Part shown: positions 1 to 64,000 of the stretch, one piece after another
Position numbering within the stretch: the stretch's first letter is position 1
How the letters are laid out: every line of letters begins with the position of its first letter
The notes under the pieces: model-generated
Told to the model about the DNA's origin: nothing
What the model saw: the letters and a program-made list of their open reading frames with translations, nothing else
The model's database searches: none
Program-made: the position numbers and the translations under genes
Assembly: GCA_030615605.1 (NCBI GenBank)
Contig: JAUWYY010000005.1
Span: 119,067 to 183,066 of the forward strand
Length of the DNA: 64,000 nucleotides
From: a bacterium
Lineage (GTDB): Bacteria > Armatimonadota > Zipacnadia > Zipacnadales > Zipacnadaceae
Reading direction: 5' to 3'

Positions 1-1344
1 GTCAGGAACTATCCGGCTAAGGGTAGGGAGTCTAACTGGCTGAGCTCGACGCTGCGAGCGGTGGCGACGCTGTGCTTCGGTGAAATGGGCCGGCTGGTCA
101 ACGCCGGACAGAACGTAGGATTGGAAGAGCTGCTGAGCAAGAAGGTAGTCTTTGAGCTGGATGCGCTCACCCAGTCCGACAAGATATTCTTCATCGAGAC
201 GTTAGTGCTGTGGATCCACCACTACCGCCTGGCCCAGGGAGGAAGGGAGCAATTCAAGCACGCGATCATTATTGAAGAGGCTCATCACATTCTGAACCGC
301 GAGAAGCGATCGCTGACCGGCGGCGAGACAGTTATGGAGATCACCTTCCGAGAGATCAGGGAGTTGGGCGAGAGCATGGTGGTGCTCGACCAGCATCCCT
401 GCCAGATATCGCTGCCCGCACTGGGCAATACCTACTGCACTATCTGCATGAACCTAAAGCACAGAAAGGACACTAATGTCATGGCTAACTGCATGCTGCT
501 GGAAGACGAACAGAAGAGCTGTTTCGGCCAGCTGCAGTTGGGGGAGGCGGTAGTCCGACTGCAGGACCGGATCCGCAGCCCGTTTGTAATCAGGATGCCG
601 GAGTTTGAGGTGGAAAAAGGGGCCATCAGCGACGAAGCGATAAGCCACAGGATGGCGAGGTATTTCAAGCGATTTCAGTCAGCGCAAGACGCCCTACGAC
701 AGGTCTCCCCGATTTCACTGGCAGACGAACATATAGAGGGCAAACCGAATATATCCTATGAAGAATCACAACTGCTGATTGATATAGTGCGATATTCTTC
801 AAGCACAGTGGTAGCTAGATACTCAAGACTCAAGATGAATCGGCGCCGGGGCAATATCGTGCAAAAAGCTCTTATCGAAGCCGGACTAATCCGACCGCAA
901 GATGTCATCACGGGACAGGGCAGGATTGTGCTATTTGAGGTCACAAAAGCCGGCAGGCAAGTTCTGCAGGATTTGGGCCATCAGATACCAGACCACCGGA
1001 ACGGCATTGTGCACCGGTACTGGAAGAAGCGGATTGCCCGGCAGTATAGAAAGCAGGGGTATGAGGTAGAGATTGAAAAACCAATTGACGGCAGGCCGGA
1101 CATTACAGCAGTCAAAGGCCAACGGCGAATAGCAATTGAGATCGAGACCGGCAAGTCTGATGTTTTGGGCAATATTGAAGCTGATCTGGGCGCCGGCTTT
1201 GAGGTGGTCGTCTGCGTCGCCACCGACCGCCGCGCCCTGGACTACATCAGAAGCAAGATCGAGCAAAGCAACATCGACCGCGACAGGGTCGTGGTAGTAG
1301 CAGCCCAACGGCTTGAGCAGGACTCGCCGAAGGCCGGCCAGTAG
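1..1344 (+). CDS. HerA/FtsK-superfamily P-loop ATPase, C-terminal part (5'-partial at window edge), fused to winged-helix and PD-(D/E)xK-like nuclease domain; paralog of 16908..19091
   Basis: Reading frame is open to nt 1. Walker-B-like 'AIIIEEAHHIL' aligns with 'LTIVIEEAHL' of the 16908..19091 protein. C-terminus 'GRPDITAV..IAIEIETGKSD..GNIEADLGAGFEVVVCV' has a restriction-endonuclease-like D..ExK pattern and parallels the paralog's C-terminus. Confidence 0.6.
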   Translation, partial: VRNYPAKGRESNWLSSTLRAVATLCFGEMGRLVNAGQNVGLEELLSKKVVFELDALTQSDKIFFIETLVLWIHHYRLAQGGREQFKHAIIIEEAHHILNREKRSLTGGETVMEITFREIRELGESMVVLDQHPCQISLPALGNTYCTICMNLKHRKDTNVMANCMLLEDEQKSCFGQLQLGEAVVRLQDRIRSPFVIRMPEFEVEKGAISDEAISHRMARYFKRFQSAQDALRQVSPISLADEHIEGKPNISYEESQLLIDIVRYSSSTVVARYSRLKMNRRRGNIVQKALIEAGLIRPQDVITGQGRIVLFEVTKAGRQVLQDLGHQIPDHRNGIVHRYWKKRIARQYRKQGYEVEIEKPIDGRPDITAVKGQRRIAIEIETGKSDVLGNIEADLGAGFEVVVCVATDRRALDYIRSKIEQSNIDRDRVVVVAAQRLEQDSPKAGQ

Positions 1345-1801
1345 CCCGCCCTCCTTCAGTACAGACTATTTAAGCACTGAAAGCCTCTTCTCCAGCAACC
1401 ATATATTGATTTGATTTCAGATAATTCGATGGGCACAGCCCATTAGCTTGTTGGCGCACCAGTTTGCGCTATACAGATGCAAAACAAAAGAGGCATACCA
1501 AGAAAGTGAAAAAGTGAAGAGCTAGCTGTTGCTGTGTGAAACTGCTGTTTCTGGAAGGGGTTATTTCGGCTGTTTCGGCCAGGGAGAAGACTCTCCGTGG
1601 TCTTTTTGTATGTTTAGTTCATAGAAACTCTAAGAAAGGAGTGATGCATATATCGAACGTGCCCCTGGGTGCACGAGATCCGGCAACCGCCGGACAACGA
1701 TACCATGACCATGCCGTACCCCAGTCCGACGAAGGCCTGTAGCTAGTCTGCTGCCACCAGCCAGCGCAGGCTTTCCGCATTTCACGAAAGGAGCAAGCAC
1801 C

Positions 1802-2890
1802 ATGATAGTACGAGACGTCAAGGCGTTAGCCCAAGTCAGCGAGCATATGTACGAACTGAGAGAGCAGATCACCGCCCGCGACCTGCTGCAGGTAGTCCGC
1901 TTCCTATCCAGCATCGGTAAGCGCACCTACAGCGGTTACTGGCGAGGCCAGGGCCGATTGCTGTATAGCTCAGCAGAGGAGCTAACCGAAGCTGAGTTCG
2001 GTCGACTGCTGTCCCAGATGGGACCTGGATATTCGAGTATCGATTACATCCTGAACAGTCGCTACCGGCGCGAAGAGCTGCTGACCAAGATAGCTTCGGC
2101 AACCAAGGTCAAGCGCACAGCAACCAAGCACGAGCTGCTGAGCCTGGCCGCCGCCGACCCGGATCTGTTGTTTGTCGTCTTCAAGCAGGACATCGTAGAG
2201 GCAGCTGCCGGGCAGCTGGCCGAATACCTGAAGAGCAGGGAGCAGCTAGCTTCGGACTGTGGCGAGTACCACCTCACTTTCGCCACCACGCAGCTCTACC
2301 ACCAGCCGCTTTCGGGCGGCGGGCAGTACCACTTCTGGGTCCTGGGCAAGGACAGAACGGTTGAGCCGGCAGACTACACCACCACAGGATATGGCTCGAA
2401 CCTCTTCCTCAACCTGGCGGACAGTGATCAGGAGCTGAGCCAGGCTATGGAAGAGCTGAGCGCGCACGACCCGGGTCCCTTTGAGTTGAATCCGTACTCC
2501 GAGTCGCTGCGTGTAGCAGAGCTTGTGCCGGACCGCCAGCCCATCCGCTACCAGAACGACATTGAGTGGCTGAGTGCCTACTTCGGTAGACGCCGCGCCA
2601 GCAAGTTCGAAACGTTTGCCTCCGGATTAGCCGAGCGAAGTGACCCACAGCTGGTGAATGAGTTAGGGGGCAGCAAATTCGTGGTGTGGTTTGGCAATCA
2701 GCCCGTCTACATGGGTCGGGCCTGCGACCAGGAGCTGTTCGAGAAGATAGCCGCGCACCTTAAGATTGAGTACCTGGGTAACTGCCTCATCTGCACTGTC
2801 ACCGAGAGCCAGACGACTGACGCGCTGTTGGCAATCTGGCAGCAGATAAGCTCAGGGCCCAGAGCTTTTGACCTGGTAAGACTACAGTGA
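1802..2890 (+). CDS. hypothetical protein (362 aa), upstream of MoxR/VWA pair
   Basis: Long ORF with coding-like composition, in a same-strand tight array with the next two genes. No recognisable motif. Confidence 0.5.
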   Translation: MIVRDVKALAQVSEHMYELREQITARDLLQVVRFLSSIGKRTYSGYWRGQGRLLYSSAEELTEAEFGRLLSQMGPGYSSIDYILNSRYRREELLTKIASATKVKRTATKHELLSLAAADPDLLFVVFKQDIVEAAAGQLAEYLKSREQLASDCGEYHLTFATTQLYHQPLSGGGQYHFWVLGKDRTVEPADYTTTGYGSNLFLNLADSDQELSQAMEELSAHDPGPFELNPYSESLRVAELVPDRQPIRYQNDIEWLSAYFGRRRASKFETFASGLAERSDPQLVNELGGSKFVVWFGNQPVYMGRACDQELFEKIAAHLKIEYLGNCLICTVTESQTTDALLAIWQQISSGPRAFDLVRLQ

Positions 2891-2903
2891 AAGGAGACCT
2901 AAA

Positions 2904-4247
2904 ATGTTAGAAGAGATTGTAGCTGGTTGGGATAGTATCGAGCCGGTATTCTTGGCTAACGTGGCACTGCGCAAGCCGTTTATGCTGCTGGGCCGGCACG
3001 GCGTGTGCAAGACTACCGTAGCCAAGCAGCTCAGTCGCATCTACGGCAGCGACGGCTTCCGGTTCTACGACTGCACCAAGGATGACCTGATCTCCATTGC
3101 CGGGATTCCTATCCCCGAGCAGCTGGCCCAGGGCAAGCTGGAGTTCTCTCGGCACGACCGCACCATCTGGGAAGCCCGAGTCATCGTGGTAGACGAGCTG
3201 ACCCGCGCCAACAAAGAGAACCAAAACCTATGGCTGGAGATTCTGGAAGAAAAAACCTGCTTCGGCAAGGAGCTGCACTACGAATGCTTGATCGCCACCA
3301 TGAACCCGGAGAGCTACGCCTCCACCTTCAAGTTGGACCAGGCGCTGCTGGACCGGTTCTATGCGGTGGTGCCCGTCCCCGAACTGCAGCAGGGCACGCC
3401 GGCGCAGGTCTACGAGCGCATAATCAGGATGAACCTGTCCGCCGCTCAATCAGAGCCGGACATCGAGGCCATCCGCCAGAGGCTGGCCGAGATCAGAAGC
3501 AACTACAAGAAGCTCACTACCAGCGAGGTAGTCGAGACAGTAGCTGAATACGTGGGCAACTTCATGGAGATCCTGCTCTCGCAGACCGACTGCTATGTCT
3601 CGCCGCGTAAGGCGGTGCAGTTGTCTGAAGAGATTCTCGCCCTGGGGGCCGGCTGCGGCAGTGACCTGGACAAGGCTGCCCAGCTCGCCCTGACTTATAC
3701 CCTCAGTGTCCCGCTGCAGATCGAGCCCGGATTGCTGCTACAGATCCACGAGAACATCAAGCCACTGCTGCTGGGGGCGCTGTTGCCGGAGGACAAGCTA
3801 AGATTGGAGCTGGGCAAGCTGTGCGAGTCCGACGAACTGCTCTGCTATCTGGAGCAGAAGGCCGCGGAAATTGCCGAACTGCTGCCCTACGACGAAGTAG
3901 AGACGCTCCTGGCTAAGCTCCAGAGTCAGCTGTCGGAGCATAGTCCCGCCGTATGGCGGCTGCAGCAAGTGCTGGCGGCGATGGAGGGCCACGAAGAGCA
4001 GCAGCGCCAGGCCGAGGGTAAGGCCGTACTCTACCTGATTGCCCGGCTGGAAGCCATCGTGGCGACGATCGCCGACCGCTGCATATACAGCCGCAGAGAC
4101 GTGGAGATGAAGGATAAGGTCAAAGCCTTCCTGGCTTTGCTAGAAAGCCTCCCCCTGCCGCAAGAGACGCTGGCCTTCCTGTTCAGCGAGGCGGCGGAGG
4201 ATCACAGTCGTGTCATCAGCTTCATTGAGAAAGGAGAGTTCCAATGA
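2904..4247 (+). CDS. MoxR-like AAA+ ATPase (AAA_5-type)
   Basis: Walker A 'LLGRHGVCKTTVAK', Walker B 'VIVVDELTRAN', 'ATMNPES' (MoxR 'ATQNP'-like). AGGAG RBS upstream. Stop overlaps next start (ATGA). Confidence 0.75.
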   Translation: MLEEIVAGWDSIEPVFLANVALRKPFMLLGRHGVCKTTVAKQLSRIYGSDGFRFYDCTKDDLISIAGIPIPEQLAQGKLEFSRHDRTIWEARVIVVDELTRANKENQNLWLEILEEKTCFGKELHYECLIATMNPESYASTFKLDQALLDRFYAVVPVPELQQGTPAQVYERIIRMNLSAAQSEPDIEAIRQRLAEIRSNYKKLTTSEVVETVAEYVGNFMEILLSQTDCYVSPRKAVQLSEEILALGAGCGSDLDKAAQLALTYTLSVPLQIEPGLLLQIHENIKPLLLGALLPEDKLRLELGKLCESDELLCYLEQKAAEIAELLPYDEVETLLAKLQSQLSEHSPAVWRLQQVLAAMEGHEEQQRQAEGKAVLYLIARLEAIVATIADRCIYSRRDVEMKDKVKAFLALLESLPLPQETLAFLFSEAAEDHSRVISFIEKGEFQ

Positions 4248-5575
4248 CAAGCCTCAACCACAAACTAACCCAGGCCTGCGCCGGGTTGGGAATCAGCCTG
4301 CTGGAGGTTTCCCGCCTCGTGCAGGTAAGTGACCTGCCCAATGTTGCCTGCTGGGGGTACGATACGCGGACCAAGCAGGACTACATTTTCGTCAACCCGC
4401 GGGTACTCCGGTTCAAAGTAGAGCAGATCCGGCTGATCTTGACCCACGAGATGCTCCACTATGCCGGCTACCAGCAGATTTCCGGTGCCAAAGACCAGGA
4501 TCTGGCCAATATCGCGCTGGATATCGCCGTCAACAAGGTACTGGCACTTGCCCACGAACCGGAGATGAAATCGCTGTGCCGCAGGATCTATCCGCAGGAA
4601 ACCACAGACGGGATCGTAGCGCTGGCCCGGCCTGACCTCACTCCCAGCCAAATAGACGACCCTGACATCAGAACCCTCTGGCAGCAGATATGGGAAGAAG
4701 ACGAGATTCCTTCGCCTGCTTCCCTCTACTACAAGCTGCAGTTCAGCGCCGAGCCGGTGGATCTCATCGTTTGGCCGTTCTGGGGAACCGGCGACGGTGA
4801 CATAGTACTGCGAGCAGGCGCTGGCAACGGTGAAGGAGACCAGCTCGCAGCAGCAGCCAAGGGCACCATCGAAAAGTTGATTGCCGAGGCACCATTCGGC
4901 GGCGGCTTCAGCCAGCAAGTCTCGGAGTTGTTCTCCCCGATCCTGGTGGGAAAACAGGTATGCGACACCGCCCAGGTAACTGACTTGCTGCGCCGGATCA
5001 GTGTCCGGCAGCAGGTCGAGCAAGGCGCCGCGAGGATCATCCGTGCCCTCGACGGCAGCTCCGGCCCGCAGCTCTACCCCTACAACCTGAGCCGGTTGGG
5101 GCTTATCTACATGGCCTGCGGCGTAAGCGGGACAGTCCCGCTGTACTGGAACAAGCAGCCTGTTCAGAGCAAGCCGCGGCTGGCCATCTACCTGGATACT
5201 TCGCCCAGTATGGAGCCGTTTCAGGAGATGGAAGTGTTCCTGGTCGATGAGCTCAGGGACCATTTCCCGGCCCAGGCCTTCGCCTTTGCCGGCAGCGTAA
5301 AGGAGATATCGCTCCAGCAGTTCGCTGACGGCAACTACGAGGCCGGCCACTCCACCAGCTTCGACGCGGTCATTGAACATCTGCTCGGTTCCGACTACGA
5401 AGCCGGCGTCGTCTTCACCGACGGCTACTCCAGCGTGAGCTCGTGCAATCAGCAGCACATCCGCCAAAACGGCAAGCGGCTCTTCGTCGTCTATTTCACC
5501 TCCCATCACAGCCAGCCGACCTCCGACCTCGACCAGGTCGCCGAGGCAACCGCGGTTATCAGGCAGTCACGCTAA
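4244..5575 (+). CDS. VWA-like domain protein with N-terminal putative metallopeptidase domain (DUF2201-like), partner of MoxR ATPase
   Basis: HExxH 'THEMLHY' in the N-terminal domain. C-terminal region resembles the vWA-like fold that usually partners MoxR ATPases. Translationally coupled to the upstream gene by a 4-nt overlap. Confidence 0.6.
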   Translation: MTSLNHKLTQACAGLGISLLEVSRLVQVSDLPNVACWGYDTRTKQDYIFVNPRVLRFKVEQIRLILTHEMLHYAGYQQISGAKDQDLANIALDIAVNKVLALAHEPEMKSLCRRIYPQETTDGIVALARPDLTPSQIDDPDIRTLWQQIWEEDEIPSPASLYYKLQFSAEPVDLIVWPFWGTGDGDIVLRAGAGNGEGDQLAAAAKGTIEKLIAEAPFGGGFSQQVSELFSPILVGKQVCDTAQVTDLLRRISVRQQVEQGAARIIRALDGSSGPQLYPYNLSRLGLIYMACGVSGTVPLYWNKQPVQSKPRLAIYLDTSPSMEPFQEMEVFLVDELRDHFPAQAFAFAGSVKEISLQQFADGNYEAGHSTSFDAVIEHLLGSDYEAGVVFTDGYSSVSSCNQQHIRQNGKRLFVVYFTSHHSQPTSDLDQVAEATAVIRQSR

Positions 5576-5698
5576 CCGCTCACTCAACCACATCCTCAGT
5601 AACTCCCCCCGGTGGTATGCTCTACCGCTCCAGTCCCGAGACTACGTTTCAGTACACACTATATAAGTGTCGGCACTCTGCAATAGGGATACGCTCAA

Positions 5699-5893
5699 AT
5701 GACACCAGCAGATCTCGAAACAAAATGCAAGCAGGCGATTCTGCGAATCGTCGATATTATCAAAGACATCGATATGAAGCTGGCCCATATTATCGAGTAT
5801 GGCATACCTGCTCGTGTGAATAGGTACCACGGCAGATACGGTGGTGACAGATCCAACAACGACGCTGGCGAGGGCTATCGCAGCGACAAATGA
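5699..5893 (+). CDS. small hypothetical protein (64 aa)
   Basis: Small ORF whose stop overlaps the next ORF start (ATGA). The region has lower GC. Confidence 0.25.
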   Translation: MTPADLETKCKQAILRIVDIIKDIDMKLAHIIEYGIPARVNRYHGRYGGDRSNNDAGEGYRSDK

Positions 5894-6144
5894 ACCACGA
5901 AGAATCATACAAGTACCAGGATAGGCATTCGCAGTCAACCTACTCGCATAGCGGAGCTGATGAGCCTGAGTCAACATCTCGGCAACCACGCGATCGTGCC
6001 TCCGACATGTCCAACCTCGCAGACCACCTCGAATGGAAGCCGCCGCTGTGGCTCACGATCCTGGAATCGTATCTCACTGCGGCCAAGATCAAAGATCAGG
6101 GCAGCAAGTACTACGAATCCCACAGCGTAACCGGCGATGCCTAA
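5890..6144 (+). CDS. small hypothetical protein (84 aa)
   Basis: Coupled to the preceding small ORF. No homology recognised. Confidence 0.25.
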   Translation: MNHEESYKYQDRHSQSTYSHSGADEPESTSRQPRDRASDMSNLADHLEWKPPLWLTILESYLTAAKIKDQGSKYYESHSVTGDA

Positions 6145-6664
6145 CCTTCTTCTCCTGCTACTAGTACGACTTGTTCTGTTGTCTCCATGGGCAGTGAGGC
6201 CGTCGCCCGCTGGGCACGACCCTGGCCGCAAGTCTTATATAGTCGTGCTTATTTCCATACTTATGAAATACAAGATCATTGGACGGATTGCGCTTGATCG
6301 GAAGGTGATGCGTTTTGACGGTGCCGTGTTCGCCGATCATGATGAAGAAGCCGTGGAGCATGCTTCTCTGGCGGTGAATAAGTTCGTGAAAACCTTGCGC
6401 GCCGATGACTATAGCCCAGGCCGCTTGCCTCCTGCTTCTGCCACCACCACAACCTACCACCTCTTTGCTCGCGATGGTCGCTTTGTGATGACGTGCTGGC
6501 TCAGTGGTGGATTGATCACCCACCAATGGAAATGATACCGCTTATCAGCGATGAAGCGACGCCAGCGCCCGAATGCCCCCGAAACCGAACAATAACTATG
6601 TCTTCTCGCTGGGGGCATCCTTTCAGTACAAGATTTATAAATGTAAGAAGGATTTGATTTCTGA

Positions 6665-7003
6665 TTATTCTCCTCTGAAGATGTTTTCGATATCTTCTAT
6701 CATATCTCTTATTCTAGTATTTAATAGTTCCAGGACTTTCACTATTCTGTCTATCATATTTTCTAAAAGCAAGAGAATGGTTGCTATGATGTTCGCAACC
6801 GCAAACACTAAAGAAGTAACAACTAATAGTGTCAAAGCAATTGGAACGTGCAGGGCGAGAATTACCATAAACTGAAATATAAACAAGAACAGTTTAGTTG
6901 TTGCTATTGCTAATGATTTAAAACTATAAACAAGAGTTTCCCATATTTCTCTGGCGTAACCAATCAAATTCCTGGTAACCCCATCCAGAAACCAAGACTC
7001 CAT
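6665..7003 (-). CDS. small integral membrane protein (112 aa) inside AT-rich insert
   Basis: Hydrophobic segments (FIFQFMVILALHVPIALTLLVVTSLVFAVANIIATILLLL). Sits in the AT-rich segment flanked by 14-bp direct repeats. Confidence 0.45.
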   Translation of the reverse strand: MESWFLDGVTRNLIGYAREIWETLVYSFKSLAIATTKLFLFIFQFMVILALHVPIALTLLVVTSLVFAVANIIATILLLLENMIDRIVKVLELLNTRIRDMIEDIENIFRGE

Positions 7004-7254
7004 TACCTTCTCATCCTTTCATTACTTGCCAACCCCTCTAACCTTTGATCAATTCTTTCAGCTGTTCTGTTAGCTTCATCCAGCCTTTCTCGGGCTTTCT
7101 GTAGAAGAGTATTTGACGAAGCATACAAGCCCTCAACTGCATTGTACAGCCTTCCCAAGGCCTGGTCAAGATATTCTAACATTGTAGTAGAACCAGAGAG
7201 AAAAGAACTTATAAAACTTCCTACTTCTTTGTCAGACTCTCTATAAGCGCACAA
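7003..7254 (-). CDS. coiled-coil protein (83 aa) inside AT-rich insert
   Basis: Heptad-like charged sequence (ARERLDEANRTAERIDQRLEGL). Abuts the membrane-protein gene with adjacent stop/start. Confidence 0.4.
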   Translation of the reverse strand: MCAYRESDKEVGSFISSFLSGSTTMLEYLDQALGRLYNAVEGLYASSNTLLQKARERLDEANRTAERIDQRLEGLASNERMRR

Positions 7255-7291
7255 GAACCATGCCTGCTCGCTGGGGGCATTACCACTTCTT

Positions 7292-8545
7292 GTGCTAAAG
7301 AAGGGAAAAGTTTATATAGTAGTGGTGTCTGCCTTTTCCATGGCAATCGACATCCATCGGTTGGGGGAAGCTTACGAGAGGCGACTCAAGTCTCTCAAAG
7401 CCGACCGCACCCTCCTGACCCGGAACAAGCAGCTCATTCTCAAGTTTTTGGCAGATTGCGAACTCGGCAAAACCATCAAAGGCCGGGCTAAAAAGAAGAT
7501 TGGGCCCAGCCGATTACTCAAGTATAGCTCCGTGCTCAAGACGCTGTCCGGGTGGCTGGGCAGGCCCTTCGACCAGGTAACTCAAGCAGATATGGAGAGG
7601 CTGGTCGGGAATCTGGAAAAGGATGTCTACCAAACGAAAAGAGGTCGACCCTTCGCGGCCGAGACCAAGGTGGACTTCAAAAAGGCCCTTAAGAAATTCT
7701 ATAAGTGGCTGCTCGGTGATAACCGCAGGTATCCGGAAATGGTAGAGTGGATAGACACCTACAGCGAGATGAAAGAGATACCGGCTCTGACCAGAGAAGA
7801 GGTTAAGCGCCTGGCCAATCATTGCCGAGTGAGAGATAAGACCCTGGTTATGGTACTGTTCGACAGCGGAGCCCGAGCTTCCGAACTGCTCAGCATCAAG
7901 ATAGGCGACCTGACCAGAAAAGACGAATACTACATGATGCGGATCCGCCAGGAATATTCCAAGACCAAAGGCCGGACTATTAGTCTAGCGATGTGCACCG
8001 AACCCCTGGATGCCTGGCTGCAAGCCCATCCCGAGGGCAACAATCCGGAGGCCAGGCTGTTTCCTCTGAGTTACAATGCCTTGCGCATGCTGCTTAGCAG
8101 GCTGGGTAGAGAAGTACTGAACAAGAAAGTGACGCCTCATATTCTGCGCCACAGCTCGGCCACCTACTACTGCCACAAGCTGAATCAATACCAGCTTTGC
8201 TACCGGTACGGCTGGAGCATGGCCAGCAATCAGCCGCAGCGCTATATCGACAGAGAAGGTATAAGCGAAGAAGGCACGGCCGAGTTGGTCAAGGGCGACG
8301 AGATGGGTACGCTGAAGAAAGCCAACCAGCAATTGCAGGAGTCGCTTTCGTTGCTCAAGGAACAGCAGGACAAGGTAATGGCTACTCTCAGAAAGCGGGA
8401 AGCAGTTGACCCCATCTTGGATCGGGTATTCAGCAACAAGCGTATTGCTAGGATGATAAGATCCCAGTTGGCACAGGAGGAGATCGTTCAGCCGAGACCA
8501 CCAAAAGCAGCAACAGTCAGGAAACGTCGGTCAACAGCTGCTTGA
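7292..8545 (+). CDS. tyrosine-type site-specific recombinase/integrase
   Basis: C-terminal catalytic motifs 'HILRHSSATY' (HxxR) and 'RYGWS...QRYIDREG' (Tyr). N-terminal SAM-like domain. The real start may be the internal ATG (MAIDIHRL). Confidence 0.85.
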   Translation: MLKKGKVYIVVVSAFSMAIDIHRLGEAYERRLKSLKADRTLLTRNKQLILKFLADCELGKTIKGRAKKKIGPSRLLKYSSVLKTLSGWLGRPFDQVTQADMERLVGNLEKDVYQTKRGRPFAAETKVDFKKALKKFYKWLLGDNRRYPEMVEWIDTYSEMKEIPALTREEVKRLANHCRVRDKTLVMVLFDSGARASELLSIKIGDLTRKDEYYMMRIRQEYSKTKGRTISLAMCTEPLDAWLQAHPEGNNPEARLFPLSYNALRMLLSRLGREVLNKKVTPHILRHSSATYYCHKLNQYQLCYRYGWSMASNQPQRYIDREGISEEGTAELVKGDEMGTLKKANQQLQESLSLLKEQQDKVMATLRKREAVDPILDRVFSNKRIARMIRSQLAQEEIVQPRPPKAATVRKRRSTAA

Positions 8546-9170
8546 TTTTCAGTCCAGTCTTGCTCAGTCTGTATCTCGCCAGTGGCTTGCGCTTCCCTCT
8601 TTTTCTGTGTTCCTCTTCTCTTATCACTATTTCTCCCTGTATCGCTTTCTGCAGTATATCATTCAGATTTTGCCTACTTATCCCCATCGGCTCAGCGCCA
8701 GCTCTCTGCGTCCTGGGCCGATAGCGCTTCTTGATCTCCTGCAAGATCTCTTTGGGCCTCATCGCCTCGTCACTCATCGCGCAAACGATGGCTTTCTTCT
8801 GACGCCCACACGCCACCCAGCCGTAGCTGCGCCAGTTGATTCTAGGTTGCTGGTAGACACTAGCTAGCCCACGTTCTTCGCACAGATGTGCACGCAACGC
8901 ACGTCCCTTGGCGGTCAGGCCGTAGACTGTGCCCGGGCGACCCCGTGGGAGGGAGGGTGTCAGGCACTTGATGATGTGCTGCCCTTGAAGCTCGCGAAGA
9001 ATAGGCGTCGGCTTGGGGTGTTGGATGAGGTTCAATTTGCCAGTGATGCAGCGTACCAGTTCGCCGGCCAGCTTGGGCTTGTCCAATGTCAGAATCGCAG
9101 GTGTCGCCCTATCCTTTGTAAGACCAGTACGGATACTTCTCGCGCTGATGCGTCGTCTTGTTGCTCCCAT
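8517..9170 (-). CDS. hypothetical protein, possible winged-helix DNA-binding protein
   Basis: 'GRPGTVYGLTAKGRAL' and 'RYRLSKTGLKIK' resemble wHTH wings. Overlaps the integrase 3' end. Start uncertain. Confidence 0.3.
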   Translation of the reverse strand: MGATRRRISARSIRTGLTKDRATPAILTLDKPKLAGELVRCITGKLNLIQHPKPTPILRELQGQHIIKCLTPSLPRGRPGTVYGLTAKGRALRAHLCEERGLASVYQQPRINWRSYGWVACGRQKKAIVCAMSDEAMRPKEILQEIKKRYRPRTQRAGAEPMGISRQNLNDILQKAIQGEIVIREEEHRKRGKRKPLARYRLSKTGLKIKQLLTDVS

Positions 9171-9395
9171 ATGGGGCTAACACTTACCATCCGTTTAAGA
9201 TTGTTGTACTGAAAGTGTTCCGTGCCGAATGCGAGGCACTCCTGTGGCGCTGGACACACTCCGAGCGTGGGTCAGCCGTGGCCAGCCGTGTGCTCTCAAG
9301 TTGTGTTGTGTCAAGTGAAGGACTGTCAGCCCTCCAACGCGAAAGATGGTTGGGTAAGAAGGTTGCTCAGGCGCTTTGGCAGGAGGACATCAGTG

Positions 9396-11018
9396 GACGC
9401 CAAGTTTCTGCGTAGTATTGAACTGCTATTGCACCAAGGCAAGCGTGACGAAGCCAAAGCCCACTTTGAACAGGTCAAGGGATCCGCCGCGAACTCAGCG
9501 ACAGCACTTGTGGCCGAGGCACTGCTGCTCTTCTTTGATTATGATTGGAAACGTGCAATCACGGCTGCCCAGTCGGCGGAAACGAAATCCCGTGCTGCCG
9601 ATGATATGCTTCTCACTTCATGGGCCTGCCGACTGTGCTCGGAATCGCAGCGTGGGCTGGCCGACTACGGTGGAGCCCTGTCATCGGCCGAGGATGCTGT
9701 GCGAGCTGCCCGAGCTGCGGAAGACAAGCTTGCCGAATCCAGCGCACTCGCCAGTTACTCAGATGCTCTGCGTATGTTGTACCGGAATGAAGAGGGCTTG
9801 AGTACGGCTGAGGAGGGATTAGAGGCTGGGCTGTCTGCGCAAGACGTGCTCGCCCAAGCTTACGCGCTTCTCGTGAAATCCCACGTGCTCGTGGTACTGG
9901 ACTGCTACGACGAAGCACTGGAATCAGCTGAGGAGGCCCTGTCACTATGCCAATCCACTGAGAATAGGTACTGTCAAGGCCTTGGTCATTTTGCTAGGTC
10001 CCAGGCCCTGCGCATGCGAGGCGACTTCGAGGAGGCGGTGGAAGCTGCAGATCAAGCGTTGCTGATCTCAGAAGATGCTGGACATCAAGTTGTCCGAATC
10101 ATCGCACTGCTCTGCAAGGCAAGAGCGTTACGCATGTTGGATCAGCGTGAGGGTTCCCTGATAACAGCTCGAGAGGCACTGGCCATCGCCCAAGCTATCA
10201 AATACAAGCGCGGCGAAGCCAACGCACTCATCAGCATCTGCGATGCGCTATTTGTGCGGGAGCACTATCATGAGGCGTTGGCAAGAGCCGAAGAGGCGTT
10301 TCGCGCTGCCCAAGCGGCTGAAGACAAGGTTGTAGAAGCCAATGCATTGCTGAGCAAGTCCAAGATACTGCACGCTATGGAGCGGGACGAGGAAGCCTTG
10401 GTGGCAGCCGAGGATGCAGATAAGCTAGCCTCGCTAACTGCCGATGCAGAGCTAGCGGATTCCGCTCGCAGCAACCTCATTGGGCTTCTTGAGGAAAAGG
10501 GCATGAGCAGCGAAGAGATAGCAGAATTACTATACATGCTGAGTCAGCGGCCCCTCGGGAGATACACCATTCACACCCACGACAAAGGAGAAGAGCGTGT
10601 GACCGCAAGGCAGCTGAAGGAGTTCCGGGAGAGACGCAAGCCCCATGACCATTTTGTCTGGATAAACCAGCTAAGGAAAGAGTGTTACATCAAGGCCACG
10701 GAGGACACCAAAGAAACGGTGAAGGTTGAGCTGTCCGGAGTGCCACTCGCCACACTAGCAGAGCTGGTCAAGGCTCATGGGCAGGAAGTGCCCACCGCCG
10801 CACTGTATGAGGCGGGACGTGACCACGCTGCTGGACGGACGACGACGGTGGCTGAGAACGTCCGTGGCACAGTATATCTTATACGAGAAGCTCTACGGGA
10901 GGTCAATCTGGACGCCGACAGCTTGATACCCGAACCACCGCGTGGCGGAGGCGCGTACAAATGGGCTGGACCTGTGAACTTCTGCATCATAAGTCACCAG
11001 AGCAAGCAGAGCGGTTAA
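9396..11018 (+). CDS. TPR-repeat protein (ORF open from 9222; start chosen at GTG 9396 with AGGAGGA RBS)
   Basis: More than eight degenerate 34-aa repeats with the A/L/E pattern typical of TPRs (e.g. 'AEEALSLCQSTENRYCQGLGHFARSQALRMRGDFEEAVEAADQALLI'). Confidence 0.7.
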   Translation, partial: DAKFLRSIELLLHQGKRDEAKAHFEQVKGSAANSATALVAEALLLFFDYDWKRAITAAQSAETKSRAADDMLLTSWACRLCSESQRGLADYGGALSSAEDAVRAARAAEDKLAESSALASYSDALRMLYRNEEGLSTAEEGLEAGLSAQDVLAQAYALLVKSHVLVVLDCYDEALESAEEALSLCQSTENRYCQGLGHFARSQALRMRGDFEEAVEAADQALLISEDAGHQVVRIIALLCKARALRMLDQREGSLITAREALAIAQAIKYKRGEANALISICDALFVREHYHEALARAEEAFRAAQAAEDKVVEANALLSKSKILHAMERDEEALVAAEDADKLASLTADAELADSARSNLIGLLEEKGMSSEEIAELLYMLSQRPLGRYTIHTHDKGEERVTARQLKEFRERRKPHDHFVWINQLRKECYIKATEDTKETVKVELSGVPLATLAELVKAHGQEVPTAALYEAGRDHAAGRTTTVAENVRGTVYLIREALREVNLDADSLIPEPPRGGGAYKWAGPVNFCIISHQSKQSG

Positions 11019-11695
11019 CTGCGCTGGGCTGACCACCACTCGTACGGCGGCTTGCACTCATGCAACGAAACTAAGTCTGCCATAATTAGTTCCCAAGCTG
11101 CCACGAACTCATCCAAGTGCTTGTAGGAATCGTCGTTCTTGGGCCGCAGTCGCGTTAGCTCCTCCCAGTTGGCCATGCATTTGTCGTATTCAGGGCAACA
11201 CAGTTCCTCGATGTTAGGTACCATCACCAGATTCTGAACGTATCGGCCTCCGTCCGCCTCGGGATCATGGAGGTACTCACGCTCAAGCGCAGGCAGCTGC
11301 TCTGCAAACCGCTTCTTTCGCCACCCTCTCGTCAGGGAGTTGAGTGTCCGTCCCGTTCCGAACGTGAGGTATCCACAGGGCCCTCTCGTAGGGAACTGTG
11401 TGCCGTGCTTGGCTGGCTTGGCAAGTTGGTGGGGGCAATATGCGACCCGCGCTCCTTCAACTAACGCAGCGAACATCCTGGCGAGGTTATCTGGTGAGAG
11501 AACTTCATGCTTGTATAGAGGTTCCCAGAGACGCTGCGTGACGAGCCAGGAAATCACCTTCTGCCTCTGTCTGCCACCAATCTCTCCTGTCCGCAGTGGG
11601 CGGAGCTGAAGGCTACGATAGAATCCTTCGTCCTGACAATAACCATCAAGAAAGACCCCTAAGGTCGTTCCATAATCGCATTCAAATTGAACCAT
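11015..11695 (-). CDS. hypothetical protein (226 aa)
   Basis: Long ORF with coding-like codon bias. No recognisable motif. Confidence 0.45.
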   Translation of the reverse strand: MVQFECDYGTTLGVFLDGYCQDEGFYRSLQLRPLRTGEIGGRQRQKVISWLVTQRLWEPLYKHEVLSPDNLARMFAALVEGARVAYCPHQLAKPAKHGTQFPTRGPCGYLTFGTGRTLNSLTRGWRKKRFAEQLPALEREYLHDPEADGGRYVQNLVMVPNIEELCCPEYDKCMANWEELTRLRPKNDDSYKHLDEFVAAWELIMADLVSLHECKPPYEWWSAQRS

Positions 11696-12472
11696 ACAGC
11701 ATGGGTAGAGAATGAGCCTTATGAATCTTGTGGTGGGTGCGTGCTGGCCAAGAGACAGCAGAGTGGCAAATTCGACCCAAAATCGACGAAACTCCGATGG
11801 GTTCTAGATATTCGTTCTGGTTACACTGGGGTAAAATAATAGCAGAAGAACGGGGCAGCCCGCGACTCTCGAGACCTTGGGTGGGAACCGAGATGGATCT
11901 GTCCATACCAGAGAACAGTAGGTCCTTGGTAGGAGCGGCCTGCATAGGCCGCCGGGCTGCCCGTTCTAATGATCAGCATAACCTGCACACATAAGGGGTG
12001 TCAAGCAATGGGCAACCATCTGGCGGTGGAAATGCGTAGCAAGGCCCTGCTGCTACGCATGGTAGACCAAGACAACCAGTCGTACCTTGCCGGAATGGAG
12101 GGACGCCGGCGGCTGATCGTGGGAACGGATGGTTTCTGCCATGTGCAGATCAATCAGGATAGCGACACACCTATCCGATTGGCTCTGACCATTGACCACG
12201 CCACCCAGAGGCTCATCGGAGGCGAACGATCTCAAGATAAAGGCCAAAAAAGGAGCACACGACGATGATTCTTTCGGCTTGTGATGTGTGCGGACTATCG
12301 TGTCAACTCAGCCACCAGGCAAACCATTTGGGTGATAACAGGAGGTTCAACCCTGATTCGTCGCAGCCGCACCATCAAGTCGAGGAGAGGCCCCCGGAGG
12401 TGGATGGAGAGCGCGACCGTTGGTCGGATCCGCCACTGCGGGCGCTTCTCGACAGGAAGGAGGAAACCAGCA

Positions 12473-12703
12473 ATGGGCATACTTGAAATGCCAAAACCGC
12501 TCCCAGACATGTTCCCGGTCAAGAAGCTGCCGGAGTGGCCCTTCCGGGTACCGTTCCCCACCAAGCCGATAATACCTCACACTCCGGCGCCATTTGACCC
12601 CTTGGCTCGGTGGAACAAGATATGGGTCAAGCGGTTCATCAGAGCGGATGTCGCCCGCCGGAAGCGGGAGAGACGGCAAGGCTATCGGTTCAGGATCCAC
12701 TAG
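12473..12703 (+). CDS. small proline-rich basic protein (76 aa)
   Basis: Strong RBS 'AGGAGGAAACCAGCA-ATG'. The larger track ORF 12281..12703 is probably spurious upstream of this start. Confidence 0.4.
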   Translation: MGILEMPKPLPDMFPVKKLPEWPFRVPFPTKPIIPHTPAPFDPLARWNKIWVKRFIRADVARRKRERRQGYRFRIH

Positions 12704-12850
12704 CTGCACGTCCAACTGCTCTGCTGGGGACGTCGCTCTCCCGTCCCCAGTTCTGAGTCAAGTACGGGCATGGCGCCCTGGCCAGCAGCGGGAGAGGAGG
12801 TCCGCAATGGTTTCCCGTCGATCCAACAAGTCATTCAAGGAGGTGAGAAA

Positions 12851-13310
12851 GATGCAGGCAATCACAAACAGCCAACAGGCGGCCGAGATCCTGCGGAAAG
12901 CAGGCATTAAGGCCAAAGCAGAGAGTGAAGAAGTAGGCAAAGTAGAGCGGCCGGGTATTTCGTTGGTGGTCTTCAACCGGAAGCCGCTGCTGGAGTTGGC
13001 AGTCATATGCGACGTATTCCCGGCCCAGTCCAGCCGGCAGCGAATCCAGCAGGCGGCACTGCGCCTCTCAGATATCAACGCCTCACTCAGAGGAAGTTGC
13101 AACGGCAATGGAGCCACCATCGCGTTCTTCACTCCGGGCCAGGAAGTACTAGTGGTCTCGCACCTGATGGCCACCGCTACGCCTGACAAGCTGCCGGCAG
13201 CAGCATTGTGGCTGCTTGAAACCGCTCGGCGAATCGGCCACGACGTCAATGGCATTCTGTATCCGGGGTATCAGGAAGAACGCGAGAAAGCGACGCCAGG
13301 ACAAAGCTAA
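12851..13310 (+). CDS. hypothetical protein (153 aa) upstream of Ubl operon
   Basis: RBS 'AGGAGGTGAGAAAG-ATG'. Same strand as, and 75 nt upstream of, the Ubl gene. Confidence 0.5.
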
Positions 13311-13384
13311 TCTCACGGCAAGAGCACGGCGTTGCCTGGCCAGAGCGAGGGCCGCGCACAACATCCGAAAGGGGGTGATCTACC

Positions 13385-13621
13385 ATGAAAGACCTGCTCA
13401 TAGTAATACCCGGGGCTCAGGACGAGAACGAGTCCCGGAGAGAGATCACAATCAAGCCGGGCACTACCGCCGCAGACATCCTGCAGGCGTGTGGGCTGGA
13501 GGGATACTTCCTGTCCAAAGACGGCGGGAGCACGTTCTTCACTTCGGACGAGGATGTCTACAAGCAGGTTGAGTCCGGAGCCAAGCTGTTTGCGACCTCG
13601 GACGTAAAAGTCGGCTGGTAG
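13385..13621 (+). CDS. ubiquitin-like (beta-grasp) small protein, BilA-like; C-terminus ...KVGW
   Basis: 78 aa. RBS 'AAAGGGGGTGATCTACC-ATG'. Alternating hydrophobic beta-strand pattern (LLIVIPG / REITIKPG / KLFAT) consistent with a beta-grasp. First gene of the Ubl-E2-JAB-E1 array. Confidence 0.6.
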   Translation: MKDLLIVIPGAQDENESRREITIKPGTTAADILQACGLEGYFLSKDGGSTFFTSDEDVYKQVESGAKLFATSDVKVGW

Positions 13622-13691
13622 TGCCGGGGACAGTCCGGCTAGGGGGAGGGGAGCTATTGAGCTGCCCCTCCCCCCTACAGGAGGTGATCGT

Positions 13692-14063
13692 ATGCGCAGA
13701 ATTGTCGAACCCAGCCGCACCCCACGGAACAGGATCGTAGTAGACAAGCACAACGTGCCCTATTGGCGCGAGCAAGGCTGGCGCAGTGTGGGTGGTGGCT
13801 ATGAAGGCACATATCGCTCGCCAAACGCGAGACTATTTGGGGAGATTGAGCGCGGCGGCGGCGGCGGCGGTCGGCTGCTGTTGTTCATCAGCGGCCCGCC
13901 TCGGTACGTCATCAACAGTTCCCACGCGCCGTGCTTCCAGCACATCGGCAACAATTGGTGGTCGATTCACTTTGCCAAGAGGCCGCGGAGTGTCTCCGAG
14001 GGGATTCTCGCAGTCGAGCAGACACTGGCCAGCGCCTATCGGGAAACAAGCAGGGAGGTTTGA
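13692..14063 (+). CDS. E2-like ubiquitin-conjugating enzyme homolog (UBC-like fold), BilB-like
   Basis: RBS 'CAGGAGGTGATCGT-ATG'. 'RLLLFISGPPRYVINSSHAPCFQHIGNNWWSI' matches the UBC core pattern (FP.dYP..PP.v.F...HPN...iC...W). Putative catalytic Cys in 'HAPC'. Poly-Gly insert. Confidence 0.5.
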   Translation: MRRIVEPSRTPRNRIVVDKHNVPYWREQGWRSVGGGYEGTYRSPNARLFGEIERGGGGGGRLLLFISGPPRYVINSSHAPCFQHIGNNWWSIHFAKRPRSVSEGILAVEQTLASAYRETSREV

Positions 14064-14066
14064 GAG

Positions 14067-14771
14067 ATGAGAACGCAGCGGTTGATTCTACCCAACAAAG
14101 AGATTATCACGTTTCGGCCTGGTCGTGGGGAACAGGCCGACCAAATCTGGCAGGAGTGGGCCAAGCCTCGTCGCGAGCGACGCCTGGAAACCGGTCAGCT
14201 GAGCTTGGACTTCTCGGGGGATCCGGGAGAGCCGTACCAGCGGGCCGAAAGCTCGGCACTTGAGCCACAGGAAGACATCTCTTACTACCTGGTCGGCTCG
14301 CGCTTCCTGACCTGGTGCAGCAAGCTGCTGCTGCGCAGCGCCGACGAAGGGCTGGTCTTCGTGAGCGGGCTGCAGCTAGAGCCGATACTGACACTGGATC
14401 AACTGGTCGGCTTCGGGTTGAAGCGGCAAAGCCTGACCGGAGCTGAGGCCGACCGCGGCTCGGCCCTACGGGCCCTGATCCAGCTCGACTGCTTTGGGCA
14501 CAAACTTCACGGTGTGTTTCACAGCCATCCGGGCGACGGCCCGATAGGCACGCTGCCTTCGGGCATCGACCACGAGACCCAGGCCCGCCTGGAGCGGGGC
14601 GGCTACCCCGTGATCGGGGGCATCTTCTCGCGCGACGGGTATGTGCGGTTCTTCTCTGAGAAAAACCAGTTTGAGGTGATTACCTATGGTACAGGCATCG
14701 AGTCAGCCGGTGAGAAGGTCTTCCGTGTCTGTAAAGACAGTAACCTACAAGACCAAGCCGCTCGTAGCTGA
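14067..14771 (+). CDS. JAB/MPN (JAMM) metallopeptidase, deubiquitinase-like, BilC-like
   Basis: JAMM zinc motif 'HGVFHSHPGDGPIGTLPSGIDHE' (HxH..S..D). Starts 4 nt after the E2-like stop. Confidence 0.8.
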   Translation: MRTQRLILPNKEIITFRPGRGEQADQIWQEWAKPRRERRLETGQLSLDFSGDPGEPYQRAESSALEPQEDISYYLVGSRFLTWCSKLLLRSADEGLVFVSGLQLEPILTLDQLVGFGLKRQSLTGAEADRGSALRALIQLDCFGHKLHGVFHSHPGDGPIGTLPSGIDHETQARLERGGYPVIGGIFSRDGYVRFFSEKNQFEVITYGTGIESAGEKVFRVCKDSNLQDQAARS

Positions 14772-15519
14772 GTGGGGCGAGGACAGATTCAGCGACCGCC
14801 AGGAGCGAGTGCCGGGGTTCGATCAGGACAGCCTGTCCGCTACCTCAGTGGCCTTGGTCGGGTGCGGGGGATTCGGCGGTGAGCTGGGCGAGGGGTTAGC
14901 GCGAAAGGGCGTCGGGAGCCTCTATTTGTTCGACGGGGATATTGTGGAGCTGTCCAACCTCAATCGCCAGCGCTTCTTCCGGGAGGACCTCTACCGCAAC
15001 AAGGCTGTTTGCGCAGCCCAGAATCTGGCTACAGAATGCTCTGGAGGCACTACGATCCAGGGCTTTGCCGCTACTTTCCAGGACATAGCCGAATCGCCCA
15101 GGATGCCGCCAGCCGACCTTATCGTGTGCGGCGTGGACAACAACGAAACGCGCGTCTACTGCGCCCGCTACGCCCTCAACAGGAGCCTACCGGTTGTGTT
15201 GCTGGGGACCGATGAAACCGCTGACTTTGGATACGTCTTTGTCCAGACGCCGGAGCAGGCTTGTTTCGGGTGCCTGTTTCCCCACGCTGTAGCAGAGCAG
15301 GCAGCGGATCCTGCTCCCTGCGCCAAGGTCGCGGCCGTGAAGGATGTTCTCAAGGCTCTCGCGGGTATTGCGCTCTATGCCGTTGACAGCTTGCTGATGC
15401 CCAGAAAACGCCACTGGAACTACCGACAAATCTCTCTGTCCGCAGAGCTGCCCGATGTGACCAGGACGATCCAGAAGCGGCCTGACTGCAAGCTGTGTGG
15501 TCGGTCAGAGGAGGGTTGA
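14686..15519 (+). CDS. E1-like ubiquitin-activating enzyme (ThiF/MoeB/HesA family), BilD-like
   Basis: 'VALVGCGGFGGELGEGLARKGVGSLYLFDGDIVELSNLNRQ' is the canonical ThiF/E1 nucleotide-binding signature. CxxC pairs 'CFGC' and 'CKLCG' (zinc site). The 5' end overlaps the JAB ORF and the true start is uncertain. Confidence 0.85.
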   Translation: MVQASSQPVRRSSVSVKTVTYKTKPLVAEWGEDRFSDRQERVPGFDQDSLSATSVALVGCGGFGGELGEGLARKGVGSLYLFDGDIVELSNLNRQRFFREDLYRNKAVCAAQNLATECSGGTTIQGFAATFQDIAESPRMPPADLIVCGVDNNETRVYCARYALNRSLPVVLLGTDETADFGYVFVQTPEQACFGCLFPHAVAEQAADPAPCAKVAAVKDVLKALAGIALYAVDSLLMPRKRHWNYRQISLSAELPDVTRTIQKRPDCKLCGRSEEG

Positions 15520-15523
15520 TGTC

Positions 15524-15907
15524 ATGCAATGGGATCAGATGCCAGGGCGACCGCCACCCCGGCCCGGATCGCGGCTGACGCGGCCAACCCAGGGGGCACC
15601 ACACGCCCAGACGACGCGACGCCCGGCGCGGCTACCTCGGAGACCAGAGGCATACAGGGAGCCAGGCCCCTTCGCACGGATACGGCTGCTGGACCGATGC
15701 ATCGGTATCTGTCTTTGCCTGGTGACGATAGCAACTCTCGTTGGCCTGGCGGGAGAGTTCTTCACGGATCTGTTCAGCGATCCGCTGACCTTTGTAGACG
15801 CCCTTTGGAAGATCCCCTTTGCGGTGATAGCCGGGGCTGTAGTCTTGTTTCTGGTAGCGGCTCTGGGCGATTGTGCGTGGTGCCTGTGGCGGACCAGACA
15901 TCAATAG
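15524..15907 (+). CDS. small two-TM membrane protein, copy A (paralog of 16059..16424)
   Basis: GGAGG RBS. Pro/Arg-rich N-terminus followed by two hydrophobic helices. Shares 'DPLTF..ALWKIP' and 'C.W.LWRTR' with copy B. Confidence 0.6.
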   Translation: MQWDQMPGRPPPRPGSRLTRPTQGAPHAQTTRRPARLPRRPEAYREPGPFARIRLLDRCIGICLCLVTIATLVGLAGEFFTDLFSDPLTFVDALWKIPFAVIAGAVVLFLVAALGDCAWCLWRTRHQ

Positions 15908-16058
15908 CAAGTACGGAGAGATACTGATGGAGATAGGCGACATAAGGCAAATCCGGCTGCACGGCGGCATAACTGCCCAGCAGAAGGGAATTGTGGCGGG
16001 AAAAGAAAGTCCGGCCCAGCTGGCAGCTGTGCTACCTATGTGAAAGGAGATAAGTATC

Positions 16059-16424
16059 ATGCGACCAGACGAAATAGATCATTTTCCGCTGCCCCAGCCT
16101 CGGGCGAGGCAGATGCCACCCCGGGAGGCGACGCCCCGTGTCGTCGGGATGAGCCAGGTACCGAGACCGCATTATCCGGCCCCGCGCACCAACTGGGCAC
16201 GAACCATCGTTCGTTGGTTAGCTATGACAGCGGCGCTGGCCGCCATGGCCACCATCGCTGCAATCGTGGCATTATTCTTTATGGCGCTGTTCGCCGATCC
16301 TCTAACCTTCCTGAAGGCGTTGTGGAAGATACCGCTGAGTGTGATAACGGTTAGTATAGCTCTGCTGGTGGAGGTACCGCTAGCGCAATGTGTGTGGCAC
16401 TTGTGGCGGACCAGATATCGGTAG
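16059..16424 (+). CDS. small two-TM membrane protein, copy B
   Basis: RBS 'AAGGAGATAAGTATC-ATG'. 'FADPLTFLKALWKIPLSVITVSIALLVEVPLAQCVWHLWRTRYR' parallels copy A. Confidence 0.65.
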   Translation: MRPDEIDHFPLPQPRARQMPPREATPRVVGMSQVPRPHYPAPRTNWARTIVRWLAMTAALAAMATIAAIVALFFMALFADPLTFLKALWKIPLSVITVSIALLVEVPLAQCVWHLWRTRYR

Positions 16425-16440
16425 AAAGCGAGGAGATAGA

Positions 16441-16873
16441 CATGGAGATAGGAGACCTGCGCGAAGTTCTGTTGAATCAAGGCATAACCGCCGAGGACCA
16501 GGTAATCGTCGAAGGCCAGACCCAACCGCTGGTCCAATCGGCTGAGCAAGCTGTCTTCACACCCGAAGGCTATGTCCGCAGGCGCGTCATGCGGGTAACC
16601 CAGTGCGCCGGTTGTCTGCGCCTGTTTCATCAAGCAGGCGCTGCCGGGTCGGTATGCGTTGACTGTGGCAGGACCCTGTGCCTTACGTGTAGCCAGACGG
16701 TCTGTGCGGATCCGTACTGCCGAAAGCCCGTCTGCCCGGACGACTATACTCTGTGGTGGGATGGGCCTTTGTGCCGCTGGCATAACTGGCTGCGGGTCAG
16801 AGGCTACATCATCCGGGCCCTGGTGATGGCCTCATGTCTCGGCGGATTGGTCTGCTTACTGTTCAACAGCTAG
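16441..16873 (+). CDS. Cys-rich (zinc-ribbon-like) protein with C-terminal TM anchor
   Basis: RBS 'GAGGAGATAGAC-ATG'. CxxC..CxxC..CxxC..C..C cluster (CAGC, CVDC, CLTC, C..PYC, CPDD) and a terminal hydrophobic helix. The N-terminus 'MEIGDLREV' is duplicated as a 38-aa ORF at 15927. Confidence 0.55.
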
Positions 16874-16907
16874 TGGCGCCATAGTGACTTACAAAGGAGA
16901 GATCGCA

Positions 16908-19091
16908 ATGAACAGACACGAACAGGACTACACTCTGGAAGAGCGCTTGGCCAGGTCCGGCCTCAAAGGCCATCCCGGGGCCACCGCGGCCGCGGCCGCA
17001 GCCGCCCTTTCCGGGGATGAGAATCTGCTCAATCGGCTGGTGCAGTTGCTTGATGTCCACGCGGTCATGAACATGGCCGAAGACCACGCGTTCGTGCTGA
17101 ATCAGCCCGAGCCTGAAGACCTCCCCGCTGAGGGCATACCGTGGGTCTGGACTCTGCGCAACGACGGGTCGGCCTTCCCCTGCCCGTTGCCCACCGAGCA
17201 AGACTGGAATGCCTGCCTGCTGGGCACCACCGGTGTGGGGAAAAGCTACGGCGTCAAACACCTGGCCACCCAGCTGCACTTGGCCGGGGAAAGTGTGTGG
17301 ATCTTCGACGTGGAGAACGAGCACGCTGACGTGGCCGTGCAATTTCCTGCAGAAGAGTTCTTAGTGATCGACTACCAGCAGCTCAAGCGCAACATCTTCC
17401 AGCCAGTGCCCGGGGAAAGCCCCAAGGAGGCTATCCACCGCTGCCGCTCGGTGTGGCGGGAGTCGTGCTTCTTGCGCGACGGCAGCGAGAACATGCTGGG
17501 GGACATTCTGTGGCGGGAATACGAGAATCGTGGCGTGTTCCGCGGCAGTCGCAACTACCTCACGCTCGCCGACGTCTGCACCGACCTGACTCGCAAGAAA
17601 TACCGCACCCGCTCGCGAGAGTTCGCGTACTGGGAGACCTTGATGAACCGGACAACCTCGCTGGAGCAGCTTTTGGGTGAGCCTTATGATTGTGTGGAAG
17701 GCTTTGATCTGAGTGAGCTGGTCGGCAAGTCGATGGTCCTGCGCCTGCGGGGCATGGCTGACCAGCTCCGGCTGTTTTTCCTCAACGACCTTATCACCGC
17801 TGCTCTGACCTGCCAGGCACTGCGTCCGGGCAACACCCTGACCATAGTCATTGAAGAAGCCCACCTGACCTACTCTGCGTGGGAGCGGCGCAGTGACCTG
17901 GCCGAGCCGTGCATTCTGCAGGCTGCTCGCCGCGCCCGCAAGCGAGACACACGGCTGGTTTGGGTGGATCAGGTGCCGGCAGCGATGCCGCCTCAAGTAC
18001 TGGCCACCACCCGGGCCAAGACCATCTTTCGCCTCGAAGACGGCGATTCGAAGCGCACGGTGGCCCGCAGTTGCTCGCTGACGCGGGAGCAGGAGGAGTA
18101 CTTGAGCGAGATTCCCGAGAGATGTGCCGTGCAATTCCTGGGCGGTCTGTATCCCAAGGCGTTTCTGGTCAGGTTTCCCGAGCTCAATTTCATCCAGCCT
18201 ACGGAGGCGGAATTGGCCCGCAGGATGCGCCTCGTTCTGGCAGGCCTTCGGTACATGCCCAGACCGCAGCAGCCCAGCCCACCAACTCAGAAAGTGGTGG
18301 CGAAAACCACCCCAAAGGTGGAAGTCAAGCGCCAGCCTGCTCAGAAGGAGCCCACAGCATCCTCACTCACACGGGATGCCATTGACTACCTGATTGAGAT
18401 TGCTAAACATCCTTTTGAGACGGTAACGGAACGAGATGCCCGGCTGGGTCACAGTGGCTACATGGGTGCACGGCTGAGGGATGAACTGGCAGAACGCGGA
18501 CTGGTCGAGCCCTGCCGTGTCAATACCGGCAGGAGGGGTGGAACCATCGTGCTCTATCAGCCGACAGCCACCGGGTGGCGACACCTGAAGTCGGTGCTGC
18601 GCGTGCAAGTAGACCGCCCTCGCGGCAAAGGCGGCCCGGAACATCAGTACTGGCAGCACCAGGCAGCCGCTTGGTGCCGCAGTCGTTTTCCTGACAGCGA
18701 GATAGTGATAGAAGATCATCGCCTGGGCAAGGCAGTGGACGTGGCAGTGTACCTGCCTGACAGCCGCAAGATCGCCATGGAGATTGCCTTGGGTACGGCC
18801 GAGAAGCAACTGTTTGAAGTCGGCAACATCGAGGCTAACCTGGGTGTGGGCTATGACCAGGTGATCGTGGCGGCACGCACCGAGAAGGACCTCGACCGGA
18901 TCAGACGGACAGTGGTCCAGGAGCTGGGCGAGGATGCTGCTAGCAGAATCGAGTGGCGGCGGTTGCGTGAATTCCTGGAACAATCCGATAACGGCGCCGC
19001 AGAAGTCTTAAGTGATCAGCAGTCCCTGGATCTTTCGACACCTACCACACCAAAGGTGATAGTGAAAACGAAAAATGAGTCTGGCCTGTAG
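16908..19091 (+). CDS. HerA/FtsK-superfamily P-loop ATPase fused to winged-helix and PD-(D/E)xK-like nuclease domain
   Basis: RBS 'AAAGGAGAGATCGCA-ATG'. Walker A 'LLGTTGVGKSYG', Walker B 'LTIVIEEAHL'. C-terminus 'AVDVAVYLPDSRKIAMEIALGTAEK..GNIEANLGVGYDQVIVA' has a nuclease-like fold. Located 70 nt upstream of an integrase. Confidence 0.75.
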   Translation: MNRHEQDYTLEERLARSGLKGHPGATAAAAAAALSGDENLLNRLVQLLDVHAVMNMAEDHAFVLNQPEPEDLPAEGIPWVWTLRNDGSAFPCPLPTEQDWNACLLGTTGVGKSYGVKHLATQLHLAGESVWIFDVENEHADVAVQFPAEEFLVIDYQQLKRNIFQPVPGESPKEAIHRCRSVWRESCFLRDGSENMLGDILWREYENRGVFRGSRNYLTLADVCTDLTRKKYRTRSREFAYWETLMNRTTSLEQLLGEPYDCVEGFDLSELVGKSMVLRLRGMADQLRLFFLNDLITAALTCQALRPGNTLTIVIEEAHLTYSAWERRSDLAEPCILQAARRARKRDTRLVWVDQVPAAMPPQVLATTRAKTIFRLEDGDSKRTVARSCSLTREQEEYLSEIPERCAVQFLGGLYPKAFLVRFPELNFIQPTEAELARRMRLVLAGLRYMPRPQQPSPPTQKVVAKTTPKVEVKRQPAQKEPTASSLTRDAIDYLIEIAKHPFETVTERDARLGHSGYMGARLRDELAERGLVEPCRVNTGRRGGTIVLYQPTATGWRHLKSVLRVQVDRPRGKGGPEHQYWQHQAAAWCRSRFPDSEIVIEDHRLGKAVDVAVYLPDSRKIAMEIALGTAEKQLFEVGNIEANLGVGYDQVIVAARTEKDLDRIRRTVVQELGEDAASRIEWRRLREFLEQSDNGAAEVLSDQQSLDLSTPTTPKVIVKTKNESGL

Positions 19092-19161
19092 GCAACCGCA
19101 TATAGATCCGGCGAACATCATGTTCTGACCCCCCCGCCGGACACCAGTTAGGGATAGACAC

Positions 19162-20235
19162 ATGAGAAGCACTGTAGCTGAACATCAAAGCCAGGCAACG
19201 ACAGTAAGCCCCGGTTGCCAGTTGGGAGCGGCCGTTGTCGCTGACAACGAACAGGGAATCCACAATTTCCAGTACTTGGTGGATTCTTTTCTGACCTATC
19301 TTGAGCAGTACCGCCAAGCTTCTCCGCTTACCCTACAAGCCTATGGCCGGGATCTGAAGCGGCTGCATCGCTTCCTGGTGTCTCATGGCCTAGCGACAAA
19401 TGTCCGCAACATTACCAGCCGCGAGCTGCAGGCCTTTGCTGTCTCGATGAGTGGACTGGCTCCAGCCACGATCACACGGGCACTGAATGCTACCAGTTCG
19501 TTATTCAGTTATTTGATAAGAAGCGGTCTGGCAGAGTCCAACCCGGTCGACAGCGTGATCAAGCCCAAGCAGAGGCCTAGTCTGCCCCAGGGGCCAACCG
19601 TTCAGCAATGCCATCGGTTGGTCCAGGCCACTAGCGATATTCGCGACCGAGTTATGATCATGCTGCTGTTGACTGCGGGCCTGCGCCGCTCTGAGCTGCT
19701 GAATTCGCGAACCAGCGATTTGACAGCCGATCTGAGCCGCATTCGGATTATGGGCAAAGGCGGCAAGGAACGGGTAATACCTCTGCCGGAACAGACCCGG
19801 CGAATACTTGAGCAATACCTGGACGAGAGAGAATCAACCTCAGAGCTTCTCTTCCCTAACACGCGCGCCAAGCGCATGGGCAACTCGACGTTCTATCGAA
19901 TCTTCAAGCGCATTGTGAAGAGAGCCGGGCTTGACCAAGCAGGCATCACCGCCCATAGTCTGCGTCACGCCTATGCCACAATGCTGCTGCACTCGGCAGT
20001 GGATGTGAAGACAGTCCAAGAGCTGCTGGGCCATGCTGACCTGAGCACTACTTCACGCTACCTGCACTCGGATGACGCCACCAAGCAGGCTGCCGCTGAG
20101 GCGCTGCCTGACTTGCTCAGCGCGAATGAGGGGCAGGACACACTGAGCGAGAGCCATAGCGAGGAGGCCACGGCCGTTCACCCTAAGAAATTCCCCGCCA
20201 AGAACCGAATCAAATCAGTCTTCAAACGACTATAG
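19162..20235 (+). CDS. tyrosine recombinase, XerC/XerD-like integrase
   Basis: Core-binding domain plus catalytic 'LRRSE', 'HSLRHAYAT', 'LLGHADLSTTSRYLH'. Confidence 0.85.
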   Translation: MRSTVAEHQSQATTVSPGCQLGAAVVADNEQGIHNFQYLVDSFLTYLEQYRQASPLTLQAYGRDLKRLHRFLVSHGLATNVRNITSRELQAFAVSMSGLAPATITRALNATSSLFSYLIRSGLAESNPVDSVIKPKQRPSLPQGPTVQQCHRLVQATSDIRDRVMIMLLLTAGLRRSELLNSRTSDLTADLSRIRIMGKGGKERVIPLPEQTRRILEQYLDERESTSELLFPNTRAKRMGNSTFYRIFKRIVKRAGLDQAGITAHSLRHAYATMLLHSAVDVKTVQELLGHADLSTTSRYLHSDDATKQAAAEALPDLLSANEGQDTLSESHSEEATAVHPKKFPAKNRIKSVFKRL

Positions 20236-20789
20236 TATAAGATAAGGCTGAGTGGATCAGGAGAATTGCACTTGACCTTGGCAGGAAGTCCGGGCGTAGT
20301 TCCGGTAAGTAAACTCGTTGATTAGCTTCGGACTCACAGAGTCGGGAAGGCAGGCTCGAGGAGACAGCCGCATGAGGGCACGTGAGGAAGAGTGCAAGAT
20401 GTGTGCTATTGGCTCAGGGGGTTGCACAATTGCTGTGCAAGGTGGCCTGCGCTTCTGTGTTTGAGCGAGCATATGACAGCACATATGATGCGGCGAGAGG
20501 TATTGAGGCAGGCTTAGACTGGCAAGCAGGCGGTGAGAGAAGGCCAATGTTTCGAGGTATCCAACTCGGGCGGTTGCGCGATAGGAGCGCAGGAGCATGC
20601 CCGTTAGCTGTCCGAAGGCCGCTAATGTGGGTTCGTTCAACCGAAAGGGCCTCCGGACAGCCCACAAATGCCTGACTCTTGTACATGCATCACCAGGGCA
20701 GACAGGGACCTGTGGCAGATTCGAAGAACATCGAACAGACCAGAAGGTAGGTGAGGAATTCCGGTTCTACAAGTAAACAGGAGGAGAAC

Positions 20790-20843
20790 ATGTTAGAGAA
20801 AAGAGGATTTGCCTTGATTGAATTGATGGCGGTGGTACTATGA
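20790..20843 (+). pseudogene. prepilin-type N-terminal leader stub (MLEKRGFALIELMAVVL*)
   Basis: Strong RBS 'AACAGGAGGAGAAC-ATG' followed by the classic prepilin cleavage/methylation motif 'KRGFALIELMAVV', then an immediate stop. No downstream in-frame pilin body. Confidence 0.35.
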
Positions 20844-21395
20844 TATTCTGGTGTGCTCCCGATAAGGAGTATGCCGTCAGACAAGCCCTGCGCGGCGTGG
20901 ATGCCACTATCTTTGATTGCTCGATCAGCAGGGCTTACTGCTGTGGTAGGAAGTAGAGAACTATGGTCGGCACCGGGAGGAATTCGTGATTGACTCAAAG
21001 AATATTATCCGAAACGAGCACCTGGATGAGAAATCCAGGTCAAACAGATGCTGTCCGGCAAAGTGGCTTGGTCGACCTACGAGTTCGGTCACATACCCGA
21101 GGCTGCCGCCGTCTGTCAGGAGATAATGGAAAAATACCCGGATTCACGTCACTCCGGGGAACCGAGCGATCTGTTGGATCAAATTCGCCGTGTCGGAGCA
21201 CCGAGCGAGTGAGGCGCAGCGGCATAAGGTCGCGGCAAGCAGCAAGTCGACAAGAACCGGTTGACGGTGATGTCGTCTTGGCAGCACACTATTCTGGAGG
21301 AATGTCACCATCGCGTCGACGGGGAAGCAAATATGGATGCTACTTAGTCGCGGACAAGGACAAACAGACAGAGATTTTGGGCGGAGGCTCTCATA

Positions 21396-22445
21396 GTGGG
21401 TGGCACTTTCGACAGCCTGAGCCGGGATGCCAGACCTCCGGCCGCAGACTCGACGGCACAAATCCCAACGCCAGAACGTGTCTGGGCAGAGCTTGTCCAG
21501 CTCTGCGCAGTAGGTATGGGTTTCGACAGCCAGATGAGCCTGCCGCATCGACAATTCCAGGAGGACTTGCCTGCTGTCTTCGACCTGAGCCAGAGACACG
21601 GGGTGACGGGACTAGCCTATGAGGGATGCGAGAGAATGGGATATGCCAAAGCTATGGATCCGCACCTTATCAGACAATCAGCAATAAGCTTGCTGCTTAC
21701 AGGAGCAAGGCAGAAGCAGCACGGTCTAGCAATCGCAGAGAGCACAGATGCGCTGGAGAGCGCCGGCATCCGTAGCGTGGTGCTCAAAGGGCTGGCCACA
21801 GCCCATATGTGCTACTCTGACCCGGCGTTACGGCCCTCTGGCGACATTGACCTTCTTGTGGATGTTGACAACAAAGAACGCGCGATAGCGGCGTTGCTCA
21901 ATATTGGCTACGAGGTCCGGGCGGATCCCGTGCCCACCAGTCATATTCTGGCATTTTATTACGCGATAAGCTTAATTAGGGACGGCATTACCATTGACCT
22001 TCACTGGGACCTGCTGAACTGGGGCAGGGAGATCCCAGAGAGCCCGACGATAGAGATTGCAGAGAGGATGCTCAACCGTCGGGCCCTCAGGAAGCTGGGT
22101 GAGGCCGAAGCTTGCGTTCTGACGCCGGGCGACGCGCTGTTGAGCTCCTGCCTTCACCTGTTCGCTCACCGCGGAGAGCGGCGTCTTCTGTGGCTGTGTG
22201 ACACAGCTGCGTTGGCCAGGCATCTCAGGCCTAACCAGTGGTCCGGGATCCGAGGAGAATTAGCGCGGTCCGGCCGTATGGAAGTGTTAGGCACTGCAGT
22301 TCGCACGACACTGGCGCAGGCATGCCGTGATTTTGGCATACCCACTGGACTGAAGTTCTGCAAGGGACTGCCGTGCAGTCGTGCACTACAGGACCTGTTC
22401 GTGTGGCGGCCAGACCTGCACCCGAGGCACAACTTTGATCGCTAG
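21396..22445 (+). CDS. nucleotidyltransferase-family protein (NTP_transf_5-like) of HPr-rel-A-type RiPP cluster
   Basis: 'GIRSVVLKGLATAHMCYSDPALRPSGDIDLLVDVDNKERAIAALLNIGYEV' is the minimal nucleotidyltransferase motif seen next to PqqD/HprK-related kinase genes. Confidence 0.6.
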   Translation: MGGTFDSLSRDARPPAADSTAQIPTPERVWAELVQLCAVGMGFDSQMSLPHRQFQEDLPAVFDLSQRHGVTGLAYEGCERMGYAKAMDPHLIRQSAISLLLTGARQKQHGLAIAESTDALESAGIRSVVLKGLATAHMCYSDPALRPSGDIDLLVDVDNKERAIAALLNIGYEVRADPVPTSHILAFYYAISLIRDGITIDLHWDLLNWGREIPESPTIEIAERMLNRRALRKLGEAEACVLTPGDALLSSCLHLFAHRGERRLLWLCDTAALARHLRPNQWSGIRGELARSGRMEVLGTAVRTTLAQACRDFGIPTGLKFCKGLPCSRALQDLFVWRPDLHPRHNFDR

Positions 22446-22624
22446 AATGAACGGGTGTTGCCAGCAGGCCGTTTCGCATTCACGTCTCTCCCACATCTCA
22501 TCGCCCTGCCGTCGCTGGGTTGAACGCGGCTGCCCGAACACGCGACAGGCGCGGCACTCGGAGACCATTTCCCGACCCAGCACTTCCCTCACTTGCTCTA
22601 CCGCTACCCGGCGCCGGGCCGGGC

Positions 22625-22907
22625 TCAGTAGTTTCCCGACGCCGCCTCCTTCAAAATGGAATTGTCCAGAGCCTGCTCGGCTACCAGCTTCTTGAGACGA
22701 GCGTTCTCCTTTTCCAGCTCCTTAAGCCGCTTCGCTTCATCTACGCGCATACCCCCATACTCCGCACGCCACCAGTAGTAAGTATGATCCGTTACCCCCA
22801 TCTTCTTGCATACTTGGTCCACCGTAGCTCCCTTAGCTAACTCCACTTCTGCCTGCCGTAACTTGTTGATGATCTGCTCCGGGCTGTGTCTCTTCGGGCT
22901 CATCATA
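22625..22907 (-). mobile_element. IS3-family transposase OrfA remnant (no OrfB)
   Basis: 'SPKRHSPEQIINKLRQAEVELAKGATVDQVCKKMGVTDHTYYWWRAEYGGMRVDEAKRLKELEKENARLKKLVAEQALD' is the IS3/IS911 OrfA HTH-leucine zipper. No DDE OrfB follows. Confidence 0.7.
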
Positions 22908-23121
22908 CCGCCCTCCCTTGCATCCAGATTCCCCAAGTAGTAACATTCAACTGGGCTCGTTCTCAGGGGCAAGGACAGCGACTCGTATGACTTGACAAAA
23001 AGCGCAGTACCTGGCATAATGGGCACATCGTGCGATTATCTCGCGCTGGCGGATTCACTAAAGCGAGACGGATTTAGTAATAGGGGGTACGTGGCAATCT
23101 GCCAGCAAGGGGTGGTGTTAG

Positions 23122-23432
23122 TGTCAAGAAACGATTCGGACCTGGCGCAGTGCGTGGTCAAATCTATCGATACAGTCTCAGAAAGAGTCGGAGAGCAGGT
23201 ATTCGTGTTATCAACACGAGATAATAGATTATTTACCTTCAATGGGGTTGGTGCCGAAATCTGGGAGCTCTTGGATGGGACAAGAACCACAGACGACATA
23301 GTCCAAGCCGTGTGTTCGAGGTTCCATGTCCGTCGTGCAGACGCCCGAAGGGACGTGTCACTGTTTCTCCAACATCTGGCGCAACGGGGTCTGACAGATG
23401 TGTTTGCCAACCTCGCATGCCGCGAAGATTAA
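23122..23432 (+). CDS. PqqD-family RiPP recognition element (RRE) protein
   Basis: 'FVLSTRDNRLFTFNGVGAEIWELLDGTRTTDDIVQAVCSRF...DVSLFLQHLAQRGL' matches the PqqD pattern. Start chosen at the GTG with a GGGGTGG RBS. The ORF is open from 22992. Confidence 0.65.
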
Positions 23433-23530
23433 GACGTAACAAAGACCTCAGCACAAGATTTTGCTGCCTTTCGTGGCGCGAGGGTGCGATTGAGCAGCGC
23501 TAACGGCTCAGGAGGGAGCCCAAGGAGCAT

Positions 23531-24340
23531 ATGCAGGCGGGAAGAGGTGTACGGCAAGTTATTCGGTACACTGCGAAGAAGATACTCAGGATAGGCCATT
23601 GCCTTTCATGCTCTGTCAAACGCCATGGCCTCAACGCCAATGCGGACACGGGCCGAGCCTTGGACCTTGGCTCGGTGAAACTGTCACTTGTCAAGCGGGC
23701 GATTCAGGCACAAGGCGGCTTGATGCTGGAATTTGGGGGGTACAGCATGATGCCCAGCATCCGACCTGGGAATACGCTTAAGGTAGTGAAGGCTAGTCCT
23801 GATACCCTCACAACAGGAGATGTGATAGCATTCTTGGCCGGGAGACGAATTGTGGTGCATCGGATTGTGGGGTTGAAACATGGCTGGCGGAAGTGGTACT
23901 TCGTCACCAAAGGGGATAATTGTCAAGTCGAAGATTCACTCGTTGCACCACACCAAGTGCTTGGAATAGTGTGTAAAATACAGACGGGGGCACTAGGACC
24001 TGAACTATCAAGCTCTGTCACTACCAGTACTATCGGGGGATATGAAATGGACCACCAAGCAAGGCCCGTGGCCAAGCCAGGTGTCATATGTCGTAAAGAG
24101 GATGCCGACGGTGTCCTGTTCGACCACGGTACAGGATCCGCAAAGATCCTGAACAGCGTAGGACTCATCGTGTGGGGTTGCTGTGATGGCAGTTGGACGC
24201 TGTCGTCGATCATTGACATGGTTCACAAGCGGTTCCTCGACGTACCGCGCGAGACCATCTCTGCCGATGTCGACAAGTTTGTAATGGAATTGGAAGAGCT
24301 CGAGTTTCTGAGCATTGCAGAGAAGGAGCTCAGCAAGTGA
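23531..24340 (+). CDS. S24/S26 (signal-peptidase-I-like) serine peptidase fused to a C-terminal PqqD-like domain
   Basis: RBS 'AAGGAGCAT-ATG'. 'GYSMMPSI' (Ser nucleophile box) and 'TKGDN' (Lys). C-terminus 'VLFDHGTGSAKILNSVGLIVWGCCDGSWTLSSIIDMV...VDKFVMELEELEFL' is PqqD-like. Confidence 0.65.
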   Translation: MQAGRGVRQVIRYTAKKILRIGHCLSCSVKRHGLNANADTGRALDLGSVKLSLVKRAIQAQGGLMLEFGGYSMMPSIRPGNTLKVVKASPDTLTTGDVIAFLAGRRIVVHRIVGLKHGWRKWYFVTKGDNCQVEDSLVAPHQVLGIVCKIQTGALGPELSSSVTTSTIGGYEMDHQARPVAKPGVICRKEDADGVLFDHGTGSAKILNSVGLIVWGCCDGSWTLSSIIDMVHKRFLDVPRETISADVDKFVMELEELEFLSIAEKELSK

Positions 24341-25383
24341 AGGACCATCTGCCATCCGCGCCTTTTGCTGCTTCTGTGGCGATTACAGCCCGTTGCAATC
24401 TCCGGTGTAAACACTGCTTTGCTACAGGAGGCGCTCCTCTCGATGACGAGCTTTCTACACCTGAGCTCATCGAATTAGTGCATGGTTTAGCCCGTGCCAA
24501 GATCTTCTGGGTAACCGTGACAGGGGGAGAGCCGCTTTGCCATGATGACTTGCTGGACATCCTCAGCAGCATTGAGGAACACAACATGCGATGCAGTCTG
24601 AACACAAACTGCACCTTGGTGTCTAAGAGTGTGGCTCAGAAGCTAGCTGCTGTTCCTGTACGTGGAGGGATATCAGTGAGCCTAGACGGGTCGAAGGCGG
24701 TGGTGGTCGATGCTATCCGGGGCGCTGGAGTCTTCAAAAGGACGGTTATTGGGATCGAGCAGCTAATTGAGTGTGGACTCACGGTTCGAGGCGTCACTGT
24801 GGTCAACAAGTACAATCAGATGGATCTGCTCAACATTGCCCGACTTGCAAGGGAGCTAGGACTTGTCGAAATAGACTTCAACGACATGGTGGGCGCTGGC
24901 TGCGCCAGCGTTAACGCACTGCAGCTTCAACTGACGCCTTCACAAAGGAAGTACGCGGTTGACATAGTTGACCAACTCTCGGAAGAGTATCCTGGATTCA
25001 TAGGCGGTGCCTACCTTCAATGGGGAAGGCAGCTGAAAGGTTTCTCGAAGAGTCCTGAAAGGTTGTTGGAAGGCAAACAAAACACTCTGGATGGGTGCGG
25101 AGCTGCGTTTAGTGCGTGCACCATTAGACCTGACGGGTGGGTCGTTCCTTGTGACGCACTGTGGGATGTGAAGGCCGGCAATGTTAGACAAGAAGACATT
25201 GTGTACATATGGCGAAGTTCCCGGGTTTTCAACGAATTTCGAAGGCTCAAAACTGTCAATTTGGGCCAAGTGCCAGGCTGCAGTGACTGCCAGTACAATA
25301 CGCTGTGCCACGGAGGATGTCGTGCCTCCGCCTACCATGCAACTGGTAACTTGGCGGGCCGTGACCCATTCTGTTGGTATTGA
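24337..25383 (+). CDS. radical SAM enzyme with C-terminal SPASM domain (RiPP maturase 1)
   Basis: 'CNLRCKHC' (CxxxCxxC). C-terminal Cys cluster 'GCGAAFSAC...PCD...CSDCQYNTLCHGGCRASAY'. 4-nt overlap with the upstream gene. Confidence 0.85.
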   Translation: MKDHLPSAPFAASVAITARCNLRCKHCFATGGAPLDDELSTPELIELVHGLARAKIFWVTVTGGEPLCHDDLLDILSSIEEHNMRCSLNTNCTLVSKSVAQKLAAVPVRGGISVSLDGSKAVVVDAIRGAGVFKRTVIGIEQLIECGLTVRGVTVVNKYNQMDLLNIARLARELGLVEIDFNDMVGAGCASVNALQLQLTPSQRKYAVDIVDQLSEEYPGFIGGAYLQWGRQLKGFSKSPERLLEGKQNTLDGCGAAFSACTIRPDGWVVPCDALWDVKAGNVRQEDIVYIWRSSRVFNEFRRLKTVNLGQVPGCSDCQYNTLCHGGCRASAYHATGNLAGRDPFCWY

Positions 25384-25410
25384 CGTCAGGCGCGAGAGAA
25401 GCGTCAAATC

Positions 25411-26502
25411 GTGGAAAGAGCGTGCCCCAAACTCAGGACGATGTCGTTGCACGTCACGGGCAGATGTAATTTGAGGTGCCGCCATTGCTGGGTAAGCCCG
25501 GCCCCAGCTGAGTGCTCGCAGATCGGCAGCGCAGAACTCAGCCTTGCCGAGATTGACGCTGTCATGTCCGAGGCGGTTACCCTCGGATTAGGCTCAGTAA
25601 CAGTAACCGGGGGGGAGCCGCTATTGAGACCAGACATACTGCAAGTACTTCGATGCCTCCGTAGTCACGGTCTCTCGGCATCGCTTGAGACAAATGGCAC
25701 ACTGGTTGATGATCGAATCGCGGAAGACCTTGGTGGTGTGAGATTGGCCGTGGTAGCGGTGAGCTTGGATGGCGCGTGTGGGGATACACATGACAGGTTT
25801 CGCGGCGTTATCGGCGCATTTGAAGCCACAGTTCACGCCATCGAATTGCTCAAGAAGCGGGGCGTTTTTGTGCAGGTCATAACCTGTGTGTGGAAGGGTA
25901 ACTGTGACGAATTGCGTAGCATTTTCGAACTGGCTTGCCGTTTGGGAGTGGACGAATTGAAAATCACCCCAATCTCGGCATTTGGTCGCGCTAGCAACAA
26001 GATGAGCACGAAGCAACTACGCTTGTCGATGCCAGCACAGTTGGAACTTCACCAACGCGTGAGTTCGTGGGTCAGCGAATCGGGGCCAACACGTGCATTC
26101 TTTTCTGTACCGTACGCGTTTCGACCATTGGACAGCCTAGCCAAGAGTATGCATCCGTGTCCGCTTCACACCCGTCTGGGGGTACTGCACGACGGTCGCG
26201 TTTCTATTTGCGGGATCGGAGAAGCAGATGGGAAGCTCCTTTTCGGCAACATTCGTGAGACTTCCTTGGCACAGTTATGGCATCAGAGTCTTGGTCTGGC
26301 AGAAATACGGAGGAGAATCCCCTCCGAACTCGAAGGGGTATGTGGCAACTGCATTCTGAAAACATACTGTCTCGGATTCTGCCGATCCGCGGCATATTTG
26401 GAGAGCGGTTCTGTTACGGCTCCTAATTCGTTCTGTCAAGAGGCGCTCGAAAGGGGATTGTTCCCACGCTCCAGGCTGATTGATCCCAATCTAGCTACAT
26501 GA
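25411..26502 (+). CDS. radical SAM enzyme with C-terminal SPASM domain (RiPP maturase 2)
   Basis: 'CNLRCRHC'. C-terminal 'CPLH...ICGIGE...CGNCILKTYCLGFCRSAAY'. Start may be the internal ATG (MSLHV). Confidence 0.85.
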   Translation: MERACPKLRTMSLHVTGRCNLRCRHCWVSPAPAECSQIGSAELSLAEIDAVMSEAVTLGLGSVTVTGGEPLLRPDILQVLRCLRSHGLSASLETNGTLVDDRIAEDLGGVRLAVVAVSLDGACGDTHDRFRGVIGAFEATVHAIELLKKRGVFVQVITCVWKGNCDELRSIFELACRLGVDELKITPISAFGRASNKMSTKQLRLSMPAQLELHQRVSSWVSESGPTRAFFSVPYAFRPLDSLAKSMHPCPLHTRLGVLHDGRVSICGIGEADGKLLFGNIRETSLAQLWHQSLGLAEIRRRIPSELEGVCGNCILKTYCLGFCRSAAYLESGSVTAPNSFCQEALERGLFPRSRLIDPNLAT

Positions 26503-27546
26503 TTGCGCACTAGGCAAGGTGCGAAAACGCCGCATTGTTCGCGCGTCAAGAGGATTGAGACGATGGGTCATCTGACACTTGAGATTGGTGGAGTGAGCCT
26601 GCTGGTCCGATCCGAAGGCAAATTGTGTGCGAAGTTACGACCCCTTATGCACGGCTTTCTCGGCGAATCCAATGAGGCCGATTGCGTTGTACACGTAGTG
26701 GTACTCGAAGCGCGACCGGGTAATGGTGGTGTGACAGCAGATTGGGCGAAAGGACTGAGAACGTACGTCCAGGAGCAATGCACAAGGTTGTTTCCTAGAT
26801 CCCGCTTGGGCCCTCAGTTCGACCGGGTTGTGGAGTCGAGAGTCGGGGGTTTGTCCCCGTACTGTGACTCCGAAAGATTTCGTGATTGCTTCGACAGATT
26901 TCGCGGATGCGAAGGGGGGCACATTGTATGCCACATTGGGTTCGACCACGTCACATTCCTGGACAGGACCGAAGGGACTGGCACACTGTTTGGGCTGAGC
27001 GGCGCTTGGGGAGGTTTTCCGTGTGATCGTCGGCTGTTGTGGTTGGCCACAACTTGGTCCGCACTTGTGCCACCGTCCGATGGGCTGTTGCTGCATGCGG
27101 CAGCGATTGTGAAGGGTGCCCAGTCTTATATATTCGCTGGCGAATCCGGAGCGGGCAAGACGACGGTGGCCGAGCGATCGCCTGCAAGTAATGTGCTGAC
27201 GGACGAGATTGTGGCCGTGCGTAAGGTAGGAGACGAAGTACGCGCGTACAGCACGCCTTGGCGGCAGGCGGAGGGGACAGCGGACAAGAGCCGAGAAGCG
27301 ATTGTACAGAAGGTGTTCTTCCTTAGGCACGGGGATCGCACCTACTTCCGCGAGTGCCAACAGAATGAGGCGGTGCCCTGGCTGATCGCAACTGAATATG
27401 AGACTATGTACTCAGTACTAGTAGATCCGGCTCGGACAAAGGGAGTGTTCAGATCTTGCTGTCAGCTGGCAAACAATGTGGGCTGTTATGAGATGTACTT
27501 TCACAAGGACAGAGATTTCTGGTGCGAGTTGACCCTCTTGACATAG
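26503..27546 (+). CDS. HprK-related kinase (HPr kinase C-terminal-domain-like P-loop protein)
   Basis: P-loop 'IFAGESGAGKTTVAE' in a context resembling the HPr kinase C-domain. Clustered with PqqD and nucleotidyltransferase as in TIGRFAM 'HPr-rel' systems. Start could be the internal MGHLTL. Confidence 0.55.
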   Translation: MRTRQGAKTPHCSRVKRIETMGHLTLEIGGVSLLVRSEGKLCAKLRPLMHGFLGESNEADCVVHVVVLEARPGNGGVTADWAKGLRTYVQEQCTRLFPRSRLGPQFDRVVESRVGGLSPYCDSERFRDCFDRFRGCEGGHIVCHIGFDHVTFLDRTEGTGTLFGLSGAWGGFPCDRRLLWLATTWSALVPPSDGLLLHAAAIVKGAQSYIFAGESGAGKTTVAERSPASNVLTDEIVAVRKVGDEVRAYSTPWRQAEGTADKSREAIVQKVFFLRHGDRTYFRECQQNEAVPWLIATEYETMYSVLVDPARTKGVFRSCCQLANNVGCYEMYFHKDRDFWCELTLLT

Positions 27547-27566
27547 ATTGAGGTATGTGGTATAAT
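27538..27566 (+). promoter_or_regulatory. consensus sigma70 promoter: TTGACA-17nt-TGgTATAAT
   Basis: TTGACA at 27538-27543, exactly 17 nt, then TATAAT at 27561-27566 preceded by TGg (extended -10). It overlaps the kinase stop codon and is oriented toward the precursor-peptide ORF about 320 nt downstream. Confidence 0.6.
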
Positions 27567-27892
27567 ATGTCCCTGGGGTAGCCGAGTGTGGCTCACGGAA
27601 CAGGAGGACAAACGCGAACCAACCACATGAGTGCACGGTGTTACATGATCCACGGGGGAAATGGCTCCAGAATTGGCCCTGGGGGGGAGTGGTGAGTCTG
27701 GCCGGGTAAGCCCTCGGAAGAACGGCTGCGGAGTCTACACAAGGTGGGACCTCGCGGCTCAGCCCCGGCTCAGAGCGACGAAAACCAGCGTGTGCTTGAG
27801 GCGAAGAATAGACTAGAGCGCAAAACGAAGTGCCAACTAGGCGCCACTAGTATGTTAGCATATTGCGTGAAGCTAAAGGCAGGTGTGTGAAC

Positions 27893-28093
27893 ATGGGTGA
27901 ATTAGATAGTAAGACTGCTATAGGATCGACGGACAGCGAAATCAGTGTCCAGTACGAGCCGCCTCGTGTGCTTGATCTCGGGGAGCTCGGCGAACAGGCG
28001 TGGGGGGCCGGACCTTTGGGAACGTGCACGAGTCCCGGAAACAGCCCAGGTAGACCCGGCACGTGCGTGAATCCCGGCAATAGCCCATTGTAA
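27893..28093 (+). CDS. candidate RiPP precursor peptide (66 aa) with tandem Cys-containing core repeat
   Basis: RBS 'AGGCAGGTGTGTGAAC-ATG'. Acidic leader 'MGELDSKTAIGSTDSEISVQYEPPRVLDLGELGEQAWGAGP'. Core 'LGTCTSPGNSPGRPGTCVNPGNSPL' is two copies of GTCxxPGNSP. Located between the maturase genes and the ABC exporter. Confidence 0.55.
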   Translation: MGELDSKTAIGSTDSEISVQYEPPRVLDLGELGEQAWGAGPLGTCTSPGNSPGRPGTCVNPGNSPL

Positions 28094-29018
28094 TAGCGCC
28101 ACGTCGAACAGAAACCGTCCGCGGATGCTGCGCGGCCAAGCAGGCGGGTGGGGGCCATATAGTGTGCAGGTCGGGCAAACTGCTGCCCACCACGCAACGA
28201 ACTGGGCGCAGAGTGGTGCTCGGGTCCGGAGGAAGCGGGTGGGTGTCGCGATCAGTGTACGTTGTGGCCTACTGGGATGCGTGCAGACGGGTAGCTATGT
28301 GAGCGCTGTATCTATTGCCCACAGTACGTTTTGGTGCAAAGTGTGGAAGCCGGTCCTTCAGCGACGAGGTGGGATAATGAACGGCTTTGTGCGGAGAGAG
28401 ACAAGGCCGTGCAGGTTGTGGAACGAGTTCTTCGATCTCCGTGGCACTCGGTGGTGACGATACCATGCGTGGATGTCAGCGGGAGCCGGTATCGGGGCGG
28501 GACAGTGGCTTCCCGAGTGGTGAGACATGTCATACGTACTGGCACCGGAAGTGCGGAGCTGTCTGTGTAGTACGGCAACCATCGGGCAGACATTAAGAGT
28601 CAGCCTTATCAAGAGTTGTCGAGGGCTGCGACAAACAAATTATCTGGGCGACACACCCAAAACTCCTGAGTTATTCACTGGTGCGGCAGACTGGCTGAGG
28701 GCACACACATGTGGGTGCCGTGGTGATTGGCTTCTCCAGAAGCCGGGGTGCTCGCACACACTGGTATTAGCGGCTCTCCCATGCTGATTGCACTCATGTA
28801 CAACGGAGTCGCCTCTATCTTGCGCCTGCTCACATGGTTCCTATCGCCGCATTTCGGACGCGATCCCATTCAGAGCAAGGAGGTTCCCCACTCGTCAGGC
28901 TTATGATAGGAGGAGCGCAAGGAGTCCCGCAACCCCCCACAACGCGGGCGTCTGCGCGTTTTCCAACCAATGCTTTCGTGTCTGCCTCACCGTGCTCCCA
29001 CCGTGGATTCTCCGAGAG

Positions 29019-30953
29019 CTACATGCGGTAACGCTCTGCTTGCAAGCCGAACAATTTCGCATAAGTGCCACCAATACACAGCAGGGCCTCATGCGAGCCG
29101 GCCTCAATGATTCTACCGTTTGCCAGCACGAGGATATGATGGGCCATCCTCGTCGTAGAAAACCGATGCGAGATCAACAAGGTCGTCTTGCCGGTCGCCA
29201 ATTTGCCGGCTCGCTTGTATAGATCATGTTCGGCCCTAGCATCAAGCGCTGCCGTAGGCTCATCGAGTACTACAATCGGCGTATCGCGCATAAAGCCGCG
29301 TGCTAGTGCGATCTTTTGCCATTCGCCAGTTGAAAGATCTGTCGATCCCTCAAAGGTACGTCCAAGAACTGTGTCATAGCCCTTTGCCAGCTTCGCAATC
29401 AACTGGTCGGCTGCTGAGCGCTCGGCTGCCCGGGCGACTGATGCCATGTCGTCAACTTGGCTGACGTCACCGAGTCCAACGTTGTCCCGCGCTGTCAACT
29501 CATAACGGACAAAGTCCTGGAAAACCACACTGAACAACCCTCGTAGATAGTCTACATCGTAGTCCCTAATATCTAATCCGTCAAGAAGAATCTGTCCTTC
29601 CACAGGATCATACAGACGTAGGAGCAGCTTTACGAGCGTACTCTTCCCAGCACCGTTTTCTCCGACCAGAGCAGCAGTTGTGCCACCATCAATCCCAAGC
29701 GTCACCCCCTGTAAGACCATCTGGTTCGTACCAGGATATCGAAAATGAACGTTCCTGAATTCTATCTCAGGCGCCTCAGACACCGAAATCATACGCTTCT
29801 CCGACTTGGGCCAGGTAGCTCCCCTGAGCAGACTTCCTTCAAGCGATTGCGGATCCAAGTCTAAGAAATCAAAAAGGTTCTGGAGAAACAAAGCCCCCTC
29901 GTACCCGTACCCGATATTCGTAGACAATATCGTAAGCTGATTGATCGTCGCCCCAATGGCTGAGAAATAGAGAGACACGTCGCCAACGCTGATGGTGCCC
30001 TGCAGAGCCCGAAGCACAACATAACCCCACCCCCCCGCGAGCCCCACGGCTGTCACTATTCCGAGCCCGAGCATCATGCGACTGCGGAGCAGCACAAGTC
30101 CCACATTCTCAGTGAAGAACTTTCGCCATACATTCCAAGTCTCGTCTATCAAGTAGTCTGCCAAGCCAAAGACGCGGATTTCCTTCGCGGCGTCTCGCCC
30201 CGTCAGCAGGTTGCAAAGGTAGGTTACCAGTCTGGTCTCGGGGGCGCGCTGTGTCACCACACTCCAGTTCAGTCGAGCATATCGGCAGTAACCTACAGCG
30301 TAGGGAAGTGAGACGGCGACCGCCCCGACTGCAGCCAGCCAGTGAAAACGAACAAGGACGACTATCATTGACGACAGGGTAACCACCGCTTGAATCAGCA
30401 TAAGGAACCATTGTATGGCACCAGCTACTCTGTCAACACTTGCCCTCGCATTCTCAAGCTTGTCGTAGAAGGTTGGGGTCTCAAAGAAAGCTAGATCCAA
30501 CCGTGCAGCCTTTCGAAGAATACGGAGATTGACGTGCTGGCGCACAAGATCTGAGAAGATCTCGCGGGTGTTGACACTCATACTCGCCTCAACCTGTCTA
30601 ATGACCAAGAGTACGAACTGGGCGCAAAGTAGCCACAATAGGGTGTGAACATTGTCCTGATGTTGTGTGTGTGTAGTCGTGATCGTGGAAGTTATCTCAT
30701 CAAGAAACAGTTTGATGATCCACATCTGGGCGACCGGCGTTAGGCCAGCCACGACGAATGGAACGATGGCGCTCAGCATTCGGCCAGGGCTCACATCCCA
30801 TCCAAGGCGAAATGCAGTTGCGTAGCTGTTGACAGTCTGTTTGACTTCCGCGGACGCCGATGCCAGCCGGTCCGTTACCCTCATCACTGTGCTCCCGCAA
30901 ACGGAGATTGTTGCCAGAGATAGCTCTCCCGAAAGAGAAGGTACGCCATTCAA
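29019..30953 (-). CDS. ABC transporter, fused permease/ATP-binding protein (exporter type)
   Basis: N-terminal six-TM domain. Walker A 'GENGAGKSTL', signature 'LSTGEWQKIALAR', Walker B 'IVVLDEPTAALD', H-loop 'LLISHR'. Confidence 0.85.
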   Translation of the reverse strand: MNGVPSLSGELSLATISVCGSTVMRVTDRLASASAEVKQTVNSYATAFRLGWDVSPGRMLSAIVPFVVAGLTPVAQMWIIKLFLDEITSTITTTHTQHQDNVHTLLWLLCAQFVLLVIRQVEASMSVNTREIFSDLVRQHVNLRILRKAARLDLAFFETPTFYDKLENARASVDRVAGAIQWFLMLIQAVVTLSSMIVVLVRFHWLAAVGAVAVSLPYAVGYCRYARLNWSVVTQRAPETRLVTYLCNLLTGRDAAKEIRVFGLADYLIDETWNVWRKFFTENVGLVLLRSRMMLGLGIVTAVGLAGGWGYVVLRALQGTISVGDVSLYFSAIGATINQLTILSTNIGYGYEGALFLQNLFDFLDLDPQSLEGSLLRGATWPKSEKRMISVSEAPEIEFRNVHFRYPGTNQMVLQGVTLGIDGGTTAALVGENGAGKSTLVKLLLRLYDPVEGQILLDGLDIRDYDVDYLRGLFSVVFQDFVRYELTARDNVGLGDVSQVDDMASVARAAERSAADQLIAKLAKGYDTVLGRTFEGSTDLSTGEWQKIALARGFMRDTPIVVLDEPTAALDARAEHDLYKRAGKLATGKTTLLISHRFSTTRMAHHILVLANGRIIEAGSHEALLCIGGTYAKLFGLQAERYRM

Positions 30954-31155
30954 CCCTCGAAAACGGACTTGTCCTATGAGACTGTTCAGTTGTATAGTTT
31001 ACCTTGCCTCGTGAAGGAACGCAAGTAGGTATCACACTACTGCCTGTAGGTGGTTCGGCTTTTCGGGCTCTTGCACTACTGATCATCTTCTCAGTCCACC
31101 ACTGGACACAGTCCGCATAAGCGCTGGTCAGAAAGTGAGGCGGTAGTGGGGGCGG

Positions 31156-31900
31156 TTGAAAAGTGCGGCACCCCTTAAACTTAATCAGGGCGGGGGACTG
31201 GCCGTTCGGGAGCTACTGAGCATTGTCCCAGATGGGTTTGAGCCTACAGGAGAAGTGGTGCATACCGACATGAGATGGTGGACACAGATTCGTATCCAGG
31301 TACTGCGCGAGGGGGCCAGCAAGCGTCAGATTCTGCGAGAGACGAGCATCCACTGGAGTACGCTGCAGAAGATCCTGGAGTATCCGGAGCCTCCCGGTTA
31401 CCGACAGAGCAAACCTCGTGCGCCCAGCCCAAGCTAGGTCCCCACATTGGTCGTATCCAGCAGTGGAACAAGACCAGACGGTGTCCAAAGAGCAGTGCCA
31501 CACCACTAAACGCATCTTTGAGCGGCTGCAAGCCGAGGGCTACATCGGCGGCTATACACAAGTGAACGCCAAGGTGCGGGGACTGCAGCAGCTCAGGCAG
31601 GGAGTTCATATGTCGCTAGCGCACCGGCCGGGCGAAGCGCAGATGGATATGGGCCAGGCCCTGGTAAAGCAACGAGGCCAGCTTGGGAAGGTGTTCTTCT
31701 TCGTAATGTGCTTGCCCTACGCGGATGCTTTGCTTGTGCAAACCTTCCCCCGCGCCTGCACCGAGACGTTCTGGGAATTCCACCGGCGGGCGTTTGCTCT
31801 CTTCGCCGGGGTCCCCCTGATCATCTACGACAATGATTGGGTGTTGATCGCTAAGATCCTGGGAGGGCATGAGCGGGCGCTGACTGGCAGCAGAGGATGA
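31156..31900 (+). pseudogene. IS21-family transposase IstA fragment (frameshifted, truncated)
   Basis: HTH 'MRWWTQIRIQVLREGASKRQILRETSIHWSTLQKIL' in one frame. A second frame carries 'TKRIFERLQAEGYIGGYTQV..PGEAQMDMG..LPYADAL..IIYDNDWV'. The protein ends prematurely. Confidence 0.6.
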
Positions 31901-31976
31901 GTCGGCCACAACGAAGGCCAGAGTACACGTTATTTGTTGGCCCGATTTGTCCGAATAGATAGGAGGACATAGTATA

Positions 31977-32339
31977 GTGGACCCCAAAAACTGGACAACA
32001 GAAATGGGTACCAGAAGTAGCATGACCAAGCGAAAGACGTATACGGCAGCCTTCAAGGCCAAGGTAGTATTAGAGCTTTTGCGGGAGGAGAAGCCGCTGG
32101 CGCAAGTGGCGGCTGAGTACGAGGTGCATCCCAGCCAGTTGCGCAAATGGAAGCAGAAGGCGGTGGAGCACCTGCCTAGCCTGTTTACAGACAGCAAGCA
32201 GGATCAGGCGCAGCAGCAAGCCGAACATCAACGCCGGCTTGAACAGCTCTACGCAGAGATCGGGCGGTTGACCACGCAGATAGGGTGGTTGAAAAAAAGC
32301 TGGTATCGACCAGCTCCCGGAGTGAGCGGCGCAAGATGA
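31977..32339 (+). mobile_element. IS3-family transposase OrfA
   Basis: 'KRKTYTAAFKAKVVLELLREEKPLAQVAAEYEVHPSQLRKWKQKAVE' (IS3 OrfA HTH), followed by a leucine zipper and the A-rich slippery region 'GGTTGAAAAAAAG'. Confidence 0.75.
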
Positions 32340-32860
32340 TCGAACGGGACCATCGACAACTGCCGCTGACGGTGCAGTGCCAGTTGCTGGGCGTAAGTCG
32401 TTCCAGTGTGTACTACCGGCCGGTGGCGGTCTCGCCTGAAGAGGTGGGGCTCAAGCACCGGATCGATGAGATCTACACGGCGTGGCCGTTTTACGGTTCG
32501 CGGCGGCTCACGGCGCAACTACGGCGGGAAGGTCATCAGATCAACCGCAAGCGGGTGCAACGCTACATGCGCGAGATGGGTATATATGCTATCTGTCCGC
32601 GGCCGAACTTGACCCGCCGAGCGGGTGGATCTATCTGGTGGCGGTGGTGGACTGGCACTCGCGCTACGTGGTCAGTTGGGAGCTGGTTCAGACCGTGGAT
32701 TACTGCACACCCTGGGAGGTCTATTCTGACTCGCTGGGCCGGCTTGCCCCCCGGGGGGGGCAGCGGTGGGCACAGCGAACAACCCTTTCAAACCCAAGCC
32801 AGGATACCAATATGAATCTAAAAAAGAGCGCTATGCCTGTCTTAACAACGGGGCCCACCT
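32285..32860 (+). pseudogene. IS3-family transposase OrfB, frameshifted and truncated
   Basis: 'LSRSSVYY..IDEIYTAWPFYGSRRLTAQLRREGHQINRKRVQRYMREMGI' in one frame. 'IYLVAVVDWHSRYVVSWEL' (DDE first-Asp region) is in another frame. No complete DDE domain. Confidence 0.65.
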
Positions 32861-33017
32861 AAGCTTCACTTGCGCTACCGGCTTGCTCAAGCTGCTTGCC
32901 GTGTTCTTTCTTCTCCCCGCTGCTTCTTTCTTAGTTCTATGTCTTCCCTCCTAGAGGAGGAGCCTTCTGCCTTGTCTACCTAACGCGCAACATCCCCATT
33001 TGTCCCATTTTCGCTGA

Positions 33018-33362
33018 GGACGTACACCGTTCACGTTTCTCGGCTTTGCCTTTGTCGCCGGACTGCTCATCTCTATCCTGGAGTTGTTCTGTACCGGCCA
33101 GATATACCTTCCTACTTTGATGTATATGTGGAGCACTGAGACTCTGCGGGCGAGGACTTTCCAATTGCTTGTGCTATATGTCGCCATGTTCACGCTGCCA
33201 ATAGTAGCGTTCACTCTAGTAGCCTACGTTGGCGCTAGCTCCCAGCACCTGGCCCAACTGACTCGCAGGCATACAGCACTCGTGAAGCTGGCGATAACCG
33301 GGTTCTTCGTTGTCTTGACCATCTACCTCGGTTCGGTTTCCTTCACCTTATTCTGGGGTTGA
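33018..33362 (+). CDS. hydrophobic membrane protein, possibly a fragment
   Basis: Three predicted TM helices. No confident start (TTG), and it abuts IS debris. Confidence 0.3.
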   Translation, partial: GRTPFTFLGFAFVAGLLISILELFCTGQIYLPTLMYMWSTETLRARTFQLLVLYVAMFTLPIVAFTLVAYVGASSQHLAQLTRRHTALVKLAITGFFVVLTIYLGSVSFTLFWG

Positions 33363-33629
33363 CCTTTTTCTCGCTACAAAGCTTACCGACTCCGAAGGAC
33401 GTACTGGCCGATGGGCTCGAGTTGCGGGCCTCGTCGTGGACGCGCAGATGCAGGAGCCAGTTGCCCAGTGCGGCCGCAGCCGGAGCAGAGGAGGCCTTGA
33501 CAGAGAGTCACCCCTGTGATATTGTCCTCCGCACCATCTGATCGCAGTTGCGGTCACCACCCCAAAGCACCGGAGGCAGCGAAGCGGCACATAACCTGCG
33601 CGCAAGTGTGTACATAATCCCCTAGTACT

Positions 33630-33845
33630 TATGTCCACAGTCGGCTAATAGATGTGTCTATAACTCGGCTTATAGACTCACTTTCCCCGACTTATGGACT
33701 CATTTTCGGCGTCCTGGCCACATTCGGCTTGAAGAATGAGTCCATATGCAGAGTTATGGACTCAATATCAAGTCACCAGCTTCAGCCGTCAGAAGACGGC
33801 TCCGAAGCGTAGAAAAATGAGTCCATAATAGTGCTTATGGTCCAA
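33630..33845. repeat. cluster of >=6 copies of a 10-bp motif TATGGACTCA / TGAGTCCATA in both orientations (putative recombinase arm/att sites)
   Basis: Copies at 33670, 33692, 33737(rc), 33755, 33818(rc) and 33836 (variant), directly upstream of the integrase gene at 33895. Confidence 0.55.
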
Positions 33846-33894
33846 CTGGCTGATTTCGCCTCCGACAACGCAAACCAGAAGGGAGCGTTGTCAG

Positions 33895-34797
33895 ATGCGA
33901 ATCGAAGAGCTGCATCAGGAGTTTCTCACTTACCTGTCCGTCGAGCGCAACTGCAGTCCCCTCACAATTCAGGCGTACAAGTCCGACGGACGAATGTTTC
34001 TTCAGTCATTGGAGGAACAGGGAGTACCCCCGGAAGTCGAGGCCATCACCAAGCAGGCTGTGCGTCAGTACGTCGTGTGGCTGCGGGAGCGGGGCCTCAA
34101 GCCGTCGTCAGTGGCCCGACGGATCAATTCTCTGCGGTCGTTCTGGAACTACCTGTGGGACAACGACTACACGAAGACCAACCCGTTCCGGCACGTGACG
34201 CTTCCCCGCCAGCCACGCAATCTGCCCACATACTTGTCCGAGGACGAGTGTCGGCGGGTGATCAAAGCTGCGGGCAACCAGCAGTGCCAGTTTGACGCCA
34301 TTCGCGACAAAGCAGTGCTGATGTTCATGATGTTCACGGGCGCTCGGCGTAGTGAAGTGCTGCGCCTGCACTGGAGCGACGTAGACTTGGACCAGCAGAT
34401 AGTGCGCTTCTCGGCAGCCAAGGGCGACCGGACGAGGGTATTACCGCTGGCGCGGGAAGTCTGCGATGTGCTGCACGAGTGGCGAGAGGTGCGGCCCGAA
34501 AGCAGCCACAGACTCGTATTCACTGCCAAGTGGGGAGCCCGACTAGGACGCTATGGACTCGCGAGCGCACTGCGTCGAGCACTGGAGTCGGCAGGTATCG
34601 ACCGGCCCGACATTACACCCCACAAACTGCGCCACTCATTTGCCTGCATGCTGCTGAGCAACGGTGCTGACCTGCACTGCCTGCAGGAGATGCTGGGCCA
34701 CAGCCGCCTGGACACAACCGGCATCTATCTGCATGCCACAGCCGACAGCCTCCGCGCTGCCATGAGAAGACATCCGCTGTCGAGCGACTGCGGTTAG
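33895..34797 (+). CDS. tyrosine recombinase XerC/XerD-like integrase
   Basis: 'TGARRSEVLRL', 'HKLRHSFACML', 'LGHSRLDTTGIYLH' catalytic motifs. SAM-like N-terminal domain 'LTYLSVERNCSPLTIQAYKSD'. Confidence 0.85.
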   Translation: MRIEELHQEFLTYLSVERNCSPLTIQAYKSDGRMFLQSLEEQGVPPEVEAITKQAVRQYVVWLRERGLKPSSVARRINSLRSFWNYLWDNDYTKTNPFRHVTLPRQPRNLPTYLSEDECRRVIKAAGNQQCQFDAIRDKAVLMFMMFTGARRSEVLRLHWSDVDLDQQIVRFSAAKGDRTRVLPLAREVCDVLHEWREVRPESSHRLVFTAKWGARLGRYGLASALRRALESAGIDRPDITPHKLRHSFACMLLSNGADLHCLQEMLGHSRLDTTGIYLHATADSLRAAMRRHPLSSDCG

Positions 34798-35766
34798 TGT
34801 CGACACCTCGTCGACGGTAGCAGCGCTATCACGAAGCGCTGGCAAGCTGCGGCAAAGGGATGTCTACCGGGGCCGCACGGAGCAAGTGCTCAGCAGCAGA
34901 AAGGAGGTAAGCGGCGAACTGTACAGCGGGGCGCCATCATAACCTGGCGCTAATCAGCAGTACTGGGCGAGTTAACCAAAAAGGGGCCAAGTTGCACCCT
35001 ACCTTTGGCCCTCAAATGCCCAAGAGGTTCTGACGACGTACACCTCGAAGTCCCACTCTTCGTGATTTACGCTTTGATGGCCGAGTAGCATCGAGGGGCA
35101 CCAAAACGCGAATCAGCTATACCTCGATGCGGAAATCAAGACATTTCGCCTGTCCCAACAAGCTTACTCACTGTGGCTGTCACAGCCCTAAATGGCGAAA
35201 AGGAAGCTCCTAAATCTGCTACTATTAAACTGCACCTTCGATGGCGAAAACCTATACGCCATATACACAAAACCCTTCTGCTGGTTGGCAGAAGGGGCTG
35301 CTCGTCCTGACTGGCTCCCCCTACCGGACGATTATCGCAACTTTTTCGGAAGCAATGAGTGCCGGGAGCTTGCACTCGCAATCTAGCTGAAAGTCGCGTT
35401 TCGGGGGCAAACGCAACAACTCTTCAAGCTTCGTTCGTAGTGAGGAGTGTCGCCAACTGTCCGGAGTCACGTCGTGACCGCTGGCTGCACCAACTGCAGC
35501 CATTCTGCCTTCGTATTCCAGAGAGTGTGTCTATAAGCCGAGTGATAGGACACTTTCTTGAGCGATTCTTGAGCATTTTCGTGCCAAAGTGGGCCCATAA
35601 GTGGGTGGCTGGGACATCCTCCATCTTGAGACATTGGACAGCTTACTTTGTACATCATTAGTTCCCCGCCGAATCGATTTGTCCTCCTTGCTCCGAAAGT
35701 TCCGGTGACATAGACGCAGTTGCGATATTGCCTCTTCCTTGCATCCATATTCCTCAAATACCAACA

Positions 35767-36288
35767 CTACACCTGGACTCGTTTTCGGGGGCAAGGCCAG
35801 GGCAAGCGAAACAAGTCAGCTTTCGCCTGCAGATGAGCAGCATCAATGATGCGCAGCCGGTCGCTTACCAATCCCGCCTCGCGGGCCTCGGTGATGATCT
35901 CATTGAATATCTGCTGAAACTTCTCGAGTCCCAGACGGCTGCGGAATCGTGAGATGATGGAGTGATCCGGCAGTTCCAAATCATAGGCGTCCACGGCGCT
36001 GTTTTGGACGGTCCTCAGCACCTGTTCGGTCAGACTATTCATGCACCGTTCGCGCGCTTCCCGCCAGTCATCAGTAGACGAAAGAAAATCAGGCGGTTCC
36101 TTCCAGATTGCACCAATCAGGTTCAAGAGGGTAGCGGAAGAGCCGCTGGCCACGACTGGCTCATAGACGAAGCCCACTACGGGGTCAGCTATCCACCCCT
36201 TGGCCTTGGCGGATATTAGCGGATTGCCTTTGCGGTTACGGTCATCTTCATACTCGTACACACCCACGAGAGCTACCCACGCGACCAC
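35767..36288 (-). pseudogene. IS5/IS1182-like transposase N-terminal fragment (DUF772-type)
   Basis: 'DAYDLELPDHSIISRFRSRLGLEKFQQIFNEIITEAREAGLVSDRLRIIDAAHLQA' matches the transposase N-terminal domain. No DDE domain follows. Confidence 0.5.
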
Positions 36289-36461
36289 GGGCCGATCATC
36301 CGTGGCCCGAAATCTATCGCCAAGTGCGAGGCATTTGGAGCAAGCGGACTACAGAAAGCATGTTAGGCGACCAAGAGCTGATTCGGCTGACTTTTCGTCG
36401 CGGCTAGCCTTGACACCATCGCCCCAGCTCAAAAAAAGGTTCCAGAGCGCGACCGAAATTC

Positions 36462-37442
36462 TCACCACCAATCGCTCGCCGGTGGCCGAGTATAGGCCGG
36501 CTGGCAGACGACAGTCCACCCTTCAGTGGAGGCATAGTAATCGCATTTATGGACGCCGCGTTCAGTATGATGCCACTTGAAATATCGCAGCGCCAGTTGA
36601 TTCGGGACGAGGGTGTGGAAGTATTCTGGGTTCGTGAGGTCAACAACGACGATAGCAGGTCTTTTGTCAACGCTGTCCCACCGCAGAGCTTGCGCGATGG
36701 CAAGGCGTACACCGCCATACTCCTCGGTCGCGAGAGCAGCCTGGAGCACATTCCTTGCGGCGTTGGTGCCCAACTGTCCCAGCGATAGAGCAGCCTGAGC
36801 GCAGCAGAAGGCAGCGGCATCCCGGTGGGCAAGTGGTGCAGGACTCTTGGGCTGGTAGCTTAAATAACTACGGAGTGCATCAATAGTACCAGGCACTCGG
36901 AGTGCTCCCAGCGCCGCTATCATCTCCGGCGTCGGGGGCTTGTCTTGCGTGTGTTTCTCCAGCTCTTCTAAGATAGGATCCAGCGCTACATCTCCCATCC
37001 TTCTCAACGCGGCTATCGCAGGCCATGTCTCATAGCCGTAACGCAGCCGGGTGATAACTAACGGGATCAGTTGCGCATCCGCAGACTTCACCACGGTTCT
37101 ATAGACAGCATCCTGGCACGGTGTATCGTCGGTTAGGCGATTGGCTATTATGCGACTTCCATCCGGGCCCATGCTGAGTAACTCTGCGCAGGCCTCGTCC
37201 AGGACTTCCTCTTCACTGCTGTCAAGACACGCATACAGCCATGCGGTACGCTCAGTCTTATCCTTCGCGCGCCAACCCAAATAGTATAGTGACTCAGCCG
37301 CCTGCGCGCGGGCCCGCGACTCAACGGATGTCAGCTTCCGCAACGAAAGCCTAATCGCGGCGTATCTGCGAATTGACAAGCCCGCTATCACCATCAGGAC
37401 AGTAGCCAACAGAAAGGCTGTGACGCGGACGCCTTTCTTCAC
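36462..37442 (-). CDS. HEAT/PBS-lyase-like repeat protein with N-terminal TM anchor
   Basis: N-terminal hydrophobic helix followed by repeated 'A..AL..LG...A...L' armadillo/HEAT-like units. Confidence 0.5.
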   Translation of the reverse strand: MKKGVRVTAFLLATVLMVIAGLSIRRYAAIRLSLRKLTSVESRARAQAAESLYYLGWRAKDKTERTAWLYACLDSSEEEVLDEACAELLSMGPDGSRIIANRLTDDTPCQDAVYRTVVKSADAQLIPLVITRLRYGYETWPAIAALRRMGDVALDPILEELEKHTQDKPPTPEMIAALGALRVPGTIDALRSYLSYQPKSPAPLAHRDAAAFCCAQAALSLGQLGTNAARNVLQAALATEEYGGVRLAIAQALRWDSVDKRPAIVVVDLTNPEYFHTLVPNQLALRYFKWHHTERGVHKCDYYASTEGWTVVCQPAYTRPPASDWW

Positions 37443-37965
37443 TTTGTTTCACCTCCCTCTTGAGCACCCGCCTTGTTGTCTAACATCGTTATATCAGAGC
37501 GCACTCTTCCGATAAAGTGAGGTTAATACTTAGTATACAATGGGATAGTATACCGTGGCAAGCACAAGACGGGTCCGAGGAAGACCGGCCAGTGTCAGCA
37601 CACTAGCAGTCGCTGACCAGCTCGGAGACGAAGCCAAAGTCCACTGCTGCTGATAATCTACGCAACAGGTGGTCGGCAGGGATCAAGTCCTCATAGATCA
37701 TGCCAAAGAAGCTGCTTTGCCTACTGTGCTCCCCTTGCATAAGTCACCTCACCGTTGCTACACAATAATGGTGCAACCACTACCGATGATTCTAGCACAG
37801 TGCCGTCTTGACATCAAGCCCCCCTGCCATAATATGAGGTGACTTTTGCACCAGTCTCACACTGCAGAAATCGGGGGAGGTGCGCCAAGCGCGCACGCTG
37901 AGGCCGGAAGGTGAATGTCCGACCAAACGGCGCTTCCACGAGTTTCACAAGGGAGGGGAGACAGC

Positions 37966-38614
37966 AATGCGAGACGCAAAACTGTGGCTCATGATATTGC
38001 TGATCCAGTTGACGTTCTTTGCAGGTGTTAGGATGGGCTTGCCGAAAGTGGAGTGGAAGAGGGTTATTTCTGCCAGGAGCGCCGCTGAGTCTCTCTCGTT
38101 CTCTGAAATTGCGTACAAAGAGCAAATAGAAGACAAGCTGGCAAACCAAAAGGTGATCACGTTACCCGAGCGTTGGGCCCGACTGCTGCATTGCCCCGGC
38201 AAAGGGCTGCTGAACGAATCGTTCAATGACGTCCTGGTATTCTCTGAAGGTCCACCCGGAGATGAAAGTGAGAGTGACTTTCTGCAGCCGAGTTTTGTAA
38301 ACTCCGGCAGATTCATTCCAGTTCATGAGTCACGCATGCTGATGCTCTACACTGAAGTGAACTTCTGGCAACGAGAGTTCTTACCACTCACCGCAAAGCC
38401 CAACAAGGTCAAAGCAGAAATTGCCGAGACGAAGCAACTTTTTGAGAAACTCTACCCCGAGCTTGTAGAGAAGCAGCAACGCGAAGCTTGGGCTAACGTA
38501 TTTGGTGTCCTAGATGGGATATTGGCACTGGTGGCACTAGCGACGCTAGTCGCAGCAGCCGTTGCTTGCCGGCGAACGAAGGACCTACGGCACGTGTCCT
38601 CCCGGGAAGAATGA
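37966..38614 (+). CDS. hypothetical membrane-anchored protein
   Basis: Signal/TM helix at the N-terminus (LWLMILLIQLTFFAGV) and a C-terminal hydrophobic helix. The ORF is open from 37880. Confidence 0.45.
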
Positions 38615-38927
38615 GTGTCGGACATCTAGGCCGACCCGTTCGTGCCAATGCTATCCTGCTTGGGGATGCCCTTCCGGGCTTGACACATCCGTGAGGGTCG
38701 TATATGGTCGTAGTGGGAGAAAGCCCCTCTTTCAGGAAGCCACTCTATGTATGCACCAAAGGAGAGAGTCGCGGAGAGCGGGATGAGCCAAGGACGCAAC
38801 TCCACGTTCGTCGAAATAGGAAACATGGGTTAGAGAATGTCATGAAAAGCAGACACCTATGGGATAGATCGAGATGTGTACACGGTCGACAACCTGTGCG
38901 CAACAGTTGGTAAAAGGAGCCTAACGT

Positions 38928-40049
38928 ATGCACACCACTCGAGACAGCGTTGCGACGATCCTCCTCATGGTTGGAATAGTGACGGTGATCTTAATGAGCA
39001 GCGGATGCTCGCGGCAGGGGCGAATGTCGGCTGAGGGCGAGTCCAGGCGCGGCTTCCAGAGCAGGCTGCGGGTGGAGCTCAGGTGCGTTCCGCACGCAGA
39101 GATGAGCTTTACAAGCCCAGAGGACAAGCCGCTTGTGAGAGCCGGCGAGTCTGAGCAGGAACAGCAACAGACCCGGGAGTCCGCCAGATACCAGTCGCCT
39201 CACACTGGCGAAACACTCCAGGCCGCCACCCACGATGTTCTCCAAGGAATTGCCGCGGACCCGTCGAAGATTACCATCTCGGTAGTTGGTAACAACCGCC
39301 TGCTCGTAGAGACACAACCTGCGAACCCTCAAGAGGCTGAAAGGCAAAAGGATGCTGTTGCCACATACCTGCGCGAGACCTATCCTGGCATCGAGATACA
39401 AGCCGAACAGATGCGCGCCGTTTTCGTCGGGGATAACACCGCTGACGAGGTCGTATCCATCCTCAAGCGGCGGCTCCGTTCCTTGCGCGTTCGCAAGTCG
39501 GTAGTCCAGAAGCAGGGGCATGACCGCGTCATGGTCGAGCTACCTAGCCTCAAGGACCCGGAGCGTATGCTCAGTATTCTCGGGAGCACTGCCATGCTCG
39601 AGTTCCCCCTCGTGCCCACAAGGTACAGGCCAACCTCGCCCGAACCAAACACTAACGAAGAGTGGAAGGACGAACAGACCGGCGAAACTGTTGGCTGGGA
39701 GCAGGTGCGCGCCGAGTCCAGGGTCGCGTTCACCGGGTATGACCTCATGGAAAACGCCAAAGTTCAATCGGGCGAAGCCGGTGACTGGGTTGTGGCCTTC
39801 GAACTTAAGCCCGATAGAAAGGACAACTTCCGCGAGTTTACCCGTTGCAATGTGGGCCGCACACTGGCCATCGTCCTAGACCGTAGGTGCATCATGGCAC
39901 CCGTCATTCGCACTGCTATCCCGGGCCGAGGCATAATCGAAGGTAACATGACGGCCGAGGAAGCCCACGACCTCCAAATCCTGCTGAACGCAGGCGCTCT
40001 GCCCGTGCCGCTTGAGATTCTCGAAGAAGGCACTTATGGCCCTGCTTGA
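38928..40049 (+). CDS. lipoprotein with SecD-periplasmic-head-like domain
   Basis: Lipobox 'LMSSGC'. C-terminus 'TLAIVLDRRCIMAPVIRTAIPGRGIIEGNMTAEEAHDLQILLNAGALPVPLEI' resembles the SecD/SecF P1 head consensus. Confidence 0.5.
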   Translation: MHTTRDSVATILLMVGIVTVILMSSGCSRQGRMSAEGESRRGFQSRLRVELRCVPHAEMSFTSPEDKPLVRAGESEQEQQQTRESARYQSPHTGETLQAATHDVLQGIAADPSKITISVVGNNRLLVETQPANPQEAERQKDAVATYLRETYPGIEIQAEQMRAVFVGDNTADEVVSILKRRLRSLRVRKSVVQKQGHDRVMVELPSLKDPERMLSILGSTAMLEFPLVPTRYRPTSPEPNTNEEWKDEQTGETVGWEQVRAESRVAFTGYDLMENAKVQSGEAGDWVVAFELKPDRKDNFREFTRCNVGRTLAIVLDRRCIMAPVIRTAIPGRGIIEGNMTAEEAHDLQILLNAGALPVPLEILEEGTYGPA

Positions 40050-40140
40050 TTAGTTTCACCAAGGCAGCCTTCCAAAAGGTTTCTACTGGTGGCGTCGCGC
40101 CAGCTATAACCGTCTCTAGGAGGGTGCCGCACTTACCGAC

Positions 40141-40839
40141 TTGTGGGACCACTCGGGCGGGAGCAAGGTGAAGAATGGGGCAAGACGTTACAGGAAGGTG
40201 CTGACAGTGCAACGGCGACTAATCACCAAGGCCTTCTTAAGGGTTGTTTTGGCGGGCGGGGTCGTTGTCGGAGGCTGGTGGGTAAGCTTCGGTCGCGACG
40301 ACTACGCATTCGCCAAGGCCAAGAAAGAGGACATACTCGAGGGACCTCAGGGCGTGGACGAGGTGACCATTCCAATGAACGGGTACATCAAGCATTACCG
40401 CACAGCTAAATCAGTTTTCGAGCCTGCTTGTTACCAGAAGGGAATAGCAGCTTACAAGTGCTATCTCGAATCGTTCTCGAATGGTCGGCACCGAGACGAG
40501 GCTGAGCGCAGAATCGCTGAGCTTAAACAGGCAGCAATCTGGGCTAACCAGCGGCAGGCTCTGATTGAGGTAGCTAACGCTCCGTCGTGGGGCGAAGCAC
40601 GGCGTCACATAAGGCAGGTGTTGGATGCACACCCAGTGGACATTGGCCTGCTCTTGCAGATGGCGCTACTTGCCTGGGGATTTGACCGGTTCCACCACCA
40701 GGCGTGGGAGGAGTCGTGGGCGTACATAGAGAAGGTGGCGGCGCTCGACCCCAGGAACGAGCTGCTGGAGGCCGTAAAGACACATAATCAAACACACGCC
40801 CCCATGGCCCAAAAGGCTGCCAGGAATTGCGGCGACTGA
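40141..40839 (+). CDS. hypothetical protein with N-terminal TM helix
   Basis: Coding-like ORF with one hydrophobic helix (VVLAGGVVVGGWWV). Confidence 0.45.
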   Translation: MWDHSGGSKVKNGARRYRKVLTVQRRLITKAFLRVVLAGGVVVGGWWVSFGRDDYAFAKAKKEDILEGPQGVDEVTIPMNGYIKHYRTAKSVFEPACYQKGIAAYKCYLESFSNGRHRDEAERRIAELKQAAIWANQRQALIEVANAPSWGEARRHIRQVLDAHPVDIGLLLQMALLAWGFDRFHHQAWEESWAYIEKVAALDPRNELLEAVKTHNQTHAPMAQKAARNCGD

Positions 40840-40846
40840 GTGGGGC

Positions 40847-41170
40847 GTGCCCAGAGAGATAAGCGTGCCGGCCGGGGCACCACAAGCCTGGGTCTGGTCA
40901 GCAGCAGTGCCAGGTTGTATGAATGTTCATCCGGGACAAACGGCCTTTTTCCGGCCTGATGGCACCCTTGGGAAGATTGTGGATAATGCGACCGACCGGA
41001 CGGTTTGCATGGCGGACACGACAATTCCAGGAGGATACGCCTTCTTTGATGAAGGGGGTGTCAGGTCCATACTCCTCCAAAACGGAGGCCTGCTAGCGAT
41101 TGAAGGAATCATTCGAACTCGCCAAGCGGCAGCGGAAGGGGCCATACTCGAACACGTCGCGTACCGCTAA
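40847..41170 (+). CDS. small hypothetical protein (107 aa)
   Basis: Same-strand ORF starting 8 nt after the previous stop. Confidence 0.35.
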   Translation: MPREISVPAGAPQAWVWSAAVPGCMNVHPGQTAFFRPDGTLGKIVDNATDRTVCMADTTIPGGYAFFDEGGVRSILLQNGGLLAIEGIIRTRQAAAEGAILEHVAYR

Positions 41171-41346
41171 CCGTATTGCCAAGGTGTACAGCCGGTGCCA
41201 GGACCAGACTGCTGATATGAGGCAGCGTGGGGCTTTCTTCGTCGAATCCTTGTTCTTGTGCAGGATATACCGTCGGGCAAGGTGAAACTGGATGCAAACA
41301 TATTGTTACCAATCACCAGGAGTGTGCCGAAGGAGGCGTCGGTGAA

Positions 41347-42735
41347 ATGCTTTGTCCAACATGTGGGCGAGCCAACGTTGATTATGCCGCATTCTGCGCG
41401 TATTGCCAGACACGCCTGCTCCCCGAGCAACTCCGGTTGACGGAATTCCCGGTCTGGGCACTACTACTTCTGCATTACTTCACGCTGGGTATCTTTTCGA
41501 TGGTGTGGATCAATCTGTACCACGGGAAACTGCCGCGACGACGCCCCAACGACCCAACTGCCGGCCGAGCGGTCGGATTCTTATTCATTCCCTTCTACGG
41601 CTTGTACTGGGTCTTCTTCACCCACCTGCGCCTCTGTGAACGTGTTGACCAGGAACGGACGCGTTGTGGCCTGCCCGAAGAGAAACTGAGGCCCTTCGCC
41701 ATCGCCACATGTATTGTCCAAGTTATTCCTTATGTCGGCTTGCTCAGTTTCTTCCTGCTATATCCGATCCTCGCTGGGGTTGTTCAGGCCAATATCAACG
41801 AAGTTGCAGCAGGCGGAACCTGGCGGTGCGCCACCTGTGGCGCAGACAACCCCGGCAGGAACACTTTCTGCGCATCCTGCGGGGCCCGGTTGCCGGAGGC
41901 TACGAGCGTCGTTATGCCCCCACCCGCAGACCAAGTTAGTCTCCAGTTTACCGGCACCGGGTTGCAATACCTCGGGTGGGGACTGCTCGCAGCGGTTGGC
42001 TCATACACCATCATCCCCGCTGGCTGGACAGCCACGGCAATGTGGCGCTGGTTTGTCACAAGCCTCCGCCTCAGCGACAGGCGCACAGCTACGTTCAGCG
42101 GCACAGGCAGCCAGGTATGGGGGTACTGCAGTGCCGCTGCGGTCCTCGGGATGACCACCTGGCTGGCCTATCTCTCCGACAACCCTGATACCGTTCTCCT
42201 CCTCACGTACGCCATGCTTGTGCCAGTGACTATGGGCCAGGTTGCCCTGGGGCTTGTTATCCTCCGCAGATGGTTAGCCCATACCCAGGTTTCTGGAGGC
42301 CAGCCGCTGCAATTCACGGGAAGTTACTGGCCTTTGCTGGGGTGGAACCTCTTATGCGCCGTATCTATCTACAGCATAGTTGGTTGGGCGTGGGCGGGGG
42401 CAGCCGCGCTACGGTGGTTCTGCAGCAATGTACGAACGGACCGCGCTGTTTTGCAGTTCCGTGGACGCGCGGCCACACTCCTGTGGCGTGGTGTGCTATG
42501 CTACTTGATGTGTATTCCCATCGTCACCGCTCCTTGGGCCGCAGTCTGGTTGTGGCGCTGGCTTGCCGAATCTACTGTTGTGCTTAGTCGCGCCGAAGCA
42601 GCATTTCCAGCGGGTGCCAGTGTCGCGCCTATCCCCAGTGGCGGTATTGTTTGCCCCAGGTGCGGCCAGCGTAATCCCGAAATTGCTGACTACTGTGCAC
42701 GCTGCGGAGCATCACTCCGCGCCCTGACGCAGTAA
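41347..42735 (+). CDS. polytopic membrane protein with three zinc-ribbon domains
   Basis: RBS 'GAAGGAGGCG'. Three 'C..CG.....FC..CG' ribbons (CPTCG..CAYCQ; CATCG..CASCG; CPRCG..CARCG) separated by clusters of TM helices. Confidence 0.65.
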   Translation: MLCPTCGRANVDYAAFCAYCQTRLLPEQLRLTEFPVWALLLLHYFTLGIFSMVWINLYHGKLPRRRPNDPTAGRAVGFLFIPFYGLYWVFFTHLRLCERVDQERTRCGLPEEKLRPFAIATCIVQVIPYVGLLSFFLLYPILAGVVQANINEVAAGGTWRCATCGADNPGRNTFCASCGARLPEATSVVMPPPADQVSLQFTGTGLQYLGWGLLAAVGSYTIIPAGWTATAMWRWFVTSLRLSDRRTATFSGTGSQVWGYCSAAAVLGMTTWLAYLSDNPDTVLLLTYAMLVPVTMGQVALGLVILRRWLAHTQVSGGQPLQFTGSYWPLLGWNLLCAVSIYSIVGWAWAGAAALRWFCSNVRTDRAVLQFRGRAATLLWRGVLCYLMCIPIVTAPWAAVWLWRWLAESTVVLSRAEAAFPAGASVAPIPSGGIVCPRCGQRNPEIADYCARCGASLRALTQ

Positions 42736-42803
42736 CGAGCAAAAAATGGCTTGCAGCATTCGGTGACTTTGTCACTGGGAGCAGCGGAACGGAGGCCGTG
42801 CAC

Positions 42804-43730
42804 ATGTTTTGCATAAAGTGCGGAAAAAGAAATCCTGAAGGAGTCCAGTTTTGTGCGTACTGCGGGCACAAAACCGTCGTGCCGGAGCAGCTGCTGCAGG
42901 CGCCAAGTGTTCCTGAGGTCACGGCTGCTGATGTCAAGACCTTCGCGCCGCCGGAGGCTGCCGTCCCACCAGGCGTGGCTCCACGTATCAGTGGCCTCGC
43001 TGTCGCCTCACTGATCCTGGGCATACTGGGAGTGACGGCGCTAGTGGGACTGATCCTGGGTATTGTCGGCTTGGTACAGATCAACGCAAGTCGGGGACGA
43101 CTTCGTGGGCAAGGCCTGGCAATTGCGGGGATCTCAGTCTCGGGCTTCATGGTTCTGATGGTGCTGCCGGCGATGCTATTTCCTGTCTTTGCCCAGGCGA
43201 GAGCCAAGGCTCGACAAACACAGTGCCTGAGCAACCTGAAACAAATCGCTGTTGCCACGATGATGTACGTGAGCGACTGGGATGGCCACTATCCGCCTAC
43301 ACGCAACTGGTGTGATACATTGAACCCCTACATAATGAACACTGAAATCTATCGCTGCCCCAGTCTACCCACTGAGCGGGGAGGGTACGCTTACAATACA
43401 CATATGAGCGGTATCCGGGAATACCAAATAGTAGCGCCCGCCCAAACGGTTATTCAATTCGACAGCACAGGCGGGTGGAACTTGGCCGGTGGCCCCGAAT
43501 TGGCAGACCTCCGGCATAACAATGGGCTAAATATGGGTTTTGCCGACGGTCACGTAAAATGGTGCCCAAGTGCGGTAGATGACTGGCTATCGTGGTCGCC
43601 GCGCGCAGGGGCTTCACTGGCCCCGCCGCCCGGGGGTCCGCCGGGCCCGCCCGTCTGGGAGGAGGAAGCGCCTCCGGCTGAGGAGGAGCCGGCCCCAGCG
43701 CCGTGGCCATCAGCACCACCACCAGGTTGA
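42804..43730 (+). CDS. zinc-ribbon / TM / H-X9-DG (DUF1559) pseudopilin-like domain protein
   Basis: 'CIKCG..CAYCG' ribbon. TM helix, then 'LFPVFAQARAKARQTQCLSNLKQIAVATMMY' and C-terminal 'HNNGLNMGFADGHVKW' (H-X9-DG). Pro-rich tail. Confidence 0.7.
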   Translation: MFCIKCGKRNPEGVQFCAYCGHKTVVPEQLLQAPSVPEVTAADVKTFAPPEAAVPPGVAPRISGLAVASLILGILGVTALVGLILGIVGLVQINASRGRLRGQGLAIAGISVSGFMVLMVLPAMLFPVFAQARAKARQTQCLSNLKQIAVATMMYVSDWDGHYPPTRNWCDTLNPYIMNTEIYRCPSLPTERGGYAYNTHMSGIREYQIVAPAQTVIQFDSTGGWNLAGGPELADLRHNNGLNMGFADGHVKWCPSAVDDWLSWSPRAGASLAPPPGGPPGPPVWEEEAPPAEEEPAPAPWPSAPPPG

Positions 43731-43916
43731 TGAGAGACCTACTTACCTAATCCTTTGCTGCTGCACGGGAGCCTGATGGCGGCGGCTGTATCGAACGCCA
43801 GGACAGACTGGCTAGTACCTGCAGAGCGAGTTCATAATGGGTGGTACAGACGAATTGACACAATCCAGTGGCACAGCGCTGGGGCAACCCAGTATTGAGA
43901 GGGGCGGAGCCCAGAT

Positions 43917-45711
43917 GGGGGAGACCGAACTCCTTCTGGGGCGACTGACGCTGCTGGCCACTGAAGAGGCGTTAGAATGGTTGGGGGGCCGCAATTGGAT
44001 ATCGGAAGAACTGGAGCAAGACGTACGAGGGTGGTGGTTTACGAAGCTGGGCCGGCGCTGGCAAATTGTCAGACGAATAGCGCAGCGTTTGGACAGTTTG
44101 GCACTCCCCCAAGTCAGCCTCACCGAGTATGAGTTGAGATCTCGCATGCTGCGGAGAGTATTGCCAGACGCGCACTGCCAGGTCTGTTACGGTACAGCTA
44201 ATCGCCAGTGTCAGGCATGTCGTGGCACGGGGCGCAGCCGGGACGACCTGTACCCGTGCGCCGAGTGTGCAGGCTGGGGCACTGAAACGTGTACCTGTGG
44301 GACCAAGCTCGACGTTAGGCTTCCCAGCAATGCATGCGATGGGATGATTGCCGCGGCGTGGTCGAGGCAGTCGAATCGGGTCTCGCTGGTGCGACTACAC
44401 TTTGCCCGTGAACGCAGTTCGAAGTTAGTAGTAGGGCGAATTAAGTTAGATGCCGCACATATGTGGCGAAAGATAGTCTGGTGGCTAGCACAAGCCGGAA
44501 TCGTAGTGCTTGTGCTAGTAGCCCTGCAGTCGTTGCTCAGGTGGACGCTGGAAGCTATGCGCTCAGGTTTGGAACCAGCGCAGGTCTTCAGGTTAATGAT
44601 GGTGATTGCGTTAACAGGCCTCGTGGGCTGGGCAGGTGCCTTAGTGCGAGCACCTGTCGTGCGGCATTGGGCGGGGGAAAGAACCGCACTTGGTGCCGAG
44701 AAAAGCTTTTGGCTTGCCCCTGTCTGGGAAAAGCTGGCCGCAGCCATGGCTACACGCTGGGGCCAGAAGGTAGCGGCGTTAGTATTGGTCATCACCCTAA
44801 TGTTCATTATTACTGCTACCTTGGGCCGACGGCAAGTGATATTTGTTGGTGGGCAGTTGGCATTGTGGATGTGCAACCACCAGATAGCCATAGACCGGTT
44901 TGGCGCATTGGTCCGGCCAGACAGTAGTGTGGGGACGGATCGCGCTCGTGCCGGACAGCTCGAGGCACAGTTTCGACGTGTGCAGGCCGTGGTCAAAGAT
45001 CACATACCCCTAGGCCAAAGTGACTGTAGCCCTGACACAGCGGCGGCAATACACCGTGACATCAGCTCGCTAGTCAAGCACCTGGACTGGTTGACGCCCG
45101 AGCGTAGGAGCGCATTGCCTGGTCTTGTGGCCTCGACGGCGGAAGTGGAAGTGGACTGGCACAAATGGGACCTGGCGCACGACCTTTTCGTGATTCTATT
45201 GCAAGAATTCCCCGCCCATTCCACATCACAGGCGCTGTCAATGCGTGCGGAGTGGCGCGTGGCGGCCATAGAACGCGTGAGCTTTCCGTTCTCTGTCTCT
45301 AGCATGGCCTTAGGAAGAGCGACCCAGAACTGGGACGGTTCGTGGGAGGCAGATTGCCAACGGCACAAAGCTGCCGCCAACCAGAAACTGATTGTCGTCG
45401 AAGCGAAGTTGGCACACGTAGGACGTACTCGAAAGGAAGTAGTGGCTGACCTTTTTAGGGTGCAAGATTCGGAAGACAATAGCTACGCGTGCCTCGGCTT
45501 TCAGGTTGATGAAACCGAGACACTGGAGTTCGTAGACGGCACGAAGGCTCCGGTGCGGCTACAGTACCTGTCATCAACGAGAGAGTTCCCGGGGATCTCG
45601 GTTGGGCCGGATAGCGTATGGGTGACAATGGTCTTTGAAGTGCCCCAGGAGGCAGGACGACTAGAGCTGATTGCCCGCGGTCAAGAACCAGTCTTGCTGT
45701 CCGACATGTGA
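43917..45711 (+). CDS. hypothetical protein with DnaJ-type CxxCxG zinc-finger cluster and TM segments
   Basis: 'CQVCYGTANRQCQACRGTGRSRDDLYPCAECAGWGTETCTCG'. Several hydrophobic helices. The ORF is open from 43837. Confidence 0.5.
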
Positions 45712-45723
45712 GGAGCAAGGCCT

Positions 45724-46191
45724 ATGCAGAGAGACGCGTTTAGAGTAGAGCTTTTTCCCTTTATGGCGGTGCTCATGTGTTTTCTGGGCGGCCTGCTGAC
45801 CATTGGCTTGACAGTAGTAGCACTGTCGGTACTGTTTCCCCAAGAAATCTGGAGCCTCGGCATGCCGGGCAAGGCCCATCGGCTACCTGCTGTGATCGAA
45901 TGGGACGGCTTTGGCGTAACGATCCATCCCCAGCGCGTGGTAATCCCCGCCGCGGTAGCTCTTGAGAAGGATGGCGATAACTCATCGGAGTTTGGCCAAC
46001 TGCTGCGCGAGGTCAGAGCGCACCCAGACAAGAGGTTCTTGTTTGTGCTCGTCCGGCCCACGGGCTTTTCCACATTTCCCCAATTGCTCCAGATGCTACA
46101 GCAAGATGAAGTTGATGTTGGGTACGAAGCTGCTGTACCGGAGCAAAAGATTAGCATAGTAATATCCGAGGGGGCGACAGGTGTTCCATGA
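45724..46191 (+). CDS. ExbD/TolR-like protein 1
   Basis: N-terminal TM 'LFPFMAVLMCFLGGLLTIGL'. Periplasmic 'KRFLFVLVRPTGFSTFPQLLQMLQQDEVDVGY' matches the ExbD C-terminal consensus. Confidence 0.5.
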   Translation: MQRDAFRVELFPFMAVLMCFLGGLLTIGLTVVALSVLFPQEIWSLGMPGKAHRLPAVIEWDGFGVTIHPQRVVIPAAVALEKDGDNSSEFGQLLREVRAHPDKRFLFVLVRPTGFSTFPQLLQMLQQDEVDVGYEAAVPEQKISIVISEGATGVP

Positions 46192-46895
46192 GGCGGCGTA
46201 GGCGAGTAGTAGAAGGCGTTGGTCTCAACTTAGATCCGTTGGCAGATATGCTGGCCAACAGCATTGGGATATTGCTAATCGTCATAATTTACGCAGTCCT
46301 GGCAGCGAGGGGAACATTCATTTCCCGCAGTTTGCCTTTTCAAGTGACAACCACGAAAGAGTCCGTCAGTTTTCTCGTATTGCCCACCGGGATCCACTAT
46401 GCACCCCTTGAGGCAATGCTCGATGATTTTTTCGTGGGCCTGCCCGGCTACTCCACGGCCCGACGACAACTATCACTGACCTATCATAACATACCTCGAT
46501 TTGTGGATGCTGTGAACAAGAAGCGGTTGAAGCGGCATGGCTTGGAAATATGTGCCGAGGCGGACTACGACGAAACTTCTGACTGGCCTTACATGAGGCG
46601 CGAGGTTACTCGGCTCATTCTGCACATAGATCTCAAGACGAGGGATGAAGTAGTTGGACTGACGGAACTGGCCGATGCGCTGCCCAGTCTCGATAAGAAC
46701 CGGCAGTGGATTCTGTTCTATGTAGCCCCGGATGCAATACCTATGTATCAGCTCGCCAAGGACTTAACGCTGCAAGCTGGCCTACAAATCAACTGGATGC
46801 CTTGGACCGAGCTGTGGCCTGTCCCGGTTTCTCTTGTACCCCCGCCCTCTCCTGGACAGGCGTTGATTACGGGCCCACAGGTTACAGGCGGATGA
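46188..46895 (+). CDS. ExbD/TolR-like protein 2
   Basis: 'LNLDPLADMLANSIGILLIVI' matches the ExbD N-terminal 'inltPliDVmlvLLIFF' pattern. 4-nt overlap with the upstream gene. Confidence 0.45.
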   Translation: MRRRRRVVEGVGLNLDPLADMLANSIGILLIVIIYAVLAARGTFISRSLPFQVTTTKESVSFLVLPTGIHYAPLEAMLDDFFVGLPGYSTARRQLSLTYHNIPRFVDAVNKKRLKRHGLEICAEADYDETSDWPYMRREVTRLILHIDLKTRDEVVGLTELADALPSLDKNRQWILFYVAPDAIPMYQLAKDLTLQAGLQINWMPWTELWPVPVSLVPPPSPGQALITGPQVTGG

Positions 46896-47020
46896 GGATT
46901 GCACCTGATGCAACTATGCTGTTCGGTGCTTTCCCACGCAGTCTCGAAGCGGTGGTGTAGCGCAGCGAACTGGTCTGTATCGCAATTAGAACAGAACGCA
47001 GAGAACACAAGGAGGCGACG

Positions 47021-48322
47021 ATGATGGCGAGGGTATGTGCCGAGTGTGGTGCTGGAGTTACATTGCCAAATGCCGAATTCTGTGCCCGGTGTGGCAAGCC
47101 TTTACCTGAGGAGCCCACACAAGACCCTTCCGCCTCTACGATTTCTGATAAGGCGCAACCGGAAACGCGATGCGCGGCGGAAAAGCCCTTAACCGTACCG
47201 TCTGGCCACGCTGAGGAGCAGATTGCTGCCCCGCCAGTGCCTGCGGTTCCGGTCAATCCGTGTCCATATTGCGGCTTCATGGTAGAGGTGCCTTGGCCTG
47301 AACGCTGCCCCAACTGTGATCGCCTCCTGGAGACACGCCCGTTGGACAGCCTGCCCCGCGTGCCCTGGTCGCTTCGGATTACCGACCGTATGGCATTTGG
47401 GCTCAGCGTGCTGCTAAGTGCGGTGCTTGTGGGAACATTGCTTCGGACGGTGGACGACATTGTCGCCAGAGAGAGTTTAATCCGCCAGATTCTGTTGCCG
47501 GAGGGGATGCTGCGTCTCATCCCGGAGGCAATAACAGTGCTTTTTGTGTGGTCCATACTCCAGGTATTGTGGCGATCAATTATGCTGATCACCCAGCATC
47601 GCTACCCCAGTGGACAGGTTCGCCAAGACTGGCTCCAGACGCTACGGTCGGGAAGGCTGCCTGGTGACCCCGAGGTGATCAGGCAACTGGGGGGAGAACA
47701 GGCCCAGCGGAGCTGGTGGGTCAGCCGGCTGCGAAGATCCCTAACGCATTGGCTCCGCACACGAGACCCCAGCCAAGTCAACGCAGTCCTGGAGCAACAT
47801 GCAGTTCTCGACAGCGAGGCGGTACGCTCGAACTACTCGCTCGTGCGGCTGGCGATCTGGGCGATGCCGATTCTCGGCTTCATCGGTACCGTTATCGGTA
47901 TCACCTTGGCGATCCAAGATTTCTCCCAGTTCCTGGGCGGTGAGGTGGACGACATAGATCGAGTTCGCACCCAGTTGATGCAGGTCACCGAGGGCTTGTC
48001 ATACGCATTCCTGACCACTATGTACGGGCTTGTCACCGCCTTGATTGCAATGTTTGTAACGTCATTCGCGGAGAAGGGGGAGCAGGACTTGTTGGTGGCG
48101 GCGGATCGGTACGCTCTCGACCAACTGGTGCCCGCTCTACAATCGGGGAGCGCGCCAGCAACACAGCGGGGGATAACTGATGTCAAGCAGCGCCCTGAGA
48201 CGGGGCCGGAACAGTTGTCAGAGCAGGTTGATGTGTTGAGCGACCAAGTGGGGGACCCCAAAAAAGAGTTGGAAAGACCACCACGGCGGGGAAAAAAGAA
48301 GCGATCCCAAAAGCCGGAGTAG
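47021..48322 (+). CDS. zinc-ribbon / MotA-TolQ-ExbB-family proton-channel fusion protein
   Basis: RBS 'AAGGAGGCGACG-ATG'. 'CAECG..CARCG' and 'CPYCG..CPNC' ribbons. C-terminus 'MPILGFIGTVIGITLAIQDF...GLSYAFLTTMYGLVTALIAMFV' is the MotA/TolQ/ExbB signature. Confidence 0.7.
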   Translation: MMARVCAECGAGVTLPNAEFCARCGKPLPEEPTQDPSASTISDKAQPETRCAAEKPLTVPSGHAEEQIAAPPVPAVPVNPCPYCGFMVEVPWPERCPNCDRLLETRPLDSLPRVPWSLRITDRMAFGLSVLLSAVLVGTLLRTVDDIVARESLIRQILLPEGMLRLIPEAITVLFVWSILQVLWRSIMLITQHRYPSGQVRQDWLQTLRSGRLPGDPEVIRQLGGEQAQRSWWVSRLRRSLTHWLRTRDPSQVNAVLEQHAVLDSEAVRSNYSLVRLAIWAMPILGFIGTVIGITLAIQDFSQFLGGEVDDIDRVRTQLMQVTEGLSYAFLTTMYGLVTALIAMFVTSFAEKGEQDLLVAADRYALDQLVPALQSGSAPATQRGITDVKQRPETGPEQLSEQVDVLSDQVGDPKKELERPPRRGKKKRSQKPE

Positions 48323-48444
48323 TTTTGGGCTAACGGAATCAGCGGTGAGGAAGCCGCGGATTTGTCGCTTGACGAGTCTTAGTCGCTAGTTTAGAATGGG
48401 GTGTAAGGAACCTTAGTCGCTAGTTTAGCAGGAAGTGTGGGAAA

Positions 48445-49848
48445 ATGAGAACAAGCGAACATGTAACAAGGCCTAGGCCCAAGATAGCCATTGTTATTCT
48501 GGTGGTGGCTGTTGTGTTGTTGGCTGTCTGGTTTGCTATGCGGCTTGTTTCGCTGCGCGCTGAGTCGGCTCCCGGAATAAGCGGGTATGTTGAGCGGGCG
48601 ATTCTCGCTGAAGACTGGACAAAAGTCACAGATCTGCTAGGAACCGTCGATGGAGGAACGGTGTCCTGCGTACCCCGCTTGGTCAAGGCACATGCGTGTC
48701 TCGCCCTGAATCGAAATAATGAGTCGCTCTGTCTTTTCCTGAGCGTCTCGTCGCAAGACGAGCTGAGCGAGTGGAAAAGGTGGACCCAGAACTTTGCAGG
48801 AAGAAACCCGAAAAAGGCTATCGCCCAGTACTTCCGGGGGGATGGCCTGGCACGCCTAAAGCAATGGGACTCTGCCCTGGCGGCGTTCAACCAGGCATTG
48901 GACCCTAATTCGGCCCATGCGCTGGCCTTAAACAGCCGGGGTATTGTGTATGCCGCCAGAGAGCAGTGGAACGAGGCCCTGCTTGATTTCGTTGCTGCAG
49001 CGGAGGCCCAACCTTCCTTTGCTGACGCATACGCGAGCCGGGGTACCCTGAGTATTCAACGGCAGGAAGGCCCCACGGGGGCAGTGCGTGCCTTCAGTCG
49101 GGCCCTCGAGATCGAGCCAGACTTTGCCCTCGCGCGTGTTGGCCGCGCCGCAGTGGAGATGGTCCTGGGTAAGTGGGACGAGGCCGAAAAGGATCTCAAA
49201 CGGGCGCAGGAGTTGTGCAAAGCCGGCCTCGAAACTCTGCATAGGGCGACGTTACTCAACGCAGCCGCCCTCGCTGAGGCTAGATCAGAAGCGGCGAGAA
49301 GAGTACTCCTCGTGGCGACGCACGCGGACCCTGGCATGGGCCTTGACACTCTGATCGGCCGTTTCGACAACCTGTCTTCCAGGGAGCAGCAGGTAGTTGC
49401 TGGAGCAGTGCTGGACGCTGCCGCGCACAACGGAGCCGTGATGGACCTACTACCGGATGCAATCAGCTTGAATGTTGGCCCTATGGTCGGCGTCGGCCCC
49501 AGTGGCCCCATGGTAGGGATGGGGGTCGGTGGCAGCGTTGAGTTCAACCCGCGCGAGCGGACGCAGAACAATCTCGATTGGCAGCAGCCCCTCCTCGACC
49601 ATGCACTGCGCAAAGGCGTAGAGCCCGCGGACATGACCGGCTTGGGCGCGTGGGGGCGCTCACGTCCGGGGCATATAGCCCACGAATTCACCCACCCGCA
49701 GCCAGGCGGAGTGTCTTCCGAGGAGTTCGCCTATGCACCCCTTGACACCGGTGAGTGGAATGCTTACTCGCTTTACGGCCTTGCCTATAACTTCAGAGAA
49801 GGAAACGCTCAGGCAGCGCAACAGCCCAAGCTGGAGGAGGCGGAGTGA
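48445..49848 (+). CDS. TPR-repeat protein with N-terminal TM anchor
   Basis: N-terminal TM helix, then TPR units ('AIAQYFRGDGLARLKQWDSALAAFNQALDPNSAHA', 'LNSRGIVYAAREQWNEALLDFVAAAEAQPSFADAY'). Confidence 0.7.
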   Translation: MRTSEHVTRPRPKIAIVILVVAVVLLAVWFAMRLVSLRAESAPGISGYVERAILAEDWTKVTDLLGTVDGGTVSCVPRLVKAHACLALNRNNESLCLFLSVSSQDELSEWKRWTQNFAGRNPKKAIAQYFRGDGLARLKQWDSALAAFNQALDPNSAHALALNSRGIVYAAREQWNEALLDFVAAAEAQPSFADAYASRGTLSIQRQEGPTGAVRAFSRALEIEPDFALARVGRAAVEMVLGKWDEAEKDLKRAQELCKAGLETLHRATLLNAAALAEARSEAARRVLLVATHADPGMGLDTLIGRFDNLSSREQQVVAGAVLDAAAHNGAVMDLLPDAISLNVGPMVGVGPSGPMVGMGVGGSVEFNPRERTQNNLDWQQPLLDHALRKGVEPADMTGLGAWGRSRPGHIAHEFTHPQPGGVSSEEFAYAPLDTGEWNAYSLYGLAYNFREGNAQAAQQPKLEEAE

Positions 49849-52800
49849 TGATGGGTGCGCGGGTCCGCTGGATTATTCTCGTGTCGCTCGCAATGCTTGT
49901 TGCAGGGGCTGGCCCCAGCCAGGCCGGTCCATTCGTGGCGTACTCTTTGAGAGAAGCCGAACAACACGCTAAATCCGCTCAGCCCGGCCCCAAGGCCAGG
50001 CTCATGGCAGGTATGACCCGTATCGTCGGTGGGGTGTATGACAGGGCCAACAGCGACCTGATAGTCGTGGGCCAGGGTAATCCAGGGGAGCAAAAGATAA
50101 CTCTCGACCATCTAGTCGTGGCTCTTCGTTCCCTTCTGGTGCACCACGAATGGCCCTTGGTGAGCATTGACAATAGCCCCCAAACTCGTCGTACGCACAA
50201 GCAAATCGTTCGCTTCAACGGAGGTATAGAGAATACAGCCTTCGGTAAAGACCTTCTCGAGGCTGATATCATACTGAAGAAGCTGGGGCTCGGCTTGCTT
50301 CCCACTGAACCCGTTGGCATCCGCAGCTATTTCGATCTACGAGTTGACCAAGCCAAGGAAAACGCCGTTGTAGGCAGCATGGCCAGTCGCTTCTGGTTCT
50401 ACCCTATGGACCCGGTTCTGGCGGTGCGCGAGGATGTGTTTGCGATTCAAGAGGTGCGCGTTGGAGTGCGCACTGAGGTACTTGGCGCGCGCTTTGAGGG
50501 CAAGTCCATAGCGGACTTGGCCAAAGTCCACGACAAGATGGGCGACTGTTTCGCTGCGTCTCTGACGGAAAACTACAATCTTGTGAGTGCCGGGTATCCA
50601 GAAATCAATCGCCTCCGGGTGCTCCTCGATCTGGCAGCGCTGAGCTGGGGTGTCAACCGTTTACCGGCGAAGCCCGATTTGAGGTACTGGCTGCGTGACT
50701 ACGACGTCAGGTATGTAGAGACTCCCGCCGACTATCCGGTCCTGAAACGCGAGTCGAAAATCAGCGGGGGAAGGGGCACTTACGTGCTGCAAATGTCTGG
50801 GGGTGTAGAATTGAAGGCGTTGGTGTTGAGGCTGGAGGACGGCGATGTGACAGCCCTCAAAGAAGCGGTTCTGAAATCGCGGCCCGGCCCCCACGCCCTG
50901 GCCTGGCGAGTTCCCCTCGAAGGCTGGCACATTCCCGGTTCGCCAAAGGCGGGCAGGGAAGCCGCAGAGAATTCCATTATCAACGATCCAATGCTGCCGC
51001 ATCAGAACATGGGGTGTTCCATCATGAGCGGTCTGAGGCGTGCTGATGTACCTGCACTCAACGATCATTTCACTGCTGCCGCCATGCCTGGAATAGGCAA
51101 GTCGTTGCCGACGCGTCTTCCAGAGTTTTCCACGCGCACAACGTTGCTACCCTCAACCTCCAGCCCGGTAACCTCCGGTCCACGTTTGACCTTCGAGCCG
51201 GTTCCTGGCGGAGGGCTGGAGCCACGCTTGCTACCAGCCGGTATTGAGCCTGACTCTCTCACACCTCCCTCAGCACCGTTCAAGGCTGCTGACGTCGGCG
51301 GGATCCTACTGCGCGCCGATCCCAAGGCCGAGCTCAGCGAAATCCGTGGCGCGGTGTGGGACGACAAGGGCCATCAGCTAAGCCTGGTGCTATCCTCGGG
51401 TACCAGCAGTGTCCCGATCGAACTGGTAGACGATTGGCGTGCCATACTGCTGTCGGTCTACGGCGGCGAGGACCCGGGTATCTCCATTGACCCCGGCCCA
51501 ACGCGCAACGTGATGCTGGTGCGCACCATTGGCAGGGTCCGGGGCACTCGCCTGGCCAAGGTTATGCTGGAAGCTGACCGGCTCCTGAAGAACTATTCGC
51601 TGGGCCGCGATAACCGCACCGGGGAGCCGATGAACCCTGACATCCCTGGCTACAATCCACTCGTAGACATTATCTGGGAGACCGGACTGCGCTACAATGG
51701 GGCTCTTACGCGCACATGGTTCGTGCCGCGCCCGGTCCCCATCAGCGAGGCGAGAGGGCGGTTATGCTTTGGGGAAGTGCAGATTGAGGCGCGCACCGAG
51801 TACGACATGGAGGGGCTGCGTGGGGAGCGCGAGCCCGCTGCCAAGCGCTATGCGCAGTTTTTCACCGACAACTACGAGCAGTTTGCAGAGCTCCATGCAG
51901 AGCTTGGGCAGCTCAAGGAATACGCTAAGTTAGTCGCTTTGGCCAAGTATCTACGCCAGGAGGCCGTGCCCCTGAACTGGTTGATTTTTGCCCTACCCTG
52001 CCGCCAGCAACCGATAGAGTGTCCGCCTACCGAGATGGGCTATACGATAGGCGCGGAGGAGACAGGTGGCTTACAAATCTGGGGCGGAGTGCAACTAGGA
52101 ACAGGCGTGGAGACGCAATACGATCTTTCCGCCATGCCTGCTGCCACCCTTGATCTACTGGCTCTGGAAGCCTACGCGGCGGCTCAGCTGAGGCAGATCG
52201 ACGGCGTCATCGAACCTGGGCAGCTGCCCGCCCTCCAGGCTGAGCTGGAGAACCAGCCTCAGACTGTGCTTAGTTTTCCCGCTCGCGTGCGTACCACGAC
52301 GGGACGTTGTGTGGACATATACAACGACGCCGTCGTGCGAGACCAACACGGGCCAATTCTGCAGCTCACTCGCGTTCAGGGCACGTACGGAGGCGAGGAG
52401 TTCGGGCGTGGCTGGAGCTTGTTCGTGCCGTATAGCTTGAGGCCGTCAACTCGTACAACGACCGTCGGTCAACACTCAGTCCCGCGCCGCATAACTATAG
52501 AAGACCAGCTCAGCGGGTGCTCATTTGTTCTCGAAGTTACCCGGGACAAGGACGGTACCATAAGCTACCGCTCAGATGATTGCTGGTGGATACGGGGGGT
52601 TTATCCACGGACAGGGACAGATGGCGGGTGGGTAATGGAAGACTACTGGGGCGACATATTCAGCTTTGACAAGCACCTGCATCTGGTACTAGTCGACCTT
52701 GGACGAGATAACCGCTGGGCATACGAGTGGAGCGATGAAGGCAGAATCGTGAGTATCTGCGCACTACCGTATTCGATCACTCTGGGACCGCCTGAGCACG

Positions 52801-53387
52801 ATACCCCGCTCGGACTGGTCCCTCATAACATTGCTGTTGAAGACCGGGCGGGGCGTCACATTCTGTCGTACGAAGCTGTCAAGGGAACCGCAGTCAGCTA
52901 CAGCGCAACTCAGGGGCCATGGCGGGTCTTTGTCATGACTGAGGGACAGCCTCTGCGTCTCATAGACGCCGCCGGGCGCACACTGGTCTACGACGCTAGC
53001 GGCGTTCTCCTGTGCGTTGAGCGCCAGCCCGTCCCTGCCCCAGGCGCCATGGGCTATTGGGCAATAGACCTCAAGTATGGCAATCAGGGTTACGTTGTGG
53101 CTGCAGAGTTGGCCGGGGCCGGGGACGTCTACTATGCCTACAACGACAAAGGCGAGCTCCAGGTGGCTGTAGATCCACGCGGCTGGCCGGTATACTCCTC
53201 ACCAACTCCAGCGCCGCAAGCCGGTCCACATGTTGCCTGGCCGCTCGCGGTTGCCTTGGTCGTGGTCGTGATGGGTATCACGTGGTATCGTCGGCATCGG
53301 GGCGCTGGAATCACAGGCGCTCGAAAACCAGCGATGCACGCCGGCAGAGATGCCGAGCCAGACAAAGGTTCCCCTGGGGCCCGATGA
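49845..53387 (+). CDS. large (1180 aa) secreted/cell-surface protein with C-terminal TM anchor
   Basis: Signal peptide 'WIILVSLAMLVAGAGPSQA'. C-terminal 'WPLAVALVVVVMGITWYRRHRG'. 4-nt overlap with the TPR gene. Confidence 0.65.
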   Translation: MMMGARVRWIILVSLAMLVAGAGPSQAGPFVAYSLREAEQHAKSAQPGPKARLMAGMTRIVGGVYDRANSDLIVVGQGNPGEQKITLDHLVVALRSLLVHHEWPLVSIDNSPQTRRTHKQIVRFNGGIENTAFGKDLLEADIILKKLGLGLLPTEPVGIRSYFDLRVDQAKENAVVGSMASRFWFYPMDPVLAVREDVFAIQEVRVGVRTEVLGARFEGKSIADLAKVHDKMGDCFAASLTENYNLVSAGYPEINRLRVLLDLAALSWGVNRLPAKPDLRYWLRDYDVRYVETPADYPVLKRESKISGGRGTYVLQMSGGVELKALVLRLEDGDVTALKEAVLKSRPGPHALAWRVPLEGWHIPGSPKAGREAAENSIINDPMLPHQNMGCSIMSGLRRADVPALNDHFTAAAMPGIGKSLPTRLPEFSTRTTLLPSTSSPVTSGPRLTFEPVPGGGLEPRLLPAGIEPDSLTPPSAPFKAADVGGILLRADPKAELSEIRGAVWDDKGHQLSLVLSSGTSSVPIELVDDWRAILLSVYGGEDPGISIDPGPTRNVMLVRTIGRVRGTRLAKVMLEADRLLKNYSLGRDNRTGEPMNPDIPGYNPLVDIIWETGLRYNGALTRTWFVPRPVPISEARGRLCFGEVQIEARTEYDMEGLRGEREPAAKRYAQFFTDNYEQFAELHAELGQLKEYAKLVALAKYLRQEAVPLNWLIFALPCRQQPIECPPTEMGYTIGAEETGGLQIWGGVQLGTGVETQYDLSAMPAATLDLLALEAYAAAQLRQIDGVIEPGQLPALQAELENQPQTVLSFPARVRTTTGRCVDIYNDAVVRDQHGPILQLTRVQGTYGGEEFGRGWSLFVPYSLRPSTRTTTVGQHSVPRRITIEDQLSGCSFVLEVTRDKDGTISYRSDDCWWIRGVYPRTGTDGGWVMEDYWGDIFSFDKHLHLVLVDLGRDNRWAYEWSDEGRIVSICALPYSITLGPPEHDTPLGLVPHNIAVEDRAGRHILSYEAVKGTAVSYSATQGPWRVFVMTEGQPLRLIDAAGRTLVYDASGVLLCVERQPVPAPGAMGYWAIDLKYGNQGYVVAAELAGAGDVYYAYNDKGELQVAVDPRGWPVYSSPTPAPQAGPHVAWPLAVALVVVVMGITWYRRHRGAGITGARKPAMHAGRDAEPDKGSPGAR

Positions 53388-53479
53388 ATGCAGTCTTGGG
53401 CTCCAGGCTCCGCTACGCCGCACCTGGCGCCCCGGGCATAGGCAGCCCCGGGCAGGACGGCCTCCGGCGCCTGTGGTCG

Positions 53480-53782
53480 GTAGCCGAGTGAACTGTGTGG
53501 TCGCACCGTATTATAGTGCCTTCGCCAGCGTTCGATGAGCACCTGCGCCTCTTTGAGTGTGTAGAAAATCTCCCCATCGAGCAACTCGTCCCGCAGCTTG
53601 CCATTGAACGATTCAATGTAACCATTTTGCCACGGGCTGCCCGGTTCAATATACAGCGTTCTCACGTTCAGTTGGCGCAACCATTCGCGCACATTCTTCG
53701 CCGTGAACTCCGAACCGTTATCGGACCGCAGGTAGTACGGCGCACCGCGCTGAGTGAACAGCTGCGTCAGCCGATCCAGCAC
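53480..53782 (-). pseudogene. IS3-family transposase OrfB C-terminal (DDE) fragment
   Basis: 'YYLRSDNGSEFTAKNVREWL...IEPGSPWQNGYIESFNGKLRDE...YNTVRPHSSLGY' is the IS3 integrase-core third-Glu region. No upstream part. The ORF runs on artefactually to 53138. Confidence 0.7.
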
Positions 53783-53953
53783 GTCCTATTGAATCAACCT
53801 CTGCAACTAACGAGAATGTCTGAAAGCATAGCAGACAACGCCATGGGCCGCCCGCTTGCTGTATCGCTTTGACCGCGTGGTATTTGAGACAGTCGGACTG
53901 AGACTTGCGCTACGGATACTGATGTGTGGAAACTACATCACAAGCACGGGCCA

Positions 53954-54499
53954 TCACGAGTTAGCTTCGGCAGCCGCTATCCAAGAGCCGATGATTGCGC
54001 CGATCACCAGTCCAGCGAAGGTCAGCTCAACTAGGGGCCAGTCAATGACCTGGAAGTAGCAAAGTGCCAGCCCTATCAGGCCGCCTATAGCCCCGGAAAC
54101 GTAAACTGCAAAGACTGGGGGTGGTGTGAAAACTGGTGCGCGATATGAGGGAATCCCGAGGGGATACCGGTCGAAGCTGGGGTAGTCCGGCAAGTGACTG
54201 CGTGTGCGATACGGCTCTTCAAACAGTTCTTCTCTTACCTGATCCGAGGTGGGGTTCACGAGCCTTGCAAGCTCGTTCAGCGGGGGCAAGGATTCGATCC
54301 AGTCACGAACGTCTGCAGCAGCAAACCACTGTTGGGGGGCCTGCGACCACGAGATCCTCTTTAACAGCGTGATGTAGGCGGAGTACAGCTTGGGCTCGGA
54401 AACATCCGCAAGCGCGTTCTCCACGGCGCCTCGGCCGAGGTGAGGCGCAATCTTGACCACTTGATCAACGACCATTGCCAAGATGTTGCCGCTTAGCAT
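53954..54499 (-). CDS. hypothetical protein with C-terminal TM helices
   Basis: Last gene of the minus-strand Cdc48-Hsp70 array. Hydrophobic C-terminus. Confidence 0.45.
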   Translation of the reverse strand: MLSGNILAMVVDQVVKIAPHLGRGAVENALADVSEPKLYSAYITLLKRISWSQAPQQWFAAADVRDWIESLPPLNELARLVNPTSDQVREELFEEPYRTRSHLPDYPSFDRYPLGIPSYRAPVFTPPPVFAVYVSGAIGGLIGLALCYFQVIDWPLVELTFAGLVIGAIIGSWIAAAEANS

Positions 54500-54566
54500 G
54501 CTTCTCAGCTCCCATGCTCGCCTGATAAGCCCTCACTCTGCCCATTCTCGCCTCTTTGCCAGTGTC

Positions 54567-56621
54567 TTAGGTATGGCGCCAAGATCCCAGGTAGACATAA
54601 CCGGTCATTACCCCCCAAGCGATGGCAAATGCCGGTAGCCAGGCAGTTGGTGAAGCGATCCAAGCGATGGCCCCGATAGCTGCTGGTATCTCGGTGGCCC
54701 CAACCAAGAACTGTAGAATGTGGAATGGGTGTATGTCCATGGATTCGACCATCGCCGCTGCCAGACTGGGTGTAGCGGCCTTGATGACAAAGACTATTGA
54801 CACAGCCCATAAGAGTAGCGTGTAGATATCTTCGGTGCTTCCCTTTGACATCCTCATCTCGCAGCATGCGTAGGCCAGAGGGACAGTAATCAGTGCTGCG
54901 AGGGCTACATTGCCCACGATTGTGGAGAAAAATGCCACCGTGGCACGTTCCTCCTCATCATCTGTCCGTAGCATTCGAATGAATAGTTCGTACCAAAGCC
55001 GTCCGATAGCCAGAGCGATTATCATCATCCCTCCCGGCGCGAAAACTTCGTGCCAATCGATGTCGTAGTAAAGCAGGAGTAGTCCTGCGCCGAAAACTAC
55101 AGCCACTATTGATTGGGCGGCCGCGCCAATATGCGCGATTGCCGCCGCGATGTTCACGGGCTGTGACTGAGCGGCTGCGATAAGTGTTACGAGCCTGGTG
55201 AAACCCCAATGGACAGCCAGCAAGATTAACGCTCCGTATCCGCCGATCCATACGACACTAGCGATGGTCAAGCGCTCCGGTTCGAGGCCATAGTCATAGT
55301 AGGCGAGAGCTGCCATCACCAAGGTCCCGAGCGCCGCGTGGCCAAACAGAGTCGCTAAGAAACCCAAGAACGCTTCACTGTGATCAACATGCTCGGTCTG
55401 TGTTGCAGGTTGCTCTGCGGCGTCACCGTTTCCGTTTGCCGAGCGAGCCTTGTACATGGCACTGAGACATGTACGCCACAGCACGGCAAGCCCGGCCACG
55501 ATACTGACGAAGAGCACGTCTAGAGGGAAGGGCAACGCTCCCTCAGACGCGGGCTCCCTGTCAAACCATACGAGGAGGGATAACCCCAGAACCGCGCACA
55601 GGAGGGCTCCGGTAGTTTCGCGCCGGTCTGGAAAAAGCATGATGACTGCGCCCGCCGGCACCAGCGGGTTGAAGAGTCGACTGATGATACCCAAGATGTA
55701 GGGCGAGACCACCAGCAGGAACCAGGCAAGGCCACCGCTGACCAGTAAGAGGTCCCAGCCCTGAAACCCGAAGGTCGCCGCCAGCGTCAGGACAAGCGAG
55801 TAAACTAGAGTTGTGCTGCCGGCCCACCTGGCAAAAGCAGCCGATCTCTCAGTGCTGGGAAAAGCAAAAAGAGTCCCGAACCAGTAGCGCAATAAGAATG
55901 GCAGCGGTACAAGCATGACCAGCCACTGCACTTCCACACCGACCTTGTCAAGTGCATTTGCTGCCAGTTCAATGGGCACGGCGAGGGCAAAGCAGCCAAT
56001 AGTCCCCTGTATCGTGGTCAGTAGAGCAGTGCCGATAGTAGGCCGGCGGAAAGAAGCGCGCACAAATCGACACTGACCGGCTATGGTCTCTTGGCTTTTT
56101 AGCAGCCACTGAGATCGGCAGCCTGATGGTATGAGGAACTCAACGTTGCGTCTTCCCACGCTGAGCGCTACGGTTCTGCTTGTGATTATTTCCCATCCGG
56201 GGAAGTCCATGTCCTGAACTCCCGCCACGGAACTCTGGCACCAGTTCAGGACGCGACGTCTCAATTCGGCTGGTTGAATGTCACGTTGTGCAGAGGCCTC
56301 GTCTTCGATGTGTCGCCATACATCTGCGCGGGGCAACAGGTCAAATATGAACGGTCCCCAGCGGGCCCGGACGTCTCGCAACAGCCGGTCCCGCACGCGG
56401 ACACAAGCCAGGTGCATTTGACGGTGTTGAAGGAGTTGATCGCGCGCGTGCACGACCTTTGGCTGTAGGTCAGGATAATCGGCAATCAGGTCAAGCGTCG
56501 CATCAATGATGCGGGGACCTTCCGCGCCAGGAGATACTCCCAAGGCTTGCAGGTAGTAGCCCTGGTCCAGGAGCGCGTTGACATCCTCCATTGTATTTGT
56601 CATCATTCTGTCATGAGCCAA
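54567..56621 (-). CDS. large polytopic membrane protein (684 aa) with N-terminal soluble domain
   Basis: About 200-aa hydrophilic N-terminus followed by more than 12 predicted TM helices. Starts 24 nt after the Hsp70 stop. Confidence 0.55.
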   Translation of the reverse strand: MAHDRMMTNTMEDVNALLDQGYYLQALGVSPGAEGPRIIDATLDLIADYPDLQPKVVHARDQLLQHRQMHLACVRVRDRLLRDVRARWGPFIFDLLPRADVWRHIEDEASAQRDIQPAELRRRVLNWCQSSVAGVQDMDFPGWEIITSRTVALSVGRRNVEFLIPSGCRSQWLLKSQETIAGQCRFVRASFRRPTIGTALLTTIQGTIGCFALAVPIELAANALDKVGVEVQWLVMLVPLPFLLRYWFGTLFAFPSTERSAAFARWAGSTTLVYSLVLTLAATFGFQGWDLLLVSGGLAWFLLVVSPYILGIISRLFNPLVPAGAVIMLFPDRRETTGALLCAVLGLSLLVWFDREPASEGALPFPLDVLFVSIVAGLAVLWRTCLSAMYKARSANGNGDAAEQPATQTEHVDHSEAFLGFLATLFGHAALGTLVMAALAYYDYGLEPERLTIASVVWIGGYGALILLAVHWGFTRLVTLIAAAQSQPVNIAAAIAHIGAAAQSIVAVVFGAGLLLLYYDIDWHEVFAPGGMMIIALAIGRLWYELFIRMLRTDDEEERATVAFFSTIVGNVALAALITVPLAYACCEMRMSKGSTEDIYTLLLWAVSIVFVIKAATPSLAAAMVESMDIHPFHILQFLVGATEIPAAIGAIAWIASPTAWLPAFAIAWGVMTGYVYLGSWRHT

Positions 56622-56645
56622 GATGCCTATACTACGTTCAACTGT

Positions 56646-58835
56646 TCAGATGCTTCTCAGCCTATTCACGATATCAGTGTATGCCTCATCTGTTAGGCAG
56701 TCTTGTTGCTTTGCGATGTGAGCGACACTGCTGGCCGCCTCAAACAGCCTGCGGTACGTGCCTTGGGGCACGACAGCACCCGCCGGAAAGGCAGCAAGTT
56801 CACGCCGTAGCCTGTCGTATGCCTGTCTGGCTGTCCCATTCATCTGGCCGATGGCGCCCTGTATATGCTGGTCCAGAGCGAGGGCTAGAGTGCGCAGTCT
56901 TTGGGCCCGCTCCTGCTCAACATCCTTGGGCCTCTCTTTTCGCCGTATCAGGTCTTCCTGTACCGCAGCCACGGCTTTGCCAACATCGCCATTGAACTGC
57001 TGGTCAGCGACCTGTTGAATCATCTGATAGTCATTCAGTTTCGAGGCTGCAGTGGGCTGCGAGAACTCGGTGCAGTTGGCATTCGCGACATCTTCCAACG
57101 TAAACGGATGATCCTCTGTCTGCCGGTCATTAATCTCGATGCTGGCGATGCCGTCCGCGTCGAATTTGAGCGTAAAATCCACAGCCGCAAGTTCGGGATC
57201 ATAATAGGGGGCGAAGACATATTCATCCAGACGCAGGAAACGTTCGCCTGAGGCACTGTCCGGGGTCTCTTCGCGTAGGTACAACCCGCACCGTTGGCCT
57301 TGCCCGGGACTGCCGACATAGCGAATGTCTTCGCTTGTTCCTGATGCGGGTAGGCCTCCGCCTTTGCGGATCAGTATGTCCCCCACGACTCCCTGCCAGG
57401 AATCATAATAGTAGATCCCGTAATCGAATGCCGGCTGGTCCATCCCCTCCTGCACTCTCACTGCACCGGGGACCTGTCCGATGGCAGCACAACTCGCCGC
57501 CCCGCGCGCAACCGCCTCCATCGGGTTTACAGGAAAGCCTTCTTCTTCGATCGCCTCTATCTGCTTGATGACAGATCTGTTATCGGCAAAAACACTACGC
57601 AACACCTGCCTTGCACACGGCATCCACATCGGCCCGCCGGTGAGTATGAGATAGTCTATGTCAGTCGCCTGGTAGCCGATTCGAGAAAAAGCAAAGTCTA
57701 TATGTGCTCGGAAGCGCTCAAGTATTGCTCTGTCTTCAGGACGCTTCTCCTGATACGCTTTCGCATCCCATTCGACGGTCGCCTCCCGCAGGCCCAGAAT
57801 TTCATCGAGGACAAGACAACTGCCGACTCCCTGTGGAACATTTCCCCGGTTCTGAGCCCCCCAAACGTGGACTGTCTCGCTACCATAGAGCGCCATGGTG
57901 TCAAATGCGGGCCGGCGGGAAAGTTGGACTTTGACTTCTTCCAATTGTGTGCGCCAATCTGCGAATGCCTCGCGGAATTCCCGATCAACTTGCTCGTGCT
58001 CTCCGCACAAGATCGCTTGTTGAGTCGTCCTAAGCTCCCCAAGTCCATACATATCAATTGCGGCGTCTAGCAGTGCAGTGTCAATGTCATTTCCGCCAAG
58101 ATTGACATCCCCGCGCGCCGGATCCGCAGCCATTATTTGAGGTACTCCGTCGCGGCCCTTGCGTAATCGGCATATCACAATATCCAGCGTCCCTGCGCCC
58201 CAGTCTATGACCATCACCCGCTCTGCATCCTCGGGGTCCAGTTCCAAACCGTACGCCAGTGCAGCCGCTTCTGGCTCCGTAATCAGTTTCGGGTCACAAT
58301 TAAAAACGCTGGAAGCTGCCTTTTTCAATGCTTCTATCTGACTGGAGCGAAAATATGCTGGGTGCGCAATGACAACACCGGTTATCGGTTGACCGTTCCG
58401 GTGTTGGTTTACCCCCGGGTTCTCGGCATCTTCCTTAATCCATCTGAGGATATCTGCAGTTACCTGTACCGGTGTGAGAGAGTTCTGTCCAATGCGAATG
58501 ACCGGGGCACCCTTTTCCGAGATCACCTGATATAGCAGGCGGTCGGTGGGGACTTCGTCGAAACCGCGGCCCAGCAGCGACTTGACGTCCCAGATGACCT
58601 GGGCAGGATTGATTGCCAGTTCATTCTTTGCCTCTTGCCCGACAGCCAACACCTGCTCGCCTGCCGCATCATACTTGACAAAAGAAGGGAAAACATCAGC
58701 TCTCTGAATGTCTCGGCCTTGACTATTCATCACCATTGCCGTGGAACCATCCGCAACCACAATGCCAGCGGCGGAATTGTAAGTCCCGAAATCAATTCCA
58801 ATACTCTGATTGATCGCTCTAAGCATGGAGACCAC
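56646..58835 (-). CDS. Hsp70-family (DnaK-like) ATPase, divergent 729-aa form
   Basis: 'IGIDFGTYNSAAG' (phosphate-1), 'VVIAHPAYF', 'VIDWGAGTLDIV' (phosphate-2), 'LGGNDIDTALLD'. The C-terminal half does not resemble the canonical substrate-binding domain. Confidence 0.8.
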   Translation of the reverse strand: MVSMLRAINQSIGIDFGTYNSAAGIVVADGSTAMVMNSQGRDIQRADVFPSFVKYDAAGEQVLAVGQEAKNELAINPAQVIWDVKSLLGRGFDEVPTDRLLYQVISEKGAPVIRIGQNSLTPVQVTADILRWIKEDAENPGVNQHRNGQPITGVVIAHPAYFRSSQIEALKKAASSVFNCDPKLITEPEAAALAYGLELDPEDAERVMVIDWGAGTLDIVICRLRKGRDGVPQIMAADPARGDVNLGGNDIDTALLDAAIDMYGLGELRTTQQAILCGEHEQVDREFREAFADWRTQLEEVKVQLSRRPAFDTMALYGSETVHVWGAQNRGNVPQGVGSCLVLDEILGLREATVEWDAKAYQEKRPEDRAILERFRAHIDFAFSRIGYQATDIDYLILTGGPMWMPCARQVLRSVFADNRSVIKQIEAIEEEGFPVNPMEAVARGAASCAAIGQVPGAVRVQEGMDQPAFDYGIYYYDSWQGVVGDILIRKGGGLPASGTSEDIRYVGSPGQGQRCGLYLREETPDSASGERFLRLDEYVFAPYYDPELAAVDFTLKFDADGIASIEINDRQTEDHPFTLEDVANANCTEFSQPTAASKLNDYQMIQQVADQQFNGDVGKAVAAVQEDLIRRKERPKDVEQERAQRLRTLALALDQHIQGAIGQMNGTARQAYDRLRRELAAFPAGAVVPQGTYRRLFEAASSVAHIAKQQDCLTDEAYTDIVNRLRSI

Positions 58836-58904
58836 CTTAGGTGTCGATGAGCACTCTGGAAACCGGTGAAAAGTGCTTAACTTCAGTTCTAGCAGCGGCA
58901 GGTA

Positions 58905-59744
58905 TCACTGGCTATCGGCCTCGTCGCCATCGATATCATCCAGGATTCGCCCCAAACGAAACAGAATTCCGCGCATGTTGCTTTTATTTGCCTCTGCCTT
59001 TTCGTAAAGACCTATCAGGTCCCGGCCATTCTGCCTCAAAGTTGCTAGAGTCTTGAGCATTTGAGTCCGTTCAAGGAATCCGCGATCAAGGGCCTCGCGC
59101 CAGGCATTGTAGGCATCTTCGAGCCCACCGGCGTTGCGATATAGGACCTGCCACACATCAGGAAGATCGTCGGCCCGGGCTCCTCTGCCGTTCTGTCTTG
59201 CAATAGCATAGGTCATCGCCGCCCCCGCGACCAGGCAACTAAAACACGCCAGCACAAACCAGCCGACAGAAATGCCCTTTTGAATTGAGCCAGGTGCAGC
59301 AGAGGGACTGACTTGAGGAACGGTGCGCCGAACCGAAGCAGCGTCTATCACTCTCGCAGATGCCACACCAGTGCGGTATAATCTCAAGTTACCCGGTGTC
59401 TCAACCTTCAGACCCCACTCATATTCGCCGGCCGGCACAGACACGTCCACACGCTTGCTCCACACGCCGTCTGCTGCTGTCTGGTCGCCGCCGCGCCCGC
59501 TGTCATTGAGCGCGAATTGACACACCCGCGTGCCCCGCCTGAATAGGACGGCAGTGACATGTGTGCCTGGTCGCTCAACGACGGCCTGTCCGTCTGCCGT
59601 GACACGTACGCGAATGTTCAAGTCTGCAGGCCCGACTGTCCCCACGGCGCTTTCAAATGTTGCCGCAAGGTCGTTTGAAGCAGCAGCAAACCCCTGCAAG
59701 AATGCAAGGACAGCAAAACACAAGAAGACCGCAATCCTCTTCAT
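58905..59744 (-). CDS. hypothetical single-pass membrane protein with signal peptide
   Basis: Signal peptide 'IAVFLCFAVLAFLQGFAAA'. Central TM 'VGWFVLACFSCLVAGAAMTYAI'. Sits between the Cdc48-like and Hsp70 genes. Confidence 0.5.
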   Translation of the reverse strand: MKRIAVFLCFAVLAFLQGFAAASNDLAATFESAVGTVGPADLNIRVRVTADGQAVVERPGTHVTAVLFRRGTRVCQFALNDSGRGGDQTAADGVWSKRVDVSVPAGEYEWGLKVETPGNLRLYRTGVASARVIDAASVRRTVPQVSPSAAPGSIQKGISVGWFVLACFSCLVAGAAMTYAIARQNGRGARADDLPDVWQVLYRNAGGLEDAYNAWREALDRGFLERTQMLKTLATLRQNGRDLIGLYEKAEANKSNMRGILFRLGRILDDIDGDEADSQ

Positions 59745-59779
59745 CGTATGGCCTGCCTTCTCAGCATCCTGAGTATTGT

Positions 59780-61885
59780 TTATCTTTCGAAGCCAATGCG
59801 TCGTGGCTTGACGTCAGCTACCACCTTCTTGACTTCATCAGTGGCTTGAAGGAAGTCATCCATCTGGACTGCCGCGTCGGGTGGCGGGTCGAAACCGACC
59901 TGGCGCAAGAGATTGAGACCGGCTCGACGTGTCACTTCAGCGATATCCGCTCCGGAAAAGCCATCCGTCGCCTCAGCAAGTGTTTCGAAGTCGAGTTGGC
60001 CGCACTTCAGCGGCTTGGTGTGTATGGAGAAGATCTCAGCTCGCTCTCTGGCATCCGGGAGCGGAACCTCGATCTGATAGTCAAATCGCCCGGGGCGAAG
60101 CAGAGCCGGGTCAATGACATCCACTCGATTGGTCGCACCGATGATGAACACGTGCCAGTTCTCTTGAAGCCCGTCCATTTCTGCAAGCAGTTGGTTTATG
60201 AGACTGGCGCCCGTCTGGTCAACTGGAGTTCGAGTGGCTGATATGGCGTCAATTTCATCAAAGAATATGATGCAAGGCGCTGACTCTCGGGCCTTTGAAA
60301 ATAGCTCACGCAATCTGCGTTCAGACTCTCCACGCCACTTACTCTCCAGTTCAGGGCCACGAACAGCGATGAAGTTAGCGTTGGCGCGTCTTGCCGTAGC
60401 CTTGGCCAGAAACGTCTTGCCGGTGCCCGGAGGTCCATACAGCAGCGCGCCCTGCGCAGGCTTCACTCCTATGGCCTCAAACGCCTTCGGAGCCAATAGC
60501 GGCTGTATGATGTTGTCCTCGATGAGTTGCTTAGCCCCCTGAAGACCGCCGACCGTATCCCAGGACACATCACCGGGGATTTCGACATAGAACTCTCTCA
60601 GCGCGGACGGCTTCGCGTCCTTAAGGGCCTCACGAAAATCCTGCATTTCGACTCGCGTGTCCCCCAAGTCGAGTTCGCTACTACTCAACTGCTTTTCAGA
60701 AAAGCACCTTCGTAATGCGCAATAGCCAGCCTCTCGGCATAGGGCGGCCAGGTCAGCTCCCACAAACCCGACGCTCTGATCGGCAAGTTCGTCCAGGTTC
60801 ACATCATCAGCAGTGGAAATGCCCCGGAGATGGATTTGCAGTACCTGGCGGCGGCCTTCGGTATCGGGGGCACCAATCCGTATCTCCTTCTCAAAGCGCC
60901 CTCCTCGCCGCAGAGCCGTATCGATCGCGTCAATGCGGTTTGTGGTACCGATAACAGTAACCCCCGAGGCCTCCTCCAGCCCATCCATCAGCGTCAGGAG
61001 TTGTGCTACGATGCGAGGTTCCAAGTCTCCAGTTGTCTCAGTGCGCTTAGGCGCGATGGCATCTAACTCGTCAATTAGTATTACAGCGGGCTTGTTGACA
61101 TTGGCCTCTTCAAACTTCTCGCGCAGCAGACGTTCACTTTGCCCGTAAAAGGCGCTCATTATCTCCGGGCCTTGGATGGTGACAAAATAAGCGCCGACCT
61201 GATTGCTGAGTGCTCTGGCGATGAGTGTCTTGCCAGTTCCCGGCGGGCCGTAGAGTATCAATCCCCGCGGAGCCTTGATACCAAGACGTGCAAACGCTTT
61301 TGCTGCCCTGATGGGGTATTCAACCAGTTCGCGTATCTTTTGGACCTCGTGCGCCAAGCCGCCGATGTCTGTGTAGGTAATGCCAGGCTCTCCGACGGCC
61401 AGGTGTATCTCCGCTGACGGCTCCGCTATTGTGGTTGTTATCTTAGTCAGATCGGTTACCACCGCAGTCGGAGAAGGCAAGACAGACAACACTGGGAGAG
61501 GGATGGCGCTATCCCCGGTGAACGTGTAACGTGGAATAACCAGGCCGGAAGTGAGTGGTCTTCCTTCGAGAAACCGGTAGTCCTCTGTGTGCTCGTGAAG
61601 GGGGTGATCAGGTGAGATGCCGATTTCGACGCTCGAGGCTTCGGGGTAGATGCACGACTCTACCTGAACGCTGACCCCATCATCAACCGCTAGGAATGCG
61701 CGCAGGTACTTATCGACCCGCAAGTGGGGTTCGCCTTTCTCGCTTCGCTCGACAATGGCTCCTGACTCTCTGTCATCGGCGCAGACACGTACATAGTCGC
61801 CCGGCGAGAACGTATTCTCTGGGTCAACAATGATAACCGCCGGCGTCCTGGCCAGACTCGCATCCTCGGTCAATACTGCATCCAT
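59780..61885 (-). CDS. Cdc48/VCP-like double-ring AAA+ ATPase
   Basis: Two AAA modules ('LILYGPPGTGKTLIARA...ILIDELDAI'; 'ALLYGPPGTGKTFLAKA...IIFFDEIDAI'), each with second-region-of-homology Arg residues. Cdc48-like N-domain. Confidence 0.85.
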   Translation of the reverse strand: MDAVLTEDASLARTPAVIIVDPENTFSPGDYVRVCADDRESGAIVERSEKGEPHLRVDKYLRAFLAVDDGVSVQVESCIYPEASSVEIGISPDHPLHEHTEDYRFLEGRPLTSGLVIPRYTFTGDSAIPLPVLSVLPSPTAVVTDLTKITTTIAEPSAEIHLAVGEPGITYTDIGGLAHEVQKIRELVEYPIRAAKAFARLGIKAPRGLILYGPPGTGKTLIARALSNQVGAYFVTIQGPEIMSAFYGQSERLLREKFEEANVNKPAVILIDELDAIAPKRTETTGDLEPRIVAQLLTLMDGLEEASGVTVIGTTNRIDAIDTALRRGGRFEKEIRIGAPDTEGRRQVLQIHLRGISTADDVNLDELADQSVGFVGADLAALCREAGYCALRRCFSEKQLSSSELDLGDTRVEMQDFREALKDAKPSALREFYVEIPGDVSWDTVGGLQGAKQLIEDNIIQPLLAPKAFEAIGVKPAQGALLYGPPGTGKTFLAKATARRANANFIAVRGPELESKWRGESERRLRELFSKARESAPCIIFFDEIDAISATRTPVDQTGASLINQLLAEMDGLQENWHVFIIGATNRVDVIDPALLRPGRFDYQIEVPLPDARERAEIFSIHTKPLKCGQLDFETLAEATDGFSGADIAEVTRRAGLNLLRQVGFDPPPDAAVQMDDFLQATDEVKKVVADVKPRRIGFER

Positions 61886-62175
61886 GAGTCAAGGCTCTTT
61901 CCCTTAGCTCCGCGTTATGGCATCTGATGCAATTCCTTATGACCTTTGTTCGACACGGCGCATTCATTCCCTTCCAAGTAAGTGTTTGGGCGGGCAGACG
62001 TAGCTGCGGGGGCCAGAGCCCTTGTCACTTTTCTGCCAAGAACCCTTCCTTAGGTCGGTGAACGGTATACCCCATACCGCGAAGCGCACGTTCGCACTCC
62101 ACCCCAATCTCCTGCGGGTCGAATCTCGGGGCCGCAACGAGGCGCTTGCGTATGACGTAGAGTTCCCGGTAGTAC

Positions 62176-62472
62176 TCATCGCACCGTTGCTCGAAGTCTG
62201 CCAGGGTCGTCGCATTGATGAGGTAGCGTACCGCTTCGTCTCGACTTCCCAGCTTCTTCAGAGTCATGCCACAGATCCACAACAATGTCCCGGATCGTGT
62301 GGCGACCGTCGAGCCGCTTCCAGACAAATACGCTGATTGGGTTGAGTCCGAAGCTCTTGCCCGTGTCGGGGTCAAAGAGGATTGCCCATTCGTCAGACTC
62401 CTCTCGAACCACCACGGAGGGATTGGCTATCGGCCCGTCGTTCTCTGCCACCATTTTATTGCCCCTTTGCAA
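62176..62472 (-). CDS. PqqD-family (RRE) protein, possibly frameshifted
   Basis: 'WAILFDPDTGKSFGLNPISVFVWKRLDGRHTIRDIVVDL' is the PqqD consensus. The C-terminus is atypical, and an overlapping ORF (62025..62375) may carry the rest. Confidence 0.45.
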   Translation of the reverse strand: MQRGNKMVAENDGPIANPSVVVREESDEWAILFDPDTGKSFGLNPISVFVWKRLDGRHTIRDIVVDLWHDSEEAGKSRRSGTLPHQCDDPGRLRATVR

Positions 62473-62950
62473 CTACTCGCCTTTCCGCCCCGACGCCTGA
62501 GGCCACGGGAGGCAGGGCGGGGTTAACATAGGCATTATACCCCCTCTCCCCACAATACTGTCAAGCTTGTATACACTCACCGCAGAGCGTATACAGCGGA
62601 GATTGCTCCGCCCGATTGCTAACCACCCCAGCCTCTAACAGCTCCTGAGACTCATACGCGAGGGCAAGAGGATGTCTGTAAGCGCTGTCTTCAGGTCCCT
62701 CAATATGGGATTTGCCCGTAATATCAAGCTCCTTGGGCAAAATGCAAAACACTCAAAAAAGTTATTGCAGTTGTCGGCCCCGGGGCGCCTTCGGAATTCG
62801 AGCCCACCCCTTCTGGCCAGCCCCCGTCCCTTCAGCGTACCCACACATGGCTCATTGGGCGGAACACGGAACGACGCCCTGGCGCTTGCTTGTACTTCTA
62901 CGTCTCCATTGGGGGCACCTGCCTCGTGCGGGTGGTCCTCACTCGTTGGG

Positions 62951-63712
62951 CTACTGCTCTGCCGCCAGCGCCGCAATCTGCTCCTGCAGTTCTGCAAGCT
63001 GCTCCTGCAACGCTGCCACCTGCTGCTCAAGTGTCAGCTCTTCTGACTCATCACCGTCACCATTGAGCGAGTCTATTGCAGCCCTCAGCTCCTCCTCCTG
63101 AGCGTGATTGCCATAAGTGTCAAGTGTAGTGGTGATCCGGCTGTGGCGCATCGCCGCTTTGAGCTGAGCTACACTCCTCCCGGATCGTACCAGCCGCATA
63201 GCGAACGTATGCCTCAGTACATGAGGACTCACGTTCTTCTCAATGCCCGCCTTCGCTGCCAGCCGCTTGATCACTGCCCAGACATACTCGCGCTTGATCC
63301 GGCTGCCCCGGTTGCCCTTCGTGATAGTGCAGAAGACCGGGCCGCCCTCGATGCCCAGCTCCGCCCTAGCCGCCAGCCACTCGCCCAGCCTCGCCGCGGC
63401 CTCGTTGGTCAATGGCATAGTGACACCCTTGCCGCCCTTCCCGTTGCGCACTACCACGCTGGTCAGTTGGCCGCCCTCGCGCTCCAGGTCACGCTCGTCA
63501 GTGCCCAGTGCTTCGCTTACACGCAGGCCAGTGTCTACCATAAGCGTCAGCAGCGCGAGGTTGCGCTTGCCCGTCAGATAGCGCGAGTTGACCTGCTCCA
63601 ACAGTGCAGTCAGCTCCTCTTTGCTTAGGTATTCCACGGTATTGCCTCTCCTGCTTGTCTTAACAGAATAGCCTATTGTGTTAGTTATAACACAGCCCGC
63701 CCGCGAAGTCAA
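62951..63712 (-). CDS. tyrosine recombinase/integrase
   Basis: 'HVLRHTFAMRL', 'MRHSRITTTLDTYGNH' (catalytic Tyr), 'GLRVSEALG'. C-terminal coiled-coil tail 'LEQQVAALQEQLAELQEQIAAL'. Confidence 0.8.
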   Translation of the reverse strand: MTSRAGCVITNTIGYSVKTSRRGNTVEYLSKEELTALLEQVNSRYLTGKRNLALLTLMVDTGLRVSEALGTDERDLEREGGQLTSVVVRNGKGGKGVTMPLTNEAAARLGEWLAARAELGIEGGPVFCTITKGNRGSRIKREYVWAVIKRLAAKAGIEKNVSPHVLRHTFAMRLVRSGRSVAQLKAAMRHSRITTTLDTYGNHAQEEELRAAIDSLNGDGDESEELTLEQQVAALQEQLAELQEQIAALAAEQ

Positions 63713-64000
63713 GCGCTCTTACCACTTTTGTATATCATATAGCAGTTTCGCCTGCCGGCTCTGCCCGTTTACAACAACTCCGATTCGACCCTCCTGATAA
63801 TCCCTTTTCCGCTCGCCTGCAACCGCTAACTGCTCGCCCTATCTGCTTAGACTCCGCCTATGCTACGTTCATTCGCGCTGTAAGCCCCGCTCTGCCCTCA
63901 GGCACGGCTTAACAACAACCCAACCCCCTGTCGATGCGTCCTGTGACCTGCTGTGGCCCATCAATGGGCGCTTCTATGCCGCCATGCTCTCTCCGACGAC

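What the first reader, a model, noticed from the sequence alone, without database searches (positions are those of the whole stretch)
13385..15519. Compact Ubl-E2-JAB-E1 operon (Bil-like ubiquitin-like conjugation system) on an integrase-bounded island
Four consecutive same-strand genes sit in the order seen in bacterial ISG15-like (Bil) antiphage operons. A 78-aa beta-grasp protein comes first, a 123-aa protein with a UBC-like core (putative catalytic Cys in 'HAPC') second, a JAMM peptidase ('HSHPGDGPIGTLPSGIDHE') third, and a ThiF/E1 enzyme ('GCGGFGGELG...DGDIVELSNLNRQ', CxxC pairs) last. The Ubl ends ...KVGW rather than GG. This suggests either JAB trimming of a one-residue tail or a non-canonical conjugation chemistry. 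The island context (integrases at 7292 and 19162, a nuclease-ATPase at 16908) fits a mobile defence cargo. The combination with downstream tandem membrane genes is not a described architecture that I know of.
Basis: partly seen in the sequence, partly recalled or inferred. Interest (0 to 1): 0.85.

Follow-up and report, generated by a model that had tools for sequence, protein, structure and literature searches.

The report
Minimal ubiquitin-like conjugation operon on mobile element
Four adjacent genes encode a complete but very small bacterial ubiquitin-like tagging system (tag, trimming protease, activating enzyme, carrier enzyme) that belongs to a widespread family I could not find described and that travels on integrative mobile elements.

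Summary
Window 13385-15519 carries four same-strand genes, each with a GGTGAT-type ribosome-binding site.

- **JAMM peptidase (234 aa):** intact E…HxH…S..D motif.
- **E1 (277 aa):** single-domain ThiF-type enzyme with an invariant crossover-loop Cys212.

The module recurs in about 40 public loci across several phyla. In the family the Ubl ends at an invariant Gly, followed by 0-7 variable residues or by the whole E2 domain. This strongly supports JAB trimming of the window's terminal Trp.

The system has the gene order and the Cys…His E2 signature of Bil. Its E1 lacks Bil's IAD-AAD-CYS architecture and there is no sequence-level match. It also resembles Type I Bub, but it keeps cysteines.

It sits on tRNA-targeting integrative elements (HerA/coupling-protein ATPase, Replic_Relax, recombinase). 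Related backbones lack it, so it is an accessory module. A defence role is plausible but untested.

Verdict: new variant of a known kind.

The parts
13385..13621 (+). Ubl precursor (78 aa): ubiquitin-fold beta-grasp. Invariant Gly77 is followed by a one-residue tail (Trp78) that is predicted to be removed.
13623..13674 (+). Two GC-rich hairpins in the Ubl-E2 spacer. The second is a 14-bp stem (GGGGGAGGGGAGCU/AGCUGCCCCUCCCCC) with no U-tract. They may act as a stabiliser or attenuator that sets the Ubl:enzyme ratio.
   Evidence: Sequence. RNA fold -43.3 kcal/mol, z = -2.45 against shuffles. Function is inferred only.
13692..14063 (+). Mini-E2 (123 aa; conserved domain about residues 20-120): UBC-like fold lacking the C-terminal helix pair. 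Putative catalytic Cys81 with His93 twelve residues downstream.
14067..14771 (+). JAB/JAMM metallopeptidase (234 aa): variable N-terminal region plus catalytic core (Glu94, His152-x-His154, Ser165, Asp168).
   Evidence: More than 324 homologues. The motif residues are invariant in 32 sequences. The profile hits BRCC36 at 3e-5, RPN11 at 3e-3 and BilC at 0.097. Pfam Prok-JAB is only sub-threshold.
14686..15519 (+). E1 (277 aa): single ThiF/MoeB-type adenylation domain with a GxGxxG loop, NLNRQ arginine finger, Asp151, two CxxC pairs and an invariant crossover-loop Cys212. Its start overlaps the JAB gene by 86 nt.
   Evidence: Pfam ThiF 1.4e-29. PDB matches to UBA1 AAD, MoeB, ThiF, UBA5 and MccB. 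C212 is conserved in 36 of 36 sequences. Invariant residues listed. The JAB/E1 overlap is conserved in 43 of 45 loci.
15497..16873 (+). Window-specific tandem duplication of a two-gene unit. It comprises membrane protein 15497 (likely start 15524)-15907, a 38-aa MEIGD peptide 15927-16043, membrane protein 16059-16424, and a 143-aa MEIGD + multi-Cys zinc-finger + TM protein 16442-16873.
   Evidence: ORFs and sequence. TM1 and TM2 are 53% identical over 49 aa. The 38-aa ORF is 52% identical to the N-terminus of the zinc-finger protein. Sub-threshold FYVE/B-box/C1 hits. Among the loci, homologues occur only in L001, the same sequence.
16884..19091 (+). HerA/FtsK/coupling-protein-like P-loop ATPase (735 aa from the GTG at 16884, or 727 aa from the ATG at 16908). 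It is the recurrent backbone gene of the carrier element.
   Evidence: Pfam DUF87 4.8e-6 and PADLOC mad8 1e-13. Homologues lie next to the Ubl module in 31 of 46 loci. A family representative hits TraG-D_C, TrwB_AAD_bind and T4SS-DNA_transf.
19162..20235 (+). Tyrosine recombinase (357 aa) at the likely right end of the element.
   Evidence: Pfam Phage_integrase 2e-43 plus SAM-like N-terminal domain. It occupies the same position, after the ATPase, as in related loci. Five of those loci have a tRNA gene next to the recombinase end.

Best explanation
The four genes encode a complete, unusually small ubiquitin-like protein conjugation cascade.

1. The 78-aa Ubl is made as a precursor. The JAMM peptidase cuts after the invariant Gly77 and removes Trp78. 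In relatives it removes longer tails or releases the Ubl from a Ubl-E2 fusion.
2. A ThiF/MoeB-type E1, presumably homodimeric, adenylates Gly77. It probably then holds the Ubl as a thioester on the invariant crossover-loop Cys212, as in UBA5/ThiF-type enzymes.
3. The Ubl passes to Cys81 of the mini-E2, assisted by His93, and from there to lysines of target proteins. No E3 is evident.
4. The JAMM peptidase can presumably also reverse the modification.

The cassette is an accessory module of a family of tRNA-targeting integrative elements that carry a HerA/coupling-protein-like DNA translocase. Its biological role is most probably conflict-related, meaning defence against phages or rival elements as shown for Bil.

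Shown here: gene order, folds, conserved catalytic residues, the precursor pattern and the genomic association. Inferred: every chemical step, the targets and the defence role.
For: - **Catalytic residues:** JAMM E94/H152/H154/S165/D168 invariant. E1 nucleotide-binding and arginine-finger residues and Cys212 invariant. E2 Cys81 invariant and His93 at least 90% conserved.
- **Bil parallel:** this is the same Cys…(12-13 aa)…His signature reported for BilB Cys138/His151.
- **Precursor logic:** Gly77 invariant. It is followed by 0-7 variable residues in 30 loci and fused to the E2 domain in 9 of 39 loci and in about 31 of 149 family representatives. Experimental precedents are BilC trimming BilA and BubCD cutting BubAB.
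- **Coupling:** the JAB and E1 ORFs overlap in 43 of 45 loci.
- **Recurrence:** the four-gene order is conserved in about 40 loci of Acidobacteriota, Omnitrophota, Zixibacteria, Brocadia, Bipolaricaulota and a Methanosarcinaceae MAG.
- **Carrier element:** 31 of 46 loci have the ATPase, 23 an integrase and 20 Replic_Relax. tRNA genes abut the recombinase end in 5 loci.
Against: - **No biochemistry:** nothing has been measured, and the targets are unknown.
- **Defence role unsupported directly:** no PADLOC model matches the Ubl, E2 or JAB. Neighbours are transfer, replication and methylase genes rather than known defence systems.
- **Dispensable for the element:** related HerA-Replic_Relax backbones lack the module (8 of 9 backbone-anchored loci).
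Confidence: 0.7

Rival explanations
1. The Ubl cascade serves the mobile element's own life cycle rather than defence. For example, it may tag host or element proteins to control excision, replication or HerA-driven DNA transfer, or help establishment or counter-defence in a new host.
For: - When anchored on the JAB, the module lies almost always next to the same backbone: ATPase in 31 of 46 loci, integrase in 23, Replic_Relax in 20.
- In the window it lies on the same strand as the membrane genes, ATPase and integrase, with very short gaps.
- Pairwise identities of E1 and JAB correlate with those of Replic_Relax (Spearman 0.72 and 0.89).
- It is rare in viral contigs (1 locus in IMG/VR), and the mini-E2 has no match in plasmid records.
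- No known defence genes flank it.
Against: - Backbones of the same family exist without it (L052, L053, L055, L060, L062, L077, L094, L123).
- Its position relative to the backbone varies: upstream of the ATPase, or downstream of the integrase. That is typical of cargo.
- The identity correlations are confounded by host phylogeny.
- Every experimentally studied bacterial E1/E2/Ubl operon so far is linked to antiphage immunity.
Confidence: 0.2
2. It is a bona fide member of the Bil (BilABCD) antiphage family, in effect a further Bil type, which conjugates the Ubl to phage structural proteins.
For: - Same gene order, Ubl-E2-JAB-E1.
- Ubl with a conserved Gly plus a short removable tail, as in Type II BilA.
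- E2 lacking the C-terminal helices and carrying a Cys…His pair with the same spacing as BilB.
- No E3 gene.
Against: - BilD is defined by IAD-AAD-CYS. This E1 is 277 aa, and the family median is about 266 aa. It has one adenylation domain, and its candidate Cys sits in a short crossover loop.
- The E2 profile does not hit BilB in PDB even at E <= 10.
- The JAB profile hits BilC only at E 0.097, worse than RPN11 and BRCC36.
Confidence: 0.15
3. It is a sulfur-carrier system of the ThiS/MoaD/CysO type. The JAB exposes the Gly, the E1 makes a Ubl thiocarboxylate, and sulfur is delivered to a metabolite.
For: - The E1 is as similar to MoeB and ThiF as to ubiquitin E1s.
- It has the ThiF-like crossover-loop Cys and Zn-binding CxxC pairs.
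- JAB + ThiS/MoaD + E1 operons of this kind are known (Iyer 2006, rows 4b-4e).
Against: - A Cys-bearing UBC-like protein always accompanies the module, or is fused to the Ubl.
- The E1 has no rhodanese domain.
- No cysteine synthase, sulfurtransferase or cofactor/siderophore genes occur in the neighbourhoods.
- The E1 falls far below the trusted cut-offs of the ThiF/MoeB equivalog models.
- The Ubl's best structural matches are ubiquitin-type modifiers.
Confidence: 0.05

Closest known systems
Type I/II Bil (BilABCD) antiphage ubiquitination operons (Chambers et al., bioRxiv 10.1101/2023.09.26.559546; Hör et al., bioRxiv 10.1101/2023.09.04.556158)
   Same: - Four separate genes in the order Ubl-E2-JAB-E1.
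- Ubl with a conserved C-terminal Gly followed by a few residues that the JAB removes.
- Compact E2 without the C-terminal helix pair, with a Cys and a His 12-13 residues downstream.
- No E3 and no UFD on the E1.
   Different: - The E1 is a single ThiF-like adenylation domain of about 270 aa. Its candidate Cys is in a short crossover loop, instead of the IAD-AAD tandem with a mobile CYS domain.
- No detectable sequence similarity to BilB, and only marginal similarity to BilC.
- The Ubl is fused to the E2 in about a fifth of members.
- The genomic home is an integrative element of uncultivated phyla rather than defence islands of Rhizobiaceae and relatives.
Type I Bub (BubAB/BubCD/BubE) operons (Ye et al., bioRxiv 10.1101/2024.11.21.623953)
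   Same: - ThiF/UBA5-like single-domain E1 whose crossover loop carries the transfer residue.
- JAB physically coupled to the E1: fused in Bub, a conserved gene overlap here.
- Ubl-E2 fusions cut by the JAB at a conserved Gly.
   Different: - Bub works through oxyesters (E1 Tyr, E2 Ser). This family keeps invariant Cys in both E1 and E2.
- There is no DUF6527/BubE serine protease.
- The Ubl always has a single beta-grasp domain.
- The window E1 matches BubCD only at E about 1e-4.
Non-canonical eukaryotic UBA5-UFC1-UFM1 and bacterial ThiF-ThiS/MoeB-MoaD pairs
   Same: Small E1 with one adenylation domain per chain and Zn-binding CxxC pairs. Its reactive Cys sits in the crossover loop; ThiF Cys184 and UBA5 Cys250 are quoted from established knowledge. 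Sequence similarity is comparable (E 1e-13 to 1e-20).
   Different: ThiF and MoeB have no E2 partner and make thiocarboxylates. UBA5 uses a C-terminal E2-binding peptide and a canonical-size E2. Here the partner is a UBC-like domain of about 100 aa, and a dedicated JAMM peptidase belongs to the operon.
Type II CBASS Cap2/Cap3
   Different: Cap2 is an E2-E1 fusion that conjugates a CD-NTase, not a Ubl. This module has no CD-NTase or effector.

Membership tests
Bil (BilABCD, Type I/II) | Operon with separate Ubl, E2, JAB and E1 genes in the order A-B-C-D | tested here: met
   Window ORFs at 13385, 13692, 14067 and 14686. The same order is seen in about 40 loci. Definition taken.
Bil (BilABCD, Type I/II) | [quoted passage not shown] | tested here: not met
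   The E1 is 277 aa with one ThiF domain (residues 46-215) and a short crossover loop carrying Cys212. The family median is about 266 aa.
Bil (BilABCD, Type I/II) | E2 (BilB) with a catalytic Cys and an adjacent conserved His about 13 residues downstream, and no C-terminal helix pair | tested here: met
   C81 is invariant, H93 at least 90% conserved, and the spacing is 12 residues. The model has a beta-hairpin that would bring residues 81 and 93 together, and a single C-terminal helix. BilB Cys138/His151 are described. Their spatial adjacency in this protein is inferred, not measured.
Bil (BilABCD, Type I/II) | Identifiable sequence homology of all four proteins to BilA-D | tested here: not met
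Bil (BilABCD, Type I/II) | [quoted passage not shown] | not testable with these tools
   This needs phage challenge and conjugate mass spectrometry.
Type I Bub | Ubl-E2 fusion (BubAB) cut by the JAB at a conserved Gly | tested here: inconclusive
   The window genes are separate. Fusions occur in 9 of 39 related loci and about 31 of 149 family representatives, always with the conserved Gly at the junction. Cleavage itself was not tested.
Type I Bub | JAB-E1 fusion protein lacking a catalytic Cys, and an E2 with a catalytic Ser (oxyester chemistry) | tested here: not met
   JAB and E1 are separate, overlapping ORFs. E1 Cys212 and E2 Cys81 are invariant.
Type I Bub | Associated DUF6527 serine protease (BubE) | tested here: not met
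   No DUF6527 hit among the window neighbours or the recurrent neighbour families.
Type II CBASS (Cap2/Cap3) | E2-E1 fusion with a CD-NTase substrate and an effector | tested here: not met
   Only the E1 domain matches PADLOC Cap2 models. E2 and E1 are separate genes, and no CD-NTase is present.
ThiS/MoaD sulfur-carrier systems (ThiF, MoeB, CysO/Mec+ type) | E1 passes the equivalog thresholds and is linked to sulfurtransferase or biosynthetic genes; no E2 | tested here: not met
   NCBIfam ThiF and MoeB scores are 52-73 bits against cut-offs of 152-449. No rhodanese or biosynthetic neighbours. An E2-like partner is always present.
PRTRC (ParB-related, ThiF-related cassette) of plasmids and ICEs | PRTRC-type ThiF protein (TIGR03736) | tested here: not met
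   32.5 bits against a cut-off of 144.75.
Eukaryote-like prokaryotic Ub operons with a RING E3 (Caldiarchaeum type; Burroughs et al. 2011, recalled from memory) | Canonical-size E2 with an HPN-type active site, an E1 with a C-terminal UFD, and a small RING-finger E3 | tested here: inconclusive
   The E1 is too short for a UFD, and the E2 has no HPN motif and no UQ_con hit. A multi-Cys zinc-finger membrane protein lies downstream (16442-16873) with only sub-threshold FYVE/B-box hits. Equivalent Zn-ribbon proteins in relatives sit with the transfer genes. The 2011 paper could not be read.

The most novel reading that the evidence does not exclude
This family is a Cys-based 'missing link' ubiquitination cascade. 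A ThiF/UBA5-like homodimeric E1 hands a Ubl from a crossover-loop cysteine to a UBC domain of about 100 aa. The cascade belongs functionally to a family of HerA-driven integrative elements. The element would use protein ubiquitin-like tagging for its own transfer, establishment or counter-defence, rather than the host using it for immunity.
Probability: 0.2. Interest if true: 0.85.

Novelty: new variant of a known kind. Interest (0 to 1): 0.62.

Why it matters
Bacterial ubiquitination-like pathways (CBASS Cap2, Bil I/II, Bub I/II) were characterised biochemically only from about 2023. They are central to the debate on where eukaryotic ubiquitination came from.

This family would add a further operon type and possibly the smallest complete one: Ubl of 77 aa, E2 of about 100 aa, E1 of about 270 aa. 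It combines the E1 architecture of Bub and UBA5 with the thioester residues and E2 signature of Bil. That makes it a natural test case for how single-domain ThiF-like enzymes became E2-charging E1s.

It is abundant in uncultivated soil and sediment phyla: 510 representative clusters for the E2 domain. It is tied to one kind of integrative element. That raises a testable question: whether mobile elements use Ubl tagging as a weapon or for their own propagation.

The small, soluble-looking parts also make it attractive as a minimal protein-tagging tool.

Tried and rejected
- **Word-indexed homologue searches** with the E2 and the Ubl returned only the query itself. The exhaustive phmmer search was needed.
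- **Exact look-up** of the E2 on contigs failed. A genome scan with the single JAB sequence found nothing; the alignment-based scan worked.
I used fused family members instead.
- **Independent checks of the UBC call all failed.** Foldseek against PDB found nothing significant. hhalign against UBE2D2 found nothing. The profile against PDB sequences returned only spurious papillomavirus 'E2' hits.
- **Library searches** found little. PADLOC, PHROGs and NCBIfam gave no family for the Ubl, E2 or JAB. The E2 has no match in PLSDB plasmids. There is one locus in IMG/VR.
- **Element boundaries** were not found. A 30-nt imperfect repeat at 5252/22557 does not extend. No tRNA gene lies in the window. 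No att-like repeat of the tRNA ends was found in five related loci.
- **'Core module of the element' was considered and downgraded.** A backbone-anchored metagenome scan showed related backbones without the module.
- **JAB-E1 frameshift fusion:** the constant frame offset is expected from purifying selection on two overlapping ORFs, so it is no evidence.
- **Literature:** no description of this family was found. Burroughs et al. 2011 could not be opened, so prior mention there cannot be excluded.
Full report
**1. What is in the window**

Four + strand ORFs occupy 13385-15519 exactly as described. Each follows a purine-rich ribosome-binding site of one type: GGGGGTGAT, GGAGGTGAT, GGGAGG and GAGGTGAT.

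The spacers are 70 nt (Ubl-E2), 3 nt (E2-JAB) and an 86-nt overlap (JAB-E1). The 70-nt spacer holds two GC-rich hairpins without a U-tract (-43.3 kcal/mol, z = -2.45). The consensus scan found no convincing internal terminator or promoter.

The same strand continues without large gaps through two membrane-protein genes, a 38-aa ORF, a zinc-finger membrane protein, a HerA-like ATPase (16884/16908-19091) and a tyrosine recombinase (19162-20235).

**2. Library searches identify only half of the system**

- **Pfam:** ThiF for the E1 (1.4e-29), a sub-threshold Prok-JAB hit for the peptidase (E 0.037), and nothing for the 78-aa and 123-aa proteins.
- **PADLOC:** only the E1 domain of CBASS Cap2 models and a mad8/HerA model for the ATPase.
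- **NCBIfam:** the E1 falls far below every ThiF, MoeB, SAMP-E1 and PRTRC cut-off.
- **PHROGs:** nothing useful.

**3. Each protein belongs to a sizeable family**

- **JAB:** more than 324 cluster representatives. An alignment of 32 shows invariant Glu94, His152, His154, Ser165 and Asp168, which is a complete JAMM site. The profile matches BRCC36 (3e-5) and RPN11 (3e-3) better than BilC (0.097).
- **123-aa protein:** the word-indexed search found only itself. The exhaustive phmmer search found 510 representatives at E <= 1e-3. In 77 sequences W30, G39, G50 and C81 are invariant. P69, P70, H78, F82, H93, I105 and E109 are at least 90% conserved.
- **E1:** in 36 family members the crossover-loop Cys212 ('PAPC') is 100% conserved, and the CxxC pairs largely so. 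The GxGxxG, FDxD, NLNRQ and VDN motifs are invariant. The profile is about equally close to UBA1 active adenylation domains, MoeB, ThiF, UBA6, UBA5 and MccB (E 1e-17 to 3e-21). Cap2 scores 5e-13, and BilD is not among the best 60. With the single sequence, BubCD appears only at E about 1e-4.

**4. Folds**

- **123-aa protein:** the model is confident (pLDDT 92.5). It shows a four-stranded meander, the PP…H78..C81 segment, a beta-hairpin (82-86/89-92) and one long C-terminal helix.
- **Reading:** I take this as a diverged minimal UBC fold lacking the C-terminal helix pair, as reported for BilB, BubB and the Cap2 E2. The call is supported but not secure.
- **Cys…His signature:** Cys81 followed 12 residues later by His93 matches the Cys138…His151 pair conserved in Type I and II BilB. 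The hairpin in the model would place the two residues side by side, which is an inference.

**5. The precursor pattern**

Across 39 loci with a Ubl, the domain always ends in …V/A-Gly, and Gly77 is invariant. What follows the Gly varies:

| After the Gly | Loci |
|---|---|
| Nothing | L002, L042 |
| One residue | window (W), L007 (K), L008 (V), L018 (L) |
| Two to seven residues | most others, e.g. KE, KK, RCA, ITVCA, VMALCA |
| The whole E2 domain | 9 loci |

About 31 of the 149 best E2-family representatives are such Ubl-E2 fusions. This is the classical signature of a Ubl that a peptidase must trim. Experimental precedents are BilC cutting one residue off BilA, and BubCD cutting BubAB.

The terminal Trp of the window protein therefore needs no unusual chemistry. 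The JAB and E1 ORFs overlap by at least 32 nt in 43 of 45 loci. This suggests translational coupling of two proteins that are physically fused in Type I Bub.

**6. Genomic home**

An alignment-based scan of GTDB representative genomes gave 46 loci. They come from Acidobacteriota (Bryobacterales, Terriglobia), Omnitrophota, Zixibacteria, Ca. Brocadia, Bipolaricaulota and one Methanosarcinaceae MAG.

Clustering the neighbours and scanning representatives against Pfam shows a recurrent backbone.

| Neighbour | Pfam evidence | Loci |
|---|---|---|
| P-loop ATPase | DUF87/HerA, TraG-D_C, TrwB_AAD_bind, T4SS-DNA_transf | 31 |
| Tyrosine integrase | Phage_integrase | 23 |
| Replication-relaxation protein | Replic_Relax | 20 |
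| Double-zinc-ribbon membrane protein | DZR | 16 |

Also recurrent are an HTH_17 excisionase-like protein, large serine recombinases, DUF2958 and orphan DNA methyltransferases (D12, MT-A70+ParB_N, N6_N4). tRNA genes abut the recombinase end in five loci. These are integrative elements, and possibly conjugative ones.

Only one IMG/VR contig carries the module, and the E2 has no match in plasmid records.

In the window I could not define att sites. The left integrase (7292) may belong to a different element. The first 5.6 kb hold another HerA-like fragment and a MoxR-VWA pair.

**7. Core or cargo?**

Anchored on the JAB, the association with the backbone is strong. E1 and JAB identities co-vary with Replic_Relax (Spearman 0.72 and 0.89).

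I then anchored a metagenome scan on the ATPase instead. Of 80 loci only L051 had JAB and E1. Eight others had the ATPase-Replic_Relax-zinc-ribbon backbone without the module. At the corresponding positions they carried other genes: nucleases, an ImmA/IrrE-HTH regulator, RuvC and a Dam methylase.

The position of the module relative to the backbone also varies. The module is therefore an accessory cassette that is specific to this element family, not an indispensable core.

**8. Comparison with known systems**

- **Bil.** The definitions come from Chambers et al., Gong et al. and Ye et al.. The gene order, removable Ubl tail, E2 signature and absence of an E3 match Bil. The defining IAD-AAD-CYS E1 is absent and there is no sequence-level match, so I do not file it as Bil.
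- **Type I Bub.** The single-domain E1 with a crossover-loop transfer residue, the JAB-E1 coupling and the frequent Ubl-E2 fusions match Type I Bub. Both catalytic cysteines are retained and BubE is absent, so it is not Bub either.
- **Earlier catalogues.** It matches none of rows 4-6e of the 2006 Iyer-Burroughs-Aravind table. I could not read the 2011 follow-up. From memory, that paper concerns systems with RING E3s, canonical E2s and UFD-bearing E1s, which differ from this one.

**9. Mechanism and role**

I commit to a Ubl conjugation cascade: JAB trimming at Gly77, adenylation, an E1 Cys212 thioester, an E2 Cys81 thioester, then target lysines, with the JAB also reversing the modification. 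Confidence is about 0.7.

The role is inferred. All characterised bacterial relatives act in antiphage immunity, and the cassette behaves as element cargo. I therefore favour a conflict function. A role in the element's own propagation is the main rival (about 0.2). A sulfur-carrier role is unlikely.

**10. Verdict**

This is a new variant of a known kind of system: a compact, Cys-based, Bil/Bub-intermediate ubiquitination-like operon family carried by integrative elements of mostly uncultivated phyla. Interest 0.62.

Noticed in passing
window 15497-16873: A two-gene unit is tandemly duplicated. The membrane proteins at 15497-15907 and 16059-16424 are 53% identical over their C-terminal 49 aa. 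A 38-aa ORF (15927-16043, MEIGDIRQ…) matches the N-terminus of the 143-aa zinc-finger + TM protein (16442-16873, MEIGDLRE…) and looks like a truncated copy. Among the loci examined, homologues occur only in the identical Logan contig L001.
   Followed up: partly
window 13623-13674: Two GC-rich hairpins sit between the Ubl stop and the E2 RBS. The second has a 14-bp stem and no U-tract. They could raise Ubl expression relative to the enzymes. In most related loci the E2 ORF abuts or overlaps the Ubl gene, so the feature may be specific to this window.
   Followed up: partly
window 14686-14771 and loci L002-L049: The E1 ORF overlaps the 3' end of the JAB ORF by at least 32 nt, always at the same frame offset, in 43 of 45 loci. 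In L007 and L021 (Omnitrophota) a DNA methyltransferase gene is inserted between JAB and E1.
   Followed up: partly
loci L006, L010-L017, L022, L027-L029, L033-L035, L039 (Ubl C-termini): In the acidobacterial members, the propeptide after the conserved Gly usually ends in Cys-Ala (ITVCA, VVVCA, IALCA, VMALCA, ELERCA, RCA). This is a conserved motif in a segment that is expected to be discarded.
   Followed up: no
window 1-5575: The window opens with a second, truncated HerA-like ATPase gene (1-1344). It matches the element ATPase family at E 1e-23. An unknown 362-aa gene follows, then a MoxR-type AAA ATPase (2904-4247) and a VWA/DUF2201 protein (4244-5575). This may be a second mobile or conflict locus next to the integrase at 7292.
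   Followed up: partly
window 21396-26502: Downstream of the element lie an NTP_transf_5 nucleotidyltransferase (21396-22445), a PqqD-domain protein (23531-24340) and two tandem paralogous genes (24337-25383 and 25411-26502). The two paralogues cluster with a radical SAM/SPASM gene that also lies beside the related element in L003. The set looks like a RiPP-type maturation cluster.
   Followed up: no
window 16884-19091; L019, L024, L038, L044: The C-terminal part of the ATPase carries a winged-helix-like region and a D…E motif reminiscent of PD-(D/E)xK nucleases (…VDVAVY…MEIAL…). In several related loci this C-terminal part is a separate ORF of about 120-136 aa.
   Followed up: no
L037 (JBQVMC010000033.1): One complete copy of the element is on a contig binned as a Methanosarcinaceae archaeon. 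It runs Ubl-E2-JAB-E1-ATPase-Replic_Relax-Zn-ribbon-Xis-Int next to tRNA-Leu. Its ATPase is 64-65% identical to those of the Zixibacteria copies (L041, L045). This means either recent cross-domain transfer or a binning error.
   Followed up: no
window 5252-5281 and 22557-22586: An imperfect 30-nt direct repeat (83% identity) brackets both integrases and the Ubl element. The similarity does not extend beyond about 28 nt, so it may be chance.
   Followed up: yes

Follow-up and report, generated by a model that had tools for sequence, protein, structure and literature searches.

A predicted zinc-binding, tail-anchored protein and its HerA-like ATPase partner in a probable island operon with a Bil-ordered ubiquitin-like cassette

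Bacterial ubiquitin-like (Ubl) conjugation is a new and active field, in which the systems known to date (Bil, CBASS Cap2, Bub/6E) have been described as sets of soluble enzymes. Small transmembrane (TM) proteins are known or thought to hold an ATPase at the membrane in other contexts, namely VirB3/VirB4, CedA1/A2/CedB and the PRD1 P20/P22/P9 proteins. To our knowledge, none of the known HerA systems has a small membrane-anchored zinc protein as partner. The described operons closest to the locus reported here are the anti-phage BilABCD operons of Type I and Type II, with genes in the order Ubl, E2, JAB-DUB, E1 (10.1101/2023.09.04.556158; 10.1101/2023.09.26.559546). A second class of interest is that of the type 6e polyUbl operons (e.g. 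sll6052), whose Zn-finger 'Y' protein was proposed by Iyer, Burroughs and Aravind in 2006 to recognise targets (PMC1779556). The window analysed here, a stretch of 64,000 nt (JAUWYY010000005.1, positions 119,067-183,066, forward strand) within which all coordinates are given, has a Bil-ordered cassette in what is probably one operon with a membrane-anchored, putative zinc protein, two small membrane proteins and a HerA-type ATPase. Among the papers searched, none described this gene combination.

The cassette comprises four genes, which lie on the + strand, as do all other genes given below. The first (13385..13621) encodes a Ubl-like protein of 78 aa, which aligns with the first gene of the cassettes at two other loci (L009 and L012) and may adopt a beta-grasp fold. 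It ends in VGW with a conserved Gly77, the equivalent C-termini being VGG followed by a 17-aa extension in L009 and VAG in L012, and it had no match in Pfam. The second gene (13692..14063) encodes a candidate minimal E2-like protein of 123 aa, so regarded for its second place in the Bil-like gene order and for Cys81 and His93, which are invariant in three homologues; searches of Pfam, NCBIfam, PADLOC, PHROGs and the PDB (sequence and profile) returned no match. Homology to BilB was considered and rejected, with an hhalign probability of 0.1% against E. aridi BilB and an AF2 single-sequence pLDDT of 49.5. The third gene (14067..14771) specifies a putative JAB/JAMM peptidase of 234 aa, in which an HSHP-x9-S-x2-D motif (HSHPGDGPIGTLPSGID) follows the JAB pattern H-x-H-x(7-10)-S-x2-D. 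Its Pfam Prok-JAB match (0.037, 14.4 bits) is below the cut-off of 25, and that of the L012 orthologue reaches 7.6e-5 and 23 bits. The fourth (14686..15519) encodes a ThiF-type E1 adenylyltransferase (the longest ORF gives 277 aa, but translation may start later), which matches Pfam ThiF at 1.4e-29, PADLOC E1-E2 models down to 1.5e-15 and NCBIfam ThiF, MoeB and SAMP-E1, with one ThiF domain at residues 46-215.

The cassette would match BilABCD in gene order (Ubl, E2, JAB-DUB, E1) with its candidate E2 in second place, and it resembles BilABCD in the conserved C-terminal Gly of the putative Ubl followed by removable residues, in the JAMM motif and in the ThiF-type E1. Type II BilD, however, is a multidomain protein (inactive and active adenylation domains and a CYS domain), whereas the E1 of the window is short and has a single ThiF domain. 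None of the four cassette proteins matched the solved Bil structures by sequence. Moreover, Bil operons consist of four genes, with neither membrane proteins nor a HerA-type ATPase, and the operon in the window has both.

The preliminary description of this DNA had recognised, directly after the E1 gene, a tandem-duplicated module of a Pro-rich two-TM protein and a Cys-rich protein. Copy A starts 4 nt past the E1 stop codon with A1 (15524..15907), a two-TM protein of 127 aa whose Pro/Arg-rich N-terminal tail has no lysine. It is followed by the A2 stub (15927..16043), a remnant of 38 codons, of which about 29 come from a Cys-rich gene and about 9 apparently from the 3' end of E1, read in a different frame. 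Copy B comprises B1 (16059..16424), a two-TM paralogue of A1 with 121 aa, and B2 (16442..16873), the tail-anchored Cys-rich protein. The ORF calls agree with the positions first given for A1, the stub and B1, and the full ORF of the Cys-rich gene is indeed present, but it starts at 16442 rather than 16441 and encodes 143 aa rather than 144. Next comes an ATPase of the HerA/FtsK superfamily (16908..19091; 727 aa if translation starts at the ATG, with the GTG at 16884 as a possible alternative). Shine-Dalgarno-like sequences precede all four module genes, whose spacers measure 4-19 nt, and across the operon spacers of 4-34 nt with ribosome-binding sites were seen; terminator-like sites were no more frequent than in shuffled sequence. 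The genes from Ubl to ATPase (Ubl, E2-like, JAB, E1, A1, stub, B1, B2, ATPase) probably constitute a single operon on an island bracketed by integrases. An assembly artefact can be dismissed, because the 127/38/121/143 layout is called complete in a JGI metagenome contig of about 92% nucleotide identity (L001) and recurs in part in two other contigs. These are a Logan contig with an identical B1 (L003), where the 38-codon, 121-codon and Cys-rich genes are called and the A1 position is uncalled, and a short ENA contig (L002; B1 84% identical in aa).

The paralogy of the two copies is borne out at both protein and nucleotide levels. A1 and B1 are 53% identical across their C-terminal 49 aa (BLASTP E=3e-18; 36% over the full length), residues 1-29 of the stub are 52% identical to B2 (E=9e-10), and positions 15750-16015 align with 16267-16530 at 61.7% nucleotide identity, with a score 15 SD above 200 shuffles. 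Together with the junction, these alignments show a duplication event, apparently a single tandem one of about 535 bp, spanning the final ~45 nt of E1 and everything beyond as far as about codon 29 in the Cys-rich gene. The junction, necessarily approximate, is placed at 16008..16015 (no strand) because three similarity breakpoints agree: the resemblance of the stub to B2 stops at aa 29; collinearity with a locus having a full-length Cys-rich gene behind an A1-type gene (L005) stops at window position 16015; and the 64 nt that precede B1 can be aligned to the 3' end of E1 with a score reached by 1 of 500 shuffles. Generation of the stub by deletion of a full A2 gene was set aside as primary model, the sequence 3' of the break resembling the E1 3' end.

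Selection differs markedly between the products. In the comparison of the window with L001, dN/dS was 1.08 for the stub, 0.28 for A1, 0.35 for B1, 0.08 for B2 (the lowest value in the operon), 0.18 for the ATPase and 0.17 for E1; a second comparison gave 1.71 for the stub, and B1 scored 0.55 against L002. By these ratios the stub is evolving neutrally, and A1, B1 and B2 are under purifying selection. The duplication is thus seen to have left a second two-TM gene apparently kept under selection and, as a by-product, a 38-codon stub that looks neutral. It would be highly improbable for the stub to be a functional micro-protein or leader ORF instead of debris. Its length and ribosome-binding site are kept in the window, L001 and L003, and its end lies 15 nt before the B1 start, so that its translation could couple to that of B1. 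Against such a function stand the two dN/dS values, the 8 of 38 residues that differ from L001, a tail with no homology to the Cys family, and the fact that a stop-free run of 38 codons is unremarkable at 60% GC. The duplication is also supported by a more distant relative (L004), which has one TM and Cys gene pair only. The history may nevertheless be less simple than a clean duplication. The two-TM protein of L005 is 54-63% identical in aa to A1 and 34-48% to B1, with 68% identity to L005 over the E1-to-stub stretch and 83% over the ATPase. This pattern makes a clean duplication history doubtful, and modules may have been exchanged between elements. The duplication is in itself ordinary, its usefulness lying in the contrast of a neutral stub with a selected paralogue, which separates by-product from function.

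A1 and B1 each show two hydrophobic segments in Kyte-Doolittle profiles with 19-residue windows (~59-77 and ~96-114 in A1; ~53-78 and ~90-108 in B1), in keeping with the Pro-rich two-TM architecture first proposed, and TM helices, on whose presence the earlier view of the module depended, are predicted in A1, B1 and B2. Both have basic tails rich in Pro/Arg and are predicted to be N-in/C-in, and they have in common a conserved loop, DPLTF..ALWKIP, and a juxtamembrane C.W.LWRTR. Homologues of the two-TM family were not detected beyond the window's own small clade, nor did a profile search link A1/B1 by homology to the small TM proteins encoded at other loci, and for this reason the role suggested for the pair is drawn from its position. 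The proposal that the module proteins are targets of Ubl conjugation is disfavoured because they are lysine-poor, A1, B1 and B2 having 1, 2 and 1 lysines, respectively, with those of A1/B1 in the predicted periplasmic loop.

Small TM proteins that end defence operons, in CBASS and similar systems, are often effectors, and a membrane-disrupting role had also been put forward for the module. A1/B1, alone or with B2, would then form pores or depolarise the membrane in an abortive infection set off either by the ATPase or by the enzymes encoded upstream. The position of the island among defence-like genes could fit this, and a duplicated, diverging effector would suit an arms race. We nevertheless regard it as decidedly unlikely, as no positive evidence emerged: searches of A1, stub, B1 and B2 against PADLOC, CBASS 2TM/4TM effector models included, gave no match at E up to 0.1, and the two-TM family is missing from most related systems. 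Furthermore, B2 shows the strongest conservation in the operon (dN/dS 0.08), a folded zinc domain held by one tail anchor would be an atypical pore former, and the strict synteny of Cys gene and ATPase across 27-56% identity suggests a stoichiometric partner.

B2 carries a C-terminal hydrophobic segment at ~122-141 (Kyte-Doolittle), and its AF2 model (pLDDT 88.2, pTM 0.70) places residues 112-142 in one helix with pLDDT >94. Its candidate Zn ligands are C55, C58, H63, C72, C75, C80, C83, C88, C93, C98, C111 and H114. Some features recall a zinc ribbon (C55xxC58...C72xxC75 with further CxxC or Cx4C knuckles, around which AF2 places short strands), and the ligand pattern and C-terminal helix agree with the initial view of a Cys-rich, TM-anchored and probably zinc-binding protein. 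Zinc binding is suggested by the ligand spacing, which would suit 2-3 Zn per chain, since the fold has no significant structural match: a structure search with the Zn domain retrieved FYVE and PHD domains as best matches, the top one being FYVE at E=0.2. Models from Pfam, NCBIfam and PADLOC did not match B2, and a single family member matched DZR_2 (0.014). Word-indexed protein searches with B2 and B1 retrieved near-identical sequences only, and an exhaustive HMMER search was needed to find 25 relatives of B2 among 1.84 billion representatives. These have 120-170 aa, mostly a C-terminal TM helix, and 8 invariant Cys spaced as C-x13-C-x2-C-x4-C-x7-C-x4-C-x4-C-x12-C in the family alignments. Judged by Cys spacing and synteny, B2 represents a new family, that of a tail-anchored Cys-rich partner of a HerA-like ATPase.

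The resemblance of B2 to the 6e 'Y' protein is that of a small Cys-rich protein encoded next to E1 and JAB on mobile elements. With C-x3-C-x35-38-H-x2-C as its signature, the 6e protein has however four ligands, as opposed to the 8-12 ligands, other spacing and TM anchor of B2, and unlike the 'Y' protein the B2 family occurs mostly without Ubl genes. Prokaryotic RING/B-box treble clefs have reportedly been described by Burroughs et al. in 2011, and lysine-poor sequences have been described for components of the ubiquitin system that avoid self-modification. B2 could accordingly be imagined as an E3-like or substrate adaptor, with a zinc domain of RING, B-box or FYVE-type treble-clef fold recruiting the E2-like~Ubl intermediate to the membrane and with A1/B1 as co-adaptors, in which case the module would be a functional part of the Ubl cassette. 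The sub-threshold Pfam matches of the family (zf-C2HC5, Siva, FYVE_2, IBR, B-box, RING_ZNF598, AN1) fall on treble-clef fingers, the best structural matches are FYVE and PHD domains, and E1, where present, immediately precedes either the Cys gene or the TM and Cys pair. K/(K+R) is 0.06-0.14 in A1, B1, B2 and the E2-like protein versus 0.28-0.51 in other island proteins. Across loci the Cys-protein K relative to its own ATPase has a median of ~0.6 when E1-linked versus ~1.15, values uncorrected for phylogeny or GC and with L012 as an exception to the depletion. The target-recogniser proposal for the 6e Zn-finger protein (PMC1779556) points the same way. Still, no treble-clef match reaches a family threshold, and about two thirds of loci have the Cys and ATPase pair with no detectable Ubl-system genes, so that an E3 role cannot be ancestral or general for the B2 family; we consider such a role unlikely in the window. 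Identification of B2 as a RING, B-box or FYVE binuclear treble clef was likewise rejected, for want of a family threshold or significant fold match.

The downstream protein matches Pfam DUF87 with 27.3 bits (cut-off 23.2), PADLOC mad8 at 1.2e-13 and, by PDB profile, 8yho, 4d2i and YjgR (a DUF87 protein, HerA and YjgR), and the Walker A and Walker B motifs are visible as GTTGVGKS and VIEEAH, features by which it is assigned to the HerA/FtsK superfamily. Motif reading and a weak CoiA_nuc match of a paralogue suggest that its C-terminal region holds wHTH and PD-(D/E)xK-like domains. ATPase alignment found no match among metagenome and viral contigs, and only the L004 genome among genome contigs. 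All 31 loci in which 600 nt or more of sequence precedes an ATPase of this one family carry a Cys-family gene on the same strand, 9-660 nt upstream, and this holds for each of the 24 that were retrieved with the ATPase as sole query. Eight loci encode a Cys protein devoid of a TM helix, with a separate 2-3-TM gene intervening before the ATPase. A link to the membrane, either fused or split, is therefore conserved almost throughout, the exception being Cys proteins of the L010/L018 type, for which neither a TM helix nor a separate TM gene before the ATPase was seen.

Association with Ubl genes is looser. E1 lies upstream in 7 of 25 loci by HMM, to which are added L004 and L042 (Pfam or gene calls) and L039 (first HMM pass), meaning that no more than about one locus in three has an adjacent ThiF/E1 gene. 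Three lineages have the complete set of Ubl, E2-like, JAB and E1, none of these four genes was detected beside the pair in some two thirds of loci, and vWA, radical-SAM or CAP-domain modules are also found with it. Definition of the module by its place after the E1 gene does not hold, therefore, and the two-TM family is limited to the window's small clade. The conserved core would instead be the pair of zinc protein and ATPase, which on synteny is an undescribed membrane-associated system on a mobile island.

The explanation proposed here, to which we assign roughly an even chance, is that of an inner-membrane complex in which B2, together with A1 and B1, serves to tether or regulate the ATPase, the duplication having occurred as traced above and the Ubl cassette being an optional add-on. 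In this model, B2 would be tail-anchored, with its cytoplasmic multi-zinc domain acting as the obligate partner of the downstream HerA/FtsK-type ATPase, most likely docking or regulating the hexamer on the cytoplasmic face of the inner membrane; the synteny is compatible with B2 tethering, gating, activating or inhibiting it. A1 and B1 would be lineage-specific two-TM subunits of this complex, and the Ubl cassette one among several interchangeable upstream modules. The anchoring of Ubl conjugation suggested in the preliminary description is compatible with the data in so far as an anchor is concerned, but the ATPase is most likely the thing anchored. Defence or exclusion, by an action on DNA at the membrane, is the probable role of the system, as suggested by the likely wHTH and nuclease-like C-terminal domains of the ATPase. 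HerA-NurA repair, the anti-phage systems Sir2-HerA and DUF4297-HerA, and MADS mad8 resemble it in having an ATPase of the HerA/DUF87 clade and a pairing of hexameric pump and nuclease, whereas here the nuclease-like and wHTH domains are apparently fused to the ATPase. With VirB3, CedA1/A2 and P20/P22 the likeness, by analogy only, is that of small TM protein(s) adjoining an otherwise soluble ATPase of the FtsK/HerA/VirB4 class; there is no sequence similarity, and none of them has a multi-zinc domain.

The same analogy could be read as DNA transfer or packaging, with an FtsK/TraB-like or viral-type DNA pump for which B2, A1 and B1 serve as dock or channel in the transfer of the island, small TM genes beside a soluble pumping ATPase being reminiscent of VirB3-VirB4, archaeal Ced and PRD1 P9 with P20/P22. 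The ATPase does match the PHROG 'terminase large subunit' (1.4e-10) and, weakly, NCBIfam CedD, VirB4, TraC and TraD, a recombinase follows it in five loci (the window, L001, L004, L005 and L009), and genes for small, basic proteins rich in Arg/Tyr repeatedly separate the Cys gene from that of the ATPase. Yet relaxase, replication initiator, capsid and pilus genes were not seen in the island, relatives were absent from 2.9 million IMG/VR viral contigs and almost absent from plasmids, and the fused nuclease-like domain, as read from motifs, suits degradation more than transfer. Transfer therefore seems improbable, and the biological role is more plausibly defence or exclusion.

Tethering of the ATPase by B2 could also be combined with the cassette, B2 becoming a membrane-resident E3-like platform that links Ubl tagging to a tethered DNA-pumping nuclease, a coupling that we hold to be quite improbable. 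Were it true, invading DNA-protein complexes (phage ejection, conjugative pilot proteins) would be tagged and their DNA destroyed at entry, the lysine-poor A1, B1, B2 and E2-like protein would make a platform shielded from its own conjugation, and a bacterial Ubl pathway would be organised at the membrane around a non-AAA+ motor. Apart from this coupling, the locus defines two protein families with no name in Pfam, NCBIfam or PADLOC and offers a testable hypothesis on the recruitment of a HerA-class motor to the membrane. With its compact size (~12 kb), the island would lend itself to transfer into a model host, where the contribution of the Ubl cassette to the ATPase system could be assessed.

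Searches of the window found neither tRNA genes nor Rfam matches at gathering thresholds, and in a repeat scan of 6000-21500 no att-like direct repeats convincingly bracketed the island, whose ends are thus approximate. Defence-like genes surround it. On its left side lies a tyrosine recombinase (7292..8545; Pfam Phage_integrase 1.4e-12) and on its right side, after the ATPase, a XerC/D-like tyrosine recombinase (19162..20235; Phage_integrase 2e-43). The order Int, 217-aa(-), TPR-protein is the same in L004.

On the + strand of the integrase-bracketed island, the genes are tightly packed in a single string (13385-20235). It begins with the Ubl cassette, formed by a 78-aa Ubl-like protein (13385-13621), a 123-aa E2-like protein (13692-14063), a JAB peptidase (14067-14771) and a ThiF-type E1 (14686-15519). 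These are followed by the two-TM protein A1 (127 aa, 15524-15907), a 38-codon stub (15927-16043), the second two-TM protein B1 (121 aa, 16059-16424), the Cys-rich protein B2 (143 aa, 16442-16873), a HerA-like ATPase (16908-19091) and a tyrosine recombinase (19162-20235), with a second recombinase lying at 7292-8545. The coordinates of the preliminary description were retained, except for the start of B2, now placed at 16442. Spacers in the module measure 4-19 nt and a GGAG-type ribosome-binding site precedes each gene; terminator-like hairpins show no excess over shuffled sequence. A 36-nt direct repeat (6583-6618 and 7245-7280, 83% identical) just 5' of the left integrase gene (start 7292) might be connected with an attachment site; the island's right end yielded no matching copy, and the window contains no tRNA genes. 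A 31-nt unit (71% identity) recurring at 240- and 480-nt spacing in 9667-10417 reflects internal repeats of a 598-aa TPR/SARP-like protein (gene at 9222-11018).

The tandem duplication first read from the sequence is real. A1 and B1 are 53% identical across their last 49 residues (E=3e-18; 36% overall), the stub product matches residues 1-29 of B2 (52%, E=9e-10), and the DNA of 15750-16015 is 61.7% identical to that of 16267-16530, 15 SD above shuffles. The TM helices claimed along with it were also recovered by hydropathy, two each in A1 and B1 and one, C-terminal, in B2. The duplication is not an assembly artefact, because the layout recurs in independent assemblies: complete (127/38/121/143) among the called genes of the JGI metagenome contig L001, in part in the ENA contig L002, and as 38-, 121- and Cys-rich genes, with A1 uncalled, in the Logan contig L003. 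B1 identity across the three is 84-100%. In the low-coverage L002, the B2 orthologue (449-754) ends after its CVDCGR motif (101 aa), as the result of a frameshift or else of an error in the assembly.

Three lines of evidence converge on one junction at ~16008-16015. The similarity of the stub to B2 ends at residue 29; collinearity with the related locus L005, where the ATPase is 88% identical to that of the window and an A1-type gene precedes a full-length 144-aa Cys-rich gene, stops at 16015; and the 64-nt stretches 5' of B1 and 5' of A1, which form the 3' ends of the stub and of E1 respectively, align with each other at a score reached by 1 of 500 shuffles. In the simplest model, a ~535-bp tandem duplication would have begun ~45 nt before the end of E1 and stopped near codon 29 of the Cys-rich gene. 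It would have yielded the second two-TM gene together with a chimeric stub, in which ~29 Cys-gene codons are joined to E1-derived sequence read in a different frame. L004, a more distant relative whose ATPase is 58% identical, has a single TM gene (111 aa) and a single Cys-rich gene (143 aa). The N-terminal tail of the L005 TM protein is nearer A1 (63%) than B1 (34%), the conserved C-terminal halves of the three proteins are roughly equidistant (48-54%), and identity to L005 is 68% in the E1-A1-stub stretch versus 83% in the ATPase-integrase stretch. The history of the duplication, in itself an ordinary event, is thus not fully clean, with unequal rates or module exchange between elements as candidate causes. 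The L005 locus (4720-6786) is a decayed island copy, in which only the C-terminal 100 residues of the E1 are left, beside a resolvase gene and IS genes, and a frameshift interrupts the A1-type gene (5964-6083 and 6139-6330). The ATPase and the full-length Cys-rich gene have both stayed intact, which once more ties the Cys-rich gene to the ATPase.

Among the operon's genes, constraint between the window and L001 is strongest on B2 (dN/dS 0.08), followed by E1 (0.17), the ATPase (0.18), A1 (0.28) and B1 (0.35). By these sequence comparisons, both A1 and B1 are maintained by selection. The stub (1.08 versus L001, 1.71 versus L002) behaves as neutral DNA, though it offers just 38 codons.

No model of Pfam, NCBIfam, PADLOC or PHROGs matches B2 at threshold. 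Among 1.84 billion representatives, searched exhaustively with HMMER, there were 25 relatives at E up to 1e-3, nearly all of 120-170 aa and most with a hydrophobic C-terminal helix. Eight cysteines are invariant in the family alignment (C58, C72, C75, C80, C88, C93, C98 and C111) and C55, H63, C83 and H114 are conserved in most members, and these 8-12 predicted ligands would therefore be enough for two or three zinc sites. The AF2 model obtained with the family alignment (pLDDT 88.2, pTM 0.70) shows a beta-hairpin region at the N-terminus, a core rich in knuckles and an unbroken helix (112-142). With arginines ahead of this helix and hardly any residues after it, B2 is predicted from the positive-inside rule to be tail-anchored, with its putative zinc domain in the cytoplasm. 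Foldseek searches of PDB and BFVD with the model gave nothing significant, the best PDB entry being a FYVE domain at E=0.2, and treble-clef finger matches of family members are scattered and all sub-threshold; B2 is probably a new multi-zinc domain of the treble-clef or zinc-ribbon type, outside any named family.

The partnership of this family with the ATPase extends far beyond the window. Distant B2 homologues (27-35% identity) have a homologue of the window ATPase (30-56% identical) just downstream in all contexts examined. A metagenome scan seeded with the ATPase alone added 27 loci, and local profile searches placed a Cys-family gene 9-660 nt upstream of the ATPase, on the same strand, in all 31 loci where 600 nt or more of DNA is available upstream of it; among loci retrieved by the ATPase only, some of them near-duplicates, the count is 24/24. 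Eight loci encode a Cys protein with no TM helix of its own, and there a separate 2-3-TM gene stands between the Cys and ATPase genes. With the anchor either fused or split, the recurring core is therefore a zinc domain, a membrane anchor and the ATPase, the exception being the L010/L018 type, whose Cys protein is TM-less and where no separate TM gene was seen in that position.

The remaining genes vary. The A1/B1 two-TM family was found in the window clade only. A ThiF E1 lies upstream in 7 of 25 loci by profile, as well as in L004 and L042 (Pfam or gene calls) and L039 (first HMM pass), and the complete set of Ubl, E2-like, JAB and E1 genes is confined to the window clade, L009 and L012. Other loci carry instead vWA/TM, radical-SAM, CAP-domain, Arg/Tyr-rich basic or ~110-aa helical proteins. 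The Arg/Tyr-rich, strongly basic small proteins (e.g. MPRRYRRYRSRYGKKGRYYGKRGR...; L012 4331-4546, L042 3796-4005, L020 4649-4942, L013 5374-5940) are encoded just 5' of the Cys-rich gene or in the gap separating it from the ATPase gene, and the Pro/Arg-rich tails of A1/B1 might be their fused counterpart. The ~110-aa alpha-helical protein, encoded 5' of the Cys-rich gene, is conserved in 13 loci (profile E 1e-20 to 1e-52; L013 6050-6352, L020 5080-5412, L042 3252-3578 and 10 more) and missing from the window clade, L009, L012 and L015. In one subgroup (L042 1130-2031; P0010 contig) a CAP-superfamily (PF00188) gene lies directly 5' of the Cys-rich gene, and in L042 genes for a ThiF E1 and for a ThiS/MoaD-like protein of 72 aa without terminal Gly-Gly come before it.

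The four genes upstream of the module share the Bil order Ubl, E2, DUB, E1. The C-terminal Gly of the Ubl-like protein is kept in three lineages, the JAMM motif of the JAB protein is intact, the E1 has a clear ThiF domain and the 123-aa protein retains an invariant Cys and His. As the 123-aa protein has no similarity to BilB and gave no usable structure model, a complete conjugation cascade is rated as plausible and no higher. In L004, a 73-aa ORF ending ...AALCG (8946-9167), between a 554-aa E1 and the two-TM gene, may be a substrate of that E1, since the island has no recognisable Ubl or JAB genes. Lysine is scarce, as K/(K+R), in A1 (0.06), B2 (0.08), the E2-like protein (0.11) and B1 (0.14), versus 0.28-0.51 in other island proteins and 0.75 in the Ubl. 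The few lysines of A1/B1 all fall in the loop predicted to be periplasmic, and the Arg-rich cytoplasmic tails have none. Relative to their own ATPases, Cys proteins have a median lysine content of ~0.6 in E1-linked loci versus ~1.15 in unlinked ones, as raw medians ignoring phylogeny and composition and with L012 as an exception. This hints that the lysine-poor proteins may act in the vicinity of a conjugation activity directed at lysines, while not being modified by it themselves.

The ATPase belongs to the HerA/DUF87 type, with an above-threshold Pfam match, a PADLOC mad8 match at 1.2e-13 and PDB profile matches to a DUF87 protein, HerA and YjgR. Its C-terminal 240 residues probably comprise a winged helix and then a D...E-x-x...K pattern similar to that of PD-(D/E)xK nucleases. 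The motif is clearer (PDI...EIETGK) in a paralogue at the window start, which also has a weak CoiA_nuc match. This second ATPase (61-1344, +), entered midway by the window, has the same wHTH and nuclease-like C-terminus and is followed by a 362-aa protein (1802-2890), a MoxR-type AAA ATPase (2904-4247) and a third protein (4244-5575) with weak, sub-threshold matches to metallopeptidase-like (DUF2201_N) and VWA_CoxE models. It may represent a sister system in which a vWA-MoxR module replaces the Ubl cassette; any Cys-rich partner would fall outside the window.

A mechanism can be proposed around the features computed directly here, namely the paralogy, the junction, the selection pattern, the conservation of the family, the invariant synteny with the ATPase and the near-constant anchor, fused or split. 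B2 would bind the ATPase, holding or controlling it at the inner membrane, and A1 and B1 would enter this complex via their TM hairpins and the conserved C.W.LWRTR motif. The motor would work on DNA at the membrane, with the Ubl cassette as an optional regulatory or effector add-on. We give this role of B2 as tether or regulator about an even chance. An E3-like adaptor role is unlikely, and a pore-forming effector role is improbable. For the whole system, a function in DNA transfer or packaging is doubtful; relatives were absent from IMG/VR contigs and nearly so from plasmids.

No description of the present gene combination turned up in the literature searched, and no source assigns a functional name to any of the proteins, the sole label in their protein clusters being 'hypothetical protein' on two short ATPase-cluster fragments. 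The system brings together two kinds already known, the Bil-like Ubl operons and the conflict systems based on HerA. Elsewhere in the window, two adjacent proteins (24337-25383 and 25411-26502) match PADLOC prokaryotic-viperin (pVip) models (1e-16 to 1e-19) and may be generic radical-SAM enzymes; radical-SAM genes also lie beside the Cys-ATPase pair in L013/L020-type loci. A 644-aa ATPase (29019-30953, -) related to MADS defence components (PADLOC mad3, 2e-25; mad8, 8e-6) adds to the defence-island character of the region.

What the first reader, a model, noticed from the sequence alone, without database searches (positions are those of the whole stretch)
16908..19091. Paralogous HerA/FtsK-like ATPase-wHTH-nuclease fusions (second copy at 1-1344), one immediately upstream of an integrase
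Both proteins share Walker-B 'hhhIEEAH' and a PD-(D/E)xK-like terminal module ('IA(I/M)EI..G..(K)...GNIEA(D/N)LG.G(F/Y)'), with a predicted winged helix in between. An ATPase-nuclease next to a tyrosine integrase could be a replication or mobilisation protein of an integrative element. Equally, it could be a stand-alone nuclease-based defence or anti-defence factor. The duplication suggests two related elements integrated in tandem.
Basis: partly seen in the sequence, partly recalled or inferred. Interest (0 to 1): 0.6.

Follow-up and report, generated by a model that had tools for sequence, protein, structure and literature searches.

The report
HerA-like ATPase-nuclease pair, integrative island
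Two distantly related genes each encode a HerA-type DNA motor fused to a DNA-binding domain and a restriction-enzyme-like domain; both are conserved core genes of a ~24 kb integrase-bounded island of a kind that recurs in many uncultivated microbes and has not been characterised.

Summary
Window 16908-19091 (727 aa) and 1-1344 (the 3' two-thirds of a 679-aa gene) are true paralogs: 26% identity over 419 aa, E 3e-27. Both are HerA-clade P-loop ATPases followed by a winged helix and an alpha-beta-beta-beta-alpha-beta PD-(D/E)xK-fold domain (AlphaFold pLDDT 83.5 and 91.7; Foldseek hits to HerA and to restriction-type nucleases).

The family is large: 800 clusters at 50% identity score E<=1e-30. 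It carries only generic labels such as "DUF87 domain-containing protein".

Each subfamily has its own upstream partner. The copy-2 type has a coiled-coil protein (71 of 84 genes). The copy-1 type has a Cys-rich zinc-ribbon protein (13 of 13 loci). Copy-1-type genes always lie just upstream of a recombinase, either tyrosine or large serine (13 of 13). They often follow a ThiF/E1 cassette, and in one lineage a HORMA-TRIP13 module.

The two types co-occur within 20 kb in 6 of 9 informative loci, with or without an integrase between them. The "two tandem elements" reading is therefore only partly supported.

The most likely mechanism is a regulated DNA translocase-nuclease. Its role, conflict system or the island's own mobilisation, is unresolved. 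The closest described kind is the computationally predicted "HerA/FtsK capture" systems.

The parts
16908..19091 (+). Copy 1: HerA-clade ATPase, wHTH and PD-(D/E)xK-fold fusion, 727 aa (an alternative GTG start lies at 16884)
   Evidence: ORF. P0001 is 100% identical and 727 aa. Pfam DUF87/HerA central domain E 4.8e-6, above its cutoff. AlphaFold2 mean pLDDT 83.5. Foldseek against HerA 4d2i E 1.5e-12.
17136..18242 (+). ATPase core of copy 1 (aa 77-445). Walker A is at 17223-17246 and Walker B 'IVIEEAH' is at 17844-17864. A four-helix insert spans aa 172-260.
   Evidence: G109, G111, K112, E317, R341, R344 and Q355 are invariant in 113 sequences. Secondary structure. Coordinates.
18372..18596 (+). 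Winged helix-turn-helix of copy 1 (aa 489-563)
   Evidence: Three helices plus a beta-hairpin with high pLDDT. Weak profile hits to wHTH proteins: eS25 E 0.046, MarR-like Lin2960 E 0.18. JGI labels two relatives as MarR-family regulators.
18636..18980 (+). PD-(D/E)xK-fold domain of copy 1 (aa 577-691). H579, E602, D611, E625 and N640 are invariant; the third motif position is Ala (E-I-A).
   Evidence: Domain model pLDDT 91.7 with alpha-beta-beta-beta-alpha-beta topology. Foldseek top hits are PaqCI, the Can2 nuclease domain (TMq 0.66), NucS/EndoMS, SfsA, Card1 and EcoT38I. Alignments.
1..1344 (+). Copy 2: the C-terminal 447 codons of a 679-aa paralog (P0006). Walker B is at 268-285, the wHTH at 757-975 and the PD-(D/E)xK-fold domain at 1006-1320, with motif D599...E612-I-E614.
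   Evidence: Translation. Full-length protein and its locus L004. Coordinates. Weak Pfam CoiA_nuc hit E 0.061.
16388..16873 (+). Cys-rich zinc-ribbon partner of copy 1 with a C-terminal hydrophobic anchor. The true start is probably the ATG at 16442, by alignment with its homolog in L001.
   Evidence: Homologs lie upstream of the ATPase in 13 of 13 copy-1-type loci that have upstream sequence. The C-terminal hydrophobic stretch is read directly from the sequence.
16059..16424 (+). Small membrane protein ending in 'HLWRTRYR'. A tandem paralog lies at 15497-15907.
   Evidence: Sequences. A homolog (111 aa) sits at the same position in the sister island L001.
14686..15519 (+). ThiF/E1-like adenylyltransferase
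   Evidence: Pfam ThiF E 1.4e-29. PADLOC E1-E2 profiles down to E 1.5e-15. E1 genes recur upstream of copy-1-type ATPases in L001, L020, L095, L098, L101 and L102.
14067..14771 (+). JAB/JAMM-like peptidase
   Evidence: Weak Pfam Prok-JAB hit E 0.037, below cutoff. The motif 'HSHPGDGPIGTLPSGID' (HxH...SxxD) is read from the sequence. Sequence search of solved structures found nothing.
13385..13621 (+). Candidate ubiquitin-like protein, 78 aa, ending '...VKVGW'
   Evidence: Position and size only. No Pfham hit was found; Pfam returned nothing. This is an inference by analogy with the ThiS-like 74-aa genes ending 'IDGAIC' / 'IEGASA' next to ThiF in related islands.
19162..20235 (+). Tyrosine integrase at the right-hand end of the island
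   Evidence: Pfam Phage_integrase E 2e-43 plus SAM-like N-terminal domains. Nucleotide similarity to the sister MAG stops at position 20234.
7292..8545 (+). Second tyrosine integrase, lying between the two ATPase modules
   Evidence: It clusters with the integrases. It shares 25% identity with the 19162 integrase over the catalytic domain, E 3e-8.
1802..5575 (+). A 362-aa protein of unknown function, a MoxR-type AAA+ ATPase and a vWA/metallopeptidase-like protein, directly downstream of copy 2
   Evidence: Pfam AAA_5 5e-10, AAA_3 and bpMoxR; weak, below-cutoff DUF2201_N (E 0.0018) and VWA_CoxE (E 0.0048) hits. The same trio or pair follows or precedes copy-2-type genes in about 11 loci.

Best explanation
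What it is. Both ORFs belong to one large family that carries only generic labels. Each is a HerA-clade P-loop motor with a four-helix insert, fused at its C-terminus to a winged helix and a PD-(D/E)xK-fold domain. They are core genes of an island of about 24 kb. The island runs from about 3.8 kb upstream of the window start to the integrase stop codon at 20235.

Island architecture. It recurs in unrelated uncultivated bacteria:
- a coiled-coil partner followed by the copy-2-type ATPase;
- variable cargo;
- an E1 cassette, with or without Ubl and JAB;
- a zinc-ribbon partner followed by the copy-1-type ATPase;
- a recombinase.

Proposed mechanism (inferred, not shown). The ATPase forms a HerA-like hexameric ring. 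The wHTH directs loading onto dsDNA. ATP hydrolysis pumps the DNA and presents it to the C-terminal nuclease-fold domains. The dedicated partner protein, and Ubl conjugation and deconjugation (HORMA-TRIP13 in one lineage), gate the activity.

Most likely role. An element-borne conflict machine that restricts invading or competing DNA, of the 'HerA/FtsK capture' kind predicted by comparative genomics.

Shown here: paralogy, domain folds, motif conservation, partner genes, synteny and multi-copy islands. Inferred: oligomer state, translocation, cleavage, regulation and biological role.
For: Motor.
- Walker A and B, two arginines (R341, R344) and a glutamine (Q355) are invariant in 113 homologs. 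The two arginines and the glutamine fit the Arg-finger and sensor-1 Gln signature that PMC10853773 gives for HerA/FtsK ATPases.
- Foldseek against HerA, the DndH C-domain, Sir2-HerA, DUF4297-HerA and TdpAB gives E 1e-12 to 1e-8.
- Profile against PDB gives HerA E 1.5e-17.

Nuclease fold.
- Domain model pLDDT 91.7.
- Foldseek top hits are all restriction-type nucleases.
- H, E, D, E and N positions are invariant.

Partners.
- The coiled-coil gene lies upstream of 71 of 84 family ATPase genes in the loci of the genome scan, including some second, divergent ATPases.
- The zinc-ribbon gene lies upstream in 13 of 13 copy-1-type loci.

Island.
- Similarity to the sister MAG spans L004:1382 to window 20234, and both flanks are unrelated.
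- A recombinase lies downstream of all 13 copy-1-type genes that have downstream sequence: 7 tyrosine and 6 serine.
- One MAG holds three island copies at 88-91% nucleotide identity over at least 11 kb.
- Neighbours include ArdC, Replic_Relax, DUF2958, Xis-type HTH_17 and XRE regulators.

Conflict role.
- All solved HerA-plus-effector complexes that the model hits are anti-phage or repair machines.
- The ATPase core matches the PADLOC mad8 profile at E 1e-13 to 6e-16.
- The recurrent neighbours are the regulators known from CBASS types II and III: E1/JAB, and TRIP13 (E 3e-45) with HORMA (E 2e-16).
- Other neighbours are MoxR-vWA pairs and type I HsdR.
- Copy 1 and its partner diverge fast: 58% amino-acid identity between sister islands, against 93% for copy 2.
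- PMC10853773 predicts Orc/CDC6, HerA/FtsK with a four-helix insert, REase and wHTH neighbourhoods as anti-invader systems. An Orc/Cdc6-like AAA+ gene lies within 10 kb in 27 of 86 loci.
Against: - There is no experimental datum for any member of the family.
- PADLOC and NCBIfam place neither protein in a defined defence system.
- The copy-1 type lacks the third catalytic residue of the nuclease motif. One sub-branch also replaces E602 with Gln. Planctomycete relatives lack the nuclease domain altogether. Effector domains of immune systems are usually strictly conserved.
- The fixed position next to recombinases of two unrelated families, and minimal 5-gene units (zinc-ribbon partner, ATPase, an unknown protein, Xis, integrase in L095; similar units in L090 and L096), fit an element life-cycle function at least as well.
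- The HORMA-TRIP13 link rests on one lineage (L088 and L103).
- Loci were selected by the presence of the ATPase, so its constancy across islands is not independent evidence.
Confidence: 0.45

Rival explanations
1. The ATPases are the island's own DNA-handling motors. After excision by the adjacent recombinase, the wHTH recognises a site on the element. The ring then pumps or unwinds the element's dsDNA for cell-to-cell transfer, replication or segregation. This is analogous to TraB of actinomycete integrative conjugative elements or to FtsK with its gamma domain. The zinc-ribbon/TM partner and the small membrane proteins would tether the motor to the membrane.
For: - Copy-1-type genes always lie directly upstream of the recombinase, whichever family it belongs to: 13 of 13.
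- Minimal units carry little else.
- The partner here has a C-terminal membrane anchor, and two small membrane proteins precede it.
- A wHTH follows the motor, as in FtsK-gamma and TraB (the comparison is from my own knowledge).
- There are weak P-loop_TraG and CedD similarities.
- Makarova et al. 2014 list HerA-like arCOG00280 among the commonest genes of archaeal integrated elements, as a possible DNA-pumping ATPase (PMC4158269).
- The nuclease motif is degenerate in the copy-1 type.
Against: - By profile the motor is HerA, not FtsK, TraB, VirB4 or VirD4.
- The ATPase itself has no transmembrane segment, and many partner homologs lack the anchor.
- No relaxase or T4SS gene was seen among the neighbours scanned.
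- Only distant relatives (22-31% identity, ATPase core only) occur on 72,556 plasmids.
- The E1/JAB, HORMA-TRIP13 and MoxR-vWA neighbours have no known role in DNA transfer.
Confidence: 0.3
2. Structural reading by the first reader: the window holds two separate, related integrative elements inserted side by side. Element A is the coiled-coil partner, ATPase-2, MoxR, vWA and so on up to the integrase at 7292-8545. Element B is TPR, Ubl, JAB, E1, the zinc-ribbon partner, ATPase-1 and the integrase at 19162-20235.
For: - Each ATPase module is followed on the same strand by its own integrase.
- A-like modules with a downstream integrase and no ATPase-1 within 10 kb exist (for example L009).
- B-like modules occur without ATPase-2 within 10 kb upstream (L095, L098, L101).
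- Divergence from the sister MAG differs sharply between the two halves: 90% against 65-78% nucleotide identity.
Against: - The two ATPase types lie together with no integrase between them in L015, L100 and L102.
- They co-occur within about 20 kb in 6 of 9 informative copy-1-type loci, far more than expected for independent elements.
- The two integrases share only 25% identity, so a shared attachment site is unlikely.
- No direct repeats of 13 bp or more flank either half.
- The whole 24 kb block is syntenic in the sister MAG, with both outer flanks different.
Confidence: 0.35
3. The genes are the genome-packaging ATPase or terminase-like enzyme of a cryptic, membrane-containing prophage. 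Such viruses package DNA with FtsK/HerA-superfamily ATPases.
For: - The islands are small, carry many short ORFs, some with membrane segments, and have a recombinase at one end.
- Foldseek against viral models returns HerA-like and packaging ATPases at E 3e-12 to 1e-3.
Against: - A scan of 2.9 million viral contigs found only two distant (26% identity) relatives.
- No capsid, portal or tail family appeared in any Pfam scan of the neighbours.
- The viral structural hits cover only the ATPase core (TMq at most 0.40) and none shares the full architecture.
- Packaging ATPases of such viruses are about 200-260 aa (my own knowledge).
Confidence: 0.07
4. The genes are host HerA-NurA-type double-strand-break repair enzymes with the nuclease fused to the helicase.
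For: The best sequence and fold match is archaeal HerA.
Against: - The phyletic distribution is patchy, with several copies per genome inside integrase-bounded islands.
- No NurA, Mre11 or Rad50 appeared among the neighbours scanned.
- The N-terminal region is helical rather than a HAS barrel.
Confidence: 0.03

Closest known systems
'HerA/FtsK capture' neighbourhoods coupling Orc/CDC6 AAA+, REase, HerA/FtsK and wHTH (computational prediction, NAR 2024, PMC10853773)
   Same: The domain inventory is the same: a HerA/FtsK motor (one described version has an inserted four-helix bundle, as in this model at aa 172-260), a wHTH and a restriction-endonuclease-fold domain. They lie in mobile neighbourhoods that show features of both mobile elements and defence. 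An Orc/Cdc6-like AAA+ gene lies within 10 kb of 27 of 86 relatives.
   Different: - No Orc/CDC6 gene accompanies either copy in this window.
- The Orc/Cdc6-like neighbours elsewhere are 318-423 aa. In the one scanned with Pfam, the AAA+ core and the Cdc6 C-terminal wing leave no room for the inserted inactive REase that the paper calls invariable.
- The paper's section 22 does not mention the coiled-coil or zinc-ribbon partners, the E1/Ubl/JAB or HORMA-TRIP13 links, or the pairing of two paralogs. Its figure and supplement were not seen.
HerA-effector anti-phage complexes (Sir2-HerA/Nezha, DUF4297-HerA, TdpAB) and archaeal HerA-NurA
   Same: A HerA-clade hexameric motor working with a nuclease or other effector. 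These are the best structural and profile matches.
   Different: - Here the nuclease-fold domain is fused in cis through a wHTH, not supplied by a separate Sir2, DUF4297, TdpB or NurA subunit.
- PADLOC HerA profiles match only weakly (E 2.5e-6 to 7e-3) in the two window proteins.
- No such partner gene is adjacent.
- The N-terminus is helical rather than a HAS barrel.
TraB of actinomycete integrative conjugative elements and FtsK with its gamma wHTH (my own knowledge)
   Same: A ring translocase followed by a sequence-reading wHTH, encoded next to int/xis on a small integrative element.
   Different: The ATPase clade is different: HerA E 1.5e-17 against EccC/FtsK-type E 0.012. The ATPase has no N-terminal membrane domain. 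It carries an extra nuclease-fold domain.
CBASS type II (Cap2 E1-E2 / Cap3 JAB) and type III (HORMA / TRIP13) regulatory modules; Bil Ubl systems
   Same: The same accessory modules sit upstream of the copy-1-type ATPase. ThiF/E1 with JAB and a candidate Ubl are found here. TRIP13 and HORMA are found in L088.
   Different: No CD-NTase or cyclic-nucleotide effector was found in the operon. No E2 was recognised. The presumed regulated component is a HerA-type ATPase.
mad8 of the MADS defence operon (PADLOC PDLC04140)
   Same: The ATPase core matches at E 1.2e-13 for copy 1 and 6e-16 for the L088 relative.
   Different: The match covers only the 314-position ATPase profile. No other mad gene was found among the neighbours scanned. 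mad8, at 314 profile positions, is too short to include the wHTH and nuclease domains.

Membership tests
FtsK/HerA superfamily of P-loop ATPases | Walker A, Walker B, an arginine finger before core strand 4 and a sensor-1 glutamine at its end (as stated in PMC10853773) | tested here: met
   G109, G111, K112, E317, R341, R344 and Q355 are invariant in 113 sequences. Foldseek against HerA, VirB4 and DndH-C gives E about 1e-12 to 2e-11.
HerA proper (HerA-NurA) | N-terminal HAS beta-barrel | tested here: not met
   The model shows helices at residues 3-64 and only three short strands (77-105) before Walker A.
HerA proper (HerA-NurA) | Adjacent NurA nuclease (and Mre11/Rad50) genes | tested here: not met
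   None appeared in the Pfam scans of window neighbours or in the precomputed Pfam lists of related loci.
HerA proper (HerA-NurA) | Closest ATPase clade by sequence profile | tested here: met
   Profile of 113 sequences against PDB: HerA 4d2i E 1.5e-17, ahead of DptH 8e-5, VirB4 1e-3 and EccC 0.012.
PD-(D/E)xK (restriction-endonuclease-like) nucleases | Alpha-beta-beta-beta-alpha-beta core fold | tested here: met
PD-(D/E)xK (restriction-endonuclease-like) nucleases | Catalytic D...(D/E)xK triad | tested here: inconclusive
   D611 and E625 are invariant. The third position is Glu in the copy-2 type (at least 90% conserved) and Ala, Leu, Cys, Met or Val in the copy-1 type. No lysine is conserved there. 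From my own knowledge, ExE is known to be active in BamHI. The Ex(A/L/C/M/V) variant of the copy-1 type is of unknown competence.
Orc/CDC6-HerA/FtsK-REase-wHTH 'capture' systems (PMC10853773) | HerA/FtsK, wHTH and active REase domains in one neighbourhood | tested here: met
   All three lie in one polypeptide. REase activity is itself unproven.
Orc/CDC6-HerA/FtsK-REase-wHTH 'capture' systems (PMC10853773) | Orc/CDC6 AAA+ with an inactive REase inserted between the AAA+ core and the C-terminal wHTH | tested here: not met
   No Orc/CDC6 gene lies next to either window copy. In related loci the Orc/Cdc6-like genes are 318-423 aa. The L032 example has its AAA region at 46-190 and Cdc6_C at 269-352, leaving no insert-sized gap.
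Sir2-HerA / DUF4297-HerA defence systems | Adjacent Sir2 or DUF4297 effector gene and a match to the systems' HerA profiles | tested here: not met
   PADLOC HerA profiles match at only E 2.5e-6 to 7e-3, and no effector gene was found.
Type IV secretion ATPases (VirB4 / VirD4-TraG) | Profile membership and neighbouring T4SS or relaxase genes | tested here: not met
   P-loop_TraG and TrwB hits fall below their cutoffs. NCBIfam VirB4/TraC hits score 15-24 bits against cutoffs of 325-590. No T4SS gene appeared in the neighbours scanned.
Integrative mobile genetic element (island) | Bounded block with a recombinase at one end, different flanks in different genomes, and multiple copies | tested here: met
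   The syntenic block runs from L004:1382 to window 20234 with unrelated flanks. A recombinase follows copy-1-type genes in 13 of 13 loci. One MAG holds three copies at 88-91% identity.
Integrative mobile genetic element (island) | Flanking attachment-site direct repeats or a tRNA target | tested here: not met
   No shared exact repeat of 13 bp or more was found. The repeat finder reported nothing relevant. No tRNA was found in the window or in 10 related loci.

The most novel reading that the evidence does not exclude
A previously undescribed class of island-borne immune or conflict systems. Two paralogous HerA-type translocase-nucleases, each with its own adaptor (coiled-coil or zinc-ribbon), act together. 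The signalling modules known from CBASS, either Ubl-E1-JAB or HORMA-TRIP13, would control them directly, with no cyclic-nucleotide synthase in between.
Probability: 0.3. Interest if true: 0.75.

Novelty: new variant of a known kind. Interest (0 to 1): 0.55.

Why it matters
The family is large. A profile of the copy-1 type finds 800 clusters at 50% identity with E<=1e-30 and 4,826 with E<=1e-10. It spans many bacterial and several archaeal phyla, yet it carries only generic labels such as 'DUF87 domain-containing protein'.

If the conflict reading is right, ubiquitin-like conjugation and HORMA-TRIP13 signalling would regulate effectors other than the CBASS cyclases. That would add a cis-fused motor-nuclease to the HerA-based immune machines.

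If the mobilisation reading is right, it defines a widespread class of integrative elements in uncultivated lineages that move without a relaxase or T4SS.

Either way, the partner genes and the recombinase adjacency found here give concrete, testable units of 5 to 12 genes.

Tried and rejected
- Attachment sites. I looked for exact direct repeats of 12 bp or more between the sequence right of the 19162 integrase and everything to its left, and around the inner integrase. Only 12-mers at chance level turned up. The repeat finder on 11600-21500 gave nothing meaningful. No tRNA genes were found.
- Known defence systems. PADLOC and NCBIfam gave no assignment beyond weak HerA, mad8 and CedD similarity of the ATPase core.
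- Plasmids. tblastn against 72,556 plasmids gave only distant DUF87 proteins.
- Viruses. The IMG/VR scan gave two distant hits. The BFVD fold search gave only generic ATPases.
- E2 for the Ubl cassette. The 123-aa ORF at 13692-14063 has no Pfam or PDB match. The JAB ORF has no PDB sequence match.
- MADS. The bioRxiv preprint on MADS (10.1101/2023.03.30.534895, dated 2023-03-30) gave no information on what mad8 is.
- My own earlier conclusion. At one point I wrote in the notebook that the two copies are definitely not tandem elements. I withdrew this as too strong once I saw that each module also occurs alone.


Full report
OBSERVATION. The ORF 16884-19091 (+) is 735 aa from a GTG. The 100%-identical database protein P0001 is 727 aa, so the ATG at 16908 is the likely start. 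Window 1-1344 is one open frame of 447 codons cut by the window edge. Its full-length form is P0006, 679 aa, recovered with its upstream DNA as locus L004. The two proteins align over 419 residues at 26% identity, E 3e-27. By segment the identity is 23% in the ATPase core, 33% in the wHTH and 31% in the C-terminal domain. A tyrosine integrase (Pfam E 2e-43) starts 70 nt downstream of copy 1.

DOMAINS: THE MOTOR. An AlphaFold2 model of copy 1, built on an alignment of 113 family members, has mean pLDDT 83.5. It shows:
- an N-terminal helical region (residues 3-64);
- a P-loop core (about 77-445) with four helices inserted at 172-260;
- a disordered linker (459-480);
- a three-helix plus hairpin wHTH (489-563);
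- an alpha-beta-beta-beta-alpha-beta domain (577-691).

Foldseek against the PDB returns HerA (4d2i, E 1.5e-12), the DndH C-domain, VirB4, Sir2-HerA, DUF4297-HerA and TdpAB. A sequence profile of the family ranks HerA first (E 1.5e-17). The DndH homolog DptH follows at 8e-5, VirB4 at 1e-3 and EccC at 0.012. The motor is therefore HerA-clade, not FtsK or VirB4. Walker A and B, two arginines and a glutamine are invariant. The arginines and glutamine fit the Arg-finger and sensor-1 Gln signature quoted for HerA/FtsK ATPases in PMC10853773.

DOMAINS: THE C-TERMINAL DOMAIN. Modelled on its own, it reaches pLDDT 91.7. Its best PDB matches are restriction-type nucleases: PaqCI, the Can2 nuclease domain (TMq 0.66), NucS/EndoMS, SfsA, Card1, EcoT38I and PspGI. 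The E-values are modest (1e-3 to 8e-2) but the probabilities are 0.9-1.0. H579, E602, D611, E625 and N640 are invariant in 113 sequences. The motif is D...E-x-E in the copy-2 type and D...E-x-(A/L/C/M/V) in the copy-1 type. No lysine is conserved. The fold is established. Catalytic competence is plausible for copy 2 and uncertain for copy 1.

SIZE AND SPREAD OF THE FAMILY. The word-indexed search found 1,540 relatives of copy 2 but only four close relatives of copy 1. An exhaustive HMMER search with a copy-1-type profile found 12,595 representatives at E<=1e-3 and 800 at E<=1e-30. Most of the best 150 listed are 600-750 aa and match the profile nearly end to end. A scan of one genome per species found 207 relatives. 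They lie in Planctomycetota, Chloroflexota, Ignavibacteria, Aminicenantes, Hydrogenedentota and others. Archaeal carriers include Hodarchaeota, Methanomassiliicoccales, Nanoarchaeia and Bathyarchaeota. Several genomes carry more than one copy. Source names are generic: DUF87, ATP-binding protein, HerA-like ATPase, 'Holliday junction resolvase-like' and MarR.

PARTNER GENES. I called ORFs in 86 loci and clustered them. A short coiled-coil protein (135-270 aa, C-terminal motif [CS]W[RKS]DT) lies immediately upstream of the copy-2-type gene. An HMM of it hits the upstream region of 71 of 84 ATPase genes that have at least 600 bp of upstream sequence. The copy-1 type lacks this protein. It is preceded instead by a Cys-rich zinc-ribbon protein, found in 13 of 13 copy-1-type loci with upstream sequence. 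That protein has a C-terminal membrane anchor in the window, L001, L015, L020, L088 and L091, but not in the other loci.

ISLAND CONTEXT IN THIS WINDOW. Compared with a sister MAG (contig JAUVXR010000001), nucleotide similarity runs from L004:1382, which is 3.8 kb left of the window, to window 20234. That endpoint falls at the integrase stop codon. Identity along the block is mosaic:
- 90% over window 1-6618;
- 80% over 7245-10393;
- 70% over 11043-11703;
- 65% over the copy-1 ATPase core;
- 78% over its wHTH, nuclease-fold domain and the integrase.

Both outer flanks are unrelated. The block is about 24 kb. In order it contains:
1. the coiled-coil partner and copy 2;
2. a 362-aa protein, a MoxR AAA+ and a vWA-like protein;
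3. a first integrase (7292-8545);
4. an HTH protein, a TPR protein and others;
5. a candidate Ubl (13385-13621);
6. a 123-aa ORF;
7. a JAB-like protein (14067-14771, JAMM-type motif HSHP...SGID);
8. a ThiF/E1 (14686-15519, Pfam E 1.4e-29);
9. two paralogous small membrane proteins;
10. the zinc-ribbon/TM partner;
11. copy 1;
12. the second integrase.

These assignments rest.

THE SAME LAYOUT ELSEWHERE.
- L102: DUF8104-like coiled-coil gene, DUF87 ATPase (676 aa), an XRE regulator, ThiF (480 aa), a 133-aa gene, small ORFs, a copy-1-type ATPase (725 aa), a 54-aa gene, then a gene at the contig end that was not annotated. By position and length (534 aa) it corresponds to the large serine recombinases of L100 and L101.
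- L100: the same layout without ThiF, ending next to dnaN.
- L101: ThiF up to the serine recombinase, ending next to smpB.
- The Chloroflexia locus L015: a copy-2-type pair, then 9 kb further on the zinc-ribbon/TM gene, a copy-1-type ATPase (30% identity to copy 1, E 1e-91) and a serine recombinase.
- A metagenome scan added L088-L099.

Across all copy-1-type loci with downstream sequence, a recombinase follows in 13 of 13. In 12 of these it lies within about 2 kb. Seven are tyrosine recombinases and six are serine recombinases. Minimal versions consist of the zinc-ribbon gene, the ATPase, one unknown gene, Xis (HTH_17) and the integrase (L095; similar units in L090 and L096). ThiF/E1 precedes the ATPase in the window, L001, L020, L095, L098, L101 and L102. 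In L088 the operon instead begins with TRIP13 (PADLOC E 3e-45) and HORMA (E 2e-16), with no recognisable cyclase. This is one lineage only. The related contig L103 shows a TRIP13-like AAA gene, the same TPR gene and a copy-2-type pair nearby.

A copy-2-type gene lies within about 20 kb of the copy-1-type gene in 6 of 9 loci with enough sequence.

OTHER NEIGHBOURS OF THE COPY-2 TYPE. They include:
- Orc1/Cdc6-like AAA+ genes (27 loci);
- tyrosine integrases (25 loci);
- ThiF (12 loci);
- MoxR/vWA or CobS/CobT-like pairs (about 15 loci);
- Replic_Relax (8), DUF2958 (7), ArdC (6), ThiS-like Ubl (6), serine recombinase (5) and HsdR (5).

One MAG (CAXXSM) carries three islands that share at least 11 kb at 88-91% nucleotide identity. 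Planctomycete versions lack the nuclease-fold domain on the ATPase (580 aa) and often have a separate small nuclease-like gene nearby. The family is close to absent from viral contigs, and only distant relatives occur on plasmids.

INTERPRETATION: WHAT IS SECURE. Both genes encode HerA-clade motors fused to a wHTH and a restriction-endonuclease-fold domain. Each has a dedicated partner. Both are conserved core genes of integrase-bounded islands.

INTERPRETATION: WHAT IS INFERRED. The proposed mechanism is a hexameric ring that loads via the wHTH and pumps dsDNA to the nuclease-fold domains, gated by the partner and by Ubl or HORMA signalling.

For the biological role I favour a conflict function (0.45). 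The neighbours are the regulatory modules of CBASS types II and III plus MoxR-vWA and restriction genes. All characterised HerA-plus-effector complexes are immune or repair machines. Copy 1 and its partner evolve fast between sister islands. The closest published description (PMC10853773) predicts Orc/CDC6, HerA/FtsK, REase and wHTH neighbourhoods as anti-invader 'HerA/FtsK capture' systems.

The main rival (0.30) is that these are the island's own DNA-mobilisation motors. This is supported by the invariant position next to recombinases of two families, the minimal 5-gene units, the membrane-anchored partner and the degenerate nuclease motif of the copy-1 type. I could not separate the two readings with the tools available.

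TANDEM ELEMENTS OR ONE ISLAND. In this window each module has its own integrase, the two integrases share only 25% identity, and each module occurs alone elsewhere. That fits two adjacent elements. The recurrent pairing, sometimes with no integrase in between, fits a composite or functionally linked pair. No att repeats were found to settle the question.

NOVELTY. The domain combination has a computational precedent. The specific family, its two partner types, the paralog pairing, the recombinase adjacency and the E1/Ubl/JAB or HORMA-TRIP13 linkage were not found in the searchable literature. I rate it a new variant of a known kind, of moderate interest.

Noticed in passing
window 13385-15519: A possible complete ubiquitin-like conjugation cassette lies upstream of copy 1. 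It comprises a 78-aa candidate Ubl ending 'VKVGW', a 123-aa ORF containing 'HAPCF' (a possible E2-like protein, with no Pfam or PDB match), a JAB-like protein with an intact HxH...SxxD motif, and a ThiF/E1. No E2 was recognised.
   Followed up: partly
window 15497-16873: A two-gene unit is tandemly duplicated. Small membrane proteins ending in 'CLWRTRHQ' and 'HLWRTRYR' lie at 15497-15907 and 16059-16424. Each is followed by an ORF opening with 'MEIGDIRQIRLHGGITAQQ' or 'MEIGDLREVLLNQGITAED'. The first such ORF (15873-16043) is truncated to 56 aa. The second continues into the zinc-ribbon/TM partner.
   Followed up: partly
window 1802-5575: A 362-aa protein of unknown function, a MoxR-type AAA+ ATPase and a protein with weak SprT/DUF2201-like metallopeptidase and vWA matches lie directly downstream of copy 2. 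Related MoxR-vWA sets, plus a 460-aa SAP-domain protein, flank copy-2-type genes in about 11 other loci.
   Followed up: partly
window 21396-25383: Just outside the island there is a RiPP-like gene set: an NTP_transf_5 nucleotidyltransferase (E 2e-38), two PqqD-domain proteins (one with a weak, below-cutoff Peptidase_S24 match), and a radical SAM/SPASM enzyme. Homologs of two of these genes also lie near the copy-1-type ATPase in L088.
   Followed up: partly
window 22625-23026 (- strand): An IS3-family transposase OrfA fragment (HTH_Tnp_1, E 2.5e-18) lies 2.4 kb right of the island's integrase.
   Followed up: partly
window 33895-34797 and 62951-63712: The window holds further integrase genes. 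The first is Phage_integrase E 3.8e-41. The second only clustered with integrases in my BLAST grouping. The window therefore carries at least four recombinase genes.
   Followed up: partly
L031, L032, L053, L055, L059, L064 (Planctomycetota and one archaeal MAG): A conserved cassette recurs in these loci. Its order is DUF2958, a ThiS-like Ubl ending in Gly plus 3 residues, a 350-380-aa protein with an 'HPHV...D' motif and a long Cys-rich tail, ThiF, a coiled-coil protein, an HTH protein, an Orc1/Cdc6-like AAA+ gene, then a HerA-like ATPase that lacks the nuclease-fold domain. A separate 140-aa nuclease-like gene is often nearby.
   Followed up: partly
L049, L059, L064, L018, L068, L069, L081: A third, more divergent HerA-like ATPase type (about 20-24% identity) lies in the same islands. 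It has an N-terminal hydrophobic segment in several cases and a C-terminal wHTH but no nuclease-fold domain. Islands with two different HerA-like ATPases therefore appear to be common.
   Followed up: no
L095 12368-12610: An 81-aa IBR (half-RING) zinc-ribbon protein (Pfam E 1.4e-6) lies between the copy-1-type ATPase and Xis/Int, in an island that also has ThiF. This hints that the Cys-rich proteins of these islands could be E3-like.
   Followed up: no
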